Sequence record: NC_061440.1
Length of the DNA stretch: 64,000 nt
Strand: one strand, 5' to 3'
Shown: piece by piece, positions 1 to 64,000 of the stretch
Numbering within the stretch: the stretch's first letter is position 1
Layout: each line of letters begins with the position of its first letter
The notes under the pieces: model-generated
The model's input: only the letters and a program-made list of their open reading frames with translations
The model's database searches: none
Told to the model about the DNA's origin: nothing
Position numbers and translations under genes: made by a program

Positions 1-1042
1 CCTGCACGTCGATCAGGGTACCGTTGGAGATAACGTCAGAAGACGCGTAACCCACGATATCCATTTCGTACGGATAGCTGTAGCGCTGGGTGTTGAAGCC
101 AGCAGGCAGACGGAAATCGAAGTGGTTATCTTCGGAGAACGGAACCATCTGGTACGGGTTGATAACCGCGTAGCTATCAGCACTGTGTACGTGCGCTGGT
201 ACTGGCAGAGTCGGCGCGTTCACATCAGACTCACGCACGGTGTAGCGCATGATCTGGAACGAGCCTGGGCTGTTAGTCGCAGGACGAACTTCCAGATCGT
301 TGTTGATAGAGCCGCCGCCGTTAACAGAGAACATGCAGAACAGAGGCGCTTTACCATCGACGACAACAGATCCATCAGAGTTGATAGCACGTTGAACTAC
401 CAGCCATGCACCACGGCAACCATCAGAGTCACGACCTTCAACTGCGAGATGCAGAGCGAAGCCATGCTCAGTCAGAGAGATGTGGTAGGTGAACGGTGAT
501 GCTTCTGGGTCTGCCCAAATCAGGCTGTCTGGGTTCTGCTGGCCAGCAGTGGCGTTGGTGGCGTTGGTTGGGTACGCCATGGTGCCGCCATAGTAAACAG
601 CGCCGTTACTGTTTGCAATGCCACGGTGCCAGAAACACACATCGTAGTCGCCAGTAGTACCACCAGTGTTACCATTAAAGCGAGCACCGACCTGACCAGC
701 ATACTCAGGGAAAGAAGTACCGCCAACAGTAACAGTACCCGTCTTAGCGATGGTGCCTGTGTCAGAGATCTGCTCCGGGGCAGCAACGTACAAGTTGGTA
801 CGCTTATCAGTGACTTTACAAGCTACACGCCAGCGCTGTTTGCCTGCACCAGTACCAGCCAACGGATCGATAGTCGAAGTAGCTTCAATAACGAATGAAG
901 CCAGGTCAGTGGACGGAATCGTCGAGGCGACGGTACCGTTAACGCTCACCAGCTGGAAACCATTATCCACCAAATCCTGAAGGATAGATTTCCACATCTT
1001 GATGTTGCTGGTGAAGCCAGATTTCACAATCAGTTTGTTCAT
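1..1042 (-). CDS. Virion structural/appendage protein, paralog of 1062-2048 (3' end runs off the window)
   Basis: Not in the ORF track because it is truncated. ATG at 1042 after an AGGGGA SD-like site; my translation begins MNKLIVKSGFTSNIKMWKSILQDLVDNGF and shares HGFALH..EG, PLFCMFS.GGG, INP..QV and RY.Y..D..GY.S.DV blocks with the next gene. Confidence 0.8.
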   Translation of the reverse strand, partial: MNKLIVKSGFTSNIKMWKSILQDLVDNGFQLVSVNGTVASTIPSTDLASFVIEATSTIDPLAGTGAGKQRWRVACKVTDKRTNLYVAAPEQISDTGTIAKTGTVTVGGTSFPEYAGQVGARFNGNTGGTTGDYDVCFWHRGIANSNGAVYYGGTMAYPTNATNATAGQQNPDSLIWADPEASPFTYHISLTEHGFALHLAVEGRDSDGCRGAWLVVQRAINSDGSVVVDGKAPLFCMFSVNGGGSINNDLEVRPATNSPGSFQIMRYTVRESDVNAPTLPVPAHVHSADSYAVINPYQMVPFSEDNHFDFRLPAGFNTQRYSYPYEMDIVGYASSDVISNGTLIDVQ

Positions 1043-1061
1043 GAGTCGTTATCCCCTAATA

Positions 1062-2048
1062 TTAAGCCGCGTCGCCAGTACCGATAGGAAGCATCAGACG
1101 CATACCACGGTTGTCTTTACCGTTTGCGTTCATGCCCAGGTACTTGGTTTTGTTAGTCGCTTTCAGCGGGTTCAACTGTACTTCGGAACCAGCAGAGAGA
1201 ACGTCAGCAGAGGTGTAACCCAGCATGTCCAGTGTAGCGAAGTACACATATCGTTGGGTGTTAATCATCTGCGGGAACAGCACGATGGCGCGGTTACCTT
1301 CTGCAATCATAACCTGTTGGAGCGGGTTGATGATTGGTGCGGAGTCAGGAGTCGGCTGTACGGCAGACAGAGGAACTGTCGCGCTGTAGATACCTGCTTC
1401 GATAACAGTGAAGCGCTGAATTGCTTCAGGCTTGATTGTATCAGGGTCGCCAGCCAGACCGCCGCCACACGAGAAGATGCAGAACAGTGGGCTATGATCA
1501 CCCGGCTTAGTATCGCCAGTCTGTACGCCACGCTGTGCAACGAACCAACTGAACGCGGTGCCAGTGTTGTCGAAACCTTCTGCGTTGATGTGCAGAGCGA
1601 TACCGTGGTCGGTGGTGATGAAGTCATAGGTCAGCGGGTATGCTGCCATGTCAGCGGTCGCATCCATCTTCCAGTCAGCAACCAGATCGATGAAGCTGTT
1701 AGCAATCAGACCAGACTTGGACAGACGGCCGATTTCTACGGTAGCAGAACGCTTCGCCGCAGTGTAGTCGTTCTCACTCACCTGAAGGTCAGGCAGAACG
1801 TTGATTGACAGAGTTTTAGCCGCGTTGTCAGCTTTGAGGATGATGCCCCATTGCTGCGTATCAAACAGCGGATCAACTGCGTCAGAGGCCATCAGGTAGA
1901 ATGCTTTACCATCTGGTTTGATCTGAGTACCAGCAGTACCATCGACTGCAACGAGTTCAAAACCCGCAGCAACCATTTTAGCCACCAGGTCACGGGTCAG
2001 AGCTTCCAGACCAATGATCTTAGTGGCAGTTACACGTTGAATAGCCAT
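1062..2048 (-). CDS. Virion structural/appendage protein (328 aa), paralog of 1-1042
   Basis: Long ORF with shared motif blocks, located in the structural cluster. Confidence 0.7.
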   Translation of the reverse strand: MAIQRVTATKIIGLEALTRDLVAKMVAAGFELVAVDGTAGTQIKPDGKAFYLMASDAVDPLFDTQQWGIILKADNAAKTLSINVLPDLQVSENDYTAAKRSATVEIGRLSKSGLIANSFIDLVADWKMDATADMAAYPLTYDFITTDHGIALHINAEGFDNTGTAFSWFVAQRGVQTGDTKPGDHSPLFCIFSCGGGLAGDPDTIKPEAIQRFTVIEAGIYSATVPLSAVQPTPDSAPIINPLQQVMIAEGNRAIVLFPQMINTQRYVYFATLDMLGYTSADVLSAGSEVQLNPLKATNKTKYLGMNANGKDNRGMRLMLPIGTGDAA

Positions 2049-2055
2049 AAGTTAA

Positions 2056-2841
2056 TCACTCCATTACCAGATAGGTTACAGTGAGTTTCGGTTTCGACGG
2101 CGAGGTGCCGATATTCTTCATACGCCACGAAATTGTAGGCGTGTTGTCCTTGTTGGACAAGAAGCTGTATCGGCGCAGCTTACGAATGACAGGATTGCCT
2201 TCGCTATCCACATCAGAGAACACGCCGTCATCTTCAAGAAAATTAGCAGTGGAGCGGAATAAATACGGATTTCTGTCGTCGCGTTGCGCTGTAGGGAATG
2301 CGGAGAGTTCCACATCAAACGCATTGAGTTGAACAGAAAGCAGCATCACGGTGCGGTTCATCTGCAAATCAAAATCAATCTGCTGACCAGGAGTAATGTA
2401 CGAAGGTGATTCGTACTCCACAGTCTTACGCACACCAGCACTCTCATTGCCGCTCAAGTCGGCCCAGAACATTGTACCATTAGCGCCAGACACGAGGGTC
2501 ATCCCTGCGTATTCAGGCTCAGGCACTTGTTTACTTGGGTCGAGGCCTACAACAGTCAGACCTGTCTCATCCACAGCAGTAACGAAAGGCGACTCGAACT
2601 TATACTCCGAGCCACCAAATTTCGCTTCTTCCCATGTCACGTTGTCGGCACCAAGCTGATACATCTTCTTGGTCTCGGTCACGTAACACAACATCCCAGG
2701 CTTTTTATTACCTACGGACATTGTGTCACGCAACGCGAGTGTAGCAAGACAACGCATACCCCCACGAAGATAAACATCCTCGAGGAGGTATGGGAGAGCT
2801 GCGGATGCTGGTAACAGGAACGAAGTCATCATTACCGGCAT
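2056..2841 (-). CDS. Putative tail/fibre-associated structural protein (about 261 aa)
   Basis: Start moved to ATG 2841 (MPVMMTSF) after AAGGAG. The N-terminal LRGG...GMLCYVTETKKMYQL motif resembles modules seen in phage tail proteins. Confidence 0.6.
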   Translation of the reverse strand: MPVMMTSFLLPASAALPYLLEDVYLRGGMRCLATLALRDTMSVGNKKPGMLCYVTETKKMYQLGADNVTWEEAKFGGSEYKFESPFVTAVDETGLTVVGLDPSKQVPEPEYAGMTLVSGANGTMFWADLSGNESAGVRKTVEYESPSYITPGQQIDFDLQMNRTVMLLSVQLNAFDVELSAFPTAQRDDRNPYLFRSTANFLEDDGVFSDVDSEGNPVIRKLRRYSFLSNKDNTPTISWRMKNIGTSPSKPKLTVTYLVME

Positions 2842-2851
2842 CTTATTCTCC

Positions 2852-5800
2852 TTACGCGGTACCTGAACCTGGGGTCGAAGAACCATAGGTCAGTTTAAAC
2901 GTATACGCCAGATTATCAAACGGGAAGTCGTTACGATAGACAACGTAATCAACACCATTGATAGTCACTTCGGCAGGACCAGCAAAGTTGAAGTCATCGA
3001 ACTCCAACGCACCATCCCATGAACCAGCGAAGCCTTGAGCAGACTCGACGAAGTAACCATAGCCCAGAGACTTCGGCCACGCAACGTAGAAGAACACGTT
3101 GTTCGTAGAGGTACTCGTTCCACCAGGACAGTTCAAGAGTTGCTGACCAGTCAGAGTCAACGCAGTTTGCAAACCCTGCACGAACGCTGCGTCATAACCA
3201 GAGACAGACTTGATCTTAGAGTGCCAGCCGAAGCGAGCGCCCAGGTCAGAAGACTGTTGTGGTTTGAGCGTAACGTCTTTCGTTGCAGTAACAGTCTTAC
3301 CGTTCTTGACATACGACACAGTGATAGTTACCACGGCATCAGCAGTCACAGCGTTAGACTTCAACGAACCGCCTACAACACTCAGGCCAGTCACCGTACC
3401 GGACTTCACAGCCACAGACCACGTTGTACCGCTATCCGCAGTAACGTCAGGTGTGGTGCCATCAGACAGAGTTGCCGTTGCAGTGTATGCAGTGGTCACG
3501 CCGCCAATGATAGAAGCAGGTCCAGTGATAACCACTGAGTCAGGCGTCGGTGGAGCTGGCGTGTTCGTTACAGTCAGGTTCGCAGTTTGCGCTTGGCTGT
3601 TATACGAAGCAGTACCAGTGATCACCGCAGTCTGAGTCGTGCTCACAGTGTTACCTGTGATGGTGTTGTTGCCATTGAACGTGAAGCCCGTAGTGGAGCC
3701 AGAGCTACGCGTTACAACAGGTGTCAGATCAACCGTCGTGCTATCAGAGAACGTCAGGCGCAGGATATAGGTACCTGTCTCACCTTTGTTCACAGCAGTA
3801 GGACCAATCAGCTCGCGCTTAGTGATCGTTGCTGCCTGATTGATAATCTGGATGGTCTTCTCTGGTGCATACGTTTTGCCGTCAACGACGACGTTAGCAG
3901 CACGGAGGATTACCGTCTGGTTCTGCGTGATGGAGTTTGGCGGTGAAGTCAACTTCGCACGAGTCGAAGTAGTACCAACACCAAGCGTCACATATGCAGC
4001 ACCTTGAGGCAATGACCAAGTAGGCAGAGAAGTGTACTCAACCTGCGAACCAGACAGACGAGTAATACGCACCAGATAGTCACCAGATGCAGTACCTTCG
4101 GTGATGCTGTCTGCGCCGATGATTTCTACAGTGCTCACGTCATCCGTAGGACCAGTGACAGTGAACTGAACGCTACCAGTCTTCGTTACGCTGCCAACAG
4201 TAGCGACAACGTTAAGCTGGAAGGTCAGAGTACCGAAGAAGCCAGTCAGAGCAGCTTTCGTACGGATGCGCCATCCTGTTGTTCCACCAGCAACAATCTC
4301 AAAGTAAGTTTGTGCATTAGAGGACAACGTATAGCTAAGTTCGCCGCTTGTACCCTCACGAGTAGAAGAATCAGAGAACGTCAGAGTGCTATGCAGGTCA
4401 CGGGTCACAGCCGCAGCGGTACCGTAATCAAACGCAGGCGATGGAGCCAGAGGTTGAACGGACAGCAGACTGATCACGATGATGTTTTTAACCAGCACAG
4501 ACTTCTGCGCGTTACGACCATCGTAAGTAGCACGAATCAGAACAGTGGTGTCCTGAGTCACTTCACCTGCCGACAGGATGCCCGTCTGCGCGATGCTTGC
4601 GATTGCGCTACCCTGAATGACAGACCACGTTGGCGCAGATACCTGACGCTCTGTACCGTTTGAAAGAATCTCCCACGCTGTAAACTGCGACGTGGTGTTT
4701 TCGTTCATCTGGTCAGCACCGCGAACTTCCAGTGAGGTCACAACCGGTGGATTACCAACGATAGTTACGCCCAGAGTCGCAGTCTTAGTGATACCGTTTT
4801 CAGTGTACGATGCGTAGATCGTTACGCTGGTATTTGCAATGTCTACTGCACCAGCAACAAGGTTGGAGTTGGTGAACGTTGCATAGTTCGACGGCTGCTG
4901 CAAGCGGAACTCGTTAGGAGTAATCGTCGCAGTGTGACCATCAGAGTAAGTAGCCAGCACGGTGTACGGTGTGGTGGTCTTCTCTTGTACGGACGACGGC
5001 CCAACAATCTTGATGCTCGACAGGTCAACAACAGGCACAACGTTCACGATAAGAATATCGAGTGTCGCGCTCTTAGTGATGCCGTTTTCCGTGTACGTTG
5101 CAGACAGCTTCACAGGAATGTCAGAAGACACTTTGCCTGCGTTAACGGTCTTGTTCACGATAGTCACAACATCCAGACGGTCGGCAGTGAAGGTCGTCGG
5201 GTCAATCAGCTTCGTGCTTCCGTCAGAGTAGGTAGCGAGGAACGTATAGTTCGCGCTTTCCTCGCTGCGGATTGTGTTCGCACCCTGGATTGCCAGAGAG
5301 GACAGCACAACAGCTTCTGTCTCTTTCAGAATCGTAACGTTCTTCGTGCCAGTCACTGTCTGGTCGGCAGTGATGTACGTTGCAGTCAACACAATCTGAC
5401 GGTCAGAGACAGTCTCTTTACGAGCCGTGACCACGTTGCCACTGATAGTGGTGTACGTTGTAGGTGCAGCCGTGAAGGAGTTCTGCGTAACCATTTCGGT
5501 ATCGCCGTTCGACCACGTAATACGGAACGTGTATGTCGCGCTCTGCTGAGAAACGATGGTAGAAGCACCAAGCACCTCAAGCTGAGTAATCAACTGCGCT
5601 TTAACCGTCACGTTCTTATTCGCCGTGAAGGTAACGCCGTTGTACACGTAGGTCGCAGTCAGTTTGACGACGGTATCGACAGAGACTTTCTTCGCAGTAC
5701 CCTGCAGGCCAACGAGGTCCAGAGCGTTTGCGTTATCAACCACGAAGTTCGTAGGCATGATAGTCGCAACGTTACCAGACTTGTAGCGAGCAGTGACGGT

Positions 5801-6862
5801 GTAGGTCTCTTTCTGTTTGTAGAACAGAGTGCCTGTGCCAACGATTGCGATAGACACCAGCTCATCGTCGATGATGAAGGTATTCTTGATCAGCAAGTTG
5901 TAGGTGGCTGTTACCCAGTTACCGTAAACAGGGTCACGCTTACGTGCAGTCACTTTCAACACAACGTCAGCAGCGAGGTCAGGAGCAGTAACAGTACCGT
6001 CCTGAGAGATAGTCACACCGATAACGTTTTCTTCGATAGACCACTCAACACCGTCAGGCTGGTGCTCGATACGATCAGACCATTCAGCGTCGATGTTCAG
6101 TTTGACGCTACTGTTATCCGACATGTAGCTCGCGTTACCCGGCAGGCTGATACGCAAGTTCATCAGGTGAGGAGATTCCCACTCGACGTTATCAGCAGTA
6201 GGCTTAACCCACTTACCGATGTACTTGTTCGGATTCGTTGGGTCTTGATCAACGATAGCCAGCACGTAGCCTTCTTGCGGTTCGTTAGAGCTTGAGACTT
6301 CAACGAATGCAGTGGCGTTCAGACGAATCATGGTACGAGCATAATCAGGATGATCGTGATTAGTCGGATAACGTGCGTTAGACATGCGCGGGTCAGAGCT
6401 GGACACAGCAACAGTCTCGTCCGAAGAAGCAGGTTCGTCTTTAGTGACGACACTACCCAAACGGTTAGTAGTTGCGTGTGGTACTTCCAGTTCACCTACG
6501 TCAATGCCGAGGTCGCCAGCGTTCTCCACAACAAAGCGGAAGAACTGTTTCTGGCTAAACAACTGCGCGTAGTCATTTACGGTGACCCATGAGCCACGGT
6601 GATTACCATCAGACACGCTACTGGTACGGCGCAGCACATACATATACTGCGGGCTACCAGAGTTGGCATCAATCCAAATCAGGTTGTACGGCTTTTCAGA
6701 AAACGACGGCTCGGTCATAGACACGACAACCTGATGCACTTCCGTTTGATCGTTCGCGTTAGGTCGGAACAAGAAAGTGATTGGGTTACGTGGCGTCAGA
6801 CCGCGAGTGCGAGCCAGGCCGATATACTGTTTAGCAAAGCCGTCGATCGTGGTTACGCTCAT
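2852..6862 (-). CDS. Large Ig-like-repeat fibre/whisker protein (1336 aa)
   Basis: About 9-10 repeats of roughly 95-100 aa with L.S+.I.G...Y...A.YSDG pattern (bacterial Ig-like); Thr/Val/Ser rich; N- and C-terminal modules shared with neighbouring genes. Confidence 0.8.
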   Translation of the reverse strand: MSVTTIDGFAKQYIGLARTRGLTPRNPITFLFRPNANDQTEVHQVVVSMTEPSFSEKPYNLIWIDANSGSPQYMYVLRRTSSVSDGNHRGSWVTVNDYAQLFSQKQFFRFVVENAGDLGIDVGELEVPHATTNRLGSVVTKDEPASSDETVAVSSSDPRMSNARYPTNHDHPDYARTMIRLNATAFVEVSSSNEPQEGYVLAIVDQDPTNPNKYIGKWVKPTADNVEWESPHLMNLRISLPGNASYMSDNSSVKLNIDAEWSDRIEHQPDGVEWSIEENVIGVTISQDGTVTAPDLAADVVLKVTARKRDPVYGNWVTATYNLLIKNTFIIDDELVSIAIVGTGTLFYKQKETYTVTARYKSGNVATIMPTNFVVDNANALDLVGLQGTAKKVSVDTVVKLTATYVYNGVTFTANKNVTVKAQLITQLEVLGASTIVSQQSATYTFRITWSNGDTEMVTQNSFTAAPTTYTTISGNVVTARKETVSDRQIVLTATYITADQTVTGTKNVTILKETEAVVLSSLAIQGANTIRSEESANYTFLATYSDGSTKLIDPTTFTADRLDVVTIVNKTVNAGKVSSDIPVKLSATYTENGITKSATLDILIVNVVPVVDLSSIKIVGPSSVQEKTTTPYTVLATYSDGHTATITPNEFRLQQPSNYATFTNSNLVAGAVDIANTSVTIYASYTENGITKTATLGVTIVGNPPVVTSLEVRGADQMNENTTSQFTAWEILSNGTERQVSAPTWSVIQGSAIASIAQTGILSAGEVTQDTTVLIRATYDGRNAQKSVLVKNIIVISLLSVQPLAPSPAFDYGTAAAVTRDLHSTLTFSDSSTREGTSGELSYTLSSNAQTYFEIVAGGTTGWRIRTKAALTGFFGTLTFQLNVVATVGSVTKTGSVQFTVTGPTDDVSTVEIIGADSITEGTASGDYLVRITRLSGSQVEYTSLPTWSLPQGAAYVTLGVGTTSTRAKLTSPPNSITQNQTVILRAANVVVDGKTYAPEKTIQIINQAATITKRELIGPTAVNKGETGTYILRLTFSDSTTVDLTPVVTRSSGSTTGFTFNGNNTITGNTVSTTQTAVITGTASYNSQAQTANLTVTNTPAPPTPDSVVITGPASIIGGVTTAYTATATLSDGTTPDVTADSGTTWSVAVKSGTVTGLSVVGGSLKSNAVTADAVVTITVSYVKNGKTVTATKDVTLKPQQSSDLGARFGWHSKIKSVSGYDAAFVQGLQTALTLTGQQLLNCPGGTSTSTNNVFFYVAWPKSLGYGYFVESAQGFAGSWDGALEFDDFNFAGPAEVTINGVDYVVYRNDFPFDNLAYTFKLTYGSSTPGSGTA

Positions 6863-6865
6863 TCA

Positions 6866-7492
6866 TTATTCTCCAAGAATGTCGGTCGCAATCAGATGGC
6901 CGTATGATGCTTTCACGTTAGTGTCAGCAATGAACGTAGAACCGTTGTCGCCAACGTCTGCATCCATGTTCACTTTGTCCTGCACGGTCTTCACTTCAAC
7001 CAGCGGCTTCTCTGGGTGCATTTCATCATGCGGCAGAGGAGTACGCTTGTCGGTGTTACGTGGGTCCGTTGTGGACACGAACGTAGGACGACCAACAGCA
7101 GCAGGCTCAGTAGTCAGACGCGCAATACCGTATTCGTCCACAGACGCGTTCGGGATGTTATCGCTACCACTGATATCAGACGGATCGTAATACTGCGGTG
7201 CCCAGAACGAGTTGAAGTTCTTCACTTCTTCCCAGGTATTCTGGAAGCCACCAGCAGGCGTCTTAGACTTACGTGCAAGGAACTTACGATAGTAAATGCT
7301 ATCGCGTACCATGCACAGCCAGACGACGTTCATTGGCAGCACGATGCCTACAGGCTCTTCCTGCGCAATGATGTGCGTACAACTGATGTTGAGTGTCGGG
7401 TTAATCTGACGAACAACTTGCTCTTTAGCAGTGTCGTCCATGAATCCCGTTACAGCCAACAGAGCAGCAGCGATATCGTTCAGTGTAGTCAT
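6866..7492 (-). CDS. Structural protein (208 aa), paralog of the N-module of the 1336-aa protein
   Basis: Shared P.N.+W, W, P.A....G and DPR...R.P..H..HP motifs. Confidence 0.7.
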   Translation of the reverse strand: MTTLNDIAAALLAVTGFMDDTAKEQVVRQINPTLNISCTHIIAQEEPVGIVLPMNVVWLCMVRDSIYYRKFLARKSKTPAGGFQNTWEEVKNFNSFWAPQYYDPSDISGSDNIPNASVDEYGIARLTTEPAAVGRPTFVSTTDPRNTDKRTPLPHDEMHPEKPLVEVKTVQDKVNMDADVGDNGSTFIADTNVKASYGHLIATDILGE

Positions 7493-7501
7493 AACCGCTC
7501 C

Positions 7502-8140
7502 TTAATCAGTAGGCTGGCCGAGTTCAGATTCACGCACCTTACGCCATTGAAGCGTAGAGTCTTCAAGCACCATGACCTGATTCACAGCAGGAACCAGCTG
7601 GTCTTTAATCGGTACGTGTTCTTCGCCATAACTACCGTTGATGCTGATCATGGTAGCAGGCTTCTCAGGGTGCGTGTGGTCAAGCGGGTCACGATTGTTA
7701 GTGAGTGTTTCATCACCTTCAATCAGAACGCGAGACTCTGCTTCGGGATAAGACAGATATCCCACACCACGAGTGATTGAAGTCGCAAGTGGTGGCAGCG
7801 CACGGTTGATGATTTGCAGATCGTTCGGGTCATACGTCTGTTCCATCATGGCATCATCATAGAAATACAGCGCAGTCCAAACATCCTGATACGGGTCTGA
7901 ATTGTTCTTGGCAGTACGTTTGAACGCAGTACCATACGTGGACGATTCAGGGTTGTAGTCAATCCAGATCGCATTGATCGGAAGGACCACGAAACGCGGA
8001 ACTGCATACGAGCAGTAGAACAACAGGCCCAACTGCGAACCATCTTTGGGAAGACGGAACATGATTGGGTTTTTGTTCTGCTGGTGGATATTCGTAAGCA
8101 ACTCAACGTTACTGATGAACTGTTCAAGTTTCAGTTCCAT
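7502..8140 (-). CDS. Structural protein (212 aa), paralog of the same N-module
   Basis: PINAIWID and NNRDPLDHTHPEKP match 6866-7492 and the 1336-aa N-terminus. Confidence 0.7.
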   Translation of the reverse strand: MELKLEQFISNVELLTNIHQQNKNPIMFRLPKDGSQLGLLFYCSYAVPRFVVLPINAIWIDYNPESSTYGTAFKRTAKNNSDPYQDVWTALYFYDDAMMEQTYDPNDLQIINRALPPLATSITRGVGYLSYPEAESRVLIEGDETLTNNRDPLDHTHPEKPATMISINGSYGEEHVPIKDQLVPAVNQVMVLEDSTLQWRKVRESELGQPTD

Positions 8141-8174
8141 TGTGTTCTCCGTTTACCAGAAGCGGTGGTTAAAA

Positions 8175-8870
8175 TTATACAGGGTCACCGGACTTAGGAC
8201 TGGTGGAACCGTATTTAATGCGGAACACATAGTCGAGACTATCGAACGGGAAATCGTTCCTGTACACGACATAATCAAAGCCACCAAGTGATACTTCCGC
8301 TGCGCCTACAAAGTTGAAGTCGTTAAACTCCATGGCGCCATCCCACGAACCAGAGAAGCCCTGTACCGTCTCTTGGAAATACCCATAGAGCAGTCGCTTA
8401 GGCCAGGCCACGTAGAAGAAGCGGTTGTTATCAGAAGTAGATTGGTTCGGTGGGCAAGTGATTTGTTGCGGACTAGTCTCACCCAAAATGGTAGGGAGAG
8501 AACGGAAGAAGGTGTCGTTGTAATCAAGTATCGACAACACTTTATCGTGAACGCCGAAGCGTGGACCGTACTCACCACTGAACGGCACAGACACTCTTAC
8601 TTTGTTTGACGTAGCGTTGAGCGTCGTGCTGACGTTATACGCCTTAGCAACAAGGTCGTGTTCACCAGTATCGAATGGCAAAGTGAAGTCAAAGTAGGCA
8701 GTCGAACCTGACGTCGGCATATCAAGTTTCTTGAGCACCGTACCCGCAGCGTTTTCAATCTGGAGTGTACCACGCAGTGGTGGGTTGTCCATACTTACCA
8801 AGAAGCGGAGCTCCTTGTTACGCAGCGAGAAGCAGTATTCCAAGTTACCTTGAATGGTCAAAGTAAGCAT
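8175..8870 (-). CDS. Structural protein (231 aa) sharing the C-terminal module of the 1336-aa protein
   Basis: FFYVAWPK..YGYF....GF.GSWDGA.EF.DFNF...YVVYRNDFPFD is nearly identical in both proteins. Confidence 0.75.
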   Translation of the reverse strand: MLTLTIQGNLEYCFSLRNKELRFLVSMDNPPLRGTLQIENAAGTVLKKLDMPTSGSTAYFDFTLPFDTGEHDLVAKAYNVSTTLNATSNKVRVSVPFSGEYGPRFGVHDKVLSILDYNDTFFRSLPTILGETSPQQITCPPNQSTSDNNRFFYVAWPKRLLYGYFQETVQGFSGSWDGAMEFNDFNFVGAAEVSLGGFDYVVYRNDFPFDSLDYVFRIKYGSTSPKSGDPV

Positions 8871-8886
8871 AGAACCTCACAATACG

Positions 8887-8912
8887 AAAAAAGGAGGACC
8901 GAAGCCCTCCTT
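8887..8912 (-). terminator. Rho-independent terminator after the tail sheath gene
   Basis: Minus strand AAGGAGGGC-TTCG-GTCCTCCTT followed by a T run. Confidence 0.8.
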
Positions 8913-8916
8913 AGTG

Positions 8917-10593
8917 TTACAGACTCAGACTTGTGGAGGTACTGCCTGACGGGTTGATGTTGAAGCGATAGATCAGACGCTTGGTAGTGCGCGTCGGGTC
9001 TAACACGATATCCAGAATCAAATCGCCGTTAGCGATAGTCTGGTTCGTGTTGTTGTTCTCATCACACACAACCTGATAGCCTTGAGAGCCAGAGCTACCG
9101 CCACGAAGACCGCGAGCGAGTTTAATCTCCTCGAGGAACTTCTCAACAATACCCTTCAGGTAACCACGAAGGATGTTGTCGTTCGGGTCGAACAGGCCGA
9201 CTTTACAGGTGCGATGACACACCTCAAGCACGTAGCCAACCATACGCTGAATCTGAATCTGCTGGAAGGCAGAGTTCATGTTATACTGCGTACTCGCTTC
9301 CCAAACTGCGTAGCCACCACCAGAGATATCTGGCAGCTTACGGATGTAGTTGACCTGCTCACGGGTCATAGCATCACGGTCGTCCTGATCATACTTCTGC
9401 GCGATAGCGAGGAAGTCGAGAGGGCTAGATGCAGTGATACCTGCAGGTGCGAACCACGTACCGCGGTTGTTGTCAGTGTACGCAAACACAGCACAGATCT
9501 GACCGACACAGGCTGTCCACAGGTAGCGGCCAGTATCTTCATCGAAGATTTTAATGTCAGGCGTATACAGTGCCATGTTGGTGTCGTTCACGTTCAACGT
9601 CTGGCGACGATAGCGAATCGCTTTAGACACAGACTGCTCGGCAGAAGGGATGCCGCAGATAACGAAGCAGTTGATGTGCGCAGCAGCCGCAGCTTTCATA
9701 CCACGGTGGATGATGTAGTCCTGAGTAGGGCTAATCAGCAGAGTCACACGAACTTCTTCTGGATCACCGAAGTAATCCTGATACGCTTGCGCCAGTTGGT
9801 CAGAACCAACAGTATCACCGTCTGAGCCACCTTGGAAGAAGATGAAGTCAGTGGTGAAGAAGTCGATATCAGTCGTGAAATATTCGTTACGGATGAAACG
9901 GAAGTTTGAACTCTCGTTCTCCATAGCGTGATCAACACGATACTGACGGTCGAACTCATCGGCATAGTCAAACAGACTGCACTGATAAGAGTTTACTGGC
10001 GCACTGCCGTTCTGGTAGTTCTCGAACTCGTCGATGTAGAACAGCTTCGTGTTGTACGATTTGCGGTCGTCGAACGGGTCGAGGCCACGTGGCGTAGCAG
10101 GACGAATCTGCAACGACATTGCGTTGTTCCAGTCACCTGGGTTTTCCAGAATGATGTAACCGATGATGTTTTCATTCAGCGGGTCATCAGGCAGGAAGCC
10201 TAGCTGGTCTGGAGAATCTACGCCAACGATATTACCTTCATCGTCAGTGTATGGAGTCAGGCGAAGTACAGGCTGTACAGCCGACGCGTCATCCACAGTC
10301 AGAACACCAACAGCGTACTTCGCGTTTTTAGTCACACGAACGTATTTAAGCTGATTGGTCTGTTTGGCTACAGGCAACGCTAAATATAAGCCGAGGCCAT
10401 ACTTGGGATCTTTTGCACCGAAGATGTTTTTCAAATCATCTTTATTACGCACATCAACACGCTGATTAACAGGACCTCGACGGGCCTGACCAACGATGCC
10501 TACGACGGACGTAGATAAAGACGTTGCACCAACGGAGAGATCCCGTACACCGGTGTAAACACCAGCAGAGGAATGCGTTGAGTTAACGGGCAT
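8917..10593 (-). CDS. Contractile tail sheath protein (558 aa)
   Basis: N-terminal AGVYT..RDLS, GQARRGPVN, and C-terminal VCDENNNT..IANGDLILDI match myovirus sheath proteins. Confidence 0.9.
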   Translation of the reverse strand: MPVNSTHSSAGVYTGVRDLSVGATSLSTSVVGIVGQARRGPVNQRVDVRNKDDLKNIFGAKDPKYGLGLYLALPVAKQTNQLKYVRVTKNAKYAVGVLTVDDASAVQPVLRLTPYTDDEGNIVGVDSPDQLGFLPDDPLNENIIGYIILENPGDWNNAMSLQIRPATPRGLDPFDDRKSYNTKLFYIDEFENYQNGSAPVNSYQCSLFDYADEFDRQYRVDHAMENESSNFRFIRNEYFTTDIDFFTTDFIFFQGGSDGDTVGSDQLAQAYQDYFGDPEEVRVTLLISPTQDYIIHRGMKAAAAAHINCFVICGIPSAEQSVSKAIRYRRQTLNVNDTNMALYTPDIKIFDEDTGRYLWTACVGQICAVFAYTDNNRGTWFAPAGITASSPLDFLAIAQKYDQDDRDAMTREQVNYIRKLPDISGGGYAVWEASTQYNMNSAFQQIQIQRMVGYVLEVCHRTCKVGLFDPNDNILRGYLKGIVEKFLEEIKLARGLRGGSSGSQGYQVVCDENNNTNQTIANGDLILDIVLDPTRTTKRLIYRFNINPSGSTSTSLSL

Positions 10594-10677
10594 GTTTCGT
10601 CTCCTTATATGACTGTCTGAAATTATTGAATGGACGGCCTAGAACAAGGAGAAGGGTGCTATTTGGGTTAGAAATGC

Positions 10678-10705
10678 AAAAAGGGCAGCCGAAGCCACCC
10701 TTTTT
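10678..10705 (-). terminator. Rho-independent terminator
   Basis: GGGTGGC-TTCG-GCTGCCC followed by a T run on the minus strand. Confidence 0.8.
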
Positions 10706-10707
10706 GA

Positions 10708-11790
10708 TTAGCAATCACAACCTACTGAGTCAAAATCCAGTTTCAGGCCAGGATAAAGTTGGTTAAACTCCTCCAGAGGCATATTGAAACCAGCAGCACT
10801 AACATGTCCATCACCACCGCGCGAACGTGCAATGAAACGAGCACTACCCGCATGACCTTCAGGATAACCTTTAGAACGGCAGCTAACGTAAACCTTTGTA
10901 GGGTCACGATGGCCCTTACGTACCAGCATCACTGTTTGGAAGTGAGCATAGTTGTCATAGACGTAAGTACCAGTCTCGGATGCAATGCCCTTATCGCAAG
11001 GCACCACTGCATGTTTCACACCAATCAGGTGATTGGGTTCCGAGAAGTAGCTGTTCGTTTCAATCAGACCGCGAATTACTTCGTTGCGTTCTTCGATAGC
11101 GACAAAACCTTGTGCGATGATCTGTTCGATATCACCAGACAGGATAATCTTGTACGCAGCGCGAACGGTAGGAGGCATATCCGTGTAGAAACGACCACAC
11201 TTCTCAACTTCCTTGAACACGTCCTTAACGTAGCCTTCATAGAAAGCGAAAGCACGTTCATTGGTACGAATCCACAGGTCACGGTCAGACACCAGTTGCG
11301 CCATGCGAATGATGTTATCAGTGCAGGCATATTGGTGTTGCTGGAAGTCAGATACGTGCGCCATGTAGGCAAGCAGAGTACCACTACCACCAGCTTTGAA
11401 CGTCAGGTCTAGAGGCGATACACCCAGCGCAGCACATTCTTTGGCGTACAGCTCTGGGTCACGGCAATCATGGTGGTCAAGCACCTTGAAGTTACCGCCG
11501 AAGCGTTTTGTCATGACTGCCATCTGGCGCTCAGTCAGAGAGAAGTCAACAACGACAACGCGCGTGTAGCCTGTTGGGTTTTTAATGAAATCGCCTTTAT
11601 CGTCTTTGATACCTTCGAGACCCTTCATGTCTTCGAACTTAGTACCTTCGGCGTCAACGATATCTCCCTGGTCGTTCGCGTAGACAGCAGGGAAGAAGTG
11701 GAGAGTATCGTTCGGGTACGCAAGTGCTGTAATGGCAGCGGCGAAACTACCATCAGCACATCCTTGATGATAGACAACAAGTGTAGTCAT
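10708..11790 (-). CDS. DHH/DHHA1 family phosphoesterase (360 aa)
   Basis: Motifs YH..C.DG, VVVDFS, LDHH and GGDGHVSAAGF. Confidence 0.85.
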   Translation of the reverse strand: MTTLVVYHQGCADGSFAAAITALAYPNDTLHFFPAVYANDQGDIVDAEGTKFEDMKGLEGIKDDKGDFIKNPTGYTRVVVVDFSLTERQMAVMTKRFGGNFKVLDHHDCRDPELYAKECAALGVSPLDLTFKAGGSGTLLAYMAHVSDFQQHQYACTDNIIRMAQLVSDRDLWIRTNERAFAFYEGYVKDVFKEVEKCGRFYTDMPPTVRAAYKIILSGDIEQIIAQGFVAIEERNEVIRGLIETNSYFSEPNHLIGVKHAVVPCDKGIASETGTYVYDNYAHFQTVMLVRKGHRDPTKVYVSCRSKGYPEGHAGSARFIARSRGGDGHVSAAGFNMPLEEFNQLYPGLKLDFDSVGCDC

Positions 11791-11792
11791 TG

Positions 11793-12653
11793 TTAAACCC
11801 AGTGGTTATTGTGATTTGCTCCAGATTGGACGCTACGCATATGCTCAAGCATTTGGCGCAGGCCCGCCAGCGTCTGTTCTAACGACATGCGGTATTGGTC
11901 AGAGGCAACGTTCTCTCCGTAATGCAGTGAGAGAACGTACAGCGACCATTCTTCGGACTGGCGCAGGCGCTCCATTTTCTTATAGAGGTCTTGACGGCGT
12001 TCACGCGCACGTAACAGACGCTCCATTAAATTAAGTGAATCGTGAGATTTTTTCAGCAACTCGATATGAATCGCGTCGAGTCCCTCATAGTCCAAACGAA
12101 TCACTGCCTCTTTTGCCTTAAGGAACAACTCGCGGCGGCGCTTCTGTTCTTCGGCAGGAAGATTACGGCATTTGTCTGGATGCGTAATACGTGCGATGAT
12201 CTTATAGAGCGCTTTGCACTTCTTACGCAGGAGGGCCTTGGAGATTATCGCGTTAGACGCCTCACGGTCCGCTGCTTCTTCGTTGTCTTCCGTTTCGTGC
12301 TCGGTGTCCTGAACGAAGTTATCATCCATGAGCTTTTTCAGATCTTCTGCATTCGCCTGGTCTTCGAGATCGTCAGAGTCAGCCATCTGCAACATCAAGG
12401 CTTGAATCTGATTGTTAGTGATCTCAATCTCGGCGATGATTGGACGGTGTGTTGCATTGAGTCCGTCCACCAGCTTTGTAACACGTTCGCAGTCTGCGCC
12501 GTAACGCAGTTCAAGCGCGGCAACTTCTTCGAGAATCTCATCGAGAGTTTCGCCTGTCGCTTCTTCAAACTGCTGTACTTCTTCCGCCAGGTCCATGTTT
12601 GGTGGAACTGGTACTGGGAGTTGAGGGATAACCATCAACTGTGTATTTGTCAT
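11793..12653 (-). CDS. J-domain (DnaJ-like) coiled-coil protein (286 aa)
   Basis: KALYKIIARITHPDK ... ELFLKAKEA: HPD motif in J-domain helical context. Confidence 0.7.
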   Translation of the reverse strand: MTNTQLMVIPQLPVPVPPNMDLAEEVQQFEEATGETLDEILEEVAALELRYGADCERVTKLVDGLNATHRPIIAEIEITNNQIQALMLQMADSDDLEDQANAEDLKKLMDDNFVQDTEHETEDNEEAADREASNAIISKALLRKKCKALYKIIARITHPDKCRNLPAEEQKRRRELFLKAKEAVIRLDYEGLDAIHIELLKKSHDSLNLMERLLRARERRQDLYKKMERLRQSEEWSLYVLSLHYGENVASDQYRMSLEQTLAGLRQMLEHMRSVQSGANHNNHWV

Positions 12654-12844
12654 GGGCGCACAAGCTCCGAAATAGGTTTAGCTACCAGCTCTGCAATGCG
12701 CTGTGGACATTGCGGGTTGCGCTTCAAGTTCTTGTGCAACCACTGCAAGTTGTTACCTGACGTAGACACCTCAGCACGGAAGCTGGGCAGTTTAAGCTCG
12801 TCACGGTGTTTGTTTAACAGCGCATTCAGTTCGTTCAGTAACAT
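12650..12844 (-). CDS. Hypothetical protein (64 aa)
   Basis: Overlaps the next gene in ATGA fashion; AAGGA SD upstream. Confidence 0.65.
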   Translation of the reverse strand: MLLNELNALLNKHRDELKLPSFRAEVSTSGNNLQWLHKNLKRNPQCPQRIAELVAKPISELVRP

Positions 12845-12853
12845 CGTTTTTCC

Positions 12854-13474
12854 TTAAAGAGATGAGGTCATTAATTCGAGAACGTTTGATACCACATGCG
12901 CAGGACCGATTGAAATACCAGTGTGCGCCTGCAGGTGAATACGTTTAGTGAATAGCTCTAACGGGTCTGGCCCGCCGCCAGTCACTACGATGCGAGGTAT
13001 CTTCGGGAACATCTCAAGGATATCGCGCAGTCGTTCAATCTTATAACTGGTGCTGTCCATTGTTACGTTTGTCAGCACCAACAACGATGGTCGTTTCTGT
13101 TTGAGTTGTTCGTAGTCGAAACGATCACCATACAACGTTACCCAGCGTGGCTTTAACGCAGTTGCCTCACTATCCTCTACTGCTGCATTGAAGATAGACA
13201 ACGCAGCCATCTTCGCACGATAATCATTTGGGAAACTACTGATCACCGTGATACGCGGGTCAAACGAGAAAGGGTTTTGAATCATCTTCGCAAGATGCGT
13301 AAGCTGTTTGGTCTTACTTACTACCTTACCTTTAAAGTAAGGCGACAGTGGCTTATAGTCCTGTGCGGCTTCGGCCACATCGAACTGTTCACGCTTACCG
13401 AATAATAGCTGTGGGTCAACGCCCAGAGTCTGCATCTGCTTTGCTACAGCAGGTTCAAAGTCAAATGTTAGCAC
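12854..13474 (-). CDS. Hypothetical protein, possibly a degenerate DnaC/IstB-like P-loop fold (206 aa)
   Basis: GGAGG SD. SLLVLTNV and LRDILE..PRIVVT follow the DnaC Walker B/sensor pattern, but the Walker A is not intact. Confidence 0.5.
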   Translation of the reverse strand: MLTFDFEPAVAKQMQTLGVDPQLLFGKREQFDVAEAAQDYKPLSPYFKGKVVSKTKQLTHLAKMIQNPFSFDPRITVISSFPNDYRAKMAALSIFNAAVEDSEATALKPRWVTLYGDRFDYEQLKQKRPSLLVLTNVTMDSTSYKIERLRDILEMFPKIPRIVVTGGGPDPLELFTKRIHLQAHTGISIGPAHVVSNVLELMTSSL

Positions 13475-13499
13475 AATACCCTCCGTTATTCATGTTAGG

Positions 13500-13508
13500 T
13501 ATTTACAG
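13500..13508 (-). promoter_or_regulatory. CTGTAAATA promoter-like motif
   Basis: Recurrent 9-mer directly upstream of a gene start. Confidence 0.55.
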
Positions 13509-13856
13509 ATTCTGTAAGCGCTGCCACACAACGAATTTGACGTTTAGGGCATGTTCTTCACTCTCGGCAGCACGTCGGGGTTCATACTTAGGAGCGTACT
13601 GACGCAGATGGTCCTGACGGACTGCGAGTTGCGCTTCAATTTTGTGGATTGGATTCAGCACTTGACTGTACGAATGGTCTTCGATGATAACAAGGTTATC
13701 AATACGGAGAACACCAGGAACTTCAAACACTGTGGGCAGTACGCCGGGTTTGAATGCTGAACCCATAACTGTCTCATGGTATTCAACAAGCGCTTTAACC
13801 AACAAGCGGCCTGCGGATTGACTCAGTGTAAGATTGTACTCAGTACGGAATTCCAT
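13503..13856 (-). CDS. Hypothetical protein (117 aa)
   Basis: ORF with GGAG SD in a co-oriented gene run. Confidence 0.7.
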   Translation of the reverse strand: MEFRTEYNLTLSQSAGRLLVKALVEYHETVMGSAFKPGVLPTVFEVPGVLRIDNLVIIEDHSYSQVLNPIHKIEAQLAVRQDHLRQYAPKYEPRRAAESEEHALNVKFVVWQRLQNL

Positions 13857-13872
13857 GATGTTCTCCTTGATA

Positions 13873-14244
13873 TTACATCAGTGCCAGTTCAGGGTCGATA
13901 TACGTGTACGAGAACACGACGTTCCAACCAGAAGCAGCATCTTTGTTTTGATGATAGCGGAAGCCGTAGATCATCAGCTTGCCTTTGGTATCAGGCTCAA
14001 GCGTAGACTCATATTCAAGCCAAGCCGCCTCCAGCTTCATCTTCTCGGCAATGTCTTTCGACCAGCCATCGAAGTCATACGGACCTTCTGGAACTTCCCA
14101 GGACAGCGAATGCTTAGGCCAGTGTTCGGCTTGCATGTCAGTGTCTTTGGAAATCCAGTCGAGATGGTTAACGCCCATGTGATATGCAATTGCATGGGCA
14201 TAGCCACGCTCTTTCATGTAGCGTTGCAGTTGATCAAGACGCAT
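13873..14244 (-). CDS. Hypothetical protein (about 123 aa)
   Basis: Start moved to ATG 14244 (MRLDQL) after AAGGAG. Confidence 0.7.
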   Translation of the reverse strand: MRLDQLQRYMKERGYAHAIAYHMGVNHLDWISKDTDMQAEHWPKHSLSWEVPEGPYDFDGWSKDIAEKMKLEAAWLEYESTLEPDTKGKLMIYGFRYHQNKDAASGWNVVFSYTYIDPELALM

Positions 14245-14554
14245 TAGGTTGCTCCTTGTAGCGCGGGAATACGGTAACGCTAATGCGCGTAGTGTCCTTA
14301 TGGTGTGGCTGCTCATCATGCGACACAAGCAGGACGTCGGTGACTTCCAGAGTGTTACGAATGAGAATAAGCAACTGACCTACAACGGACAAAGGATGGA
14401 TGAAGTTAGAGACAATCATGTTGATCTCGGTCACCTGAGCATGATCGCCTACGCTAACATCACCATCCCATTCTTCTACGTGCATACACGCACGGACAGC
14501 TTCACTCTTGAGCATATCCATATCGAGAGTGAAGGGTAATCGCTCTTTCATCAT
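14234..14554 (-). CDS. Hypothetical protein (106 aa)
   Basis: AGGAG SD; downstream of a CTAATTT motif. Confidence 0.7.
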   Translation of the reverse strand: MMKERLPFTLDMDMLKSEAVRACMHVEEWDGDVSVGDHAQVTEINMIVSNFIHPLSVVGQLLILIRNTLEVTDVLLVSHDEQPHHKDTTRISVTVFPRYKEQPNAS

Positions 14555-14594
14555 AAACTCCTTATAGGCTGCTGAAAAAGAGACAGTCTATAAA

Positions 14595-15059
14595 TTAGAA
14601 AGCGACACCCTTAAGGAACGTCCGGGCGAATTTAATGAAGATCTTTTGCTTGGCTTCGGGCAGCTTACGATAGCGCTGGATAATGTCTTCCAGTGAATCG
14701 TCTTCTGTCAGATCAACAGGTGAGACTACACCCACTTCACCTTTGTGCCAGTTAGCTTTCGTGACAGTCAGCAGGAACGTGCCTCGAACTTCGTCCGCAA
14801 CACGTTCGCCTGGACCGCCTACAGGAACACGCACTTTGGTATGTTCGATATCGGCAATGCGCTGAATAGCAACACCGTCTGGGAACTGAGCGAACACCTC
14901 AGTCAGATCGATATCGGCTTCATTGTTCGGCGCAGGGTTTTTAGCAGTGAACGACACGCGAAACGTAATGCCACCATCAACGTCGTACTGACCGTCGAAG
15001 ATGATCTTTTTGTTTGCGCGTAGAGTGTTGCAGATTAGAGTATGTAAGGGATCGAACAT
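14595..15059 (-). CDS. Hypothetical protein (154 aa)
   Basis: GAGG SD; tightly packed with neighbours. Confidence 0.7.
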   Translation of the reverse strand: MFDPLHTLICNTLRANKKIIFDGQYDVDGGITFRVSFTAKNPAPNNEADIDLTEVFAQFPDGVAIQRIADIEHTKVRVPVGGPGERVADEVRGTFLLTVTKANWHKGEVGVVSPVDLTEDDSLEDIIQRYRKLPEAKQKIFIKFARTFLKGVAF

Positions 15060-15060
15060 G

Positions 15061-15597
15061 TTACTTCCTCAGATAGTCGGCCAGCATTTCAACATGATTA
15101 CGAATCATCCGCTTCTGGTCGAGTGTGAGTTTACTGAAAGGCGGCAGGTCTGGATAGATTCCCTGCATCGCCAGATACGTTGTCTGGATGTTGCGCTTAG
15201 GTGCAGGCTCTTCCTTTAGACACTTAAACATAACGTTAGTTAGCGTCCACGTATGCGTCTGACCATCAACAAGAATCGTTGAGTCTTCTGCATTTGTGAT
15301 CACAAGGTCGATGGAGTCAATAGCCATGCACACTTCATCAAGGCCAGACACGCTAACATCAAAATCATCATAGACACAGGTGCGTCCTGCACATGCACCA
15401 GTGCGCTGCCAGACGATCTTGATATCTGCCTTGTAGATGCCACGCAATTCACCGAGGTCTTTCTCGTACAGCGAATGTACCTTAATGTTACTGCCTGACT
15501 TCTTCAACAGCGCATTCATTTGCTGAACTACCATCAGCATTTGTTGTTGCAGCACATCCTCTGTGCTGACTACTTCGTTCAATGAAGTTTGCGGCAT
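15061..15597 (-). CDS. Hypothetical protein (178 aa)
   Basis: TAATG overlap with the helicase stop codon. Confidence 0.7.
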   Translation of the reverse strand: MPQTSLNEVVSTEDVLQQQMLMVVQQMNALLKKSGSNIKVHSLYEKDLGELRGIYKADIKIVWQRTGACAGRTCVYDDFDVSVSGLDEVCMAIDSIDLVITNAEDSTILVDGQTHTWTLTNVMFKCLKEEPAPKRNIQTTYLAMQGIYPDLPPFSKLTLDQKRMIRNHVEMLADYLRK

Positions 15598-17198
15598 TAG
15601 AATCGCCTCATACCTAAGTTAGACGGCTGGCCTTTCACACGCGCTTCTGGTTCAAAGAAGTCTGGCAGTTCTCCATCGAGCGCTTCTTCTCTCGACACGA
15701 CTCCCATCCAGTCACGCAGTTTCTTCGGTGTACGCTTCGCTTTCGCGTAACCAAACTTCCAGCACATCTTGAGAACTGAACGAGCACACTGCATCGAGCG
15801 GTCCATCTTAGGATCAATGAACATACGAATAACAGGTGTGCGTTTGTTTTCCATCGGCGTCAGAATACGACACGATTCCTGTTTCCAGTTCGGTTCGTTA
15901 TTCATTGGCATGATGTAGTACAGCGTGTCCCACTTCGGAACGTTCAGGCCGCGCTGCATCAATTTCCTCATACCGACGACACAACGAATCTTACCTTCAC
16001 GCGCTGCATCAATGATTGGCTTACGACGCTTCGCCTCTTTCGCACCGCCGAGGAACACGGCTGCGACTTCTTCCATGTAATGCTCATTGATACGCTGCAC
16101 CAGACGACGAGCCTGATCAGTGAACATAATAGGTATCGCAATGCTTCGACCAGCATCAAGGTCTTTGATAATCCATTCAAAGATTTTGTCGTTACGGTCT
16201 GGATGGTTCGCCAGGAACTTACAGAACCGCACCCAACCACTTTTGTTGTTGTAGTTCGCTTTCGACTGCACACGCGATGAGGTCTTGTGCAACGTTACTT
16301 TCGGCACAAGCTCTTCCACGAATGCTTCGGCAATCACAGGCCCGAAGATAGATTCAATCAGGTAGTGACGTCCGTCTTTACGCTTAGGTGTTGCAGTCAG
16401 GCCGAAACGATACTTCATCTTGAGCGAGGCCAGTACGCGGCTGTAGCAGCTTGCGTTACCAGCGTGACACTCATCGACGAACAACGTACCGTAGTTCTCG
16501 TTCAGCAACTTGAGTCGCTTCTTCGAGTTCTTGCTGTCAGAGATCAACGACTGATAGGTCACCAGAATGATCTGGAAGTTCTTATAGTCATCGAGAGTTT
16601 TAGGGAAGCCATACAGCTTCTTACCTGTCTTCTCCTCCAGCTCTGGCAGGTTCGTCATCTGCTCGATAGTCTCCAAGAAACCATCAAGGAAGTCTTTCTG
16701 GTCAGCCATAATGACTGTACGGAATCCAGAGTGACACGCACCAGCAGTACCGATAACTGTCTTACCAGAACGAGGCGGTGCTTTAAACACACCACACAGT
16801 TCGCCGAACATCTTCTCGAACGGCTCTTCCTGATAATCACGCAGCTTACCAGTGAACTTCACTTTATAGTCGAATGGCACACGGCTCGTACCATTGACGA
16901 ACTTCACTTCTTTCAGGCTTAACCCTGCTGTACGTTCGAAGCGGTGCATCTCGCCGTAAGGAATCGAAACGTAACGCTTACCCTTAATGTCAGAGTATTT
17001 GGCCAGCACGGTTATATCAACCAGTCCACCTTTAGAACACTGACGGCATTCTTCGGATGGACGTATAGAACGAAACTCACAGTTCTTACAAGCGGCGTTG
17101 TCGAACTCGTAGTGAGTCATCTTCTTGATGATGTTGTCAGCGTCTACATGCTTAACAGGAATGTGCAGACGGCTATCGACCAATACTTTGGCAGTCAC
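15597..17198 (-). CDS. Superfamily II DNA helicase (UvsW/XPB-like) with N-terminal Cys4 motif (533 aa)
   Basis: Motifs APPRSGKT, FVDECH, LTATP and atypical motif VI QESCR; CxxC..CxxC near the N-terminus. Confidence 0.9.
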   Translation of the reverse strand: MTAKVLVDSRLHIPVKHVDADNIIKKMTHYEFDNAACKNCEFRSIRPSEECRQCSKGGLVDITVLAKYSDIKGKRYVSIPYGEMHRFERTAGLSLKEVKFVNGTSRVPFDYKVKFTGKLRDYQEEPFEKMFGELCGVFKAPPRSGKTVIGTAGACHSGFRTVIMADQKDFLDGFLETIEQMTNLPELEEKTGKKLYGFPKTLDDYKNFQIILVTYQSLISDSKNSKKRLKLLNENYGTLFVDECHAGNASCYSRVLASLKMKYRFGLTATPKRKDGRHYLIESIFGPVIAEAFVEELVPKVTLHKTSSRVQSKANYNNKSGWVRFCKFLANHPDRNDKIFEWIIKDLDAGRSIAIPIMFTDQARRLVQRINEHYMEEVAAVFLGGAKEAKRRKPIIDAAREGKIRCVVGMRKLMQRGLNVPKWDTLYYIMPMNNEPNWKQESCRILTPMENKRTPVIRMFIDPKMDRSMQCARSVLKMCWKFGYAKAKRTPKKLRDWMGVVSREEALDGELPDFFEPEARVKGQPSNLGMRRF

Positions 17199-17200
17199 AT

Positions 17201-17752
17201 CTATTTCCTTGAGTTCGGCAGACCGTACTCACGCTGATTGATCAGGCTCATCGTATCAACCAGTGCGCGATAAGCAAAGCCACACTTGTCGATATCCTTG
17301 ATATACAAATCAAGTTCCTCTTTGAGCAAATCAAGTTGATCAGCGTAACGGTAATACTCCGCCATAATGTTTCTGACACAACGCTCACGCTCTTTGGCGG
17401 CGCCGACGGCTTTCAGATCTTTTGCATACGTGACCGAAGCGTAATCCTGAAATCGTTCCAACATGTCATTTAACAGTTTCGAGGCTGCGTGAACATGCGT
17501 CATAATCTCAGTCATACGGCTTCGGTACGATTGATCTTGAATTATCGACTCAGCCACCTTGTTGAGAGCGTTAGGGTCACCAGAGACATTCAGCGTTCTG
17601 ACTTTACGAATCTTAAACAACTGCCGAGCTTCATCCTGATACTCTGCTAATGGCAGTTGAAACAGATCGTTGGTCTTATAGATATCGCGCAACTTTTTGT
17701 AGCGCTTATCCTCTTTGACCTTTAATCGTATACGCTTTAGGTCGTCCATCAA
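17201..17752 (-). CDS. Hypothetical helical protein (183 aa)
   Basis: ORF in the replication operon. Confidence 0.7.
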   Translation of the reverse strand: MMDDLKRIRLKVKEDKRYKKLRDIYKTNDLFQLPLAEYQDEARQLFKIRKVRTLNVSGDPNALNKVAESIIQDQSYRSRMTEIMTHVHAASKLLNDMLERFQDYASVTYAKDLKAVGAAKERERCVRNIMAEYYRYADQLDLLKEELDLYIKDIDKCGFAYRALVDTMSLINQREYGLPNSRK

Positions 17753-18183
17753 TCACCTCTATCGGTTACCAGAAGAGGACTGTCTGGAGTCTTGTGCGGC
17801 ATAGCGAAGAAACTACCATGCTCATCACGATACACCAACAGACCTCCAGATGACCCTTCAATCGGGCAGGTAAAGTTAAATATCTTTTCAAGAGGCGGCA
17901 TATAGCTAACAGACACGTCATTAAACGTGCACCACTTGGCAGACACTTCAATCAACGAACCAACGACAGTATCGGCAAGGCGCAGGTAAGACTGCTTGAA
18001 GTGGTAACTATGTTCGATAGGAGCCACACTATCAATCGTCAGCTCATCACCGTACACAGCCTTATAAATTAGGCAGAAGCGGCGACGGCCACGAGGAGCA
18101 TTCGGTATTTCATACAGTACATCATGTATGAGTGAAGAAACGTCCCCACAGAGGACGTTTTTCTTGATCACCAGATTGATCAT
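17749..18183 (-). CDS. Hypothetical protein (144 aa)
   Basis: ATGA overlaps on both sides. Confidence 0.7.
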   Translation of the reverse strand: MINLVIKKNVLCGDVSSLIHDVLYEIPNAPRGRRRFCLIYKAVYGDELTIDSVAPIEHSYHFKQSYLRLADTVVGSLIEVSAKWCTFNDVSVSYMPPLEKIFNFTCPIEGSSGGLLVYRDEHGSFFAMPHKTPDSPLLVTDRGD

Positions 18184-19358
18184 GCTGGCAGGTAACCGAA
18201 GTACAACAGCGTGTGCGTGTCGAACTTGTAGTTCAGGCTGAATGCGTTCAGGCTATTGATGCTGCTGCCGTGGAAGCCCATGTTGTGGCGTTCTTCACGA
18301 CCGATGTTACGCAGCAACTCACGGATGATACGCATATCGAGAGCGGTAGTGAATTCCTTCTCGATTGGTTTCGCCAGCTTGAGACTATCCTGTACGCTAC
18401 CGCTATCGTTACCAAACTTGAGTCGAAACTCTTGCTTCTTAACGTGGAGCTTCGCGTTCGTGTTACCCTTCTTCTCAATCAGAGTCGAGATGTTGGCGAA
18501 CGGCGCGGACAGGTCACCTTTGATTACACAACCCAGAATCGGTTTACCGAGTTGCGCAATCATGTTGTCCATGTAGCGATAGTCTTCATCGCTTGCCTGA
18601 ATCGGAGGCAGAGTCAGTACGAACGATTCCGCTTCGGCAGCAAACGAACTGCTATCAACATGGAACGTTACCTTCTCCTCACCGCAGAAGCGATACACCA
18701 GATCGAACATCTCGCCCGTCATACTGAAACGGAATGGCTTCACTTTCTTTTTCAGTTCAGAACGATAACGAGAAGACGTCCAGTGACCAGGACTAACGAG
18801 CGACAGACTTGTACCGTCACAGATAACGCGACACATAACAGTCTGACCTGTGATGGTATCTTTCAAGCGAGTCAGCTTAACGCCTTGAGTCATCGCGTCG
18901 ATTACTTCACGCGTCATCTCATGGCCACCTTCGATATGGTGATGCAGACCCTGTTCAACCATCGGGATTTGTTCGGCAGACACAGGACGCAATTTAAGCT
19001 CGGCCTTGTATTTGCCTTTCTGTTCGCTGATGTGCAGCACCTTACCGTCGAACTCAACGTTCAGTTCCTTACGCTTGTTGATCAAGCCAGTCAACTGAAT
19101 CGGGTCGATGTTCATTACTGTATCGGTGTCAGCAGTTGCGCCAGGTACCAGATACGCAACGAAGGTATCTGGAGTACGGCCCAACACGAACACGTCAGAC
19201 TTGTACGTTACCAACAGATGGATATGCGTCAACTTATCGTCCGACTCGGAGAAGCGCGTTACCAGATCAACACGTTTCAGAATGTCTGACAGGAACGTAC
19301 CATTTAGTGTCAGGTTGCAGCTCTTAGCGGGGTTCTTCGGCAGTCGGCAAGTCTTCAT
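18180..19358 (-). CDS. Putative sliding clamp, DNA polymerase III beta-like (392 aa)
   Basis: Size and three-fold alpha/beta periodicity fit a beta clamp; lies next to the DNA polymerase, and a DnaX-like loader is also in the window; highly divergent. Confidence 0.55.
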   Translation of the reverse strand: MKTCRLPKNPAKSCNLTLNGTFLSDILKRVDLVTRFSESDDKLTHIHLLVTYKSDVFVLGRTPDTFVAYLVPGATADTDTVMNIDPIQLTGLINKRKELNVEFDGKVLHISEQKGKYKAELKLRPVSAEQIPMVEQGLHHHIEGGHEMTREVIDAMTQGVKLTRLKDTITGQTVMCRVICDGTSLSLVSPGHWTSSRYRSELKKKVKPFRFSMTGEMFDLVYRFCGEEKVTFHVDSSSFAAEAESFVLTLPPIQASDEDYRYMDNMIAQLGKPILGCVIKGDLSAPFANISTLIEKKGNTNAKLHVKKQEFRLKFGNDSGSVQDSLKLAKPIEKEFTTALDMRIIRELLRNIGREERHNMGFHGSSINSLNAFSLNYKFDTHTLLYFGYLPA

Positions 19359-19620
19359 CTCTATCCTCTAAAACAAATTGTAGTGTGCCCTGTATATTTA
19401 CAGCTTCAAGGCGCTTACCTGTAGGCATTAACAGGCCATTCAACACACCCAGCATATCAGCGCTGTGGCAGTCAGGTGCTATCTGGTGAACGTAGATATC
19501 ATCAGGCACATCACCTGGGTTAAGCTGCCAAGCAGTACGCAAGGCAGCACCCATGAATGCCGGGCGCTCTACCAGATGCCTGTTCAAAAATGAACATACG
19601 TCTTCGGCGCTCAACGTCAT
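19324..19620 (-). CDS. Hypothetical protein (98 aa)
   Basis: Coupled to the polymerase stop codon (ATGA). Confidence 0.6.
   Translation of the reverse strand: MTLSAEDVCSFLNRHLVERPAFMGAALRTAWQLNPGDVPDDIYVHQIAPDCHSADMLGVLNGLLMPTGKRLEAVNIQGTLQFVLEDRDEDLPTAEEPR
19395..19403 (-). promoter_or_regulatory. CTGTAAATA promoter-like motif upstream of the clamp-like gene
   Basis: Recurrent 9-mer. Confidence 0.5.
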
Positions 19621-22600
19621 TTCTTACCAATCCCCTTAAGTGCGGAACGGAGCATCGACTTACTGATTTTGATTTTCTTAGGAGCACCATCACCCATCGC
19701 AGCCGCTGCTTTCTTAGCTTTCTCGTCTGCTTCGTATTTCTCAAAGGTTTTGATGTTCTTCGGAAGTTCAGCAAGCCACTCTTTGATGTTCTTCTTGTCC
19801 TTGTTGGTGAGTGGATTGACCTTGTCCATCGACCGAATCTTAATGTCGTTGGCCCAAAGTTGTTTCTTCATCCAATCGGACATAAGGTGATACTGGTCCT
19901 GCATGATGCTGTCAGTTACTTTGTCAACATCGAGGTCCTTCTCACCCAGCTCATCACGTTTGACGATCAGACCATCACGAATGAGTTTCTTGAGTTGAAC
20001 GTAAGAGAAGTTCCAACCCTGCACGTCTTTCTCCGATGCACCGATTTCAAAGTCAATCTCAGGCACGGATGTGAACGCAAATCCTTCGTGACGTTTCTGT
20101 ACGACTTCGACCACTGCGCTGGTCATCGCACGTTCGATCATATCGAGCGCAAGGAAGATCCATTTATAATCGCAGTCAACGGTCAAGGAGTCGTGTACCG
20201 ATACGTTCATATCGAAGTCAGGGTACTCACCATTCGCTTTGAAGTAGTCATACTTCATGCGGTCCAGAATACGAATCGCACTCATCATCAAGTCAGAACC
20301 GAATCCCTGTACTGGACTGTTTACCGCACGACGGTCACAAGCGGCATGAACCATGTTCGCTTCTTTGTGTGACTCAGGCAGCATCAATCCCCAGAGGTGA
20401 CGACGACGACCAACTGGCGATTCGACATAGAAGTTCTCGTGTGCAAACTTCTTGATCTTGTCGAACCATTTTAAGCCAACAGGGAAACGAGTAAGGAACT
20501 TGCCTTTGATTTCGGCAATCTCTTTCACGTCACGACCAGTAGACTTCGCAAGACCCTTATCGCCCTGCTGATAGATCAGTCCGAAGATTACGGTCTTAAC
20601 CGCGTTACGTACGGACTTGGTTACGTCCATTACGTTTGGAATACCGAAGAAGTATGCGGCGTTGATTTTGTGAACGTCACCTTCTGCTTCGACGCGGTGC
20701 TCGATCCACGGGTCAGGTACTGTACGGAAACGATGACGTAACTTACGGCCTTGCTCGAATACGTCTGCAACGCCTTGGTCACCTGAGATGATCGACCAGC
20801 CCCTTACTTCGTGGGCTGAGTAGTCGACCTTGATTAGTAAACGGTTCTTACGTGCAATCAAGATACGCTTGATCAGTTTACCCATCTCACTACGACTCGG
20901 TACCTGTTGCAAGTTCGGGTCAGACGCCGAGGTACGACCCGTTACAACTCCAAGATAACCATACGTCGGTCGGATTGATCTATCGTGTTTGAAGTCTTCC
21001 GATTCGCCCCAGAGTTTAAGCAGGCTGTTAACGTAGGCGTTCTTGAGCTTGTACGCCTTTCCGAGTTTCGAGTAGAGAGCAACAAGCGGTATATCTGCAT
21101 ACGCCGCTTGGAAGTCCTTGTCCAGCTTGCCTGTCTTCTTACCGTTCTCACGTAGCTGTTCCCCTTCTTTCAGAGGCTTGAGTTTCATCACGTCGAAGAA
21201 CAGGATTTGTTTATGCTCCGACTTCGACATATCGAACTTCGTGACCTCGACTTTGCCCATAAGACCCATCTTAGGAACATTGTCGTCTTTGCAGATCAGT
21301 TTGTTCGCAGCCTTAACTTCAGGGCTGTTCATGAACTCACGCTCTACGTTCCGAATCTCCTCGTTAATAGGAGAGTTCGGCAGGTTGAGCTTAAACAGGT
21401 AGTCTATATCAGCACCAGCACCTGTTGTCTCCAGAATCGAGAACGCATGAATCTGGTCGGAGATTTGCTCACTGACCATAGACTCATACTTGGCGTACTT
21501 GATATCGTTGGCTCGCTTGAGTTGTTGCTCTGCGATTCGGAAAGGAACGATAACGTCAAGCCCTGCGTATTCCTGAACACTCTCGTCCAAGTCAACGTCG
21601 GCAATCGTCGCTCGCATCTCTTTACCGAACGATACTTCATGATACACCTGACAGCCGTACTGCATCGTCAGGTTCGCTAAGTTGTAATAACCAGCGCCCG
21701 TAACGTTAAGCAATGACTTGGCGTTCTCATCGTTCGCAAACTCACCAGCCTGAATATCCCACACGTTCGCGGCGTAACTACGAATGCCGAAGTTGGAACG
21801 CATTACGTTCAGGTCGAACTTCGCGTTGGTGTAGATTTGATACTTGTTCGAGTTCTCCTCAAAGAAGTCTTTGAATAGCTCACGAACCTTGCGTAGTTCT
21901 TTCGGACTGAATGGACTGTCGCGGTGATAAATCGGAATGACATACGCCTTCTGACCGTCGTCCGATAACTGCACCGTTAAGAGTTTATTCTTGATACGGT
22001 TAAGGTTCTCGGTTTCGGTATCGACTGCAACCTTCTTGGCGCGCTTCATACGCTTCAAGATTTTCTCAAGTTGCTTGACCTTCGTTACATACACGAGATC
22101 CCAGTTACGCTTCTTACCACACGTAACCTCTGCGATCTTATAGCGCATCCCCTTGTTAAGCCACGGCAACATCCAGCGAGCCATGTAACCAAGCGTGTAC
22201 GATGAGCCAGCAATGTGCATCGGGTTTAGAACGGTATGATAACTAACGTTCGGCAGATGGACGAAGCTGTGTTTCTTCGAACCGTGTTTGACCTTTGTCG
22301 GTATCTCAACACCGTACCAATGCTCATAGTGATCTTTCGAGAATTGAATCTTCTCGTTGTTCAGCGCTTTGAATGGCGCCTTACCAAACGTCAGCACGTA
22401 ATCAGGTTTGTAATCTACAATGATCTCCCGAATACGGTCAGCGAATGCGGCATCGGCATCTTCCTTAAACTGTTCACCCTTGTCATAGGTCTTGAACATG
22501 TTGTACGAGACAACGAGGAAGTTCCAATCGTCGAGAGTCGTCTTGGTCGGAAACGTATCTTCAAGATACTGAATCTGGTTCAAGAACAACTCACCTTCTG

Positions 22601-22784
22601 TCGAGGTAAAGATTCTGCCGCTACGCAGATCTTCGGTCGGCATATGATCGAGGACGAGAAGTGCTTTGCCACCTTTAGCGCTTTTACTTACGCTTTTCAA
22701 AAGTCGAACGCCATCGTAGGTCTGCATGTCTGCAAACTGTTCAGGCGGTTCGAAGTCGAGGGATATAAACTTTGGTTTTTCCAC
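19617..22784 (-). CDS. polA: Family A DNA polymerase with N-terminal UDG-like domain and 3'-5' exonuclease (1055 aa)
   Basis: Exonuclease motifs AVDTET, NAKFD, YAGLD; TGRTSASDPNLQQVP; motif A KVDYSAHEVR; motif B RNAVKTVIFGLIY; motif C VHDS; N-terminal KPDYVLTFG.. Confidence 0.95.
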   Translation of the reverse strand: MEKPKFISLDFEPPEQFADMQTYDGVRLLKSVSKSAKGGKALLVLDHMPTEDLRSGRIFTSTEGELFLNQIQYLEDTFPTKTTLDDWNFLVVSYNMFKTYDKGEQFKEDADAAFADRIREIIVDYKPDYVLTFGKAPFKALNNEKIQFSKDHYEHWYGVEIPTKVKHGSKKHSFVHLPNVSYHTVLNPMHIAGSSYTLGYMARWMLPWLNKGMRYKIAEVTCGKKRNWDLVYVTKVKQLEKILKRMKRAKKVAVDTETENLNRIKNKLLTVQLSDDGQKAYVIPIYHRDSPFSPKELRKVRELFKDFFEENSNKYQIYTNAKFDLNVMRSNFGIRSYAANVWDIQAGEFANDENAKSLLNVTGAGYYNLANLTMQYGCQVYHEVSFGKEMRATIADVDLDESVQEYAGLDVIVPFRIAEQQLKRANDIKYAKYESMVSEQISDQIHAFSILETTGAGADIDYLFKLNLPNSPINEEIRNVEREFMNSPEVKAANKLICKDDNVPKMGLMGKVEVTKFDMSKSEHKQILFFDVMKLKPLKEGEQLRENGKKTGKLDKDFQAAYADIPLVALYSKLGKAYKLKNAYVNSLLKLWGESEDFKHDRSIRPTYGYLGVVTGRTSASDPNLQQVPSRSEMGKLIKRILIARKNRLLIKVDYSAHEVRGWSIISGDQGVADVFEQGRKLRHRFRTVPDPWIEHRVEAEGDVHKINAAYFFGIPNVMDVTKSVRNAVKTVIFGLIYQQGDKGLAKSTGRDVKEIAEIKGKFLTRFPVGLKWFDKIKKFAHENFYVESPVGRRRHLWGLMLPESHKEANMVHAACDRRAVNSPVQGFGSDLMMSAIRILDRMKYDYFKANGEYPDFDMNVSVHDSLTVDCDYKWIFLALDMIERAMTSAVVEVVQKRHEGFAFTSVPEIDFEIGASEKDVQGWNFSYVQLKKLIRDGLIVKRDELGEKDLDVDKVTDSIMQDQYHLMSDWMKKQLWANDIKIRSMDKVNPLTNKDKKNIKEWLAELPKNIKTFEKYEADEKAKKAAAAMGDGAPKKIKISKSMLRSALKGIGKK

Positions 22785-22820
22785 CAGCTAGTCCTATCAA
22801 TGTCTCACAATGTGATGGCA

Positions 22821-22839
22821 GTTATTTACAGATTTTAGA
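22821..22839 (-). promoter_or_regulatory. TCTAAAATCTGTAAATAAC, an extended promoter-like motif upstream of the DNA polymerase
   Basis: An identical 19-mer occurs at 53747-53765 upstream of the clamp loader gene. Confidence 0.65.
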
Positions 22840-22843
22840 AACG

Positions 22844-22870
22844 AAAAAGGGCACCCTAAGGCACCCTTTT
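22844..22870 (-). terminator. Rho-independent terminator
   Basis: GC hairpin flanked by A and T runs. Confidence 0.75.
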
Positions 22871-22873
22871 GTA

Positions 22874-24052
22874 TTAAAGTTTACGCAGACCTTTCTTAAT
22901 AGCCGCTTGCGCTTGGGCCGCAGTAGGGTCTTTCGTCGCAAACAGTTCGATAACGTTCTTGATTGATTCCAGCTCGCCCAAATGAATCTGAACGTTTTGC
23001 ACTTTCTTCAAATGGTCACCGATAAAGGTCATCAGCCAACCCTTCTGCTTCATAACGACAGAAACTTCCAGTCCCTTATATTCGAAGGAGAACTGGTTGC
23101 CCGTAGTGCGAAGCAGTTTAGCAGCGCCTGGGGTAGGCTCAACAGCACGGATGAACTTCGGCGCGTACTTGCTGGCCGTCTGAGTACGCAATACTGAGTA
23201 CGCAGGGTCGAATGTCACAGCACCCGCGGCCACAGTCGCAGCTTTCTTGCTCGGCGTACCGACCTTGCCGACCAGCTTAGTGATTGCAGCAGCGAATGCA
23301 GCAGGCGTAGGACGACGCAATTCCTGACCGATCACAATACCACCAGTGTTGGTAGTAGCGCCGATATGCCATGAAGTCGAACGCTCGTACTCATGGAACT
23401 CATACGGTGGGTCGATATGAATCTCACGGTAGCGGGCGTTAGGGTTTGCAGCACTGAACGTCCAGTCAGACGACTGACCATTGCTTGGTGTGTGCTCGCC
23501 AACAAACGTCAGGCCTGTTGCTTCTGACAACGCGGCAGCAATAGAATCAATCTGCGTCTGCGTCACGTTGTTCATGAATTTAGGACCAATACGTGCGAGA
23601 TCGATCTTAGGCAGAGTGGCGTTCTGGTTCACGCGTTGCGCTACGACTTTAGCAGGCTTGATGCCTGTATCACCCTTAGTCTTAGCGACACGCTGAGGTT
23701 TGACCGCAGCTTTTGCAGTATCGTTCGGCGCAGTCACTTTGATCTTGACCGCACGAAGGCCGTTGATAGTAGCCACCAGCGTCTTCGCCTTGTACAGGTT
23801 CTTGATCGCAGTGACTGCATTCTTACCGGCAGCCTTCTTCGCAAAGGTAGTGGTCGCTTCGGTATCTTTCAGGATATCGAGAATGGCTTCGAGCTTGGCG
23901 GTGTCCAGCTCTTTGATTTTTACCAGCTCGTCGATACGCTTGATCAGCACTTTGGCATTCTTACCAAAGAGAATCTCTGCGTTAGCGACTTGAGCTTTGG
24001 TAGCAGCAGAGATAGACACCACTGCACCGCTGTTCATTGTCATTTCGTACAT
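22874..24052 (-). CDS. Basic Lys/Ala-rich protein with an N-terminal VVSISA tag; probable internal virion protein (392 aa)
   Basis: ORF composition and N-terminal motif. Confidence 0.6.
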   Translation of the reverse strand: MYEMTMNSGAVVSISAATKAQVANAEILFGKNAKVLIKRIDELVKIKELDTAKLEAILDILKDTEATTTFAKKAAGKNAVTAIKNLYKAKTLVATINGLRAVKIKVTAPNDTAKAAVKPQRVAKTKGDTGIKPAKVVAQRVNQNATLPKIDLARIGPKFMNNVTQTQIDSIAAALSEATGLTFVGEHTPSNGQSSDWTFSAANPNARYREIHIDPPYEFHEYERSTSWHIGATTNTGGIVIGQELRRPTPAAFAAAITKLVGKVGTPSKKAATVAAGAVTFDPAYSVLRTQTASKYAPKFIRAVEPTPGAAKLLRTTGNQFSFEYKGLEVSVVMKQKGWLMTFIGDHLKKVQNVQIHLGELESIKNVIELFATKDPTAAQAQAAIKKGLRKL

Positions 24053-24061
24053 TGCTGTTCC

Positions 24062-24613
24062 TTATCGCTTCTTGGTCCAGTTGGAGTTCTGCTTAGGCTG
24101 CTGGTTATGTGCAGGTGCAGGCGTGTTGTCGTCCTCAATGTCATCTTCTTCATCGTCGATGACTTCTTCTTCCTTTTCAGGCTCAGGCGCTTTCACCTGA
24201 GTATTAAGGACAGAGGCTGCGAGTGGGGTCTGCTGCACAGTATTTACAGTAGCAACAGGCTCTTGCACTGCGGCAGCACGCGCAGCAGCAACTTCACCAA
24301 CAGCGTGTTCGTGGACCATAGCAACAGTAACCAATTGACCTTTCTCTTTCAAGATCTCATCGGCGCGAGCTTGATCCCACTTGTCCCAAAGAATATCGAG
24401 GCCCTTGTGCATATAGTTCATGCCAGCAGGGAGCTTGCCACGACCATTGAACGGCAGACCGTTCGAAGGAGTAGCTGGCTCGAACTCGTCCATCATCTCC
24501 CACTTACGTTTTGCTTCAATACACTTAGGGCCCCAGACGCCGTCACACAAACCATCATAGAGTCCCATCATGGTCATGATAAGCTGGAGCTTCTGGTAGA
24601 ATTTATTGAGCAT
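24062..24613 (-). CDS. Protein with peptidoglycan-binding-like N-domain and acidic tail (183 aa)
   Basis: LYDGLCDGVWGPKC resembles the PG_binding_1 DG.fGp.T motif. Confidence 0.5.
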   Translation of the reverse strand: MLNKFYQKLQLIMTMMGLYDGLCDGVWGPKCIEAKRKWEMMDEFEPATPSNGLPFNGRGKLPAGMNYMHKGLDILWDKWDQARADEILKEKGQLVTVAMVHEHAVGEVAAARAAAVQEPVATVNTVQQTPLAASVLNTQVKAPEPEKEEEVIDDEEDDIEDDNTPAPAHNQQPKQNSNWTKKR

Positions 24614-24635
24614 TATGTTTTCCTTGCGGCAAATG

Positions 24636-24654
24636 AAAGGGGCCGAAGCCCCTT
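24636..24654 (-). terminator. Rho-independent terminator
   Basis: AAGGGGC-TTCG-GCCCCTTT. Confidence 0.75.
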
Positions 24655-24660
24655 ATCTGA

Positions 24661-27600
24661 TTACACTGCCTTGTTCTTGGTAGTGGTCAGTTTCAGACGA
24701 TCAAGAGCCGTCGTCAACTTCTTGATGTTCGTGATGTTGTAGCCTGCTTTCACGATCTTGTTGATACGTGCTTTCGCAGTAGCGACATTCTTCACGAAGC
24801 CAATCCACATACCTGGAGAAACATCGAAGGTACCAAACTTACGAGTGTTCGGAATCTTCGTACCGACGAAACGTTTCATCTGCGGGTTAGTGTTCAGGTC
24901 GAACATGATACGCAGACGATCTTCCATTACCATCGGGTATGCCTTGACGTGTTTCTTATCAGAGGCTGCCTTGTGGCGAATCAGGAAGAACTGTTTCAAC
25001 TGCTCCTGAGCTTTCAACGCCAGTTTGATGTTGAAGCCCATACGCGGCGTAGACTCATCGAAGAAGTCCAGCACGAACTCCAAGCGCTTCTCGGAAGGCT
25101 TGTCGAATGCCAGTTTCTTCTTAACCTCAATGAAATCGAGCATCTTCTCGAAGTCTTCATAGTAGGCACAGTCGTAATACACGTAGTCACCGAACTCCAC
25201 GAAGTCGAATGCCTTGAGGGCTTTCGCATCAGGGTCGGTAGCGTTCGCGTAAATAGCCACGAAGCCGTTGTACACGGTAGGCGTCAGTTCGAGCGCCATG
25301 TCTGCACCAGTCGCTTCTTCAACAGCGGCAGCAACAGGTTTCTTACGACGAGTCGTGTTATCCAACACAGGCAGGTCAGCAGGCTTACGACGACGAACAC
25401 GGCCAGCAGCCTCAGCAACACCTTCGTTGATTGGCTTACCTTCTGCTTTGTTCGTAGCACGTTGTTTGGCGCGAGCGGTCTTACGCGCTACAGCCACAAC
25501 CTTCTTCTCTGTCTCAACGGTATCGGCAGTTTCTGTCTCGTCCTTAATCGTATCTTCAATTTCAATACGATTCGCTTCGGCCGTAGCACGTTTGCGATCT
25601 TTCTCGTTCGCCCACGGTTTACGCGCTTCGAAGAACTTCTTGAGATCAGCCTTGTCGACCTTAGTTGCGATGTGGACTTTGTTGGCAGAAATGCTAACAG
25701 TCTCACCTGTACCAGCCAGACGCACACGCACCGTACTGATAGGACTATCTGCACGGAGTTTGCCGTCAACTGTACGCGCAGTCACAGACACGATAACACC
25801 ATTGCCGTACTCAGTAACGACAGGTGCACGGTTCAGAGAATCTTTCAGGTTCTCACCGTTCGTGAAGTTGCGGTTACGTGTCCAGTCCAGCAGACGCTCC
25901 AGACCCCAGCCGTAGCGATCAGGAATCTTCTGGTTGGCAACAAACGGAGTCTGCTCCATAACACGGAAGTCGTTCAGCGCTGGCGTAGCTGGCAGTGCCT
26001 GCATAGCCGCAACAGTCGTCTTACGCATCTCATGGAATTCCTGAGACTCGATTTCGTTCAGGTCGCGCTTGGCAAAGAAGTACTGGGCGAAGTCTTCCAT
26101 CGTGTTGTTGTCGATGAGCAGTTTCGCACTCATCTTGATCGGGTCCAGTTTGTACTGGTCGAGTGCTTCGTAACGCTGGTTGCCCTTCTCATCGAAGCGC
26201 GTTTTCTCCAGTGTCTTCCACATCAGACGAGCGACCTTACCAACTTCAAGGGTCTTGTTCGTCATTACCCAGTCAATGAACACAACTTCACGAGCCATGT
26301 CGCCTGGCTTACCGTTCTCATCCAGTTTTGCAGCAGCAACGTCAGGACGGAAGATACGCGCAGTAGACTGATCGTAAGTACCTGGTGACCACGGAGTATC
26401 GCAGCGGATGATACGGCTACCCATCTGCATGTTGTGGCCTTCGGAGATTGCCTGTTCGTTCGCAATCAGAATCTGGACATTGTTGTCAGTTTTGAATGCG
26501 TCGAGGTTAGCGTCTTTGTTCTGGCCCAGCTTACCAACTTCACCGTGATACACTACAGCAACTTTCTTGTAGTTCTCAGGCAGAGCGTTGTAGATAGCGT
26601 TAGCCGCACGAACGTAGCGCGTAAAGACAATCAGCTTGCCCTGCACCTCTGGTTTCCAGTAGTCCGGATCGTCCGGAGGCGGAACCATTGAAGGCGGTAA
26701 GGCTTGACGTTTGTACTCTTCGGACTGCTTACGTGCCAGATACTTCTGACCGTTGTAGACAGCAATGTCCAGTTCACGAGGAGTAACGCCTGGCTTCCAG
26801 TCGAAGATCTGCTGTTCACCAACCATCGGGTCACGTTCAGGCTGCACTTCGAAGTGCTTCTTGATACGGTCGATAATGGTCAGCACTTTCGCAGATACGA
26901 AGTTGGTAACACCAGCGGCTTCAAACGTCAGACGTGCAACGTCATCACCCATCGGGTCAGTCAACATCATTTCCATACGCTGGAAGTACATGTTCAGGTC
27001 GGCGTTACCTGCGAGCAGTGCGCCCAGGTCATCACCTTCCTCGATATCGTCTTCGTCAATGTCGGAAGCGTTATCATCAGCGCCACCAGCATCATCGTCT
27101 TCGTCATCGTTACCAGCAGAGGCTTTGCGCTTCGCAGCGTTGGCCGCGTCCTGCAATTTCTCCAGCACCTGTTCGTACATCGCGTTATACACCTCTTGGT
27201 GCAGCGCGGAGTTAGGAACAGACGGGTCATCGATCTCAACCTGAATGAAGGTATCAATCGGGTTAGGCAGCATGAACGCCCAGTGCTTACGCTTGAACGA
27301 GATGAACGCAGTGTGGTTCGCCATACGAGAGTGAGCACGACGAATCATTTCGATATCGTCTTTCGCACCATCATACGCAACGTCCAGTGAATCACCGAAC
27401 ATCGCAGGCGTCATCAGCGCAGCCTGGCCAACGATATCACGCACACGGTCAGTCACCAGCGTACCAGTAGCGATACGAGCATAGCGAACGGACGGAGCAG
27501 TGAATACCGCTTTGGTGTTGAAGTGCACCTGAGAGCCCGCCTGACCACCAGAGAAGTTCTTCACTTTATGCGACTCATCGAGCAGCACATAGCTGAAACG

Positions 27601-30510
27601 GAAGCGGTTAACGAACTCCACAGCACCACGCACACGAACACGCACACCGCCGATATCAACGTTGAACGTACCAGTCTGGAGGAAGCTCAGGCCAACGATA
27701 TAGATCGTGTTGCGCGGAGCCTGCTGGATAACGTCATACATGCGGTCTTCGCCCCACGTATTAACAGTGTCAGCAGTGATAGGCACTGCGTTCCAACCAT
27801 CAACAACTTTGTGGAGGTCATCACACCAGTTCGCTACGAGGTTAGACGGACAGATGATCAGAGGACGAATCGTTTCTTCGCCAAGGTCATCCAGCTCTTT
27901 GATTAGAGCAGCAACGTCGGTCAGACCGATGATTGTCTTACCGCCGCCAGGTGCGATAAAGATTGTTGCGAAGCGTGGACGACGACGCAGAGTTTTGTGC
28001 GCTTCAACCTGATGCGGTAGTAACGCTGCACCTGCTTTCAGACCAGGGATACGGATATCTTCAATCGTGATACCGCTGTCCGGTTTCAGCTTCTCAATCT
28101 CCACTTCGGCCTGTTCGAAGTATTCGAGTGATTTAGGAATCACATCGCTGTACATCGTGGCGAACGGCAGAATGATTTGTTGCAGACGGTCAGAGCCTGG
28201 GGCCTGTTCGTCTTCAATCAGAGAGCTGAACAACTTCTTACGATCACTACGCGCCAGAGCCTGAGTCACCTCACGATACAACGCACCACCGAAGTAGTTA
28301 TTCAGTCGCGCCATGTCAGACAGCTTGGAGCTTTCACCCATCACGAAGTAGTGAGTGTGGTTCGGCAGAGATTCGGTTGCAGCCTGAATGCTACCCATCT
28401 CATTGAGAGAGGTCATAATCAGGTTAGACCCACGCAGACCAGCAGCATCGTTCAGCACACGAAGCATCACGCGCATCATCGTCATTGCAGGGCGTTCGTT
28501 AGCGAGGTCTGGAATTGAGAAGTCGTTCTCAATCAGGTTCTGATACAGGTTCTGGTCCATCGGGCTTTCGGCCAATGAAGCATTCTCTGCGTCCATACCG
28601 ACAGCAACACGCGCCTGCTGCACCAGAGTTTTCAGATCAGGAACTTGTTTGTTCTTGAGCATGAACTCATAGGTCTGACAGGTAGATGCGATAATCTGCA
28701 CCAGCTCATGGAGGTTAGAACCTTCGGTGCTGTTATACTTGATGGTACTGTCTGAGACAGCTTCCACCAGACGGCCAGCGCCAGATTCTGCTTTCGCCGC
28801 TTCGATCATCATGTCGTTAGACACGCGATATGCAGCCATACCACCAGAAGACTGATTGTGGTGGATGTTACCGATTACGTTAGATGCAGAACGGAAGTTA
28901 GGTGCTTCACCAGGCTCTGCGAAGTCGTAGCCAAGTGAGTCAGCAACGTCCAGAGAGTTCGGCGCTTTCATGCCTACGGTACGTGTCTCTTTAACATCGA
29001 GACCGCCACCATTGGACGTGTTCACGATCAGCGCGAAGTCAGGGTCAATGCCGATGCACACGTTACTGAAACGAGAGAGCGACTTGGCCTTGGTCTGCAC
29101 TTCACGGTCGAAGTCCAGATTGCCGTTCTGAATTGCGAACATGTTGGTACGCAGGGTATCGTGCTCGGTAGACAGAGGCACACCCTTTTCGAACAGGTCT
29201 TCGAGTACGCTGTTGAGAGAAGACTCGTAGGTCTTAACCATCTCAATGTCGATATCTTCACGACGAGGCAGCACTGCGAGAGTACCGTTCGGCATGATCG
29301 TCAGACCGTTATCGTCTGCAACCACATCGTTTACCACATAGCCAAACTTCTCACGGAGTTTCTTCAACTCAGGCAGAGTGGTGGCCGAGGTAACGTAGCG
29401 TGGAATACGCGCAGCACGAGTGATACCAGTACGAGTAGAGCCAGCAACACGGAAGTAGTAGCTCGCCCAACCCTGGAACCAACGATACAGACACATGGTC
29501 TGCGTGTCAGCACCCTGAGAGATGTACTCGACCATTTCTTTTTCGAAGTTAACGATCAGGCCGCCTTCAACGCGAACGTCAGTAGCGAGAGCGACAGGGT
29601 TAAAATCGACAGGCGTATCGTGGCTGATTTTCATCGCTTGAATCTTGCGATCAATCATCGCCTTGCCTGGGATAGGACGAATACCGATCGTCATGAAATC
29701 GCCCAGCGCTTCGGCAGCACCTTTGTCCAGATTACGGAACAGGTCGATATCCATGTTGTGCATCAGCGGGTGAATGGAGCGCAGAGCCGCGTTATACACA
29801 GTCCAGTCTTTATCGAGAGGAATGCGGACCATCTTCGTTTCGAATGCGTTGGAGTTGGTGCGCTCAACGCCGAAGATATCTTTGTACAGAGTCTTCGCCA
29901 CACGAATCGCAGCCTGTGCGATATCAGAACTGTAGGTCTGAATGTTGGCGCGTTCGAAGTTGGCGTCATTGTCCACACGAGGACGGTCGCTACCCTGATT
30001 GTTCAGGACGTTGAAGTTACCGTTCGAGGCCAGAGGACTTGTCGGGCATGGCGTACCAGACATGATAATGTCACGACCGCCTGGGAAGCGCGTACTATTT
30101 TCAATCACGGCACCAGATGCTGCGGACAGGTGTTCAGCCAGAGAGGTCTTAATCTCACGACTCAACTTGTCGCCGTTCAGTGACATATTGATACGCATGA
30201 TGGACAGATCGATGTTGTTCTTAACACGCTTAACAAAATCGTCTGGCGCTACTTCCAGCATGTCTTCGAACTCTGCACCGTTGGTAACGATGTAGTTGAT
30301 CAAATCGAATGCGGCGTAGATGCGAGCAACGGTAGATGCGGTGAACACTGCAAGGGTTTCGTAGTTACGACGAGACTTCCCTGTAGCGTACATTTTCGAC
30401 ATTTTACCATCGAACTCGGGCGGCAACGTCTTCACAGCCAGAGCCTGATTAAACGTATCGGCGATCTGCTGGGTTGCGGTTGCTGAGGTACTGATCATTT
30501 GATTCATCAT
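24661..30510 (-). CDS. Giant SNF2/SWI2-family helicase/ATPase (1949 aa)
   Basis: APGGGKT, LIICPSNLV..W, LLDESH, ATGT, EGHNMQ, PWSPG..DQSTARIFR; about 800-aa unknown N-terminal region; acidic linker. Confidence 0.85.
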   Translation of the reverse strand: MMNQMISTSATATQQIADTFNQALAVKTLPPEFDGKMSKMYATGKSRRNYETLAVFTASTVARIYAAFDLINYIVTNGAEFEDMLEVAPDDFVKRVKNNIDLSIMRINMSLNGDKLSREIKTSLAEHLSAASGAVIENSTRFPGGRDIIMSGTPCPTSPLASNGNFNVLNNQGSDRPRVDNDANFERANIQTYSSDIAQAAIRVAKTLYKDIFGVERTNSNAFETKMVRIPLDKDWTVYNAALRSIHPLMHNMDIDLFRNLDKGAAEALGDFMTIGIRPIPGKAMIDRKIQAMKISHDTPVDFNPVALATDVRVEGGLIVNFEKEMVEYISQGADTQTMCLYRWFQGWASYYFRVAGSTRTGITRAARIPRYVTSATTLPELKKLREKFGYVVNDVVADDNGLTIMPNGTLAVLPRREDIDIEMVKTYESSLNSVLEDLFEKGVPLSTEHDTLRTNMFAIQNGNLDFDREVQTKAKSLSRFSNVCIGIDPDFALIVNTSNGGGLDVKETRTVGMKAPNSLDVADSLGYDFAEPGEAPNFRSASNVIGNIHHNQSSGGMAAYRVSNDMMIEAAKAESGAGRLVEAVSDSTIKYNSTEGSNLHELVQIIASTCQTYEFMLKNKQVPDLKTLVQQARVAVGMDAENASLAESPMDQNLYQNLIENDFSIPDLANERPAMTMMRVMLRVLNDAAGLRGSNLIMTSLNEMGSIQAATESLPNHTHYFVMGESSKLSDMARLNNYFGGALYREVTQALARSDRKKLFSSLIEDEQAPGSDRLQQIILPFATMYSDVIPKSLEYFEQAEVEIEKLKPDSGITIEDIRIPGLKAGAALLPHQVEAHKTLRRRPRFATIFIAPGGGKTIIGLTDVAALIKELDDLGEETIRPLIICPSNLVANWCDDLHKVVDGWNAVPITADTVNTWGEDRMYDVIQQAPRNTIYIVGLSFLQTGTFNVDIGGVRVRVRGAVEFVNRFRFSYVLLDESHKVKNFSGGQAGSQVHFNTKAVFTAPSVRYARIATGTLVTDRVRDIVGQAALMTPAMFGDSLDVAYDGAKDDIEMIRRAHSRMANHTAFISFKRKHWAFMLPNPIDTFIQVEIDDPSVPNSALHQEVYNAMYEQVLEKLQDAANAAKRKASAGNDDEDDDAGGADDNASDIDEDDIEEGDDLGALLAGNADLNMYFQRMEMMLTDPMGDDVARLTFEAAGVTNFVSAKVLTIIDRIKKHFEVQPERDPMVGEQQIFDWKPGVTPRELDIAVYNGQKYLARKQSEEYKRQALPPSMVPPPDDPDYWKPEVQGKLIVFTRYVRAANAIYNALPENYKKVAVVYHGEVGKLGQNKDANLDAFKTDNNVQILIANEQAISEGHNMQMGSRIIRCDTPWSPGTYDQSTARIFRPDVAAAKLDENGKPGDMAREVVFIDWVMTNKTLEVGKVARLMWKTLEKTRFDEKGNQRYEALDQYKLDPIKMSAKLLIDNNTMEDFAQYFFAKRDLNEIESQEFHEMRKTTVAAMQALPATPALNDFRVMEQTPFVANQKIPDRYGWGLERLLDWTRNRNFTNGENLKDSLNRAPVVTEYGNGVIVSVTARTVDGKLRADSPISTVRVRLAGTGETVSISANKVHIATKVDKADLKKFFEARKPWANEKDRKRATAEANRIEIEDTIKDETETADTVETEKKVVAVARKTARAKQRATNKAEGKPINEGVAEAAGRVRRRKPADLPVLDNTTRRKKPVAAAVEEATGADMALELTPTVYNGFVAIYANATDPDAKALKAFDFVEFGDYVYYDCAYYEDFEKMLDFIEVKKKLAFDKPSEKRLEFVLDFFDESTPRMGFNIKLALKAQEQLKQFFLIRHKAASDKKHVKAYPMVMEDRLRIMFDLNTNPQMKRFVGTKIPNTRKFGTFDVSPGMWIGFVKNVATAKARINKIVKAGYNITNIKKLTTALDRLKLTTTKNKAV

Positions 30511-31004
30511 TCACCCAGTTTAATATAGTTGTCGATTACAGACGTCCACACTCCAGGTACAGGCAGGTTTCGGTCAGCAGCGATATCAGAAAGCACGATA
30601 GCCAGTGCGTAAGCACGAAGCGGTTCGAGGCCTTCAAACTTATCACGCGTAAACACAGACGTGAGTTGTTCGTTGGTCAGCGTCTGATACTGCGCACGGT
30701 ACTCCGTCAAGTACAGGCGATACTTGCCGTCATCAACAGGAGTAGTGTCTGGTGTGCTCTGCACATACAGCAGTGCTTTACCCAGCGCGTCCAGAAGCAG
30801 CAGCAGATCGTTTTGATCGTACGGCGTAATTTCTGGAACGTTGGAACTGCCCATCAGTTCGAGGACCGAGTCAGGCAGTTGAATAGGCTCTTTCGCCTCA
30901 GAGATGGACTCGATAATCCCTTGAGCCGCATTTGCGTAGCGCTTATCGCTCGTCGCAATGCCAGACAGCAAGGAATGGAGCCGCGTATTTACGTCGTGCG
31001 TCAC
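30507..31004 (-). CDS. Hypothetical protein (about 165 aa)
   Basis: Start moved to GTG 31004 after AGGAG, which removes the overlap with the upstream gene. Confidence 0.7.
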   Translation of the reverse strand: MTHDVNTRLHSLLSGIATSDKRYANAAQGIIESISEAKEPIQLPDSVLELMGSSNVPEITPYDQNDLLLLLDALGKALLYVQSTPDTTPVDDGKYRLYLTEYRAQYQTLTNEQLTSVFTRDKFEGLEPLRAYALAIVLSDIAADRNLPVPGVWTSVIDNYIKLGE

Positions 31005-31014
31005 GGTTCTTCTC

Positions 31015-31797
31015 CTAGATAAAAATGCTCTTGACCAGAGAGTTGAGTCGCTTTTCCACGGCGTGTCGTTTGTGTGTCGAAAGGAAACAACACATACGGC
31101 GCGACTGTAGATGCAGCGCAATGGCATTGCCCTTGACGCGAGCGCAGTCAATCCCAAGGTCAATGTTCCACGGATGCCAAGCACGAGGTGCAAGCATCAC
31201 CTGTTGGATGTTCGGATAAGTGTCCATCAATACAGGAATCGCAGACTTTGCCAGTTTCTTGGTCAAATTATCAGTTTTGAACAAAGCCTTAGGCTGTTTG
31301 TTCGAAAACCAGTACGGAACCTGCTTGTGGAGTATCTCCCCGACTTTAGGAATGCCACCACGAGTAGTCTGAGGCACATACACCAGATAGATATCGATCG
31401 TGGTGTTGATGCAGTTCGCTACGCGGTTGTAATCGCTGTTAGTACGCGAATGCACCTCGGCCAGTCTGAACTTATTGCTGAACTCGATACGCTGCAACCA
31501 CTGGCGCAAGTCCTGATGCTGCAACTTGAGAAGGACACGGGCCTGCTCAAGAGAATGCTTAGTCACAGACGGGACTGGACGTATCAGATACTTCGTGGTA
31601 GTCTTAGACAGCGAGGACATGAAGCCTTCAACAACACGCTGCATACCAAGAGGCTGCGGCAGTGAGTGAAAGAGATCGACTGCGGTTTGGGTTGTGATGT
31701 ACGAACCCCACGCCTCAATATACTCAGGGTCAATGCAGTCTGGGAAAGCACGTAGGTTCAATCCTACTTCGGAGCCATATGTTTTCAAACGACTCAC
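31015..31797 (-). CDS. Hypothetical protein (260 aa)
   Basis: GGAGG SD; ATGA coupling. Confidence 0.7.
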   Translation of the reverse strand: MSRLKTYGSEVGLNLRAFPDCIDPEYIEAWGSYITTQTAVDLFHSLPQPLGMQRVVEGFMSSLSKTTTKYLIRPVPSVTKHSLEQARVLLKLQHQDLRQWLQRIEFSNKFRLAEVHSRTNSDYNRVANCINTTIDIYLVYVPQTTRGGIPKVGEILHKQVPYWFSNKQPKALFKTDNLTKKLAKSAIPVLMDTYPNIQQVMLAPRAWHPWNIDLGIDCARVKGNAIALHLQSRRMCCFLSTHKRHAVEKRLNSLVKSIFI

Positions 31798-32159
31798 TTT
31801 CTACCTCCGTGAAGCAATCGAGAGCCGCGTCGGTTTGCAGTACCGATTTGGTTATTGTCGCACGTATAGCAAAGCAGTTCAAGGTTATGCTTCATGTTCG
31901 AACCACCATTGGCATGTGCAACTTTATGGTTGAGAATCAATTCGCGTGTGGGCTTACCACAGCGCTCGCAGTAGTAACCACGCTCGTCGATGATGCTCAT
32001 CTTGAGTTTGGTCCAGTCTGCTCTGTCCATGCGAACGTGTGTACCTGCACGGGCACGTTCAAATCCCGTTACGCCAGCAAGACGTTGGGAAGTAGACAGA
32101 GTACGTCCACGCCCACCTTGCGTTCGAGCGGCGATGCCGCCTCTTGGTCTGTATGCCAT
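31794..32159 (-). CDS. HNH endonuclease-family protein (121 aa)
   Basis: CERCG..LNHK...GGSN...NL..LCYTC. Confidence 0.8.
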   Translation of the reverse strand: MAYRPRGGIAARTQGGRGRTLSTSQRLAGVTGFERARAGTHVRMDRADWTKLKMSIIDERGYYCERCGKPTRELILNHKVAHANGGSNMKHNLELLCYTCDNNQIGTANRRGSRLLHGGRK

Positions 32160-32181
32160 GATGTTCTCCTAAATACAATGA

Positions 32182-32190
32182 TATTTACAG
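32182..32190 (-). promoter_or_regulatory. CTGTAAATA promoter-like motif upstream of HNH
   Basis: Recurrent 9-mer followed by AGGAG and ATG. Confidence 0.6.
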
Positions 32191-32192
32191 AC

Positions 32193-33005
32193 TTATGCAG
32201 AGGCGGAGAAGATCTGTACCGTCTTATCCAGACCAGCTTGATAGGACTGTTCGATATCTTTGGCCGAACGGCTGATAATCTGCTTAGTTGAGTTAGACGC
32301 AGCAGCAATCAATTCAACAGGCAGGTTCTTTTTGTTCCATGCGTTAATCTGGTGGAATACTGAAACGAGAACGGTACCAGCAGACTCGGCAAACGGACCA
32401 AGCACCTCAGCATTGAGGATTTCAGCCAACTGACCAACATCGCGCAGCGCACGAAGGTCAGCAATGATTTCGCGCATCTGGTCATAGAGTTTCATCAGCG
32501 CATAAATATCACGACTCTGTTTCTTTTGCAGATACAGGTTTTCACACTCACGCGCCATAGCCTGACACTGCTTGAACATGGTCATGTATTCTTGAATCTG
32601 GTCATTCTCCTGCTTGATGGCGTCAGGGATATCAGCCATGACCTCCATCAATTGACCTTCAAGCACGGCAACATCAGTGCCAAGCGCTTTCCTGTCTTTC
32701 TTTTTCTTCTTCTTGATGACCTCGACGGCGTTCTCTTTTTTCTTTTTCTTCTTCGCTTTCGGTTTGTCTTCAATGGAAGCGATTGCCTTTTGGGTACTGG
32801 CGATATCAGCGTAAAGTTCTTCTGGGTTAAGCACACCAGGCATGATATCACTCGAAGGGTCTTTCTTTTTCTTCTTTTTGACCTTCACGCCTTTGCTAAC
32901 TGTCTTAGCTTTAACGGCGGTGGTCTTAGCTTTCACTTTCGCTTTGCCTTTCTTTTTAGCAGGCTGTGCGTAAGAGCCAATGTCATCCAAGCTTATGGCC
33001 GCCAT
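32193..33005 (-). CDS. Hypothetical protein with poly-Lys N-half and helical C-half (270 aa)
   Basis: ORF with several KKKKKK runs. Confidence 0.7.
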   Translation of the reverse strand: MAAISLDDIGSYAQPAKKKGKAKVKAKTTAVKAKTVSKGVKVKKKKKKDPSSDIMPGVLNPEELYADIASTQKAIASIEDKPKAKKKKKKENAVEVIKKKKKKDRKALGTDVAVLEGQLMEVMADIPDAIKQENDQIQEYMTMFKQCQAMARECENLYLQKKQSRDIYALMKLYDQMREIIADLRALRDVGQLAEILNAEVLGPFAESAGTVLVSVFHQINAWNKKNLPVELIAAASNSTKQIISRSAKDIEQSYQAGLDKTVQIFSASA

Positions 33006-33027
33006 GTGAAAATCCTCTGTAGAAACG

Positions 33028-33055
33028 AAAAAGGGAACCCCGCGAGGCTCCCTTT
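33028..33055 (-). terminator. Rho-independent terminator
   Basis: GC hairpin followed by a T run. Confidence 0.7.
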
Positions 33056-33064
33056 AGGGTTTGA

Positions 33065-33871
33065 TTAGAAGCTGTGACCTTTGATGATACCAGCAATCTT
33101 GCTGTAGTAGTCCGGGCTGTAACGGAATACCTGAGCGTAGTAGCTCAACAGCTTAGGCACGTCAACGCCAGCAGCGGCAGACACGCTATCGACAGCAGGG
33201 AACTGGTTAGGGTCCAGCTCGTCACCAGACAGTACAGCAACCATAGACATGGAGCTGATCTGTTCTTCGTTACCCTGCTCGTCAACCACCAGCATGGTGT
33301 TGTCGTCGGTAACGTTAGCAGCAACGAAGCCAACTTTCAGGTCACCGCTGTTTGATACGAAGCTGACCATATCGCCACCAACAGCAGCGGCCAGAATCGC
33401 TTCATTGCGCAGGATAGCCTGAGCCAGTTCAGGACGCTGGGCAGCAAAGTTAACGCCCTGTGCGCCACTGACAGAACGAATCATATCGATCAGTTCGGCG
33501 TTATCGTTAGCAGAGCTATCGCGTACCAGAACGTCTTCGCCAGATTCAGAACGACGGACATGCCACATGCGCTCGCTCTTGTCCATGTACATGTTCTTAG
33601 ACAGTGCCTGGAACTGGTCGCCCATCTGAGACACAGGAATGATATCCTGCATACGGTTCATGATGGTGCGCACGAAGCTGGTGGTCTTGCCGCCTTCGAT
33701 CAGAGTCGAAGCGCCTTCAACTGGCAGGAACTCGCGGTCGCAGGAAGCGCTCACGATTGCGCCGAAGTTGTCAGCGATGTTCTCACCGTGTGAGTGAGTT
33801 AATTGCACGATAGCCACGCTCTGGTTGTCGTTGAGCTGGTCAATCTGTTTGATGAAAGCCTTCATTGTCAT
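33065..33871 (-). CDS. Putative virion structural protein (268 aa)
   Basis: AGGAG SD, CTAATTT upstream, and internal SVSA/SVSG motifs. Confidence 0.6.
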   Translation of the reverse strand: MTMKAFIKQIDQLNDNQSVAIVQLTHSHGENIADNFGAIVSASCDREFLPVEGASTLIEGGKTTSFVRTIMNRMQDIIPVSQMGDQFQALSKNMYMDKSERMWHVRRSESGEDVLVRDSSANDNAELIDMIRSVSGAQGVNFAAQRPELAQAILRNEAILAAAVGGDMVSFVSNSGDLKVGFVAANVTDDNTMLVVDEQGNEEQISSMSMVAVLSGDELDPNQFPAVDSVSAAAGVDVPKLLSYYAQVFRYSPDYYSKIAGIIKGHSF

Positions 33872-33894
33872 CTCCTGAATAGTTCGACAATATG

Positions 33895-33901
33895 AAATTA
33901 G
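33895..33901 (-). promoter_or_regulatory. CTAATTT promoter-like motif
   Basis: Recurrent intergenic 7-mer upstream of structural genes. Confidence 0.55.
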
Positions 33902-33912
33902 TATTTCGAGGG

Positions 33913-35109
33913 TTAGCCAGTGACGCGATAACGTGCATTGACCCAGATACTGCGGTTACCAACAGTAGCCCATTTGGTGGTTGGGCTGTTTGTGATGCCG
34001 AGCTTGCCGAGTGAACGTGCACCGTCAATCGCATTGGCACCCTGAGAACCATCACCGTCGTTTATTCCGGCTTTAGACAGCTTGTTCTTCAAGTTCGTAA
34101 CAGGACCTTGTATCTCTGTCTCAAGTCTGCCTAACGCAGATTCAATTGACGGAGTACGGTCCATGTTTAAGTTAACGACCTGACCTGTGAAGTCAAACGC
34201 TAACTGGCCCTCTGCCTGTAGTTGCGCGGCGAGAGCATAATACGAAGCGCAGATAACCCAACCGTTAAGAATGGTTCCCTGCATGTTCGTACCGTTGAAG
34301 CCTGTAACACGAGGACCAATCGTGTTGAACAACGCAAGTCCACGATACAAGTAGTTCATGATATCAGCCTGAGTGTATTCCAACTCAGGGATAACGTTCA
34401 TTGCTCGGGCTTTGTTGATGTGGTCTTCAACCATTGACGCTGCGATAAGAATCTGCGGCGTTACAACCCAGAGCTTGTACGTGAACATCTTCGTGGTCTT
34501 GCGTGTGTTCGAAGTATGCTGTGCGATTAAGCTGATAGGCTCCAATCGACGAACAGCAACCCAGACAGGAATCTGGAACACGCAGGTCTTGGCGCGGTTC
34601 ACAACCATCTTCACACCAGAATCGCCAGAGTCGATATCAGATGCGATGATTTGGTTGTTGAGTGCCAGTTGGAATTTCAGCTTATCGCCTCGCGTGTCGT
34701 AGTGAAACGGTAACGTCATCTCAAACGTTTCGTCATCACCGAACAGGCATACGATATCTGTCACACGGTTTTCAGTCAGTGGCTCAACGATGAGTTCCTG
34801 ACGGGACTGCATGATTCCTTCTTCGGACTCATAGCGCCATGAAAGCAGCAGACGCTTATCGTCCACCAGCCCCATGTTCGGCACGGCAACATCAGCGGTC
34901 CAGGCGCCAGGAATTTCACCAGGCGTTGCAACCACTTGAGCCAGTACCGATCTATCTTCGGGATCAATGAGGCTTACTACAGGCCCCATGTCATCCGATA
35001 GTGGGTACAGAGGTTCGTCGAGGTCGTTATAGAAACTTTCCTCGACTACCAGTACGTTACCTTCTGTTGTGCGCATATCAGTCTGCCTTAGTGAGTCCCA
35101 GATACTCAA
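33913..35109 (-). CDS. Putative neck/head-tail adaptor protein (398 aa)
   Basis: The C-terminal half (YT..DI..YL..G...FN...AL....AEG...FDF.G) resembles head-completion adaptors; located among structural genes. Confidence 0.45.
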   Translation of the reverse strand: MSIWDSLRQTDMRTTEGNVLVVEESFYNDLDEPLYPLSDDMGPVVSLIDPEDRSVLAQVVATPGEIPGAWTADVAVPNMGLVDDKRLLLSWRYESEEGIMQSRQELIVEPLTENRVTDIVCLFGDDETFEMTLPFHYDTRGDKLKFQLALNNQIIASDIDSGDSGVKMVVNRAKTCVFQIPVWVAVRRLEPISLIAQHTSNTRKTTKMFTYKLWVVTPQILIAASMVEDHINKARAMNVIPELEYTQADIMNYLYRGLALFNTIGPRVTGFNGTNMQGTILNGWVICASYYALAAQLQAEGQLAFDFTGQVVNLNMDRTPSIESALGRLETEIQGPVTNLKNKLSKAGINDGDGSQGANAIDGARSLGKLGITNSPTTKWATVGNRSIWVNARYRVTG

Positions 35110-36184
35110 TCAGATTGCGTAGCTGGTCGTTATACCCACCTTCGATTAGCGCTCTCGCCATTGACACGTGGTTGGAGTTCGCTGTACGCACTACCTTAGC
35201 CTGATAGTCAGGAACGTTTTGCATGTTCTGATTCAGGTTGTAGAAGTAGCTACGCACGAAGTTCGTTCGTTCCACGTTACTCGCTTCCATATCGCTGGTG
35301 TCCTGTGTAGGAGTCAGCAACAGGTAGAGGGCAGCAAGCAGTTCAGGACTCTGATCAACAATCGGCGAGGCGAGCGAAGCAGCAATCTTCATCAGGCCTT
35401 TTGCAACGAAGTCAACCACAGTCTTCTCGATGTACGCCGTGCCAGCTTTGCCCACGTTAGGCAGATACAGGCCAGGCAGAATGAAGATACAGAAGTACAG
35501 CGGAAAGTCTTTACGCATCACGTCGGGGATAAGCATCTCCGAGTAATCTTTCCAGATGTTCACGTTGAAGTGCCACTCATCGTATGGCACTGTACGCATC
35601 AGGTTCGATACCGATAGGTCTTTCACTTGGTTCGCCTGCGATGCAAGATCGCGAGCGCTCTGCGAAGGAGCAAGGTTCGAACTCGATACCAGTTGAACGT
35701 AGTTGCGGGTGACAACACCCACAGTGTTATACGTCACATTCAACATCTCAACGCCGTTACCGTTCAGGCCGAAGATAACAGAACGAGGAAGACCGATAGT
35801 GATGTACTCGTTGTTATTGTCCACGCCCCACAAGCGCCAGTAACGCCCGCGACCAAGTTGAGTCATAGGCTGCGGGAGAATACGGTTGGCGCGAGCTTTC
35901 AGGCAGAACGTGAAACAGATACCGCTGTCAATCATAATCACCGAATCATCTGGACGATTCGAATAACCCATCGACATATCGTTATCGGTACTGTACACGT
36001 TTACCAGAGTGAAGTTCTGAGCCTTAGTGAAAGGCATCTGCGCTTCAATCAAATAGCCGAGGACTTGTCGCAGGATAGTATCGAGCACATAAGGAGAAGC
36101 AGAACGCATTTGCTGTGGACGATACTGACCACTATACGTGTTCTCCTTGAATGTGCGATCTACCTTGAAGTGCGTCAACGCCAT
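35078..36184 (-). CDS. Putative virion structural protein (368 aa)
   Basis: Long ORF with TAATG coupling. Confidence 0.65.
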   Translation of the reverse strand: MALTHFKVDRTFKENTYSGQYRPQQMRSASPYVLDTILRQVLGYLIEAQMPFTKAQNFTLVNVYSTDNDMSMGYSNRPDDSVIMIDSGICFTFCLKARANRILPQPMTQLGRGRYWRLWGVDNNNEYITIGLPRSVIFGLNGNGVEMLNVTYNTVGVVTRNYVQLVSSSNLAPSQSARDLASQANQVKDLSVSNLMRTVPYDEWHFNVNIWKDYSEMLIPDVMRKDFPLYFCIFILPGLYLPNVGKAGTAYIEKTVVDFVAKGLMKIAASLASPIVDQSPELLAALYLLLTPTQDTSDMEASNVERTNFVRSYFYNLNQNMQNVPDYQAKVVRTANSNHVSMARALIEGGYNDQLRNLIEYLGLTKAD

Positions 36185-37479
36185 TACTTAACCGACTGCT
36201 TGAGCAAACGTTTCTGCTGCGGGTTCAGGCCCATAACGTCTGCGATCTCATCGATCTTACGCAGCGTCAACACGCCTTTAGCAGTACCGCCAGAACCTGT
36301 CAGGCTGACCTTAACGAACTCGCGTCCGTTACGACCGTTAACGATCTGGTGAATGATACTGTTCTTACCGCCGCGGCCAGCGCGAAGTGCGGTGCTCGCC
36401 ATGCCCAGAATTTCGGTGATAGCTTCTTTCTTCTCGGTCGGGCTGAGGCCCTGCACCAGACGAACATACAGGCTATCATTCTGCACACGCACGTTGTCGA
36501 AGATCTCTTTCTTACGACCACGAATATCGTGTTGAGCATTACCCAGCTGAGTTGTATCCCGCAGGTTCTGAGTAGAGCGGTTGATTGGCTTACGTTCGCT
36601 GTAGTTCAGGAAGCCGTCAACAGCCATGAGCTGGTTGATAGTACGCTTCATTTCTGGAGCAGTAGCAATCAGACGACCCATAGGGAATGACCCAGGAACT
36701 TTCTCGTCAACGAGTGACGTCAGGAAGTTCTCACTGATACCGCTTGCAACCGCGATCGTGGTAGACAGCACCAGAGCGTAGTTCGGATAATGCAGGCCTT
36801 CTGAGTTCACGAAGTTATCAATGAACACATAGGTCTGGAAGCAGATAGGGTCAGTACCCGACGCGATGAAGGTACGTGTACGAATCTTCGAATAGTCTTC
36901 TTTATTCAGAATCTTCGACAGGTAGTTAGCGATAGTCGCAGCCAGCTTGGTGTGTTCTTTCGGAGCGCCATTCTTAACGTCGATGCTCATCAGTTTGACC
37001 AGCTTCTGCTGTTGGTTCTTCGCTTGCTCGATGACGCTCAACAGGCTCTTGGCAGCGGCATTCTGATCTTTGAACGCGCTGAAAGTTTTGCTGCTGAGAA
37101 TCTGGTAGGCAACAGACAGTTCACCGATTGCCTGAGAGAGATTGCTCACCTGTTGGTTGTACTGTGCTTTAGAACGCACGTCAGTGATATCAATCTTCGT
37201 CAGGTCAATAACCTGGTTGAGGTCAATCGCTTTAGCCTGTTTGCCTTTGATTTTACCTTCGAGATCTGCCAGCTCAACAGCCTTAGGGCTAGCGCTGACA
37301 GACAGGAGTTTCTTCGGAATAGTGACTGAGGTGGCATTAGCGATTACTTTATCAAGTACATTACGGAATTCTTTCGCTGTGCGAGCACCACGCAGGGCAG
37401 CCATATTCCCAGAGTTATAGTCAACAGATGCGCTGATACTGCTAACTTCATTGTTTTTGGCAGTCTTAGCCATGATCAT
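36184..37479 (-). CDS. Putative virion/head protein with N-terminal SSISA tag (431 aa)
   Basis: GAGGA SD, CTAATTT upstream, and SISA and SVSA motifs. Confidence 0.65.
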   Translation of the reverse strand: MIMAKTAKNNEVSSISASVDYNSGNMAALRGARTAKEFRNVLDKVIANATSVTIPKKLLSVSASPKAVELADLEGKIKGKQAKAIDLNQVIDLTKIDITDVRSKAQYNQQVSNLSQAIGELSVAYQILSSKTFSAFKDQNAAAKSLLSVIEQAKNQQQKLVKLMSIDVKNGAPKEHTKLAATIANYLSKILNKEDYSKIRTRTFIASGTDPICFQTYVFIDNFVNSEGLHYPNYALVLSTTIAVASGISENFLTSLVDEKVPGSFPMGRLIATAPEMKRTINQLMAVDGFLNYSERKPINRSTQNLRDTTQLGNAQHDIRGRKKEIFDNVRVQNDSLYVRLVQGLSPTEKKEAITEILGMASTALRAGRGGKNSIIHQIVNGRNGREFVKVSLTGSGGTAKGVLTLRKIDEIADVMGLNPQQKRLLKQSVK

Positions 37480-37511
37480 CCTCTACTGGGTCTATTATTC
37501 ATGTCGAGTAA

Positions 37512-37518
37512 AAATTAG
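37512..37518 (-). promoter_or_regulatory. CTAATTT promoter-like motif
   Basis: Recurrent motif. Confidence 0.55.
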
Positions 37519-37586
37519 CGACTAAGGTCAGTTTTACCCAACATAGTATACTCGAACACTTTACAAATTTTGGGTGCAGAAACGAC

Positions 37587-37614
37587 AAAAGGGGCAGCCG
37601 AAGCCACCCCTTTT
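37587..37614 (-). terminator. Rho-independent terminator
   Basis: GGGGTGGC-TTCG-GCTGCCCC followed by a T run; core identical to the one at 10678. Confidence 0.8.
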
Positions 37615-37644
37615 GTTTTTGTAACGTCATACCGACCAGGTCGA

Positions 37645-38316
37645 TTAAACGACTACTTTACCTTTTGCTTTGGTCTTAGCGGCTTTCTTGCCACCAGCTT
37701 TTTGCGCTGCGGTACCTTTGTGCTTAACCTGTTTAGCGGTAGTTTCTTTACCACCTTTCAGACGCGGCAGAGGTTTCAGCTTAGGCTTGACCAGAGTTAC
37801 GGCTTTCGGTGCTACTTTCGGAGTCACCAGTTTGCCGTCTTTGATGCTTGGCTTACGTGCTTTGCGCGCGGCCAGACGGGCTTTCTGTTTCAGGATCAGG
37901 TTTTTGTAACCAGCTTTCTGTTTAGCAGCCAGGTTGCTCTTAGCAACAGCCTGACGTTTCAGCAGGAGCTTACGCACTTTACCCTGGGAAACAGCGGTCG
38001 CTTTCAGGCCAGCCTGGTATTTAGCCAGACGTTCCTTCAGGCGCTGCTCGATGGATTTCGCTTTGCCTTTCTTAGCCTGCTTACGCAGGTGAGTTGCACG
38101 TTCGTTGTCGTACTTCTTCTCGGAAGCGGTACGCTTAGGTGCAGCTTTCTTAGGCTTAGCAGCCTTAGGCGCAGCGGTTTTCTTCGCAGCTTTCGGCTTA
38201 GCAGCCTTAGGAGCAGCGGCTTTCTTAGCAGCAGGTTTTTTACCAGCGGCTTTCTTAGCCTTGGAGCCGCCTTTAACCGGGTCGGTCGGGGAAGTGGTTT
38301 TGCGTTTTACGGCCAT
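37645..38316 (-). CDS. Histone H1-like Lys/Ala/Pro-rich DNA-binding protein (223 aa)
   Basis: AAPKAAKPK repeats and extreme K/A content; GAGGA SD. Confidence 0.75.
   Translation of the reverse strand: MAVKRKTTSPTDPVKGGSKAKKAAGKKPAAKKAAAPKAAKPKAAKKTAAPKAAKPKKAAPKRTASEKKYDNERATHLRKQAKKGKAKSIEQRLKERLAKYQAGLKATAVSQGKVRKLLLKRQAVAKSNLAAKQKAGYKNLILKQKARLAARKARKPSIKDGKLVTPKVAPKAVTLVKPKLKPLPRLKGGKETTAKQVKHKGTAAQKAGGKKAAKTKAKGKVVV
38153..38211. repeat. 17-bp direct repeat (ggcttagcagccttagg) at 42-bp period within the H1-like gene
   Basis: Copies at 38153-38169 and 38195-38211. Confidence 0.8.
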
Positions 38317-38386
38317 GATTATATCCTCAAGTTACAATTGAACTTTCGTCCTTCGGGACATTAAAGTTTTTGAAATCAGCATGTAA

Positions 38387-38393
38387 AAATTAG
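38387..38393 (-). promoter_or_regulatory. CTAATTT promoter-like motif
   Basis: Recurrent motif. Confidence 0.55.
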
Positions 38394-38436
38394 TATAATC
38401 TCTCCAGGATTCCTGAGGAAATTTCCTAAAAACTTT

Positions 38437-39510
38437 TTACATAGCAGTATACCCTATTTCAGATAACACCGCGTTAAGTTCCTTGCGAGCACTAACCCGC
38501 AAAGACTTTTTAATTCCAGAAGCCTTCAGGTATTCCTTTAGGCCATCACGTGGGTCAATATCCGCAAGCGCCAGCTCGCTAACATCAACTGTATCTATAT
38601 TATCGAGATCGACACGTTTATTCGTGGAATTTATTTGGGAAATATTTGGAACGCGAGTACGAATATCTGCTGGGATTGACACCGTATCTTTGACGACAAC
38701 ACGATATCGAATCGCAGGGTTTACCTCAAGGCGTGACCAATCCTTTTGGTTTTCAATCACAACTGTTTCGAGTCTAAAGCCTGGCTTACTATCGACAAAC
38801 TTACGCTTAACCACCAGCTCTTTGTTCTTGTACTGCGCACGGATATGAATGAATCCTTTCGGTAATGCTTCTCCAAACGTTTTCTGATACGGCGAACCAC
38901 AATACTCGAAGCGTTTCTTCTCCAGCACCTGAGCCAAGTGGATGTGCCCACTGATTGTGTAATCGCGTGGGTCTACTTTGATATCGTGTTTCGTCTTGAG
39001 TGGACGACCGTTATCGCCAAGAGCGCCAACAGCTTCAACGTGGCAGAAGTTAAGGCATGGCTTCTTGTGCTTGATACTTTCTCTTGCAGGGTGAGCCAAG
39101 AAGTTAACCACGATACCGTCAATCTCTACCTGCTCTGGACGAAGATATATGTGCAGAGACTTGAGGAAGTCCCATTCACAAAACGTTTTGATAAGGTCCA
39201 CACTGGTGCTCGTCATATCCGCCCAGTCATGGTTGCCACCACAATACCACGTATCAATGATGCCGTCATACTTCAAGAAGAACTGGAGCAGCTTACGCTT
39301 CGTATCATCGTCCATCTTGAACTTGTCAGTGATATCACCAGGAACAAAGATGTGTTTGATGCCGTGCTCCAGTGCGTACTGATAGATACGGTCGATCGTT
39401 TCAAGCTGACGGTCAATGTGATCAACAGGGAAGTGACTCGACAGGCCTTCTAAGTGCCAGTCAGAAGTTACAAGCGCTTCAAGGAAAGCCGCTACTTTGT
39501 TCTTTTTCAT
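38437..39510 (-). CDS. sbcD: SbcD/Mre11-like metallophosphoesterase nuclease (357 aa)
   Basis: SDWHL, PGDITD, GGNHD, CHV and SGHIH motifs. Confidence 0.9.
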   Translation of the reverse strand: MKKNKVAAFLEALVTSDWHLEGLSSHFPVDHIDRQLETIDRIYQYALEHGIKHIFVPGDITDKFKMDDDTKRKLLQFFLKYDGIIDTWYCGGNHDWADMTSTSVDLIKTFCEWDFLKSLHIYLRPEQVEIDGIVVNFLAHPARESIKHKKPCLNFCHVEAVGALGDNGRPLKTKHDIKVDPRDYTISGHIHLAQVLEKKRFEYCGSPYQKTFGEALPKGFIHIRAQYKNKELVVKRKFVDSKPGFRLETVVIENQKDWSRLEVNPAIRYRVVVKDTVSIPADIRTRVPNISQINSTNKRVDLDNIDTVDVSELALADIDPRDGLKEYLKASGIKKSLRVSARKELNAVLSEIGYTAM

Positions 39511-39538
39511 TGGTGTAATCCACAGGTTTCAATGTCGT

Positions 39539-40054
39539 CTATTTACAGAATCGGCTCTGGAATTTCTGCCAATCTTTCCACCAGTACTCTACGCGCCTTC
39601 CGTTTCGAAGCGCATAGTCGATGCAGTTCTGTGTGCCAGACGGTGCACCACAACATAGAGCGATCAGACGGTCTGTGTTGTCTACCATGAAATGGTTCCG
39701 CTTGTTTAGCGCAAACACCTCTTGCCCATCCATATGTACCCAGTCCTCTTTGGACGTCACGATATGAACTTCGTGGCTTTTATTCAACAGACCGTCAAGC
39801 TCAAACACACTAGACATATTCCAGCGGTTATTAAATCCGATATAAGGGATACATGACACAACACGGTGTCCTTGCTCGATAGCAGCAGTGGCGATTGCCA
39901 TGTCAAAGCCGAGAGCGCAACCAACCCAAATTTCAGTGTCGTTCTCGATACGCAGCAATCTTCTATGAGCAAAAGTATAGAGGCGGCGTTTTGCCTCAGG
40001 GCCGAAGCCACCCAGATACTGTGGGCGATGACCGGTGAAGGATAGTTTTTCCAT
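39539..40054 (-). CDS. SLOG superfamily protein, YspA/DUF1273-like (171 aa)
   Basis: SFTGHRP, GCALGFD, RNHFMVD and SGT.NC..YA. Confidence 0.85.
   Translation of the reverse strand: MEKLSFTGHRPQYLGGFGPEAKRRLYTFAHRRLLRIENDTEIWVGCALGFDMAIATAAIEQGHRVVSCIPYIGFNNRWNMSSVFELDGLLNKSHEVHIVTSKEDWVHMDGQEVFALNKRNHFMVDNTDRLIALCCGAPSGTQNCIDYALRNGRRVEYWWKDWQKFQSRFCK
39540..39548 (-). promoter_or_regulatory. CTGTAAATA promoter-like motif upstream of SbcD
   Basis: Recurrent 9-mer. Confidence 0.55.
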
Positions 40055-40060
40055 GCTCTG

Positions 40061-40069
40061 TATTTACAG
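40061..40069 (-). promoter_or_regulatory. CTGTAAATA motif 6 nt upstream of the SLOG ATG (possible leaderless mRNA)
   Basis: No SD between the motif and the ATG. Confidence 0.5.
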
Positions 40070-40072
40070 AAC

Positions 40073-40963
40073 TTACATGTCAATATCAAACGATTTTATG
40101 CTGATACCGACGTCGATTGGATATCGTTTCCCTGGAGTACAGGCTGCACCTGCATTAACTGAAAAGTCAGCACTGGTTAGCGTCAGCACTCTGTCACCAG
40201 CAATGAAAGCCATGAGATTGGGTTTCACTTGTTCCGTGTTAGGGTAAGGAGTCAGGCCACCCCTGCCTAAGTACAGTTTAGGGCGTGTGCCTTTGAGATC
40301 AGGAGGATCTGTTAGGCCACCAGATCTACTGAATGAACGTACAGTCAGAATGAATGGTTTGGTCATGTATGTAGGAGTGTCTTTGTACTCCATACGACAA
40401 TCCCACGTAGTGGCAATCGATCCTATTGCGGCATTGGTTGAACCGAAGTTCATCTCCGCTCCGAATGCAACGGCACTCTGCATAGTGAGACTACACAATG
40501 TAGCATCGTATCGAGGACGACAGTTCATATTGTTGTTAGCGATCTGGCTACGCACGTACATACCAAGATAGCCGTCACCTCCATTATATCCTTGAATGAA
40601 TCTAGGTGTCCATTCAGGGATTATCCACGACATACGATTGTTTTCTTCGCCTACTGAGTAATCCGTGTATGAGACAGGAGTACCCGATTTAGCCAACAGC
40701 AAATCATTGAATGTGTAGGGCAGATCAGGAGCAGAGAACTTCAAGTTCGTGTAGTACCTGATATAAGTTTCGTTGCCTGCAACAATCGTTGTATTGCCGT
40801 CACTGTCTAAGCAGCATCGCGCCTTTGATACGTTCGCTATCAAATCAGAAACAGAATTGAACGACGAAGGTACGCCAGAGTCTAACACGGTATCAAACAG
40901 AAATATCTCAGGAAGGTTTTGCGCTTCACTGAAATCAAAGTTGTTTCCATTAACGTATTGCAT
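40073..40963 (-). CDS. MQY-family paralog 1, putative virion surface protein (about 296 aa)
   Basis: Start moved to ATG 40963 after AAGGAGG; N- and C-terminal motifs shared with 41379-42206 and 45456-46313. Confidence 0.7.
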   Translation of the reverse strand: MQYVNGNNFDFSEAQNLPEIFLFDTVLDSGVPSSFNSVSDLIANVSKARCCLDSDGNTTIVAGNETYIRYYTNLKFSAPDLPYTFNDLLLAKSGTPVSYTDYSVGEENNRMSWIIPEWTPRFIQGYNGGDGYLGMYVRSQIANNNMNCRPRYDATLCSLTMQSAVAFGAEMNFGSTNAAIGSIATTWDCRMEYKDTPTYMTKPFILTVRSFSRSGGLTDPPDLKGTRPKLYLGRGGLTPYPNTEQVKPNLMAFIAGDRVLTLTSADFSVNAGAACTPGKRYPIDVGISIKSFDIDM

Positions 40964-41003
40964 GTGAGTCCTCCTTGAGACACGTCCTTGTGTCACATAG
41001 CGA

Positions 41004-41369
41004 TTATGCCACTACTTCAAGGTCATGATCACCAGAGTTCCACACAAGCTCACGAATGTTGCGTGGCATGATGATGCAACCAGACGATGCAGTCCCCGGT
41101 GCTTTGATACTATCACCGTGCATCTGGAACGCAGAGCGGCCGAACATCACGTTCTCTTTTGCTGGAGTCAAATCCATAGCATACGGACCAGTCTTCTGAC
41201 TTTGGCGTGGAGCATTCAGTGTGTAATGCCCTACAGGCAGAGGTCCCATACCCACGATGTTCTGACTATCGTGTTTGTTCTTGTGCTCGCCTTTACCGGC
41301 ATAGCCGGTAGCGACAAGTTTATTAGCCGAGTTATACAGACGGCCTGTTGTTTGCTCATACTTCCACAT
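41004..41369 (-). CDS. Tlde1/DUF2778 L,D-transpeptidase-fold protein (121 aa)
   Basis: GYAG, GPLP.G.Y, GRSAFQMHGD and SSGCII (His...Cys catalytic pair). Confidence 0.85.
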   Translation of the reverse strand: MWKYEQTTGRLYNSANKLVATGYAGKGEHKNKHDSQNIVGMGPLPVGHYTLNAPRQSQKTGPYAMDLTPAKENVMFGRSAFQMHGDSIKAPGTASSGCIIMPRNIRELVWNSGDHDLEVVA

Positions 41370-41378
41370 ATACGCTCC

Positions 41379-42206
41379 TTATAGCTCTGTGTGGTTTTTA
41401 GGGAAATCAATGTACGGGCGTGTGCCCGGTTCAAGATTCGCATCAGTTATAAAATCTACACCTGCGGTCAATCGCATAAAGACATTATCTGCCATGGCCA
41501 TTATTGCATGACTCAGATTGATGGCCTCATCCACTTGCGTGAGGTTCTCACCGAGTGCAGTGTAAGGAGTAGGTCCAGAGTTTTGATACGGACGGTTTGT
41601 ACCATTGGACGACTCGCTGGATATCTGTGTCATGCAGTCGATGAATCGCACGTCAGGAGTGATGCCAGCAAATGCAGGACTGATTGTATTGTATCTGGAC
41701 ACGTATGTAGTAGACCACGACTTGCCTGTAAGTGTCTGACCGTCAGACAGCAGATAACTGACATAGATGGATCGTCCCATGGAGGTTTCTACCTGCCATG
41801 AAGGATAGTTAAGAGTCTCAACGTCACCAGGATTTAAAACAGATACTCGGTCTTGAGGCTGATTGGTCCAATATCGAGTAGGCCCTTGTCTATAGTCTTC
41901 TCCTCCATTAGATGTATGATGGTGGATGGTACCAACATTGCGCGAAGCCGTTGTGATAGTTGGGGCATCAGCGTAAGCACCAGTACCGTTCTTGGCGTAC
42001 TTCAAAAATGTGAGGAAGTAGTTTTCGCCTAAACGGCCTCGGACAGGATTGAGTTGATTGGCTGTACCTAAGACCGTACGCGCTTGACGCAACGTATCGT
42101 CGATGGTGTCTAAGGTAAATTCAGGAAGGTCGTCTTGGTCATCAAAGAACAGGACGGCTGGATGCACCGCTTCGTTTAGAGGTGCGAAACTGGATAAATA
42201 TTGCAT
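41379..42206 (-). CDS. MQY-family paralog 2 (275 aa)
   Basis: ARTVLG...LNPVRGR and C-terminal PGTRP. Confidence 0.7.
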   Translation of the reverse strand: MQYLSSFAPLNEAVHPAVLFFDDQDDLPEFTLDTIDDTLRQARTVLGTANQLNPVRGRLGENYFLTFLKYAKNGTGAYADAPTITTASRNVGTIHHHTSNGGEDYRQGPTRYWTNQPQDRVSVLNPGDVETLNYPSWQVETSMGRSIYVSYLLSDGQTLTGKSWSTTYVSRYNTISPAFAGITPDVRFIDCMTQISSESSNGTNRPYQNSGPTPYTALGENLTQVDEAINLSHAIMAMADNVFMRLTAGVDFITDANLEPGTRPYIDFPKNHTEL

Positions 42207-42249
42207 GTTATATACCTTGGTTTTTTATTGATGTACCACGGCATAGCAC

Positions 42250-42282
42250 AAAAGGGCCTACACCTTTCGATGCAAGCCCTTT
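42250..42282 (-). terminator. Rho-independent terminator
   Basis: Hairpin followed by a T run. Confidence 0.65.
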
Positions 42283-42287
42283 GGGTG

Positions 42288-42425
42288 TCAGACTATGACT
42301 GTCTTGATCACATTACGGTTCTTCTTTGGGTCGAACCATACTTCTTCAATAATCTTGCCCATGCCGAAGTTGATCATCTGCACCGTGCGTCGTGAAACGA
42401 GTTGCAGACGTTTTGACTGGAACAT
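42288..42425 (-). CDS. Small hypothetical protein (45 aa, MFQSKRLQLVSRR...)
   Basis: Below the ORF-track cutoff; AAGGAG SD; fills the gap between the upstream stop and the terminator. Confidence 0.6.
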   Translation of the reverse strand: MFQSKRLQLVSRRTVQMINFGMGKIIEEVWFDPKKNRNVIKTVIV

Positions 42426-42427
42426 GA

Positions 42428-42937
42428 TTACTCCTTAATCATTTTGACACGCGTGTGGTCGAAGATACCAAACGTAGGCACATCATTGTGCTCACCTTCG
42501 TTACCTTTGATTGAGTCGTACCCAGCAAGTTTGAGTATCTTGCTAATCTCGGTGTACTCATCCCACCACATGTAGACTCGCTTATACTGAGATGCAGGTA
42601 TAAGTTTGTTTAGCGCGTCTAACCTTTTAACGAGAGTCATAGCTTCATCTTTGCCCACCATATGTAACTGGAAGGCTTCCATGATAAGCTGTTTCACTCG
42701 TCTATGAATCTCAGCGAACTTTACTTCCGTCCACAGAGAACGGAACTTCAGGCTGGCGTATCGGCCTGGGTCCGCATGAAATTTGTAGAGGCGCCCACCT
42801 TCCGCATACTTATCGGCATACGCACGATCAGGAGTTACCCAAGTCATGTGTTGCTTTTTAGCATGTTCATCTGACCAGTCTTCTGCAAGACCGCGATAGT
42901 AGATTGTGGGCGCACTCAGGCTGACGAAGACCTGCAA
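42428..42937 (-). CDS. ADP-ribosyltransferase-fold-like protein with N-terminal FVSLSA tag (169 aa)
   Basis: YYRG, WVTPDRAYADKYA, GRLY, GYDSI and TFGIFD..RVK follow the ART-PolyVal pattern; TTG start abuts the upstream TAA. Confidence 0.5.
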   Translation of the reverse strand: MQVFVSLSAPTIYYRGLAEDWSDEHAKKQHMTWVTPDRAYADKYAEGGRLYKFHADPGRYASLKFRSLWTEVKFAEIHRRVKQLIMEAFQLHMVGKDEAMTLVKRLDALNKLIPASQYKRVYMWWDEYTEISKILKLAGYDSIKGNEGEHNDVPTFGIFDHTRVKMIKE

Positions 42938-43894
42938 TTACTTGTCCAGACGCTCGAACTTAACGCCATCGTCACTCTGGGTAAAGCGAATGACGCCAGG
43001 GATTTCGAAGCCATCGCGGTTCTTCTGCACAGGAATCTTTTTGTCTTCCAGGTGCATACGCAGTTCGGTCATGACGATGTTGTTCTTACCGATTGCTTTG
43101 CCTTTCAGGCCTTTCGCGTTGTAAGTCACATCACCAGATTTCGTCTTCGTATTGAACTTGATGCCGACAGTATCGAGCAGGTCAGGCAGCGCTTTATGGA
43201 CTTTAGCAGACAGTTCGCCTGGGTCCATCTTCGCAGCTTTGGCGCGGGCTGGTGACTTAGCGCCCGCCACAACGCCTTTACGTGCTTTGTTAGGAGCAGC
43301 TTTCTGCGTTTTCTTAACAGCAGCGCGAGGTCCCATGCCAGGTTTAGCCGTAGACTTCTTCTGACCGATAGCGTCGAAAGCAGCTTCTTTCAAGAACTTC
43401 GGTTTGAAGGTACCACGCTTACCTGTAACGCCGAACTCAGTCAATTTGGTAGAGCGGATTGCTTTCAGTGCCTTGTCAGCACCTACACCAGTTTTGATAT
43501 CAGCAGCAGACAGAGGTAGATTCAGACCACCCAGACCGTGAGCTTTAGCAACCTTGTTCGCTTCCCGCAGAGCAGCCTTAGCCGTTTTGATTTCGGCAGT
43601 AGCTTTCGCCTTCTCAGTTTTACGAGTGGCCATCAGCTTGGTGCGCTTATCACCACGAGGCAGTTGGCGAGCCTTTGTCGCAGCAGTGTTGGACTTGATT
43701 GAGGCAGTAATGCCGGCAACAGCAGCAGTCTTAGCTTTTTTCAAATGACCAACAACAGCCTGTAATTCTGCTTTCTTGGCAGAGTTGACAAGCAGCGTAG
43801 TAACGCCACCGAACTTATGCACACGGTATGCAGGTTTCTTTGCAGCGGATTCTGACACCAGAGAGTCAGCAATATTGATACGAATGAGAGCCAT
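42938..43894 (-). CDS. Lys/Ala-rich basic protein with N-terminal LVSESA tag (about 318 aa)
   Basis: Start moved to ATG 43894 (MALIRINI) after AAGGA. Confidence 0.75.
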   Translation of the reverse strand: MALIRINIADSLVSESAAKKPAYRVHKFGGVTTLLVNSAKKAELQAVVGHLKKAKTAAVAGITASIKSNTAATKARQLPRGDKRTKLMATRKTEKAKATAEIKTAKAALREANKVAKAHGLGGLNLPLSAADIKTGVGADKALKAIRSTKLTEFGVTGKRGTFKPKFLKEAAFDAIGQKKSTAKPGMGPRAAVKKTQKAAPNKARKGVVAGAKSPARAKAAKMDPGELSAKVHKALPDLLDTVGIKFNTKTKSGDVTYNAKGLKGKAIGKNNIVMTELRMHLEDKKIPVQKNRDGFEIPGVIRFTQSDDGVKFERLDK

Positions 43895-43904
43895 TTTGTT
43901 TTCC

Positions 43905-44510
43905 TTATACCAGCGCACGGCCGGGAAGATCGAAGTTTTTACCAGCGGAGTAATCACCCAGCGCTTGGTAGAGAGAGTTACGCAACATCTGTTCGATGAT
44001 ATCGGAGTTATGAGCCGATGCGTCTTTGAATGCGACTTCAATCGAATCAGTTCTCGGATTTACGACAGCGTAACGCAGCGGGCAGATCGTTTGTGCTTCA
44101 CACCAGGCATCAATACGCGGCTGTAAGTCAGGCGTGATTGGGATCTGGAAGTCGGCTAGCGTAAACACTACGCTTTGAATAGGCGGTGGTGCAGACAGCG
44201 AATTGTATTTACCTTTCGTGTCGAGTCGCTCCATGGCCATAGAGGCATCATAGACAGACTGATAACCTTCGCCAACGGTTTTGATATCAGCCATCTTGAA
44301 GCTATGCGTTGACAAGCCTTTGCGAATCAGCTTGGCGATCTTGAGATCGTAATCACCAGAATCGTCAGTAGCAAAGGCAACGAACGCGTAGAAGGAGATC
44401 CCATCAGTTTCGCGCAGCAGACGATGGTCCAACACACGAAAGCCCACGACACTCGAAAGTGCCTGGGCTGTTACCTGAGGCCCCTTAGATAAGGAGACGA
44501 AGATTTGCAT
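43905..44510 (-). CDS. Hypothetical protein with N-terminal FVSLSK tag (201 aa)
   Basis: TAATG coupling. Confidence 0.7.
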   Translation of the reverse strand: MQIFVSLSKGPQVTAQALSSVVGFRVLDHRLLRETDGISFYAFVAFATDDSGDYDLKIAKLIRKGLSTHSFKMADIKTVGEGYQSVYDASMAMERLDTKGKYNSLSAPPPIQSVVFTLADFQIPITPDLQPRIDAWCEAQTICPLRYAVVNPRTDSIEVAFKDASAHNSDIIEQMLRNSLYQALGDYSAGKNFDLPGRALV

Positions 44511-44848
44511 TAACGCAGAGTCTTCAACGCCTGTTTAGCTTTCGCCAAATCAGTGAAGTATTTGGCATCGTCATCGAACTCTGGTTCCATGCGAATCTCG
44601 ATGCCAGATACGTTGAAGCCAATATCTTCATCTTCATCTTTGGTGACCATGCCGAAACGAGCTACGCCTTCTTTGTAGCTAATGAAACGGAAGTCGATGA
44701 TATCTTCCGGACCGCTCAGGTCAGAAGGCATACCATCGTCCAGCAGATCGAAGAACTCTTTCTTCGTCAGCTTAGTGAACACGCTTGCCATAGCGTTGGC
44801 AGAAGTAGACGCTACAGATTCGTCCAGATTCAGTTTGATAAGAGTCAT
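44510..44848 (-). CDS. Acidic hypothetical protein with N-terminal VASTSA tag (112 aa)
   Basis: The MTLIKLNL start parallels MALIRINI. Confidence 0.7.
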   Translation of the reverse strand: MTLIKLNLDESVASTSANAMASVFTKLTKKEFFDLLDDGMPSDLSGPEDIIDFRFISYKEGVARFGMVTKDEDEDIGFNVSGIEIRMEPEFDDDAKYFTDLAKAKQALKTLR

Positions 44849-44850
44849 AG

Positions 44851-45420
44851 TTAAATTCCAACCTGTTTAGTGATTGTGATAACACGCTGGTACCAACCAT
44901 AAATGTTATCTTCCTGGGTTTCATCTGCCTTAGCGATGTTCTTCAACTTCGCAATACGACAGCCGTTGTAGGCATAAGCCAATACTTTGATATCGCGTAC
45001 CTTGACATAGGCGTCGAGTGCAGCGATAGTCTTAGGTCCGATATTTGCAGCAGGGGCAAAATCTGGGTAGAGTTTACCGCGCTGGTTCAGGATATTCAAC
45101 TGGTCTTGCAGTTCAGCAATCGCAGCCGGTGGTCCTGAGTTAACTGCATAGTCAAATACCCACAACGCCAGTTCTTGGCTGTACTTAGCAAGCTGATCGC
45201 ATTTGCAGAAGTCCCAGAAATTAGCGCTGTAGATAGCGTATGCGATTTCGTACGGCAGATTTTGCATATCGCCTTTATAGCCATATGCACGAGCATTCTT
45301 CTCCGTGACACCCCAACGTGTAGGGCCACCACGATCCGCCGCGCGATTTGTATACTTCTCACCACCTTCTCGGTCAATGACCTCGGCAATGGCTTTCTTA
45401 CGAAACGTCAGAGCGTCCAT
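44851..45420 (-). CDS. Glycoside hydrolase family 108 lysozyme with PG-binding-3 domain (endolysin-like, 189 aa)
   Basis: REGG..Y...DRGGPT.WGVT, YW/FW, FDYAVNSGP and GW..R. Confidence 0.9.
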   Translation of the reverse strand: MDALTFRKKAIAEVIDREGGEKYTNRAADRGGPTRWGVTEKNARAYGYKGDMQNLPYEIAYAIYSANFWDFCKCDQLAKYSQELALWVFDYAVNSGPPAAIAELQDQLNILNQRGKLYPDFAPAANIGPKTIAALDAYVKVRDIKVLAYAYNGCRIAKLKNIAKADETQEDNIYGWYQRVITITKQVGI

Positions 45421-45446
45421 AATGAGTCCTCTTATTCGACGTATCG

Positions 45447-45453
45447 AAATTAG
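45447..45453 (-). promoter_or_regulatory. CTAATTT promoter-like motif
   Basis: Recurrent motif upstream of the lysozyme operon. Confidence 0.55.
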
Positions 45454-45455
45454 CG

Positions 45456-46313
45456 TCAGACAGATAAGTTTGAAGATTTGAAGCGCATTCTAGGGCGCGT
45501 TCCAGGCACAGCGTCGAAAGATGCAAAATCAGTGCTATCGAACTTAACGAAACCGCCAAACTCATTCAGATAGCAGAACGCTTTATCCAGATGGACTGTT
45601 TCGTCCACACCCGTTTGCGTCTGATAGAGAAGGCCATCACCAGTAGTTTGCGTTAGATTGGGATATCCGCTGGAGCCACCTGTCACGCCCGCCGATGTGG
45701 CGACTTGCAACAACTGAAAAGGCAGACCAACTGACGCATACGAAGGCCTAACTTCTATGAACTTACAGGCAGGCACGCTTGTATATTGTGCTGCGATACC
45801 GATCATTTGGTTGCCGCCCTCATGAACGTATCTGATTCCTATCTGAGGAGAGCCTGATTGACCGTACGGACAGTTAGCGTCCGATAGTCGCACAGGAGGG
45901 AACACGAGAGTTCCCTGTCCATCCTGCGTGAAGGAAATTGAGCCTTCACCTATGTGCAGAGTTGTATTTGCGTCCAGACCAAGAGCGTAGGACTGAGACT
46001 CTGCAATGGAGCTAATTCCTGACAGAGTTCCGCTACCTATCTGCTTGACTATATCAGTTGTCCGCTCGATCAGAGAAGATCGTGGCTGGGTATACTTCAA
46101 ATTAGGTAGATAGTATTTGTTGTCCTTTCTACCTCGTACAGGATTGAGAAAGCCATTGAATGCCAATACTGCTCGGGCTTTACGTGCGACAGCATTCGCA
46201 GTAGTGAGGTTCGTCAGGTCGATCGTCTGACTTTCGGAGCTGTCATACAGAAATACGTTTGGATTCTGGGCGGACGGTCCCGCCAGTCCGAAAAAAGAAT
46301 GGATGTATTGCAT
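45456..46313 (-). CDS. MQY-family paralog 3 (285 aa)
   Basis: ARAVLA...LNPVRGR and C-terminal PGTRP. Confidence 0.7.
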   Translation of the reverse strand: MQYIHSFFGLAGPSAQNPNVFLYDSSESQTIDLTNLTTANAVARKARAVLAFNGFLNPVRGRKDNKYYLPNLKYTQPRSSLIERTTDIVKQIGSGTLSGISSIAESQSYALGLDANTTLHIGEGSISFTQDGQGTLVFPPVRLSDANCPYGQSGSPQIGIRYVHEGGNQMIGIAAQYTSVPACKFIEVRPSYASVGLPFQLLQVATSAGVTGGSSGYPNLTQTTGDGLLYQTQTGVDETVHLDKAFCYLNEFGGFVKFDSTDFASFDAVPGTRPRMRFKSSNLSV

Positions 46314-46358
46314 GAGAATTACCTCAGTAGAAAGCGGAAGGTGCTACGCGTTTAGATA

Positions 46359-46365
46359 AAATTAG
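46359..46365 (-). promoter_or_regulatory. CTAATTT promoter-like motif
   Basis: Recurrent motif just downstream of a terminator. Confidence 0.55.
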
Positions 46366-46378
46366 CTCCAAGATCGAC

Positions 46379-46398
46379 AAAAGGGGCCGAAGCCCCTT
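46379..46398 (-). terminator. Rho-independent terminator
   Basis: AAGGGGC-TTCG-GCCCCTTTT; core identical to the one at 24636. Confidence 0.8.
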
Positions 46399-46738
46399 AG
46401 AATGTCCAACGCGTTGACCAAGCGATCAATCCTGAGATAATACCGATGTGTGACAGGTACCCGTACTGCAACACATAGCCTCTGACATAGTGCTTCATGC
46501 CGCCCTCATACGCACCATCATACACAGCAGAGATCATCGTGAACGACATAACGTAGGTGAACACATGCCACGTTGTCATCTCCATCACTTCGTTGCAGAA
46601 CACTATTAGGAATAATGAAACTGCCATGATGTACACTGTGCGTTTGGTCTCGGTTAGATTGATACCAAGCACAACAGGACGCATCAAAAAGGATGCGAGT
46701 ATCGAAACCAGCATTAGCGTTTCATAGTCGGCTGACAT
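46397..46738 (-). CDS. Small multi-pass membrane protein (113 aa)
   Basis: Three to four hydrophobic segments. Confidence 0.6.
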   Translation of the reverse strand: MSADYETLMLVSILASFLMRPVVLGINLTETKRTVYIMAVSLFLIVFCNEVMEMTTWHVFTYVMSFTMISAVYDGAYEGGMKHYVRGYVLQYGYLSHIGIISGLIAWSTRWTF

Positions 46739-47043
46739 GCTGCGTCCACCTGATCAGGAGTGATGTGTGCTTTTCTACGCAGGTCGAGTGCCAGTTGCGC
46801 CTTACGTCCTATGCGGGCATACGACTCAAGATCGTCGTCGGAGTAACCGCTCATGCTTTCGCGTACATGAGACAGCTCGGCCATTTGGCGTGGACTCAGT
46901 TCGTTCGACGACTCGTAAAGAGAGGCGTGTTCGATGCGACCTAATCCCATTCCAGGGCAGATGTTCCAGATAGGCTCGGCATTAGGGTCCGTCTGCACCA
47001 TCAACGTACCGTGACGCTCAACGTCATGAATGTTACGACTCAT
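46714..47043 (-). CDS. Hypothetical protein (about 109 aa)
   Basis: Start moved to ATG 47043 (MSRNIHDV) after GGGAG. Confidence 0.65.
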   Translation of the reverse strand: MSRNIHDVERHGTLMVQTDPNAEPIWNICPGMGLGRIEHASLYESSNELSPRQMAELSHVRESMSGYSDDDLESYARIGRKAQLALDLRRKAHITPDQVDAACQPTMKR

Positions 47044-47044
47044 A

Positions 47045-47758
47045 TCAAACTCCCTGGTTAGAAACGTAGGTGTCGGTGATGTTCGCAGTCTTCTCCACGT
47101 TACCGCGAATGTACCCAAGTTCAAACACCTGCACGTTATGTTTGACGACTGCTTCACCTGCTGTCTCACAGGCACCGCTGTGGAGATCAAGGAAGGCCTG
47201 ACACAAACGGTCTGCAACAGGCTTTGCCAAAATCTTCATCAGTGTGTGCCTCTGCATCGCAGTGAGCTTGATAGGCATCGCGTCGATCTCGCGCTCGATG
47301 TTCTTACGACCACCGTTGAATATCCACTTACAGATCGTCGCAGTCAAAGGCTTCTGGTGTGTCTTAGACGGCAAGGTGTAGATGAATGTCATCAGGCTAT
47401 AGAACAGGCTGCCGTCGATAGCGCGTTTCTTTAGGTCATCAAGGTACTGACCAACAGGCTGCAACTTACCACGCTGAGGCTGCATCTCATCCAGCTTGAG
47501 ATCAACGTCGAGGCCGAAACGCTTCAACGACTCGGAATGCCCAAACACATAGACAATATGATTAGGCATATCACGAATGGCAACGGCGTTACGGCTATAC
47601 TCCCGTGCACCAACGACAAACAAATACTTGCGATATTTCTTCGACGGGTCAATGGTGCCGCCGATAGGAACAAACGTTACTCGGTCGGCATGACCTTTCT
47701 TTTTCAGCCAGCCCATAACCTGCTCTGGGCTTTGACGTGTTACCGCGATTACAGGCAT
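47045..47758 (-). CDS. Hypothetical protein (237 aa)
   Basis: GGAG SD; in the operon downstream of SbcC. Confidence 0.75.
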   Translation of the reverse strand: MPVIAVTRQSPEQVMGWLKKKGHADRVTFVPIGGTIDPSKKYRKYLFVVGAREYSRNAVAIRDMPNHIVYVFGHSESLKRFGLDVDLKLDEMQPQRGKLQPVGQYLDDLKKRAIDGSLFYSLMTFIYTLPSKTHQKPLTATICKWIFNGGRKNIEREIDAMPIKLTAMQRHTLMKILAKPVADRLCQAFLDLHSGACETAGEAVVKHNVQVFELGYIRGNVEKTANITDTYVSNQGV

Positions 47759-47760
47759 CG

Positions 47761-48084
47761 TTACTCCACAGTGTTGAGCGCTTTAGCCGTGTACTCACGC
47801 AGAGTACGTTCGATGTTTTCTGCCAGAGTAGGATGACAGATGAGCTGGTGGTCTTTCATGAAGACACGCAGCGACGGACGCATTACTTTGCGCGTCTGCA
47901 TCTTCATGCGCAGCGCACGGTGCATAGCGGTAGCGTAATATTCTTCCTCACGCTCCTCCATGCAGTTCGCATCTGCCACTACTTCGTACTTGGCGAAAAT
48001 GTGTGGATTACGATTGATGTACGCCGGGTCCATCGGCACACTATTCTTTTCGTGATCACGATTGAGTTGACCGAAGATCATCAT
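47761..48084 (-). CDS. Hypothetical protein (107 aa)
   Basis: Overlaps the SbcC stop codon. Confidence 0.65.
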   Translation of the reverse strand: MMIFGQLNRDHEKNSVPMDPAYINRNPHIFAKYEVVADANCMEEREEEYYATAMHRALRMKMQTRKVMRPSLRVFMKDHQLICHPTLAENIERTLREYTAKALNTVE

Positions 48085-50414
48085 ATCACCTTACGGGACA
48101 GACTGGACGTTCCACCTTTCTTGGTGACTGTCCATTGATTGTTAGAGAAGTGCTCGACGTCATTCGGAGTTATCCAGTAGATGTTCGGGATAATCTGTTT
48201 GAGAATCGGCAGGAAGTTTTCAACGATGTGATTACTCACCGCAGGGCTGCAACTATTATCAGGTTCATCGAGGATGATAAAGTTCGTTCGACGGTTCGCT
48301 GGGATAAACGGCATGATCGCTACAGCGAACAGCAGTCTAAAGCAGTTAGTCTCCGCGCCGCTCATGATACCAATGTCCGTAGTCTTTTTCGAGATCATAC
48401 GGGTCACGGTAGCACCAACACCTTGCTTGGTCGTAAACAGTTCGAATCGCATAGGCTCAGGGAAGACGAGGCCAGAGTATTCGTTCAGCTTGGCTTCGAT
48501 TTGTTTCAATCGACTTTCAACGGCTTTCAATTTGAGCGCGTTGTTGCTGTATGCCTTATACAGGACTTCGAACACCTTGCGCTTATCAATCAACGGCTGG
48601 AGCTTGGCGAGCTTAGTACGGAGTTCACGTAATGTTTCCTCGTAGTGCTCATGCTCCTGCACACGCATCTGGATGCCTTGTGCCTTGCGCTCTTTCTTGT
48701 CGATATCGTTACGCAGAGATTCAGCTTCCTGTTCAATCTTTTTGTAACGTCCGTCAAGAATGTAGAACGGATCTTCTGGCTCACCGATAGCTTTCATTGC
48801 AGCGCGAAGGTCTTTCAGAATCTCAAGGTCCTTGATTCGGTTCTTGATTGTCTTACGGGCTTTCTTAGGCTGCTTGACCGCTTTAGGTTTCTTGAGCGCT
48901 GCCTTACGTGCTTGCAGCTTCTCCAGCTTCTTGGCCTGTTCGAATTGTTCTTCGATCTGGTCAAGCTGTTTGCCTGCTGCCTTGAGTTTCTTCTCAAGCG
49001 CTTTGCGATCATGCTTCGGCTTCTTCACTTTGTCTGACTGCAACGCGGTGAGTTCGGCATTCAGCTTGTGGTAGTCGATATCAGTAATGCACTCGTCAAT
49101 GATAGCCTGCGCTTTGGTTGCTGCGCGTGACATGGCTTTGATATCAACGTCCTGACCGCAAGTAGGACAAGAGTTACCATCGTGCTCATGCTCCTCAAAA
49201 GCACGATACGCCTGAACTATTGCTTTGGATTCTGCTCTGGCATCCTGTGCCTCTTCCTGAGTTCGTTTAGGACTTTTGAGCTTAGACAACCGTTTGGTGA
49301 GCTTTTCACAGGCTTCTCGCCAGTCGTCGTATTCTTCTTGTTGCTCATCTACCTTCTCCAGTAGCTCTTGGAGTTCTTCTTCCTCTTTAACTAGCTTGCC
49401 GTGTTTCTTACGCAACTTCTTGTTATCGAGGTCAGCAACATCACCAAGTGCCTTGATGCGTTTCTTAACTTCGGCCAGCTCCGCTTCATACTCCTCCAGA
49501 GCTTCCACGTAATCTTCGTAACGGTCATGCTCGATAAGCTGGCCACGCAGGTCATTCAGTTCGCCTTTGAGATCAGTAGTCTCAATGCCAAGAGTGTCCA
49601 GTTGGTGTTTCAGCTTCTCGTACTTACGCGCATTGCTACGCGCCGTACTGAGTTCTACCAGTTTACCATTCAGATCATTACGTCGGGCTTTCATCTTATC
49701 GAGATGCTTGATGATAGCAGCCAGAGTATTCTTTTCTTCGGCGTGAATGTTTAGCGCGTTTTGTTTACGCTGCGTCACGTCGAACATATCAGCCAGTCCC
49801 TTCGATTCTGTCTCGGCATCTTTGGCCAAGTCCAGCTTCTTCTTCAACGCCATACGAATGTTGTCGAAGATATCGAGGTTGAATAGCGAGGTCAGATACT
49901 TGAGGCGATCAGCAGGTGCAGCGCGTTGGAACGGATGCGAGATCTGCGACTGAATATAGCAGTAGCTGTAGAACTCATCTTTGGACAGAGGCCAGTGCTT
50001 CTGTACCCAACCACGCGCAACGTCCTGACGACCAACCTTCTGGTCTTCACCATTGAAGAACACTTGATACTTCGTGGCCGACTGTACGATACGCACAATG
50101 CCACCAAGCGGAGATTCCCACGACAGGTCGATTGAGCTACCTTTGCCGAGCATGTTCCCCTTGTCTTTCTTTTTCATCGCAAGAGGGTCAGCTTCATACA
50201 GCAAGGTAGGTATCGCAGCGAACAGCATACTTTTGCCTACGCCGTTCGTGTTGTCTTTAACGTTCGTACTATCGAGGTTCTTTCCGCAGATTGTTGCGAA
50301 GCCCTCGTTGTCAAGGCCGTCAATATCGAGTTCCTTGTACACGCCAACATCGCGCAAGTGAATCTCTTTCAGGCCGATACCGTGCTGCTGTTTCTGCTTT
50401 TGCTTCTTGGCCAT
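48081..50414 (-). CDS. sbcC: SbcC/Rad50-like SMC ATPase (777 aa)
   Basis: Walker A NGVGKS, Q-loop YIQS, Zn hook CPTCGQ, signature MSGAE, Walker B ILDEP, coiled coils. Confidence 0.92.
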   Translation of the reverse strand: MAKKQKQKQQHGIGLKEIHLRDVGVYKELDIDGLDNEGFATICGKNLDSTNVKDNTNGVGKSMLFAAIPTLLYEADPLAMKKKDKGNMLGKGSSIDLSWESPLGGIVRIVQSATKYQVFFNGEDQKVGRQDVARGWVQKHWPLSKDEFYSYCYIQSQISHPFQRAAPADRLKYLTSLFNLDIFDNIRMALKKKLDLAKDAETESKGLADMFDVTQRKQNALNIHAEEKNTLAAIIKHLDKMKARRNDLNGKLVELSTARSNARKYEKLKHQLDTLGIETTDLKGELNDLRGQLIEHDRYEDYVEALEEYEAELAEVKKRIKALGDVADLDNKKLRKKHGKLVKEEEELQELLEKVDEQQEEYDDWREACEKLTKRLSKLKSPKRTQEEAQDARAESKAIVQAYRAFEEHEHDGNSCPTCGQDVDIKAMSRAATKAQAIIDECITDIDYHKLNAELTALQSDKVKKPKHDRKALEKKLKAAGKQLDQIEEQFEQAKKLEKLQARKAALKKPKAVKQPKKARKTIKNRIKDLEILKDLRAAMKAIGEPEDPFYILDGRYKKIEQEAESLRNDIDKKERKAQGIQMRVQEHEHYEETLRELRTKLAKLQPLIDKRKVFEVLYKAYSNNALKLKAVESRLKQIEAKLNEYSGLVFPEPMRFELFTTKQGVGATVTRMISKKTTDIGIMSGAETNCFRLLFAVAIMPFIPANRRTNFIILDEPDNSCSPAVSNHIVENFLPILKQIIPNIYWITPNDVEHFSNNQWTVTKKGGTSSLSRKVI

Positions 50415-50656
50415 TAGAAATACTCGACAGTTTCTTCCTGTATCAGACCTTTACCATGCGTCTGCTCAAACACTTCGATTTCGTCCTGCGTGTACTCTGA
50501 GGACGATTCGGCGATCACATCATACGAGATGGATTCTTCGCGTGTGTCAGAAATGATTGGCTTGAGAATACGCCACAGAGGCAGAGCGATTGTTTCGCGC
50601 TTCAAGATTTTTGCTACGACAACCATTAGTGAAATACTCCAGCTGGTTCTACCCAC
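50414..50656 (-). CDS. Hypothetical protein (80 aa)
   Basis: TAATG coupling to SbcC. Confidence 0.55.
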   Translation of the reverse strand: MGRTSWSISLMVVVAKILKRETIALPLWRILKPIISDTREESISYDVIAESSSEYTQDEIEVFEQTHGKGLIQEETVEYF

Positions 50657-50841
50657 AGTTCAGGCGCGTTGTACTGCGCACGTAATTCGTTCAGGCGATC
50701 ATCGGTCAGTGGACGATCGGAGACTAAGATGCACTGCGGCACCTTTTCTTCTTTGCCTGTTACAGGATGAATGTCGCGGTCGTGGCGCATGACATTCCAA
50801 CGTTTTGATACGGAGATATTGATTAAGGTATTGCGTTCCAT
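50626..50841 (-). CDS. Hypothetical protein (about 71 aa)
   Basis: Start likely at ATG 50841, downstream of CTGTAAATA at 50880. Confidence 0.5.
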   Translation of the reverse strand: MERNTLINISVSKRWNVMRHDRDIHPVTGKEEKVPQCILVSDRPLTDDRLNELRAQYNAPELWVEPAGVFH

Positions 50842-50879
50842 AGTCAAGGACCTATGTATAGTGTATGAATGATACTCGC

Positions 50880-50888
50880 TATTTACAG
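50880..50888 (-). promoter_or_regulatory. CTGTAAATA promoter-like motif for the SbcC operon
   Basis: Recurrent 9-mer directly after a terminator. Confidence 0.6.
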
Positions 50889-50905
50889 TTTTTGAGGGTA
50901 TAGAC

Positions 50906-50934
50906 AAAAAGAAGGGCCACCATTAGGCAGCCCC
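50906..50934 (-). terminator. Rho-independent terminator
   Basis: GC hairpin followed by a T run. Confidence 0.65.
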
Positions 50935-51207
50935 TGCGAATACTTTGCGCACCCCGTTATCCAGATAGTGATCTGCGTAGAAGGGTCCATTTTCGTTTTC
51001 AATACCAATGCGCCGACATAGCTGACGACGTAAGCGCCTAGGCCATACCAGCTCATCTTCAATCAGATGAATGACGGCAGGTAGTGCTTCCAGCTGCGTC
51101 ATAGTTAGGTCACGAATCTTGTCGTCAATGCGACACAGCTCCGCATAGTCCTGTTCAGGTGTTGGTACGTTGCGCACAGGCTTAGAAAGATCTACGGTGA
51201 GTTCCAT
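50923..51207 (-). CDS. Hypothetical protein (94 aa)
   Basis: TGATG coupling. Confidence 0.7.
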   Translation of the reverse strand: MELTVDLSKPVRNVPTPEQDYAELCRIDDKIRDLTMTQLEALPAVIHLIEDELVWPRRLRRQLCRRIGIENENGPFYADHYLDNGVRKVFAGAA

Positions 51208-51653
51208 CAGTATCTCCGTGGCTTCTTAGGTTTCTTGATAGTGGATTTAGGACGCTTGATTGCTCTCAGAGCTTTACGCGCCTCAATAATCTGCTTGGAC
51301 AATTCAGAGCGACGAGCCTTAATCTGGTCCGTGTCCTGCTCAGTGCCTTTGAGTTTATCAAGGCGATTCCATTCTTTGACCAGACGATCAACTACACCAG
51401 CACGAGACACCCGCTGCTGATTGGTACGCACAATGTCCTGCTGCGTCTTCACCGAATCGCGTGTACGATTAACTTCTTCACGCGCTGACTTAACGCCTTT
51501 GGTATCACCCTCAGATTGTTTGTCGTTCAGCTTCTTACGCGCTAACTGCGAGCGGCGTTGTGCTCCCTTGAGATCATCTTTCGAATTGTCCAAGGAGACT
51601 TGAGTATCTTCGAGCGGGCTGGTACGCGCACTCAAACTGATAAGTATCTTCAT
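51207..51653 (-). CDS. Basic coiled-coil protein with N-terminal LISLSA tag (148 aa)
   Basis: GAGG SD; N-terminal motif. Confidence 0.75.
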   Translation of the reverse strand: MKILISLSARTSPLEDTQVSLDNSKDDLKGAQRRSQLARKKLNDKQSEGDTKGVKSAREEVNRTRDSVKTQQDIVRTNQQRVSRAGVVDRLVKEWNRLDKLKGTEQDTDQIKARRSELSKQIIEARKALRAIKRPKSTIKKPKKPRRY

Positions 51654-51667
51654 AAGACCTCAAAACG

Positions 51668-51693
51668 AAAAAGGGCGACCCGAAGGCCACCCT
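51668..51693 (-). terminator. Rho-independent terminator
   Basis: GGGTGGCC-TTCG-GGTCGCCC followed by a T run. Confidence 0.75.
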
Positions 51694-51784
51694 GTGTAGA
51701 ATGGCGCGCTATGCACCCGACTGGTTAGGTCTACTACGATTATTTAACCTCGCAGTAGTGAGCGAGGAGATGGGGATCACCTCC

Positions 51785-52321
51785 TCATGCGGATTGAAGT
51801 TGAAGAATTTCTTCGTCTTCTATATCCGCGCCAGACCACGAACGAATCACGGATGCGTTTCCACGATTGCCTGTCAGCATCATCTTAACTGATGGCTTGG
51901 CATCGCGTTCTGCGTAATAGTCGGCGAGAGCTTTCTCTGTACCGAACCATAAAATGGAGTGACCACCCTTAGGGCAGATCAAGAATTGAGTAGGACGTTG
52001 TGGAACGTTCAACGTCAGATAGAAGTCACCAGCGCCAGTAGGACCAAGCATTGGCATAGGCTTCATGATCTGCTGAAAGTCTCCAGCATCTTTAAGACGT
52101 GTATCGCCCAGCAACCAGATAGCACCTTCTTCTCCCTCACGCACAGCACTCAAGGTACCTTTACGTGTTGTGATAGAGCCAAAAGTGTCTTGATCGAAAC
52201 GGGCTAGACCGAAGATGAGTGATGCGAGTTTCTTCAGGTCAGGGGTCGTGCATGGACTATCAATTTTTGCCATGCCCTCGGACCCTACTGTAATCTTCGA
52301 GAGTGATACAAAGATTTCCAT
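51785..52321 (-). CDS. Hypothetical protein with N-terminal FVSLSK tag (178 aa)
   Basis: CTAATTT upstream; N-terminal motif. Confidence 0.75.
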   Translation of the reverse strand: MEIFVSLSKITVGSEGMAKIDSPCTTPDLKKLASLIFGLARFDQDTFGSITTRKGTLSAVREGEEGAIWLLGDTRLKDAGDFQQIMKPMPMLGPTGAGDFYLTLNVPQRPTQFLICPKGGHSILWFGTEKALADYYAERDAKPSVKMMLTGNRGNASVIRSWSGADIEDEEILQLQSA

Positions 52322-52357
52322 ATTGTCTTCCAGAGCTGTATGATTAATTGTGATATA

Positions 52358-52364
52358 AAATTAG
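52358..52364 (-). promoter_or_regulatory. CTAATTT promoter-like motif
   Basis: Recurrent motif after a terminator. Confidence 0.55.
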
Positions 52365-52388
52365 TGTTTGATCAGACAATTCTGAAAC

Positions 52389-52420
52389 AAAAATGGGCAG
52401 CACAAAGGCCACCCATTTTT
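52389..52420 (-). terminator. Rho-independent terminator
   Basis: GC hairpin flanked by A and T runs. Confidence 0.75.
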
Positions 52421-52427
52421 CACTTAT

Positions 52428-53711
52428 TTACTTCTTCTTCTTTTTCTTTTCTTTCTTCGGCTTGTCGTCTTCGTCGTCTTCGCCCATCTTGACTGCCAGC
52501 TTACCTTCATAGATATCAGCCATGAGAGTAAGCACTTTGGACTCCAACATAATGTCTGCTGGTACGGACGTTGAGTTGAATGCTACTTCGGATTCAGCCA
52601 ATGCAGATTGCAGATACACCATACTAACCAGATTGACTTTGATGTTGTCTTTCTTGGTCATGTTCATGAACATCTTGAGGCCAGCCGACTGCCACTTATT
52701 CGTTTCGGCGTAATGGCCTAACACGCCGTGAATAATCCAACGAGCTTTCGCAACGATTGCACGTGGGTTGTTCGATTCACGCAGGAACTGAATAACACCA
52801 ATCAGGTCCATCGCCAGATACGCACCGATCATCTGGACAGCTTTCGCTTCCATATCGATCTCTGGGTCTGCTGCTGCGAGTTCGGCAACGAGGTTCTTAT
52901 CGAAGTCCTCACCACCTTTCACGGACGCATAGATATTCTGCAACATCGTGATTGCGCCACGCATCTGACCACCAGCATAATCCGCTACCTGATGCAGTGC
53001 TGCTTCTGCTTTCTCACGCGCCTTGTCTTTCTTCGGCATGATCTCAAGTGCCGTACCGATTTCAATCAGTCGCTTGTGAATCACATCAGTTGGAATAGGT
53101 CTGATAGGCAGTTGCGTCATGCGACTGATCATCGTGCCCTTCATCTTCTCCGGGTTGGTAGTTACGAAGATGAATACAACGTGCGCTGGAGGCTGCTCTG
53201 CAATTTTGAGCAACTTGGATTCGGCTGCGCTTGACATGAGGTGCGATTCGTCGAAGATGAATACGCGACGTTTGAACATCGGACTCAGCGGTGCGCTGTC
53301 CACGATCTTCTGGCTGCCTTCAACTTTACCAGCATCGCCACCCATATCGAACTCTTGCTCATCGGGGTGTGCGCCACGGTCGTGCATTTCACACGAACGA
53401 CATTTGCCACAGGCCGAGAACGTGTCGCAGTTGATATACTTCGCAACCAGACGCGCAAACGTTGTTTTACCTGAACCCAAATGACCAGTAATGATCATTG
53501 TCGATGGAATCGTTTTCGACTTCTGCCAACCCTTCATGATCTTAACGATGTGGTCTTGACCAACATAGTCTTCGATACGTTTCGGTCTAAACTGATCAGC
53601 AAAGTTAATCGTTGTCAGTTCAACAGACTCGGAAGAATCGCCTTTCTTTTTCTTTGGCGTATCACCACCAAAGGAACGCGACTTCTTCTTTTTCTTTTCT
53701 TCTTTAGCCAT
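52428..53711 (-). CDS. dnaX: DNA polymerase III gamma/tau-like clamp loader subunit (about 427 aa)
   Basis: FRPK...DYVGQDHI, GHLGSGKTT.AR, C....CG.C.SC Zn module, DESH, LLK..E.PP..V.FI..TT, ISR. Confidence 0.92.
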   Translation of the reverse strand: MAKEEKKKKKSRSFGGDTPKKKKGDSSESVELTTINFADQFRPKRIEDYVGQDHIVKIMKGWQKSKTIPSTMIITGHLGSGKTTFARLVAKYINCDTFSACGKCRSCEMHDRGAHPDEQEFDMGGDAGKVEGSQKIVDSAPLSPMFKRRVFIFDESHLMSSAAESKLLKIAEQPPAHVVFIFVTTNPEKMKGTMISRMTQLPIRPIPTDVIHKRLIEIGTALEIMPKKDKAREKAEAALHQVADYAGGQMRGAITMLQNIYASVKGGEDFDKNLVAELAAADPEIDMEAKAVQMIGAYLAMDLIGVIQFLRESNNPRAIVAKARWIIHGVLGHYAETNKWQSAGLKMFMNMTKKDNIKVNLVSMVYLQSALAESEVAFNSTSVPADIMLESKVLTLMADIYEGKLAVKMGEDDEDDKPKKEKKKKKK

Positions 53712-53746
53712 TTTCAATTCGCCCTTAGTTCTAATGCGTTACACCA

Positions 53747-53765
53747 GTTATTTACAGATTTTAGA
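53747..53765 (-). promoter_or_regulatory. TCTAAAATCTGTAAATAAC promoter-like motif upstream of dnaX
   Basis: Identical to 22821-22839. Confidence 0.65.
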
Positions 53766-53766
53766 C

Positions 53767-53802
53767 AAAAAGAAAGGACCACATCCAAAACGGAGGGTCC
53801 TT
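53767..53802 (-). terminator. Rho-independent terminator
   Basis: Hairpin followed by a T run. Confidence 0.65.
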
Positions 53803-53852
53803 ACGTGTTACAATGGTTTGAATGATAACGCATCGGCAGTGGGCGCTGTCGA

Positions 53853-54050
53853 TTAGGCAAAGCTCATCTCCCAACGCGGTACAACGCGGAAGAATTGCTT
53901 AAAGTGGGACGGTGGGTTCTGCTTGATGGACTCAAGTTTCTTTTCCACAACGTCATAATCTTTTATGCCACTCTCAACGCAGTGAGTGGTGAATGTACCG
54001 TCAGCCTCAATCAAATCGGCGACAACACGGTAGCTTGGTTTTCTCAGCAT
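53853..54050 (-). CDS. Hypothetical protein (65 aa)
   Basis: AGGAG SD; CTGTAAACA variant at 54090-54098. Confidence 0.7.
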   Translation of the reverse strand: MLRKPSYRVVADLIEADGTFTTHCVESGIKDYDVVEKKLESIKQNPPSHFKQFFRVVPRWEMSFA

Positions 54051-54124
54051 CTAGTCTCCTGAAAACGAAATTCTCATTGCTCTGAATTATGTTTACAGAT
54101 TACTGGAGTAGTCACAAAAGAATA

Positions 54125-54480
54125 AAGTAAGACAAATCTTAAACTCCAATAGGTACTCGCTGGAATTCCTATTGGAGTTCACCCTCAACCGATGACGGTC
54201 GGCAGAAGGTGTTCTCCCCGTGCTTTTCGATTGCACCAGCACGGTAGCGCTTGCGGTCTTACGCTCTTGTCATGCAGCGGGCCGGCAGGGATGGTAGCAT
54301 TTCCCGCCGCAAAGAGCAGCCGCTTTCGGCCATTAGCGATAACGCGGTGTTACGCTTAACGGCCCGACTCTGTGGCCGAGTCTGTACAAAAAAGAGTTCG
54401 GCCTATTCCCCAATTCGGCAAAAAGAAATAAGCCGAACTAAACAGTCAACGCACACTCCATATGCGCTGTTTTGTACTGT
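54125..54480 (-). ncRNA. Candidate large structured non-coding RNA (about 350 nt), family unrecognised
   Basis: At least nine stems I could trace by hand, with G-U pairs that work only in the minus orientation; a possible pseudoknot; CTAATTT motif 6 nt upstream of the first stem; U-rich 3' end; no credible ORF. Confidence 0.7.
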
Positions 54481-54483
54481 AAC

Positions 54484-54490
54484 AAATTAG
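54484..54490 (-). promoter_or_regulatory. CTAATTT promoter-like motif with no downstream ORF (would drive the candidate ncRNA)
   Basis: Recurrent motif. Confidence 0.55.
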
Positions 54491-54517
54491 AAACATCCTG
54501 CAATATTCAGACAATTC

Positions 54518-55105
54518 TTAGTTCAACATCGGAACGAGATTTTGCAAGAAATGTTTGCGATCAAACGAACTGATTCGGTGCGGATGATCGACGTGCATGT
54601 TCCATCCTTTGTTGAACAGCAGCACGTTCTTCGGCAGGACAACGTTAATGCCAACGCGAGTGAACGAATCACGAACGGCAGTCACTGGATTGTCGTCAAC
54701 CAGAATCCAAGTACCTTCACCGTACTTCTCGTTCAGGTAAGCAATCTTATCAGGATGCTGGCGTGAGTCCAGACAGTCGATGTGGTCAAACAACGACAGG
54801 TGCTTCTCCAACACCTTGCGTGTGTAGCGTTCACCTTTGGCGTGATAGCCACGATGCGTACAAATACCGACACTGAAACCGTCGCGCACCAGCATTGCAA
54901 CCGTTTGGATGAAGTAGTCACGCATGTTAGCTTCGAGCATGAAGCGACCGTCAGCCAGCATCTCCACGAAAGGTTCGTGACCATTCTCTGGCGTAATGTA
55001 CGTGTCGGTACCTGGGTAGATTCCCCAGTTCATCAGATAGCACAGCATGAAGTTATGCGTATCGAATGCCGTGTCGTCCATGTCGAAGAAAATATATTTA
55101 ATCAT
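54518..55105 (-). CDS. HAD superfamily phosphatase, 5'(3')-nucleotidase-like (about 195 aa)
   Basis: FFDMDDT, CTHRG, PDKI and LVDDNP; start moved to ATG 55105 (TAATG coupling). Confidence 0.85.
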   Translation of the reverse strand: MIKYIFFDMDDTAFDTHNFMLCYLMNWGIYPGTDTYITPENGHEPFVEMLADGRFMLEANMRDYFIQTVAMLVRDGFSVGICTHRGYHAKGERYTRKVLEKHLSLFDHIDCLDSRQHPDKIAYLNEKYGEGTWILVDDNPVTAVRDSFTRVGINVVLPKNVLLFNKGWNMHVDHPHRISSFDRKHFLQNLVPMLN

Positions 55106-55443
55106 TAATGCCTCGTGCTGTTGCACAGAAAAGGTGTATCGTTGATGAAGCCGAGATTCAACTGACAAGCAAGGTGAGTCAGGCGCATCTCATCTGCGTT
55201 GGTTACGATCATAACGTTAGCATACGGGTCGAGTCGGAAGTTTGGAACTTCGATCAACTCAACGTTGAACGGACCAGACTCGTTCTCATTAATGAAGTAC
55301 GCGCCAAGCATCCACGTTGTACCGTTATCATCTGGAAGTAGGTGACCGATGATGCAATCCTCGTCCTGCATAACAATATGCAGTGGTCTATCGAAGTCCA
55401 TATCTTCTGCACCAAATTCAAAATGGAAATCATCATCGCTCAT
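55105..55443 (-). CDS. Acidic hypothetical protein (112 aa)
   Basis: GAGG SD. Confidence 0.7.
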   Translation of the reverse strand: MSDDDFHFEFGAEDMDFDRPLHIVMQDEDCIIGHLLPDDNGTTWMLGAYFINENESGPFNVELIEVPNFRLDPYANVMIVTNADEMRLTHLACQLNLGFINDTPFLCNSTRH

Positions 55444-55445
55444 GG

Positions 55446-56021
55446 TTACGCCCTCAGATCAACAAGTATCGACGCACTCAAATCTCGAAGCATGTCACGG
55501 CCGAGAGAGGTGTACATCGTTTGAGAAACAACTATACGTTCAAGGAACAGGCGAGAACCAATGACGTCCCTGCCTAACTTCTGCTGAACGAACTCAATGA
55601 TTGAAGACGGAGGCTGAATGAGGAACGTGAGTATCTCAGCATCGTGGAGAACGTTGCCCATCGCTGTCACAGGTCGCATTTCTGTTTCCTGATCGAGGAT
55701 GTATGAGATGACTCGGTCTGCATTGCCTATGTTTGGATAGCGCTTGAAGAATCTACGCACCGCTTCTACGGTGTGCATGAAATCGTAGTCCGGTCGGGTC
55801 GGCATACGAAGAAAGAGTGAAGCGAGCAACAGGTTTATTTCTAACTGCGGACCTTGTTCAATGTTCAACATCGCATGTGCGGTCAGCACAACATTCAACG
55901 AGAAGTCACGAGTATAGAGCGGGTGAGAGGTCGCTGTCTGATCGAAATAGTCAAGGGCCTGACGCAACCCTTGACGTATTAACAGGTGCTCTGCTTTAAT
56001 GCGGGACAGGCGTTGCATCAC
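55446..56021 (-). CDS. Hypothetical protein, possibly a degenerate HD fold (191 aa)
   Basis: LLLASLF at the HD position and VLHDAE at the terminal D..D position. Confidence 0.5.
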   Translation of the reverse strand: MMQRLSRIKAEHLLIRQGLRQALDYFDQTATSHPLYTRDFSLNVVLTAHAMLNIEQGPQLEINLLLASLFLRMPTRPDYDFMHTVEAVRRFFKRYPNIGNADRVISYILDQETEMRPVTAMGNVLHDAEILTFLIQPPSSIIEFVQQKLGRDVIGSRLFLERIVVSQTMYTSLGRDMLRDLSASILVDLRA

Positions 56022-56992
56022 TCAGCGCCGCGAATCTCTTTCAGGCTATTCTTGATCGCTTTGCGCAGTGTCTTGCCTACGTCAATGCCGTCAATGTGAC
56101 GAGCAAACACGTTGGCGAATAGCGTGGTTGGATTCTTCATGATCGCTTTGTCGAGGTCAGGACGACCTTCTGCGATCTGCAACTCACCAGGCCAGAGTTC
56201 TGCAACCGCCGCGCTATCGTTAGCAGCAATCAGTTCCAGTTCACGGACCGAGATAGAGTTCTGTCGAGCAATCGTACGGAAGATTATGTCAACGAAAGGC
56301 AGCATGTCTTCGCTAACAACGTTCTTCACGTCTTTGGCATCACCAGCACGTTGGAAATCTTCCAACAGACCTTCGAGATGCGTCTGCGTGATCTTCTGGA
56401 CGTTACGCAGTTTCTTGAACAGCATCATCCAGCGAACTTTACGCTTAGAACTTAGCAGGTGCGTCCACACTGATTCACCGAGTGCGATCATCAGGCGGTT
56501 GTACACGTCAACGCTCAGGCTGTCACGATCAACGAAGACCGTGATCTCATCGTGCCATTCATCTTTACGGAATTTGCTGCGGAACGCATGAGTCTTCGAA
56601 CCTGACTGCTGGACGAAGTTGATTTGTTTGCAGCGGCGTACAGCTTCCGCCAGATGATATTTCTCAATCACCTTAGGAAGTTTCTTAACGCCAACACGAC
56701 ACGCTTTTGCAACTTCGGCCTCACGACCGAAAAGAGATAAACGAGGCAGTCCGCCGTAGACAGGCATCGAAGCGTATGGTCTGACAGTCACGCCACACAC
56801 TGACATACCTGGCTCAGGGTCTGGTCCGAGAACACACAACACATCACCAGACTTCGGACTGAACTTGATCGTCTCAGGATCTGGCGTACTCAGCGTGTTG
56901 GCCAAAAGACCAACAGTGTTGCCGGTAGCCAGTACCAAATGGTTTTTGTTACCCTGCCTTACAACAAGGTAATCTTTTTCACTATGTTTCAT
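56018..56992 (-). CDS. Hypothetical protein (324 aa)
   Basis: AAGG SD; weak resemblance to zincin fold without HExxH. Confidence 0.75.
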   Translation of the reverse strand: MKHSEKDYLVVRQGNKNHLVLATGNTVGLLANTLSTPDPETIKFSPKSGDVLCVLGPDPEPGMSVCGVTVRPYASMPVYGGLPRLSLFGREAEVAKACRVGVKKLPKVIEKYHLAEAVRRCKQINFVQQSGSKTHAFRSKFRKDEWHDEITVFVDRDSLSVDVYNRLMIALGESVWTHLLSSKRKVRWMMLFKKLRNVQKITQTHLEGLLEDFQRAGDAKDVKNVVSEDMLPFVDIIFRTIARQNSISVRELELIAANDSAAVAELWPGELQIAEGRPDLDKAIMKNPTTLFANVFARHIDGIDVGKTLRKAIKNSLKEIRGAE

Positions 56993-57000
56993 AACGACCT

Positions 57001-57531
57001 TTATAGTTGATCAACGATGTTCATCGTGTGAACTTCCGCTGTGTAGCCCTGACGGAAGATGCGACCTTCGGCTCGGCCTGTTGCCTGCTCTGCGGAAGGG
57101 ACGCCCCAGCTTGTTGCAGGCTCAATCGAGATAAGGGCCTGCTCATCCCACATGTCACCGTCTTCGAGATAGTCTGCAATCATTTGGAGAGCAGCAGGAC
57201 GATCGAGGCCCAAGTGCGCAAGCTCGGCGATAATGAGTTTCGGCGCAGTGGCGTCTTTCATTTCGTCGAGTTCGTATTGCAGATCGGAAAGCGAGTTAAC
57301 CTGATGGCAGTCAGCGCTAGTCAGGCCTGCATACTCGTCTTGTCCGAAATAAGCAATTGCAAAGTCAGGAACATCAAGTTGACTGGAAAAGAAATGAGGA
57401 GCGTCCACCAGAATAGAAGGCACGGCGCTCATCTGGAGAAAACTCATGTAGGGGCGTTGCATCTCATGAGCTTCTACCGAACAGGACTTCCCAGCAAGAT
57501 CTTTCATTATGCTGTGTGCGAGATTATTCAT
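57001..57531 (-). CDS. Hypothetical protein (176 aa)
   Basis: GAGG SD. Confidence 0.7.
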   Translation of the reverse strand: MNNLAHSIMKDLAGKSCSVEAHEMQRPYMSFLQMSAVPSILVDAPHFFSSQLDVPDFAIAYFGQDEYAGLTSADCHQVNSLSDLQYELDEMKDATAPKLIIAELAHLGLDRPAALQMIADYLEDGDMWDEQALISIEPATSWGVPSAEQATGRAEGRIFRQGYTAEVHTMNIVDQL

Positions 57532-57538
57532 TGTAACC

Positions 57539-57754
57539 TCAGTTCTCAGGAGTAGGAGTAAAAGGGCTGTGGGTGTACGGAGTTAACTTATCCACGTACA
57601 GGAAACGAGATGAAGCACTACTGTAACCAGAGCGTGGTGCCGATTGCTTTTTCTTGGCTTCGGCCTCACGTTTATCCAGCTCGTCAAAGATACCTACGCG
57701 ACGGGCGTACTTAAACTTCGGGTGTACGGAGATATGTTTGACGATAGCTGTCAT
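57539..57754 (-). CDS. Hypothetical protein (71 aa)
   Basis: AAGGA SD. Confidence 0.65.
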   Translation of the reverse strand: MTAIVKHISVHPKFKYARRVGIFDELDKREAEAKKKQSAPRSGYSSASSRFLYVDKLTPYTHSPFTPTPEN

Positions 57755-57764
57755 ACGTTATTCC

Positions 57765-58241
57765 TTAATCAGGTTCATCGAGGACATGATAGAACATGGC
57801 CCATACTTCGTCATCGTCCTCTTCGACATCTGGATCACGTATCTCCAGTTTAGGAAAAGGCAGACTGACTTCTCGATCATAGGCTTGATTGGCAAACATT
57901 ATAGCCACGCACAACTCCGAGCAATAGAAGTTGCGCAGGTATGGAAACGCGAGACCGAGATTTACTTTTGGTCTATCTCCAGCTTTTGCCGTTTGTGCCA
58001 TTGCATGTATTTCGCGTAGATATTCATCCAGCAAATCTTTGTTACCATGCTCAGGCCAATCCACCAGAAGAAGATTTTTGATATACTTCCTTTGGTTACT
58101 ACGCAGAGCCTTGTATTCTTCCTGAAAGAATTTCTCCAACCCTTTCTTAGGGACGGACTTCATCTTTGCTCGAAGTACAATCTCAAGTTTGGCAGCAATT
58201 CGCAATCGCAGCCTAGGGTTGTATTTAAGTTTCTGCATCAA
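57765..58241 (-). CDS. Hypothetical protein with acidic C-terminus (158 aa)
   Basis: TGATG coupling. Confidence 0.7.
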   Translation of the reverse strand: MMQKLKYNPRLRLRIAAKLEIVLRAKMKSVPKKGLEKFFQEEYKALRSNQRKYIKNLLLVDWPEHGNKDLLDEYLREIHAMAQTAKAGDRPKVNLGLAFPYLRNFYCSELCVAIMFANQAYDREVSLPFPKLEIRDPDVEEDDDEVWAMFYHVLDEPD

Positions 58242-59887
58242 TCGTCACCCATAAAATCAAGGGTATCAGAAAATTTCTTAATGACGAACGTGGCCTTCGC
58301 AGATTTGATCTCACCCTTAGTTTTCAGCAGGGCGCCATCGTGCTCCAACGAATAAACGAGTTCGACATTACCATTCAGGATCGCCTCGAACAAATGACTC
58401 GACTCAATGCCCGAGATACAATGACTCATGGTTCGTCGTCGCACCTTGCGAGATGAAACACACTGGTCATGTTCGAGAACATACTTGGCTCCTGTATCGC
58501 ACGTTAGCATCATGCCTTCGGTTGTGTAACGGAAACGTTTCGAATAGACCTCGCATAATTGCTGCAACGCAGTTATGAAAGTTTTGCAGTCTATGTTCCA
58601 CGACTCCACGAAGTCATACACCTCACTCAGACTTTTGAAGTGAGGGCGCAATGCCATGACAGCGCTTGACCGAGGGGTCTTCGTCAAATAGTCAGCGCTG
58701 AACAGCGTACCATAGAAACAAATCTTCACCAGCTTTTTAGATAGGCGGGTGTTGTTTGGATTTGCTTTCTGGAGCTTGTCCACTATGTCATTTACAGAAT
58801 GTATGTCGTCAAGGAAAGGACATACGATACCGTTGTCTGCGAACTCTTTGCGGATGATGTTGAGTTGGCTACTCGCCATATCCCAGTTATCGCCGACAAC
58901 ACTACATGCCTGTTTAAGAACCGCAGGGAAGGATTGGAACCCACCACCCTGCTCAAACAGACGACCACCAACTTTAGCGATTGTGTACGCTGGGTAGTAA
59001 CGAATAATTAACGGCTCTTCCGAAACAATCTGAATTGGCCCCGATAGAATAGCCTGTAGACAACTCATCACCTGATGGTACTGCTTGAGTGCCCGACGTG
59101 TGCCGCGGAAACTCTTAACCGTTAGGTAATCAAGAATTGGGTCGATTGCAATTTCATTCGGACCTATCTTCTTTAGTACCGCAGTATAAAGTTTACGGGC
59201 AGCGCGATCTCGATTAGACCGCAACCCATACCGAGCGTTATCACCGGCAAGGTCATGCTTACGAGGCTTAAACGTTTTGTTGGCGCTCGCGCTTATCATC
59301 TCCAGAATCGTTTGACCGAACCGTTCTTGCACAGCCTTGAGTGGACTATAGAAGCGAGTAAGCTCTAACAGTTCACGACTGGACTTAGGACGATTTGGGT
59401 ACATAGCATCCAAGCACTTACGCTTAATCCTGAACTCACGACAACGACCAGGAGTAGCGGCCGTTTTCTTGATATGCTTTTTGTAATCCATCACGTTAGC
59501 AATAAGCCACTCAAGGGCCCGACTAAAATGCTTCTCAGTCCGTTCCCACCGCGGCCCTACAGGACCTCTTAGCGCATTTTCACACCCGAATACCATCGGA
59601 AGCTCTTTGACACCAAGTTTTCTGCTAAACGGCACCCAGACAGTACCGAACTTCTCAAATTTCTTTCTTTTCGTCGGATAGATAGACGATTGAAGCACAT
59701 GCCAGAAGAACAGGTTGATTTGACGGCGAAACTCCTGTTCTTGCTTCTTCGGGCCGTCGTACGGACATTTGTCTACGACGTTATCACGTACCCACACCAG
59801 AGGTGCTAGTTCTTGGTGCGTTGGGTTCGTAATCAGGCGTGCTTCACCCTTTTTCATAAAAGAAGACATTCGGATCTCCTGAATCAC
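58238..59887 (-). CDS. Divergent minimal family A polymerase-fold protein (about 543-549 aa)
   Basis: GGRLF...FQS.P, NWDMASSQL (motif A), VKICFYG (motif B), SGIES and LEHDG (motif C); no exonuclease domain. Confidence 0.5.
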   Translation of the reverse strand: MIQEIRMSSFMKKGEARLITNPTHQELAPLVWVRDNVVDKCPYDGPKKQEQEFRRQINLFFWHVLQSSIYPTKRKKFEKFGTVWVPFSRKLGVKELPMVFGCENALRGPVGPRWERTEKHFSRALEWLIANVMDYKKHIKKTAATPGRCREFRIKRKCLDAMYPNRPKSSRELLELTRFYSPLKAVQERFGQTILEMISASANKTFKPRKHDLAGDNARYGLRSNRDRAARKLYTAVLKKIGPNEIAIDPILDYLTVKSFRGTRRALKQYHQVMSCLQAILSGPIQIVSEEPLIIRYYPAYTIAKVGGRLFEQGGGFQSFPAVLKQACSVVGDNWDMASSQLNIIRKEFADNGIVCPFLDDIHSVNDIVDKLQKANPNNTRLSKKLVKICFYGTLFSADYLTKTPRSSAVMALRPHFKSLSEVYDFVESWNIDCKTFITALQQLCEVYSKRFRYTTEGMMLTCDTGAKYVLEHDQCVSSRKVRRRTMSHCISGIESSHLFEAILNGNVELVYSLEHDGALLKTKGEIKSAKATFVIKKFSDTLDFMGDD

Positions 59888-59911
59888 TTCTTTTGCTCGT
59901 TTTCTTCTTGT

Positions 59912-59920
59912 TGTTTACAG
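59912..59920 (-). promoter_or_regulatory. CTGTAAACA variant upstream of the PolA-fold gene
   Basis: One mismatch to the recurrent motif. Confidence 0.45.
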
Positions 59921-60224
59921 AAACCGCTTGCAAAGCAAGGGAGCAGAAGCACGTACAGAAGAGGTACGACAGATAAGCAACGCTGGGCGATCGAGCGGCG
60001 CGCTCAAGGCACGGGATATACAGATATACATGAGGGCTTTAGGCGCACTCCGTTTTTGTACCAGTAAAAATCTAGATCGCATCAAACAGCAGCTATAACC
60101 ACCCTTCTATACGCTTAAACATACGCCCTGGGACGATCTCGATTTTCAAAAAGATCTCCCTGAAACCATGTAAATTTTTTTCAAATTTGGCGCGATTTCT
60201 GTTCATTTTTTAACCAAAGGGGAT

Positions 60225-60265
60225 AAAAACAGAGGAAAACCCGAATAAAATCAAGGACTTTCCTC
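60225..60265 (-). terminator. Rho-independent terminator after 60274-60933
   Basis: GAGGAAAGTCC pairs with GGGTTTTCCTC, followed by TGTTTTT. Confidence 0.6.
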
Positions 60266-60273
60266 CGCGATTA

Positions 60274-60933
60274 TCACTTTTTCTGCGAAACGCGCTTCCC
60301 GAGCTTGACGCCTATTTGCGTCAGAATGCGTTTCACTGTTTCGCCGTCGTGTTCCTGCATTGCAGTCGCTAAACGTTCGCCCTGTTCACGCGATAGCTCA
60401 GGCATAACCATTTTAAGCATCTGCGAGCGCATTTTGGCTGATTTAGACTTGCCGCGAGACAGAGATTGTGTGTCCATTTCGTTTGCAACACGGCTCATGG
60501 TGCGCTGCACACGACGATCTGCGAAGATATCAGCAAAGATATTGCCAAACAGGTCCTGGAACGAACGTCCACCGCCCATAATGTCGTCTTTTGTGAAACG
60601 AACAGGCTGTCCAAGCGCATTCTGCTTATTGCAGTGCGTGGATTCCACTTCGTTTTGAGTACGTCCACCAGCACGGAAGTTCTCGTCAGGGCGTGACGCT
60701 TTACCCTCTGCGCCCGGCTTAGTGTTGCCGTTACGCAGGTCTGCATCGCCTTCAACAGCCTTATCAGGGTCGAACATGTCGTCCGCTGTCTCGCTTTGGT
60801 TAGCGTCAAACGGAATCTTGCCCGTCAGCTTATTCTGGTCAGGCCAGCTCTTTGGAATATCAGAAGCAGGTTGCGCCTTGTTCGTCATATCGCCGTTAGC
60901 TTCGCTATTCAGGCTGATCATAATGCGTGTCAT
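60274..60933 (-). CDS. Hypothetical protein with IMISLNS tag; probable virion protein (219 aa)
   Basis: AGGAG SD; N-terminal motif variant. Confidence 0.75.
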   Translation of the reverse strand: MTRIMISLNSEANGDMTNKAQPASDIPKSWPDQNKLTGKIPFDANQSETADDMFDPDKAVEGDADLRNGNTKPGAEGKASRPDENFRAGGRTQNEVESTHCNKQNALGQPVRFTKDDIMGGGRSFQDLFGNIFADIFADRRVQRTMSRVANEMDTQSLSRGKSKSAKMRSQMLKMVMPELSREQGERLATAMQEHDGETVKRILTQIGVKLGKRVSQKK

Positions 60934-60942
60934 TCGAATCTC

Positions 60943-62049
60943 CTATCGGATTTTATAGCCTTTGAAAATGTTGTACGCAACTTCTTTGCGCTGTACAGGA
61001 CGAGTGGTACACACCCATTCCCACTGATCGTTCTTGGCCGTGCGTTTCTTCGGTGCTTCCATTACTTTCAGCACGTAGTTTTTGAAAGGCACAACAAGAA
61101 TGTCCTCGGGCTCCAGAGGTCCACAACGTGCAGGCAGAACGACTGTAAGGTTGCCGACAGTCAGTTCCTGATCGTAGTTCAACACGTTGGCCTCTTCGCT
61201 GAGGTTGCCTTTGACCGCAGGTACACCTAAATCGAAGATGATTGTGGCGTGTGTGAAAGCCTCAACGCCTTTGACGCGCACAATCACATGCTTACCACGC
61301 CACGGCTCCAGATTCGCAGCAGTCAACTCCTGTTCTACACCGTTAACGACCAGTACAGGGCGCGGGAATGCAGGCAGCAACTGTTCATTCAATCGTACCG
61401 AATAAGTCGCCTGCGTAAAGTATTTTGGAATAAGCTGATCAAAATCAACGTGTCCGTCTTTACGTACCTGCCTGAATGTCGCAGGGCTGGTGGATTGATC
61501 GAGCGTATACGCTGTCAGTGTTTTAGCGTGATGGTGCGTCATGACGTTGTACACGAAGCCTGTGCTGATAAAGCCAGGCACAATGCCTTGACGGAAGCAG
61601 ATGCCGCAGTTCGCAACGTTACCTGCATCCCATCCGTTCGACACTTCCTCGTCGCCGTTGCCCATGAGATCGGCAGCGCCCATTACAGCGTTCATGCCGT
61701 CGTCGATATCATCAAGGCTTACTGTTTGGCGTCCACCACCAAACATGCCTTTCGATACTGGTGCGATCTTAACGTTCGCGTCCATTACAGATGATTCGCG
61801 GCCAATCGACTTCATGCCGCCCACCTGTTCGTCGAAGATATCGTTGTCCACTTTGTTGCAGCTACAGGTTAGACCCATCTTCGCTTTCTTGAAGATGACG
61901 ATATCGGTCGCATCAACCTGTAACGCCTGTTCAACTTTCGACTGCACAACCTTCTGCACCGAGTCGAGGCGTTGCTGGACGCGTTCGGTTTCGTAGGTCT
62001 TATGGCGGTCGTAAGCAGTTCGCGGTCTTCCGCGTTCAATCCAGCTCAT
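60943..62049 (-). CDS. Putative head-closure/neck protein (368 aa)
   Basis: CSC and CGICF..G..PGF motif of the type seen in jumbo-phage head completion proteins; CTAATTT upstream. Confidence 0.45.
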   Translation of the reverse strand: MSWIERGRPRTAYDRHKTYETERVQQRLDSVQKVVQSKVEQALQVDATDIVIFKKAKMGLTCSCNKVDNDIFDEQVGGMKSIGRESSVMDANVKIAPVSKGMFGGGRQTVSLDDIDDGMNAVMGAADLMGNGDEEVSNGWDAGNVANCGICFRQGIVPGFISTGFVYNVMTHHHAKTLTAYTLDQSTSPATFRQVRKDGHVDFDQLIPKYFTQATYSVRLNEQLLPAFPRPVLVVNGVEQELTAANLEPWRGKHVIVRVKGVEAFTHATIIFDLGVPAVKGNLSEEANVLNYDQELTVGNLTVVLPARCGPLEPEDILVVPFKNYVLKVMEAPKKRTAKNDQWEWVCTTRPVQRKEVAYNIFKGYKIR

Positions 62050-62072
62050 AATCGTTCTCCTCTGTGTGGCTT

Positions 62073-62079
62073 AAATTAG
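62073..62079 (-). promoter_or_regulatory. CTAATTT promoter-like motif at the divergent junction
   Basis: Recurrent motif. Confidence 0.55.
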
Positions 62080-62147
62080 TGTACAAAATTTAGGACCTTG
62101 CCCCTAGTAAATACTTATTTAGAGTACGTTAAAACACGGAGCCTTTT

Positions 62148-62696
62148 ATGCGTATTCTTTCAGGCGACCCGGGCAAGGTTAACTTCGCGTTGTCTGTTCA
62201 GGAGTTTAAGGACAAGCGCATTACAGTGCTCGGCACGCGGATGTTTAAGAAACCCATCCAGAATCTGCACCACGACATGCGACAGCCCACCAAGGAGTTT
62301 TTGGCAGAGCTAGAACTGATGTGGAAGCTATACGGACCATTCGATGCTATGTGCTTCGAGCGCTTTCAGTCGCGTGGTCTAGGTGGTAACACGATTGAGG
62401 CTATCAGTCTCATGCTTGGTGTTATCTCGTTCTTCGCACTCAAAAAGAAATGCCCACTCGATTTGATTACGGCTAGCCAGTGGAAGAACGCATTCAACCG
62501 CACAATGGACCTCAAAGGTTATTACGCACACTATAACCTGACGTCTAAAAAGAGTCGCAAAGCGATTCACGAATTTGATGCCAGTCTTATAGGCGTCTAC
62601 ACCTTCTATCGTCACTCAGGAATCAAACCGTTCGCTGGCTTCAATCGCGTTGTCGATGTGTACGTACCACGATTCCTGGGCGCACCTGTGTTGTGA
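62148..62696 (+). CDS. RuvC-like Holliday junction resolvase (182 aa)
   Basis: ILSGDPG..NFA, CFERF and HEFDA (RNase H-fold acidic residues). Confidence 0.75.
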   Translation: MRILSGDPGKVNFALSVQEFKDKRITVLGTRMFKKPIQNLHHDMRQPTKEFLAELELMWKLYGPFDAMCFERFQSRGLGGNTIEAISLMLGVISFFALKKKCPLDLITASQWKNAFNRTMDLKGYYAHYNLTSKKSRKAIHEFDASLIGVYTFYRHSGIKPFAGFNRVVDVYVPRFLGAPVL

Positions 62697-62702
62697 GGAC
62701 AT

Positions 62703-63068
62703 ATGGAACAAATTGAACTGTTACGCGTAGTGAAAGAGATCCTCAGCGAATACGGCAAAGTTGAGTTTCTGGCGCAAGGTCATGTTGGTGTGAACACCGA
62801 GCACCGTGCGACCTATGAAACGTTAATCACTGTGACTTCTGATAGCGACACAACTTTCCCCGAAGCAGATTTCCGCGCTAAGATTGCGGCGCAGATTGAC
62901 GAGTATCGTGTGGTTGGATTCAAGCGCACCTACAACGAGCAGACCAGAGAGTTTGTGCTGCAACTGACCGACCCAATATTCACCTACCGTGACCCATTGG
63001 TGTGTCCAGCAAACGGCAAAACTCTGTACTCGGTTTCCGTAGGTTTCCCGTTCGTGTCCACCAATTAA
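62703..63068 (+). CDS. Hypothetical protein (121 aa)
   Basis: GAGGA SD. Confidence 0.75.
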   Translation: MEQIELLRVVKEILSEYGKVEFLAQGHVGVNTEHRATYETLITVTSDSDTTFPEADFRAKIAAQIDEYRVVGFKRTYNEQTREFVLQLTDPIFTYRDPLVCPANGKTLYSVSVGFPFVSTN

Positions 63069-63069
63069 T

Positions 63070-63078
63070 CTGTAAATA
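63070..63078 (+). promoter_or_regulatory. CTGTAAATA promoter-like motif (plus strand)
   Basis: The motif flips strand together with the genes. Confidence 0.6.
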
Positions 63079-63108
63079 TCCTTACTTGGTTAACGCGCGT
63101 GTGGGATA

Positions 63109-63798
63109 TTGAAAATGGCGAAGTTGAAGAAAGAACGATCGGTCAAAGTCAGTGCTAAAAAGACTGTTGCCGTAAAAACAAAGAAAGCAAAAGCTAAGGC
63201 TATTCCTGTTCGTGTCGTTCAGGACACACGGCCTATTATCAATTGCCCTGAGATGGAAGAGAAGCCTCAACCATTTCGTTTTCGTGGTCAGTGCCCGATA
63301 GTGACCTGTCAGTATTGCACACGCGAAACTCCGACAGGCTGCATGGCGCTTGACCGTAAAGAATCGGCCGACCGTTCAATCTCTAACAAGGAGATCGCTT
63401 ATTATAAACGTGGCCTCTTTCCTGAACTTAAAGACATGGATCAGAAGCAACTGGACAGTACGATTCGACGCGCACAAAATCGTACCCGCAATGCTATCTG
63501 CCTTACTATGTTTATTGCCGGGATTGATGATTCTGATTGCGATAGGTCTTTTCAATATGTAGAAGGCCGCAGTCGTCTGGTCGATCAGGTACATAACTAT
63601 CTGGTCCAAACGTTCAATGATTACCGTCCGTGGATGCTCGCATACCTCGACGACGAAAAACGATTCGGCGACATGGTGGGTAAAATAACCAATTCCGACT
63701 TTAATTTAAAAGACGCATTGCGTTTGACTCCTCGCAAGTATCAAATGTTCTGCCAGTCGCTACAAAATCTTAAACAATCTGGAGACTCTCATGAGTAA
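63109..63798 (+). CDS. Hypothetical protein with basic N-terminus and Cys cluster (about 229 aa)
   Basis: CP..TCQYC...GC potential Zn site. Confidence 0.75.
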   Translation: MKMAKLKKERSVKVSAKKTVAVKTKKAKAKAIPVRVVQDTRPIINCPEMEEKPQPFRFRGQCPIVTCQYCTRETPTGCMALDRKESADRSISNKEIAYYKRGLFPELKDMDQKQLDSTIRRAQNRTRNAICLTMFIAGIDDSDCDRSFQYVEGRSRLVDQVHNYLVQTFNDYRPWMLAYLDDEKRFGDMVGKITNSDFNLKDALRLTPRKYQMFCQSLQNLKQSGDSHE

Positions 63799-64000
63799 CT
63801 TTATCTCCCTCGATCAGTATCGCGCGATCATTCGTCGCAACGTTCTGAAAGAGCCTCAGATGCTGGTGGTCAATCAGACGCAGCCACTGGGTCAAATCTT
63901 TTTCCAATGCCCAGGCGATAACTTCCAGATGAAGGATATCATTGTCCCGCCATCTCGTAACGCTATCGACCTGACGCAGCAAGCACCGCTGGAAAATCTG
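63791..64000 (+). CDS. Hypothetical protein (partial, MSNFISLDQY...)
   Basis: GGAG SD; open to the window end. Confidence 0.7.
   Translation, partial: MSNFISLDQYRAIIRRNVLKEPQMLVVNQTQPLGQIFFQCPGDNFQMKDIIVPPSRNAIDLTQQAPLENL

What the first reader, a model, noticed from the sequence alone, without database searches (positions are those of the whole stretch)
42428..44848. Shared N-terminal [VIL]-S-x-S-(A/K) tag on about 10 unrelated proteins: candidate capsid-targeting or prohead-protease signal
Seen in sequence: MQVFVSLSA (42937), MQIFVSLSK (44510), MEIFVSLSK (52321), MKILISLSA (51653), MTRIMISLNS (60933), MALIRINIADSLVSESA (43894), MTLIKLNLDESVASTSA (44848), ..GAVVSISA (24052), ..NEVSSISA (37479) and MMNQMISTSA (30510, the SNF2 giant). 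The rest of these proteins is unrelated. Four of them are consecutive in this interval, and most lie in transcription units headed by CTAATTT. Established knowledge: T4 internal proteins carry a short N-terminal capsid-targeting sequence removed by gp21, and phiKZ-type head proteases cleave after S/A/G-x-E. Inference: this phage marks head cargo with a different, Ser-based S-x-S|A/K signal, which would mean a new protease specificity and a tool for loading proteins into capsids.
Basis: partly seen in the sequence, partly recalled or inferred. Interest (0 to 1): 0.72.

Follow-up and report, generated by a model that had tools for sequence, protein, structure and literature searches.

The report
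Shared capsid-loading tag on phage proteins
About a dozen unrelated proteins of this giant Erwinia phage start with the same eight-residue peptide (M-x-I-F-V-S-L-S), which most likely loads them into the phage head and is then cut off, as the T4 capsid-targeting sequence is, but with a different Ser-x-Ser sequence.

Summary
The window is Erwinia jumbo phage pEa_SNUABM_22 (Alexandravirus), record 124001-188000. All ten quoted N-termini are present, and the rest of those proteins are unrelated by BLAST.

- **Enrichment:** the motif is strongly enriched at N-termini (10 hits against 0.47 expected in the window, P about 1e-10).
- **Level of conservation:** Ser codons switch between AGY and TCN, so selection acts on the peptide.
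- **Spread:** the tag recurs on orthologous and non-orthologous proteins in phages Y3, fHe-Yen9-02, JA11 and in metagenomic contigs.

The capsid-targeting and protease-site reading is well supported, but only by comparison.

- **Tag swapping:** homologous ART-PolyVal ADP-ribosyltransferases carry either this tag or a T4-type tag (MKTFKQFITE) at the same position.
- **T4-like parallel:** a T4-like contig has a run of seven genes with the T4-type tag.
- **Head proteins:** Ser-x-Ser sits at the flexible propeptide boundary of the major capsid protein, upstream of the portal core in 87 of 87 homologues, and at the N-terminus of the gp21-like prohead protease.
- **Virion evidence:** in the relative PaBG, published mass spectrometry finds the homologue of the tagged 1949-aa helicase in virions.

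No cleavage or packaging has been shown experimentally. I rate it a new variant of a known kind.

The parts
42428..42937 (-). gp196, 169 aa. The tag MQVFVSLS|A (TTG start, codons 42911-42937) is followed directly by a stand-alone ART-PolyVal-type ADP-ribosyltransferase domain.
   Evidence: phmmer against representatives finds 84 homologues, many embedded in 2-5 kaa polyvalent proteins. In those proteins the matched region is Pfam PF18760.
42938..43894 (-). gp197, 318 aa, Lys/Ala-rich and basic. It has a long ('class II') leader, MALIRINIADSLVSES|A.
   Evidence: Orthologues in Y3 keep the leader and S-E-S. The PaBG virion protein gp83 starts with MLIKINLLEAVAAKA.
43905..44510 (-). gp198, 201 aa, unknown fold. 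Tag MQIFVSLS|K (codons 44484-44510).
   Evidence: Orthologues are MKIFVSLAA (Y3), MRISISLSA (fHe-Yen9-02) and MEILVSISA (JA11).
44510..44848 (-). gp199, 112 aa, acidic. Class II leader MTLIKLNLDESVASTS|A. The STSAN stretch is identical to the site in the major capsid protein.
51785..52321 (-). gp211, 178 aa. Tag MEIFVSLS|K. CTAATTT lies 43 nt upstream.
51207..51653 (-). gp210, 148 aa, basic coiled-coil protein. Tag MKILISLS|A.
50923..51207 (-). gp209, 94 aa. Degenerate tag MELTVDLS|K, with Asp at P3.
   Evidence: JA11 has a comparable MIVEIDLS|V.
50626..50841 (-). gp208, 71 aa. Possible leader MERNTLINISVS|K.
   Evidence: This rests on a motif match only.
60274..60933 (-). gp222, 219 aa. Variant tag MTRIMISLN|S, with Asn at P1.
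   Evidence: Y3 has MRVMISLNS and fHe-Yen9-02 has MKISISLND.
24661..30510 (-). gp180, 1949-aa SNF2-type helicase giant. Tag M(M)NQMISTS|A.
   Evidence: SNF2-rel_dom and Helicase_C domains. Orthologues are MINISTSA, MLISTSK and MQIFSTSA. The PaBG homologue gp202 (29% identity over 1966 aa, N-terminus MGSLFTLNSLSAA) is virion band 1 at 221 kDa.
22874..24052 (-). gp178, 392 aa, Lys/Ala-rich. Leader MYEMTMNSGAVVSIS|A.
36184..37479 (-). gp188, 429-431 aa. Leader ..AKTAKNNEVSSIS|A, with a second LLSVS|A near residue 62. CTAATTT lies 45 nt upstream.
   Evidence: Orthologues keep both sites.
13503..13856 (-). gp167, 117 aa. Possible leader MEFRTEYNLTLSQS|A. This is the weakest member.
   Evidence: Motif match only; no orthologue check was made.
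44851..45420 (-). gp200, a GH108 endolysin. It is untagged. It is the first gene after a CTAATTT element and heads the run gp200-gp199-gp198-gp197-gp196.

Best explanation
The peptide M-[KQER]-[IVL]-[FLI]-[IVL]-S-[LTM]-S followed by A, K or S is this phage family's counterpart of the T4 capsid-targeting sequence. The leader is usually exactly 8 residues. A longer variant reads M-x-L-I-K-L-N-L...S-E-S|A.

- **Shown:** the tag sits at the extreme N-terminus of many unrelated late-expressed proteins. It is conserved at the peptide level across the Alexandravirus, Sasquatchvirus and Salmondvirus lineage and in related metagenomic phages. It is interchangeable with the T4-type tag on homologous cargo. 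Its core, hydrophobic-S-x-S-small, is also conserved at propeptide-like positions of the major capsid protein, the portal and the prohead protease.
- **Inferred:** during prohead assembly the tag docks the cargo into the assembling core, possibly by binding the protease as a substrate. The cargo includes an ADP-ribosyltransferase, a NUDIX hydrolase, a giant SNF2 helicase, basic Lys/Ala-rich proteins and, in relatives, a GNAT acetyltransferase. The gp21-like serine protease gp147 (conserved His124 and Ser181) then cuts after the second Ser. That cut releases the leader and leaves the cargo inside the head, to be ejected into the host with the DNA.
For: 1. N-terminal enrichment and peptide-level conservation.
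2. There are 45 tag instances across seven sources, and 35 of the 45 leaders are 8 residues long. Ser occupies P3 in 42 of 45 and P1 in 39 of 45 (compiled).
3. Tag swapping. Stand-alone ART-PolyVal homologues of gp196 start either with MQIFVSLSA, MRIIISLSG or MKLILSMSA, or with MKTFKQFITEK, MKSFSQFINEK or MITFSQFISEK. In each case the tag sits 2-5 residues before the [FY]RG motif. The T4 capsid-targeting sequence is MKTYQEFIAE (PMC8442874).
4. P0169 lies on a T4-like contig carrying Gp23, Portal_T4 and gp19, inside a run of seven genes that start MKTFKQFI.E. A second ART-PolyVal subfamily shows the same swap (L016:10474-11031 against L018:591-1166 and JA11 L010:12627-13304).
5. Major capsid protein. 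G-x-[IV]-V-x-S-x-S followed by A, G, S or K is kept in all homologues of at least 55% identity. In the AF2 model it falls in the only internal segment with pLDDT below 50 (residues 66-72). Cutting there removes 19% of the protein. The PaBG capsid protein loses about 20% of its mass on maturation (PMC7412058).
6. Portal. 87 of 87 homologues have [FMV]-x-S-x-S-[ASNG] just upstream of the conserved core, against 30 expected.
7. Protease. S-x-S|F is conserved at its own N-terminus across the family, and H124 and S181 are invariant. Its best PDB fold matches are T4 gp21.
8. PaBG virion mass spectrometry finds gp202, the homologue of tagged gp180, and gp83, which has a class II-like leader.
9. The cargo types (ART, NUDIX, GNAT, SNF2) are those known from injected polyvalent proteins and T4 Alt (PMC7824862).
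10. Tagged genes sit behind CTAATTT elements that also precede sheath, baseplate and lysis genes.
Against: - No experimental data exist for this phage or its close relatives. Cleavage, the exact scissile bond and encapsidation are all inferred.
- The fold match of the protease to gp21 is weak (probability 0.69-0.77, E 0.07, TM 0.34-0.49).
- In the distant PaBG clade the capsid-protein site is not clearly S-x-S, and class I tags are rare.
- Some motif-bearing proteins are probably chance matches, for example DNA polymerase gp177.
- Two other peptidases could be the processing enzyme instead: gp146 (HExxH, next to gp147) and gp217.
- The PaBG data show virion association, not location in the head.
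Confidence: 0.75

Rival explanations
1. The motif is only a maturation cleavage site. The protease trims these proteins, but targeting to the prohead depends on other parts of each protein, and the short leader has no targeting role.
For: The same S-x-S core occurs internally in the capsid protein, portal and protease, where it cannot be an N-terminal address. In phage P1, 9 residues of DarB were not enough for targeting (PMC9024508).
Against: - The tagged proteins share nothing else that could serve as an address.
- The leader length is fixed at 8 residues in 35 of 45 cases, and P4-P6 are conserved hydrophobic residues. That is more constraint than a cleavage site alone needs.
- The tag replaces the T4 capsid-targeting sequence, which is a proven address.
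Confidence: 0.12
2. The tag is an uncleaved N-terminal beta-strand used for docking or oligomerisation. It might bind the portal, the tail lumen or a chaperone, or act as a degron read by a host protease.
For: The hydrophobic run followed by S-L-S would suit a beta-strand addition. Nothing shows directly that the tag is removed.
Against: - The motif sits in a disordered linker of the capsid protein, exactly where a propeptide should end.
- It occurs at the protease's own N-terminus.
- It is positionally equivalent to the cleaved T4 tag.
Confidence: 0.08
3. Chance, hidden paralogy, or a nucleotide-level signal (a translation-initiation or promoter element) that happens to encode similar peptides.
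For: Short Ser-rich motifs are common. The loosest form, S.S[AK], occurs 86 times in the proteome.
Against: - N-terminal enrichment has P about 1e-10.
- Codons differ at synonymous sites, including AGY/TCN serine switches.
- BLASTP finds no similarity outside the tag.
- The tag recurs on non-orthologous proteins in other phages.
Confidence: 0.02
4. It is a bacterial export signal (Sec, Tat or lipoprotein) or a beta-clamp-binding motif.
For: S-L-S|A fits the -3/-1 rule of signal peptidase I. Q-I-F-V-S-L loosely recalls the clamp motif QLxLxL, and some clamp-binding motifs are N-terminal.
Against: - The leader has only 3-4 hydrophobic residues in 8, with no positively charged n-region and no 10-15 residue h-region.
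- The cargo proteins are cytoplasmic enzymes.
- The first position is K, Q, E or R rather than a conserved Q, while the conserved residues are the two serines.
Confidence: 0.03

Closest known systems
T4 capsid-targeting sequence (MKTYQEFIAE) of internal proteins IPI-III, removed by prohead protease gp21
   Same: - It is a short (about 10 aa) N-terminal peptide shared by otherwise unrelated proteins and ending in the protease's recognition motif.
- Tagged genes lie in variable runs of consecutive small genes.
- The cargo includes ADP-ribosyltransferases and basic proteins.
- The same cargo domain is found with either tag.
   Different: - The sequence is unrelated.
- The putative P3-x-P1 is S-x-S instead of (L/I)-x-E.
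- The leader is 8 residues rather than 10.
- A second, longer leader class exists.
- There is no experimental proof here.
Prohead proteases of phiKZ (gp175, S/A/G-x-E) and SPN3US (gp245, A-x-E), and their propeptide-bearing ejection proteins
   Same: These are also jumbo-phage heads carrying many cargo proteins. The protease cuts N-terminal propeptides of the capsid protein, the portal and the cargo, and it processes itself (PMC10052503).
   Different: Those enzymes require Glu at P1, and their propeptides are often long. Here P1 is inferred to be Ser, and most leaders are only 8 residues. This phage family is not related to phiKZ; it has a sigma factor and an HK97-type capsid protein of 366 aa.
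Phage P1 DarB N-terminal capsid-targeting signal
   Same: A roughly 250-kDa helicase-type giant protein is packaged into the head through an N-terminal signal (PMC9024508). The parallel here is tagged gp180 and its virion-borne PaBG homologue.
   Different: P1 Dar proteins share no consensus N-terminus, and the signal needs more than 9 residues. Here one consensus tag is shared by many proteins.
Herpesvirus assemblin cleavage sites ((V/L/I)-x-A|S)
   Same: The protease fold class is the same as T4 gp21. A small residue sits at P1 and an aliphatic residue upstream. This comparison is from my own knowledge and was not tested here.
   Different: The residues differ (Ala|Ser against Ser|Ala/Lys), and there is no evolutionary closeness beyond the fold.

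Membership tests
Capsid-targeting sequence of the T4 type (functional class) | Short N-terminal peptide shared by otherwise unrelated proteins of one phage | tested here: met
Capsid-targeting sequence of the T4 type (functional class) | Sequence similarity to MKTYQEFIAE, ending in (L/I)-x-E | tested here: not met
   The tag is M-x-I-F-V-S-L-S and contains no Glu. T4-type tags do occur on homologous cargo in T4-like contigs.
Capsid-targeting sequence of the T4 type (functional class) | Ends in the recognition site of the phage's own prohead protease, which is also used in the capsid protein and other head proteins | tested here: inconclusive
   The same S-x-S core is conserved in the capsid protein, portal and protease N-terminus. 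Cleavage itself has not been observed.
Capsid-targeting sequence of the T4 type (functional class) | Tagged proteins are present inside virions | tested here: inconclusive
   Support is indirect only. PaBG gp202 (homologue of gp180) and gp83 are virion proteins by MALDI. No data exist for this phage.
Capsid-targeting sequence of the T4 type (functional class) | The tag is sufficient to load a foreign protein into the capsid | not testable with these tools
   This needs a reporter-fusion experiment.
T4 gp21-like (assemblin-fold) prohead serine protease, for gp147 | Fold similarity to gp21 (PDB 5JBL) | tested here: inconclusive
   The AF2 model has pLDDT 80.8. The top three PDB hits are all 5JBL chains but are weak (probability 0.69-0.77, E 0.07-0.15, TMt 0.49). 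Sequence searches of the PDB find nothing.
T4 gp21-like (assemblin-fold) prohead serine protease, for gp147 | Invariant His and Ser about 55 residues apart | tested here: met
   H124 and S181 are invariant in 39 homologues. Their catalytic role is inferred.
T4 gp21-like (assemblin-fold) prohead serine protease, for gp147 | Cleavage after Glu | tested here: not met
   The conserved candidate sites have Ser at P1. This is inferred from conservation and has not been measured.
ART-PolyVal ADP-ribosyltransferase (PF18760), for gp196 | Significant match to the family profile | tested here: inconclusive
   gp196 itself gets no Pfam hit. Its phmmer homologues (E down to 1e-28) match PF18760 over exactly the homologous region.
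Sec/lipoprotein signal peptide | Positively charged n-region, a 10-15 residue hydrophobic core and an A-x-A-type site | tested here: not met
   The leader is 8 residues with 3-4 hydrophobic ones.

The most novel reading that the evidence does not exclude
A whole lineage of jumbo phages uses an assemblin-fold prohead protease that recognises Ser-x-Ser instead of x-x-Glu. The lineage covers Alexandravirus, Sasquatchvirus, Salmondvirus and many uncultured relatives. In this reading, an 8-residue peptide that is essentially 'Met + one residue + a canonical cleavage site' is enough to load any protein into the capsid. The protease itself acts as the receptor. The tag would then read out the complete ejected effector set of each phage (ADP-ribosyltransferases, NUDIX, GNAT, SNF2 giant) directly from the genome sequence.
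Probability: 0.45. Interest if true: 0.75.

Novelty: new variant of a known kind. Interest (0 to 1): 0.64.

Why it matters
If confirmed, this gives three things.

1. **A second consensus tag.** Apart from T4, it would be the only sequence-defined consensus capsid-targeting tag shared by many cargo proteins. P1 has a targeting signal but no consensus.
2. **A new protease specificity.** Phage prohead proteases characterised so far all cut after Glu. This one would cut at Ser-x-Ser.
3. **A genome-only predictor.** The tag would identify packaged and ejected proteins in a large, poorly annotated jumbo-phage lineage where about 70% of genes are orphans.

The predicted cargo looks like a host-takeover or counter-defence kit delivered with the DNA. 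It comprises ADP-ribosyltransferases, a NUDIX hydrolase, an acetyltransferase, a giant SNF2 helicase and DNA-binding basic proteins. The tag could also be used to load proteins into Erwinia and Dickeya phage particles, as has been done with T4 and P1.

Tried and rejected
- **Pfam and PHROGs on the tagged proteins:** no informative hits. Only family-specific PHROGs of unknown function came up.
- **PDB sequence searches with the protease:** neither the single sequence nor the profile found anything except spurious zinc-finger hits on its Cys/His insertion.
- **Exact 3-mer enrichment at N-termini:** uninformative. My home-made start-codon choice was imperfect (it missed gp198), and exact 3-mers are too sparse. 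I replaced this with degenerate-pattern tests using RefSeq-consistent starts.
- **Class I tags in PaBG:** only the giant helicase and the class II-like gp83 were found. The short tag is therefore mainly a feature of the Erwinia, Dickeya and Yersinia branch and its metagenomic relatives.
- **Literature:** I found no description of this tag or of S-x-S specificity. The Y3 virion-proteome paper is not in the library.
- **Alternative readings considered and rejected:** ubiquitin-like start (MQIFV), clamp-binding motif, Sec signal, and O-glycosylation sequon. The glycosylation idea came from a glycosyltransferase gene near the protease. All four fail to explain the equivalence with the T4 tag or the positions in the capsid protein, portal and protease.
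- **Structure prediction of a tagged protein:** I then used both structure-prediction jobs on the protease and the capsid protein, so no model of a tagged cargo protein was made.
Full report
**Identity of the window**

The 64-kb window is 100% identical to Erwinia phage pEa_SNUABM_22 (NC_061440.1, 265,146 bp, genus Alexandravirus), record positions 124001-188000. This is a non-phiKZ jumbo myovirus. It belongs to the 'Lupandier' group with phages Alexandra, Y3, Yoloswag, Dickeya AD1 and JA11-33, Yersinia fHe-Yen9-02 and, more distantly, Pseudomonas PaBG and Lu11 (PMC7412058). Nearly all genes in the window are on the minus strand. I fetched the whole genome so that the motif could be judged against the full proteome.

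**Check of the observation**

- The four near-identical copies use different codons. Examples are AGC-CTG-AGT-GCG, TCC-TTA-TCT-AAG, TCA-CTC-TCG-AAG and AGT-TTG-AGT-GCG. What is conserved is therefore the peptide, not the DNA or RNA.
- In the window's 62 proteins the pattern [ILVMFA]-S-x-S-[AKS] occurs 18 times. Ten of these begin in the first 17 residues, where 0.47 are expected (P about 1e-10).
- A strict 7-residue version is expected 0.56 times in the 83,101-aa proteome. It matches six real genes, each time at residues 1-5. All other six-frame matches lie in non-coding frames.
- With the first 20 residues removed, BLASTP finds no similarity among the tagged proteins. The exception is gp136 and gp153, which share a KMPT-N domain.
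- Further members lie outside the window: gp123 (NUDIX, MMINVSLSA), gp136 (MLILLSESA), gp153 (MILSVSA..., KMPT-N plus a long acidic tail) and gp252 (MSLIKIEGVQSLSA).

**Anatomy of the tag**

I compiled 45 instances from this phage, Y3, fHe-Yen9-02, JA11 and four metagenomic contigs.

- The short form is M-[KQER]-[IVL]-[FLI]-[IVL]-S-[L>T,M]-S followed by A (22), K (9) or S (6).
- The leader is exactly 8 residues long in 35 of 45 cases.
- Ser occupies P3 in 42 of 45 and P1 in 39 of 45.
- A second, longer leader reads M-x-[LV]-I-[KR]-[LI]-N-[LI]-...-[LV]-x-S-[ET]-S|A. It is found on gp197, gp199, gp252, three Y3 proteins and, in degenerate form, PaBG gp83.
- The tags are kept in orthologues that are otherwise only 25-80% identical, for example gp198 and the giant helicase.
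- They also appear on proteins with no orthologue in pEa_SNUABM_22. Examples are a 256-aa Y3 protein, a GNAT acetyltransferase in fHe-Yen9-02, and an ART-PolyVal protein plus 595-aa and 654-aa proteins in JA11.
- Gene content at these loci differs between relatives.

**Comparison with T4-type tags (the key evidence)**

gp196 has no Pfam hit of its own. An exhaustive phmmer search found 84 homologues. Many are embedded in 2-5 kaa proteins, where the matched region is Pfam ART-PolyVal, the ADP-ribosyltransferase of injected polyvalent proteins.

The stand-alone homologues fall into two groups according to what precedes the [FY]RG motif:
- MQIFVSLSA, MRIIISLSG, MQIQLSLSG, MKLILSMSA or MKIFVSLAS.
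- MKTFKQFITEK, MKSFSQFINEK, MITFSQFISEK, MNNFKQFLIEK and similar.

The second group matches the T4 capsid-targeting sequence MKTYQEFIAE. That peptide is cut off by gp21 and is sufficient to load foreign proteins into T4 heads (PMC8442874).

One protein of the second group lies on a T4-like contig carrying Gp23, Portal_T4 and gp19. It sits in a run of seven genes that all start MKTFKQFI.E, one of which is a second ART-PolyVal protein. Three metagenomic contigs (L018, L021 and, for structural genes, L020) show the mirror image, with runs of consecutive genes starting MKLILSMSA, MTKLILSVSA, MKIQLSMSK or MQIQLSLSG.

So the same cargo domain, at the same position and in the same kind of locus, carries one tag or the other depending on the phage lineage. 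This is the strongest argument that the S-L-S tag does what the T4 tag does.

**The protease-site component**

The core of the tag recurs in three head proteins.

- **Major capsid protein gp143 (366 aa).** It reads ...GELVHSTS|ANAGG at residues 62-74. Across all homologues of at least 55% identity the pattern G-x-[IVLF]-[VQIM]-x-S-x-S is retained while its surroundings vary. The Dickeya JA clade, for instance, reads EVSES|H. In an AlphaFold model (pLDDT 79.9) the only internal segment below pLDDT 50 is residues 66-72, between an N-terminal helix-strand unit and the next helix. Cutting there removes 19% of the protein. The PaBG capsid protein is reported to lose about 20% of its mass on maturation.
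- **Portal gp006.** It reads ...DFVSQS|AGGAG about 12 residues before the conserved core begins. All 87 homologues in which the core could be anchored have [FMV]-x-S-x-S-[ASNG] in that 20-residue window of an otherwise hypervariable N-terminus. Shuffling each N-terminus predicts 30.
- **Head maturation protease gp147.** It carries S-x-S|F near its own N-terminus (IRSES|FD). This is kept across the family, including PaBG (MMSRS|FA).

gp147 has invariant His124 and Ser181 and an inserted Cys/His zinc ribbon. Its model (pLDDT 80.8) has T4 gp21 (5JBL) as its three best PDB matches, although weakly (probability 0.69-0.77).

The arrangement P3-x-P1 has the same format as (L/I)-x-E in T4 and A-x-E in SPN3US, but with Ser in both specified positions. 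Placing the cut immediately after the second Ser is an inference. It rests on the T4 analogy and on the short, similar distance from the tag end to the start of the ART domain in both tag classes.

**Virion evidence**

There is no proteome for this phage. The only accessible one in the group is from PaBG, based on 14 SDS-PAGE bands analysed by MALDI.

- Band 1 (221 kDa) is gp202. This is the homologue of the tagged 1949-aa SNF2 helicase gp180 (29% identity over 1966 residues). Its N-terminus is MGSLFTLNSLSAA.
- Band 9 is gp83, an unknown protein starting MLIKINLLEAVAAKA, which resembles the class II leader.
- The authors also note multiple proteolytic processing events.

The parallel with P1 DarB is close. 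DarB is a 250-kDa helicase-type protein loaded into the head by an N-terminal signal (PMC9024508).

**Nature of the cargo**

The tagged set includes the following:
- an ADP-ribosyltransferase (gp196);
- a NUDIX hydrolase (gp123);
- the SNF2 giant (gp180);
- several Lys/Ala-rich or coiled-coil basic proteins (gp197, gp178, gp188, gp210);
- an acidic-tailed KMPT-N protein (gp153);
- in relatives, a GNAT acetyltransferase and a second ART type.

This is the repertoire known from T4 Alt and internal proteins, and from the injected polyvalent proteins discussed by Iyer and colleagues (PMC7824862).

The tagged genes are in late-looking transcription units. CTAATTT lies 30-53 nt upstream of at least 14 gene starts genome-wide. 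These include sheath, PAAR and endolysin genes, and also gp153, gp188, gp211, gp223 (heading gp222) and gp200 (heading gp199-gp196).

**Rival explanations**

- Chance, paralogy and a nucleic-acid signal are excluded by the statistics, the codon differences and the lack of similarity outside the tag.
- A Sec or lipoprotein signal and a clamp-binding motif do not fit the composition or the conserved positions.
- Two readings remain open. The tag could be only a cleavage site with no targeting role, or it could be an uncleaved docking strand.
- The fixed 8-residue length and the conserved hydrophobic P4-P6 argue for more than a cleavage site.
- The positions in the capsid protein linker and in the protease argue for cleavage.
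- The processing enzyme could in principle be the neighbouring HExxH peptidase gp146, or gp217, rather than gp147.

**Verdict**

It is a new variant of a known kind. The mechanism class (N-terminal capsid-targeting peptide plus prohead-protease site) is established in T4. The sequence, the inferred Ser-x-Ser specificity and the lineage are new as far as the searchable literature shows.

Noticed in passing
window 33901, 37518, 45453, 46365, 52364, 62079 (minus strand), and elsewhere in the genome: (G/A)CTAATTT lies 30-53 nt upstream of at least 14 gene starts. Most are structural or lysis genes: sheath, PAAR, endolysin, gp188, gp211 and gp223. It is probably the late-promoter element of this phage. 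The motif is not over-represented overall (23 against about 32 expected), but it is strongly positioned.
   Followed up: partly
window 40073-40963, 41379-42206, 45456-46313 (minus strand): Three paralogous genes (gp192, gp194, gp201) start with MQY... and share a downstream [IV]F[LF][FY]D motif. Y3 and fHe-Yen9-02 have MQF and MMY versions. This is a second N-terminally similar family interleaved with the tagged genes. Its function is unknown.
   Followed up: no
window 41004-41369 (minus strand): gp193 has a Tlde1/YkuD-like L,D-transpeptidase domain (PF10908, E 8e-16). This domain type is known from type VI secretion cell-wall effectors. The gene lies a few genes from the GH108 endolysin gp200 (window 44851-45420).
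   Followed up: partly
outside the window: NC_061440.1 100863-101537, 110432-111565, 117682-119550: The KMPT-N domain (PF20294) follows the tag directly in gp136 and gp153. It occurs twice in gp146, an HExxH metallopeptidase encoded next to the prohead protease. It may be a head-internal module.
   Followed up: partly
outside the window: NC_061440.1 111565-112344 (gp147); alignment A1: The prohead protease carries an inserted zinc-ribbon-like element with invariant C191, C194, C206 and H208. T4 gp21 lacks it.
   Followed up: partly
portal homologues P0290 and P0338 (about 1084 aa): Some portal genes of the lineage are interrupted by an intein with a LAGLIDADG endonuclease (PF14890, PF14528).
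   Followed up: no
window 37645-38316 (minus strand): gp189 is a 223-aa, extremely Lys/Ala/Pro-rich, histone-H1-like protein. Its N-terminus, MA(V/K)(K/V)(R/N)RK(T/L)TSP(T/K)DP, is conserved in Y3, fHe-Yen9-02 and JA11. It is untagged but lies among head genes.
   Followed up: no
window 42935-42940: gp196 starts with TTG immediately after the TAA stop of gp197 (TAATTG) and has no Shine-Dalgarno sequence. gp198 starts at ATG overlapping the stop of gp199 (TAATG). The four tagged genes appear to be translationally coupled.
   Followed up: no

Follow-up and report, generated by a model that had tools for sequence, protein, structure and literature searches.

A gene-free gap in the replication gene cluster

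The window analysed here is a stretch of 64,000 nucleotides (NC_061440.1) from the Erwinia phage pEa_SNUABM_22, a jumbo phage (Alexandravirus). Within its replication gene cluster, 467 bases (54051-54517) between a HAD-phosphatase-like gene and a gene for a 65-aa protein are free of genes. The flanking ORFs are separate conserved genes that have a stop codon, a ribosome-binding site and a promoter motif to themselves, and those downstream of the RNA described below (the 65-aa, clamp-loader and SbcC genes) all lie on the same strand. We found no packaging genes among the neighbours examined, and no flanking exon or mobile-element context at the locus. The 65-aa neighbour has a confident predicted model (pLDDT 88.8) and no Pfam family above threshold; it was rejected as an RNA-binding partner, since no fold match reached significance (best E = 0.23) and it shows no RNA-binding fold. 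Its gene is absent from the syntenic site in Salmondvirus-like phages.

The initial annotation had proposed that this gap encodes a discrete, non-coding, strand-specific and highly structured RNA of ~350 nt with its own promoter-like motif. Our analysis supports that proposal, and the coordinates and sequences it quoted were all correct. The gap almost certainly encodes a real, conserved and folded non-coding RNA, which in pEa_SNUABM_22 would run on the minus strand from ~54478 to ~54130 (~340-350 nt) and has about ten helices arranged in several domains. The minus-strand fold (376 nt) has an energy of -154.8 kcal/mol (z = -7.1 against 100 shuffles), and the plus strand of the same region gives z = -3.8. 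Imperfect pairs had been described as G·U on the minus strand only: across the stems we counted 57+78 G·U against 4+2 A·C, and this ratio (135 to 6) fixes the polarity of the RNA to the minus strand.

No ORF is conserved on either strand, since each ORF of pEa_SNUABM_22 in the gap is interrupted by stops or frameshifts in relatives, while compensatory changes are present in the homologues; a small protein gene was rejected on the broken ORFs. Location in a replication gene cluster would suit an element acting as DNA, such as a replication origin or a packaging site. Yet the excess of G·U over A·C indicates selection on a one-strand RNA, and the GC-skew turn is absent, for which reason an origin was rejected. 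Already disfavoured, a DNA-level element or a small protein gene is scarcely credible here. Two GenBank records annotate ORFs inside the RNA, an annotation that the present finding corrects.

Conservation and distribution

The gap is retained in 46 phage records, at 69-100% identity, and in several metagenomic contigs. About seven lineages carry the RNA at the same syntenic site, including more distant copies in Yoloswag, JA29, fHe-Yen9-02 and the contigs L057, L063 and L155, and its length in relatives varies from ~230 to ~450 nt. Reachable loci were screened with nhmmer. The distribution is restricted to phages of Erwinia, Dickeya and Yersinia, and no such RNA was found at the syntenic site of PaBG, Lu11 or Alcaligenes phage Afa-NA1. 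When IMG/VR was scanned for exact patterns of three conserved motifs, only members of this clade, a single new contig, L155, and chance matches came up, and HAD-based and clamp-loader-based scans of IMG/VR added no new lineage. With the clamp loader as query, nearly everything that a metagenome scan brought up was bacterial DnaX, and in a genome scan with the core pattern all of the first 120 matches listed were due to chance.

The part of the RNA that is universal across lineages is a 3' core of ~130 nt, composed, in order, of a GUAAGA junction, an H-type pseudoknot, a GGAG segment, a hairpin and, last, a terminal helix in which the proximal 7 bp do not change. In the core, 94% of cells pair and compensatory changes occur at 21 of 32 pairs, a result reached by 0 of 500 shuffles, and sliding the core as a control lowers pairing to 32-48%; the alignment used (A4) was adjusted manually to match the structure, which tilts its counts in that direction. 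Helices of the 5' and middle domains (H1, H2, Pb and Pc) covary too. Conservation at this level implies a function needed by the phage.

The 5' domain

All features below are given on the minus strand. A CTAATTT motif (54484-54490), a putative promoter, lies 6 nt upstream of the first helix, as had been noted. It is found 13 times in the window, always on the minus strand, and eight of these copies lie 24-71 nt upstream of ORF starts; upstream of the RNA it is kept in all lineages but fHe-Yen9-02. The closing stem proposed for this domain (P0) pairs GUACAAAA (54470-54477) with UUUUGUAC (54384-54391). It is invariant among 21 close relatives, and in Yoloswag it reads CGUAACAAG/CUUUUUACG, with two compensatory double changes seen by eye.

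Both hairpins held by P0 were confirmed by covariation. H1 (54447-54469; CGCAUA/UGUGCG) is 100% paired, with three compensatory pairs and a conserved loop, AUAnGGAGU, whose GGAGU is retained in the Yoloswag and Yen9-02 lineages. H2 (54395-54439), with a 15-bp stem, is 92.7% paired and has six compensatory pairs; it is found in five lineages and missing in the Salmondvirus-like ones. Its G+C-rich stem, followed by C and then U6-12, fits the form of an intrinsic terminator. The U-run has 6 residues in pEa_SNUABM_22 and 6-12 in relatives, and leads into GUAC, the 3' strand of P0 (54384-54393; columns 134-149 of alignment A1). A simple terminator scan missed H2, whose loop exceeds 8 nt.

Because H2 and its U-run, ~95 nt after CTAATTT, resemble a strong intrinsic terminator, the full-length RNA would need read-through. 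This raises the question of whether the locus comprises two units, with H1 and H2 forming a terminated small RNA of 95 nt and/or the terminator of the upstream peptidase-HAD operon, and the 3' 250 nt being separate or processed. Past the stop codon of the HAD gene, H2 with its U-run is indeed the first structure to resemble a terminator, and Salmondvirus-like phages retain the 3' core without H1 and H2. However, the conserved P0 pairs bases across the U-run (GUAC...GUAC), which suggests that functional molecules extend beyond it, and the stretch from the U-run to the 3' domain contains no promoter motif. We consider such a division improbable.

Two further hairpins follow. The smaller one (54366-54382; GACUC/GAGUC) was seen by eye in 21 relatives, with no covariation among them; alignment A1 is shifted here for pEa_SNUABM_22, which invalidates the counts for this hairpin. 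The longer one (54328-54364; GGCC..AGCG/CGCU..GGCC) changes in its stem around an unchanged loop, GUAACACCGCGU: Y3 has CAGUG/CACUG, and the S34 group has CAGCG/CGCUG.

The middle domain

The middle domain (54253-54323) contains helices Pa, Pb and Pc, a conserved loop, GCUACC (54293-54298), and the almost invariant junction GUAAGA (54257-54262). Pa (GCGG/CCGC; 54320-54323 with 54253-54256) covaries between lineages by eye, as GCGAGG/CCUCGC, GGCGAG/CUCGCC, AACGAG/CUCGUU and AGAG/CUCU. Pb (GCUCUU/AAGAGC; 54312-54317 with 54263-54268) had been proposed and shows four compensatory pairs. Two other stems that had been suggested did not survive comparison. GGCGGGA/UCCCUGCC is paired in 43% and not conserved, the covarying pairing being instead Pc (GCGGCGGG/CCCGCUGC; 54303-54310 with 54274-54281), with five compensatory pairs; GGCCG/CGGCU is without covariation, is broken in 5 of 21 sequences and competes with supported helices. 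A further candidate, in which GUAAGAC would pair over a long range with the GUCUUAC of the tail, was rejected as well: perfect in pEa_SNUABM_22, it meets a G·A mismatch in most relatives, which have GUCUGAC, and is absent in other lineages.

The 3' core

The initial annotation was right in suspecting a pseudoknot and misplaced it. The pairing it proposed, CGGGCCG with CGGCCCG, is 60% paired, no better than shuffles, and not conserved. Strong support was found instead for an H-type pseudoknot at 54218-54250, in which S1 (GCGCU/GGUGC; 54246-54250 with 54233-54237) crosses S2 (CCGUGCU/AGCACGG; 54238-54244 with 54218-54224). S1 is 89% paired with compensatory changes at 5 of 6 pairs, and S2, already listed as a simple stem, is 100% paired with compensatory changes at 6 of 7. 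The strands follow one another as S1-5', S2-5', S1-3' and S2-3', the H-type order, with covariation in both helices, and RNAalifold recovered S1 independently on a MAFFT alignment (columns 316-319 with 333-336). Loop 3 of the pseudoknot, AAUCGAAA (54225-54232), is A/U-rich.

Directly 3' of the pseudoknot lies GGAG (54214-54217), a possible competitor for CUCC at 54173-54176. Among 19 distinct sequences this position is GGAG in 17 and GGGG in 2, complementary to CUCC in every one and with no compensatory change. Folds of the nascent RNA pair GGAG with CUCC in 10 of 10 sequences tested, and the state with the terminal helix is 4-11 kcal/mol more stable than the GGAG:CUCC state. In the Salmondvirus-like and Yen9-02 lineages GGAG is contiguous with the following hairpin, Ph, with matched changes visible by eye (UAUCU/GGGUA, UGUUC/GGGCA and UUUCC/GGGGA). 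The 3' strand also has an extended alternative pairing; only JA29, JA11, mg63 and Yen9-02 show it in perfect form, and L155 has lost it.

Ph (54180-54211) consists of a lower stem (CACCUUC/GAGGGUG), an upper stem and a hexaloop, CCGUCA (54193-54198); the lower stem, proposed together with the inner one, has compensatory changes at 5 of 7 pairs. Across the Alexandra, Y3 and S34 lineages GACCGUCAUC in Ph does not vary, and the Yoloswag lineage keeps the CCGUCA hairpin at another place. The 12-bp terminal helix (54142-54179) also stood up to comparison: it is 96% paired, its proximal ACUCCAA/UUGGAGU (54172-54178 with 54143-54149) is invariant in every lineage (7 pairs), and the 5 distal pairs are compensatory. 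After it comes a conserved A/U-rich tail, UAAGAnUnnUCUnACUUUA (54123-54141; invariant columns in A1). Relative to the promoter-like site at 54086-54115 this tail occupies roughly -38 to -60; the RNA may end in it, or it may serve the next promoter as an upstream element. In Alexandra-type phages UUUAAGAUUU comes after the terminal helix; in the Yoloswag, Salmondvirus-like and Yen9-02 lineages the helix is without a U-tract.

Relation to known RNA classes

That the RNA matches no known family was confirmed in several ways. No Rfam 15 family (4227 models) reaches its gathering threshold anywhere in the window, searches at E <= 10 over 53900-54700 returned chance-level matches only, and the Y3, Yoloswag, JA29 and Yen9-02 loci gave no Rfam match. 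ARAGORN finds no tRNA or tmRNA in the window. Group I and II introns are contradicted by the lack of any Rfam intron match and by the flanking ORFs, which are separate genes. Our literature search found no paper on this RNA. A core that is compact and pseudoknotted, and in which unpaired nucleotides are invariant, could be expected of a ribozyme, self-cleaving or otherwise catalytic, but no Rfam ribozyme family matches even at E <= 10 and the locus is without exon or mobile-element surroundings, and we regard catalysis as very improbable.

The RNA could also act in trans as a decoy or sponge, sequestering a host factor (for example a regulator that binds RNA, a ribonuclease or a defence sensor) with no conformational switch, its invariant loops and invariant helix being the binding sites. 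Invariant GUAAGA, CCGUCA, GCUACC and ACUCCAA/UUGGAGU stand amid covarying helices, the relocated yet preserved CCGUCA hairpin of Yoloswag behaves as a modular binding site would, and the restriction to phages of Erwinia, Dickeya and Yersinia is in keeping with a host factor. Against this, there is no repeat architecture, and GGA occurs about six times in 350 nt (our own count), near chance, so the RNA is not built like the CsrB or RsmB sponges. A CsrA sponge of that type was rejected on this count and on the absence of an Rfam match; only the H1 loop resembles a CsrA site. We hold a pure decoy to be distinctly unlikely.

The transcription unit

The phages of this group reportedly rely on the RNA polymerase of the host together with sigma factors of their own (PMC7412058), which bears on the terminator-like H2. 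CTAATTT represents a second class of motif, distinct from the CTGTAAAT class that fronts replication genes, and precedes one endolysin-like gene and seven genes without assigned function; calling it a 'late-type' promoter is plausible. The next gene had been credited with a promoter-like motif of its own, and this holds: TCTGTAAAC (54091-54099), which belongs to the 65-aa gene, lies outside the RNA and marks its downstream limit, is of a class enriched in the window (10 found against 1.15 expected). Motifs of this type front the DNA polymerase, clamp-loader, SbcD-like and HNH genes, and in phage Lu11 the annotation gives the same motif as a 'putative middle/late promoter'. The CTGTAAA motif comes directly after the RNA in five of six lineages, with none before the next ORF in Yoloswag. 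A canonical terminator (GC stem and U8-9), with CTGTAAAT behind it, follows the RNA in the Salmondvirus-like relatives JA29, L063 and L155; this strong terminator separates the RNA from the clamp loader. CTAATTT ahead of eight ORFs, a separate CTGTAAA for the next gene and the terminator in these three relatives suggest that the RNA is probably an independent unit acting in trans.

The same region may also be read as a leader that acts in cis, whether by attenuation, as a riboswitch-like sensor or through processive antitermination. Transcription from CTAATTT would then stop at H2 and its U-run, or at the terminal helix and its U-rich tail, or else continue into the genes for the 65-aa protein, the clamp loader and SbcC, with the pseudoknot domain choosing between these outcomes. 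Several observations are in line with a leader: the terminator-like H2 with U6-12 in five lineages, the possible mutually exclusive pairings at the 3' end, UUUAAGAUUU behind the terminal helix of Alexandra-type phages, the common strand of the downstream genes, the missing CTGTAAA of Yoloswag, and a conserved structured domain of sensor type, made up of the core and the covarying 5' and middle helices. Nevertheless, the RNA is not part of a 5' leader free of intervening promoter or terminator: an enriched motif directly follows it in five of six lineages, and in JA29, L063 and L155 a strong constitutive terminator stands before the clamp loader. Moreover, three lineages have no U-tract at the terminal helix, Salmondvirus-like RNAs have no H2, and size and number of domains are above those of known attenuators. 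On balance a cis-acting role seems unlikely.

A candidate mechanism

The explanation we favour, which we put slightly short of an even chance, is that of a stand-alone gene for a multi-domain structured RNA that acts in trans, binds a protein or ligand and exchanges strands between GGAG and CUCC. The RNA would be made from the CTAATTT promoter-like motif, of a class different from the motifs of its neighbours, and would act as a folded regulatory RNA with the pseudoknot as binding platform for that protein or ligand. By way of output, strands would be exchanged: the single CUCC could pair either with the GGAG after the pseudoknot or with a second GGAG, on the 3' side of the terminal helix, and this competition would expose one or other element resembling a Shine-Dalgarno or anti-Shine-Dalgarno sequence. 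Such a constraint among three partners would explain why 7 bp remain invariant while every other helix drifts. In its favour are the complementarity of GGAG to CUCC in all 19 sequences and the folds of the nascent RNA; against it are the missing compensatory changes, the greater stability of the terminal-helix state and the few lineages with a perfect extended pairing. As a working mechanism this toggle is, by itself, doubtful. The terminator-like H2, which full-length RNA would have to pass, also counts against the favoured explanation, as does the fact that no partner protein is indicated; the adjacent 65-aa protein shows no RNA-binding fold.

Some parts of this RNA have parallels elsewhere. 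GOLLD and ROOL are large orphan 'ornate' non-coding RNAs of ~580-800 nt, often found in phages and prophages, and reportedly the subject of a cryo-EM study. Like them, our RNA is phage-borne, without an ORF and rich in helices, with a pseudoknot and strong covariation; unlike them, it has no match in Rfam 15, measures ~350 nt, belongs to Enterobacterales jumbo phages and gives no evidence of oligomerisation. The riboswitch aptamers SAM-II and preQ1-II/III are H-type pseudoknots that sequester the Shine-Dalgarno sequence, and they share with our RNA the A/U-rich loop 3, the G+C-rich stem and, after it, a GGAG with alternative partners. Here, however, a promoter motif, or a terminator and a promoter motif, precedes the ORF, the pseudoknot is one of about ten helices, and there is no Rfam match. 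The pRNA of phage phi29, likewise a stand-alone structured RNA encoded by a phage, works within a protein machine and forms rings by loop-loop complementarity; our RNA differs in architecture and phage type and has no neighbouring packaging gene, and its closest candidate for such pairing is a 4-nt CGCG in one loop.

The immunity RNAs c4 of P1/P7 and CI of P4 (~70-80 nt) are processed by RNase P in temperate phages and have defined targets. As in our RNA, an element is complementary to repeated segments of the same transcript, including a sequence like a ribosome-binding site; ours comes from a lytic jumbo phage. The same logic of discovery, a conserved intergenic region of a phage together with covariation, underlies the catalogue of candidate structured phage RNAs from IMG/VR, with motifs of 29-151 nt (Fremin et al., 2023; PMC10690425), which might include individual hairpins of our RNA.

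Most of what is annotated in jumbo phages consists of hypothetical proteins, and hardly any work has addressed their non-coding RNAs. The family described here offers a compact and experimentally tractable new RNA fold. It could, though this is unlikely, represent a functional class new among phage RNAs: a pseudoknot-based sensor or the core of a ribonucleoprotein, expressed from a promoter outside the replication class, whose Shine-Dalgarno/anti-Shine-Dalgarno-like exchange times late development, or else a neutraliser of RNA-directed host defence, in jumbo phages of Enterobacterales. Several of the phages that carry the RNA are in development for biocontrol of fire blight and soft rot, so that insight into an element that looks essential to them has practical value.

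Genomic context and folding of the RNA

The region matches Erwinia phage pEa_SNUABM_22 (MZ443785, Alexandravirus, 265 kb) at 100% identity. In that record the predicted RNA falls in an unannotated gap of 467 bp (window 54051-54517), and the window has only one copy of it. Every gene of the neighbourhood is on the minus strand. Upstream lies the gene of a 195-aa HAD-like protein (54518-55105, minus strand) that carries a DxDDT motif and matches phrog_16292 and the phosphatase half of 'polynucleotide kinase' phrog_415. Downstream come a gene for a conserved small protein of 65 aa (53853-54050), a clamp loader (PHROG 5846, Pfam DNA_pol3_delta2) and an SbcC-like gene. The 65-aa protein gave a confident model (beta-beta-alpha-alpha-beta, pLDDT 88.8); fold comparison returned no significant match, the weak best ones being small phage inhibitor proteins, e.g. 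phi29 p56.

As a minus-strand RNA of 376 nt the region folds at -154.8 kcal/mol, whereas its shuffles average -114.8 (z = -7.1); the plus strand reaches only z = -3.8. The initial annotation, whose quoted sequences and coordinates were correct on re-check, had deduced this polarity from G·U pairs. The argument holds: A·C on the minus strand is G·U on the plus strand, and G·U far exceeds A·C in the minus-strand helices, both in the core (57 vs 4) and in the 5' and middle part (78 vs 2).

A coding function is unlikely: stops or frameshifts interrupt the three ORFs overlapping the gap (49-79 codons) already in relatives that are 86-89% identical. Two annotated CDSs lying wholly within homologues of the RNA, Yoloswag gp204 (L042 3771-3935) and fHeYen902_106c of fHe-Yen9-02 (L044 3765-3971), are probably false gene calls. 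A replication origin is also unlikely, as no GC-skew turn was seen, and so is a ribozyme. We found no tRNA or tmRNA, no intron context and no Rfam 15 family matching any lineage, bearing out the earlier statement that tRNA, tmRNA and intron hallmarks are absent. Literature searches covering these phages and structured RNAs of phages brought up no description of the RNA either, though a catalogue of short candidate RNAs from IMG/VR (PMC10690425) could hold fragments of it.

Distribution among phages

Length and sequence of the gap are conserved in 46 phage records, with identities of 80-100% in Alexandravirus, ~71% in Sasquatchvirus Y3/SNUABM_52 and ~70% in the unclassified SNUABM_34/13/45/14/25/7 group (the S34 lineage). 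Queries with the HAD protein and the clamp loader from either side of the gap reached more distant copies in Yoloswag, pEa_SNUABM_5, Dickeya phages JA29/JA11/JA13/JA33, Yersinia phage fHe-Yen9-02 and metagenomic contigs L057, L063 and L155, which share the order peptidase - x - x - HAD - RNA - (65-aa gene) - clamp loader. The RNA is absent from the syntenic site of PaBG, Lu11 and Alcaligenes phage Afa-NA1. In the latter, the clamp loader is preceded by an unrelated 482-nt gap (L145 2007-2488) with at least 7 copies of a CAACTKAWAYGAG-like motif, which may be promoters or iterons.

Helices of the 5' and middle parts

RNAalifold on a plain MAFFT alignment of 21 gap sequences predicted 88 pairs, with compensatory changes in 23. 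On the same alignment we scored helices drawn by hand for the 5' and middle part. Cells were paired in 100% of cases for H1 (3 compensatory pairs), 92.7% for H2 (6), 80.2% for Pb, GCUCUU/AAGAGC (4), and 93.5% for Pc, GCGGCGGG/CCCGCUGC (5). Helices P0 (GUACAAAA/UUUUGUAC) and Pa (GCGG/CCGC) are invariant among the 21 sequences; between lineages, Pa changes coherently by eye (GCGAGG/CCUCGC, GGCGAG/CUCGCC, AACGAG/CUCGUU, AGAG/CUCU). The pairing scheme initially proposed was right for H1, H2 and GCUCUU/AAGAGC, which covary, and wrong for the stem GGCGGGA/UCCCUGCC, where only 43% of cells pair, and for the pseudoknot that it included.

H1 (loop AUAnGGAGU) followed by H2 and a U-run makes up a 5' module that five lineages have and the Salmondvirus-like ones lack. 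A main rival reading splits the locus into two units, a 95-nt small RNA or operon terminator and a separate 3' RNA. The U-run (54388-54393; alignment columns 134-139) has between 6 and 12 residues in close relatives, and pEp_SNUABM_52 (L016, columns 186-195) carries a 10-nt tandem duplication, GTAACACCGC, within the otherwise invariant loop GUAACACCGCGU.

A pseudoknot in the 3' core

Common to every lineage is only a 3' core of ~130 nt, in the order GUAAGA, Pa 3' strand, pseudoknot, GGAG (GGGG in 2 sequences), hairpin Ph and terminal helix. We hand-aligned 19 distinct sequences from all lineages, an alignment fitted to the structure, in which 94% of cells are paired and 21/32 pairs have changed on both sides; it was N-padded, and MAFFT kept the padding essentially as set. 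None of 500 shuffles reached any of five measures, and sliding the partners by 1-3 columns lowered pairing to 32-48%.

The pseudoknot first proposed (CGGGCCG/CGGCCCG across GCUCUU/AAGAGC) pairs in 60% of cells, not above shuffle level, and fails already in Alexandra. Covariation strongly supports a different, H-type pseudoknot on the minus strand, in which S1 (GCGCU 54246-50 with GGUGC 54233-37) crosses S2 (CCGUGCU 54238-44 with AGCACGG 54218-24), with a loop 1 of 1 nt and an A/U-rich loop 3 of 7-9 nt. S1 was independently recovered by RNAalifold on the MAFFT alignment (columns 316-319 with 333-336). S1 and S2 read ACGU/ACGU and CCUGCAC/GUGCAGG in Y3, GGCGCG/CGCGCC and CCCUC/GAGGG in Yoloswag, GGUGCG/CGCACU and CCCGC/GCGGG in JA29, AGUGCC/GGCACU and CACGC/GCGUG in mg63, AGCGC/GCGCU and CCUCU/AGAGG in Yen9-02 and, by eye, GGUGUG/CGCACC and CCCAC/GUGGG in L155.

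In the terminal helix, the proximal 7 bp (ACUCCAA/UUGGAGU) are invariant in 19/19 sequences and the distal pairs covary. In the Alexandra, Y3 and S34 lineages, Ph is capped by a hexaloop hairpin, A-CCGUCA-U (CCGACA in Salmondvirus-like phages). The Yoloswag lineage keeps this hairpin in a different domain, the middle one (L042 ~3846-3868 and equivalents in L057 and L059), with a covarying stem, which suggests a movable binding module.

Transcription signals around the RNA

Two classes of promoter-like motif occur in the window, nearly all copies on the minus strand. TCTGTAAAY (10 observed vs 1.15 expected; minus-strand sites 13501, 22824, 32183, 39541, 40062, 53750, 54091, 58790 and 59913) precedes DNA polymerase genes, the clamp loader, SbcD-like, HNH and the 65-aa gene at a distance of 8-40 nt, and the same motif is annotated as 'putative middle/late promoter' by the authors of the Lu11 record. 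The copy at 54091 confirms that the next gene has a promoter-like motif of its own. CTGTAAAT is found before replication and repair genes and is a class distinct from CTAATTT. Between the terminal helix and the next promoter-like site, and ~38-60 nt ahead of the latter, lies a conserved A/T-rich tail (54123-54141), which may act at the DNA level, as an upstream element, instead of belonging to the RNA.

CTAATTT has 13 copies, 13/13 on the minus strand (among them 14592, 33895, 37512, 38387, 45447, 46359, 52358, 54484 and 62073); eight precede an ORF by 24-71 nt, and of these ORFs one is endolysin-like and the others are of unknown function. Its 9-mer version, with one mismatch allowed, was not enriched, so that the evidence is positional, not numerical. 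As first noted, a copy precedes P0 by 6 nt and no ORF follows it; hence the RNA looks like a transcription unit of another class than the adjoining replication genes; 'late' timing of the putative promoter is plausible. An extra element, TTGTCTGA, precedes CTAATTT at 54484, 52358 and 45447 with varying spacing. In Salmondvirus-like phages CTAATTT overlaps the final HAD codons (...S-N-L/F-stop; L043 ~3553-3570, L063 ~2655-2673, L155 ~755-773).

This phage group is reported to have phage sigma factors and no RNA polymerase of its own (PMC7412058), so intrinsic terminators should work. A canonical terminator (GGGAACC... stem and U8-9) comes directly after the RNA in JA29, L063 and L155, with CTGTAAAT behind it; nothing else points as clearly to a self-contained RNA gene. 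Another main rival is a late leader or attenuator acting in cis, weakened by the promoter motif and terminators 3' of the RNA.

A possible GGAG/CUCC switch

Every sequence has, directly 3' of the pseudoknot, a GGAG complementary to CUCC in the terminal helix. In the Salmondvirus-like and Yen9-02 lineages these pairs would run on without a break into Ph (UU:AA, UA:UA), with matched changes alongside (UAUCU/GGGUA, UGUUC/GGGCA, UUUCC/GGGGA). In JA29, JA11, mg63 and Yen9-02, though not in L155, the same 10-11 nt occur again in the terminal helix, in its 3' strand, by which Ph could be displaced. Constrained folding favoured the terminal-helix state by 4-11 kcal/mol, and gave the GGAG:CUCC state in 10/10 sequences tested as long as the nascent RNA still lacks the 3' strand. 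Keeping the CUCC strand compatible with several GGAG partners would, we infer, explain the 7-bp invariance. We found no covariation proving the exchange, and a decoy or sponge without a switch is a further main rival.

Of these readings, the evidence best supports a structured RNA that stands alone and acts in trans, whose pseudoknot core would serve as a binding platform and whose output might be the GGAG/CUCC exchange. The central proposal of the initial annotation, a structured non-coding RNA, stands: the RNA family is real, had not been described before and, as far as the collections searched show, is restricted to a single clade of Enterobacterales jumbo phages.
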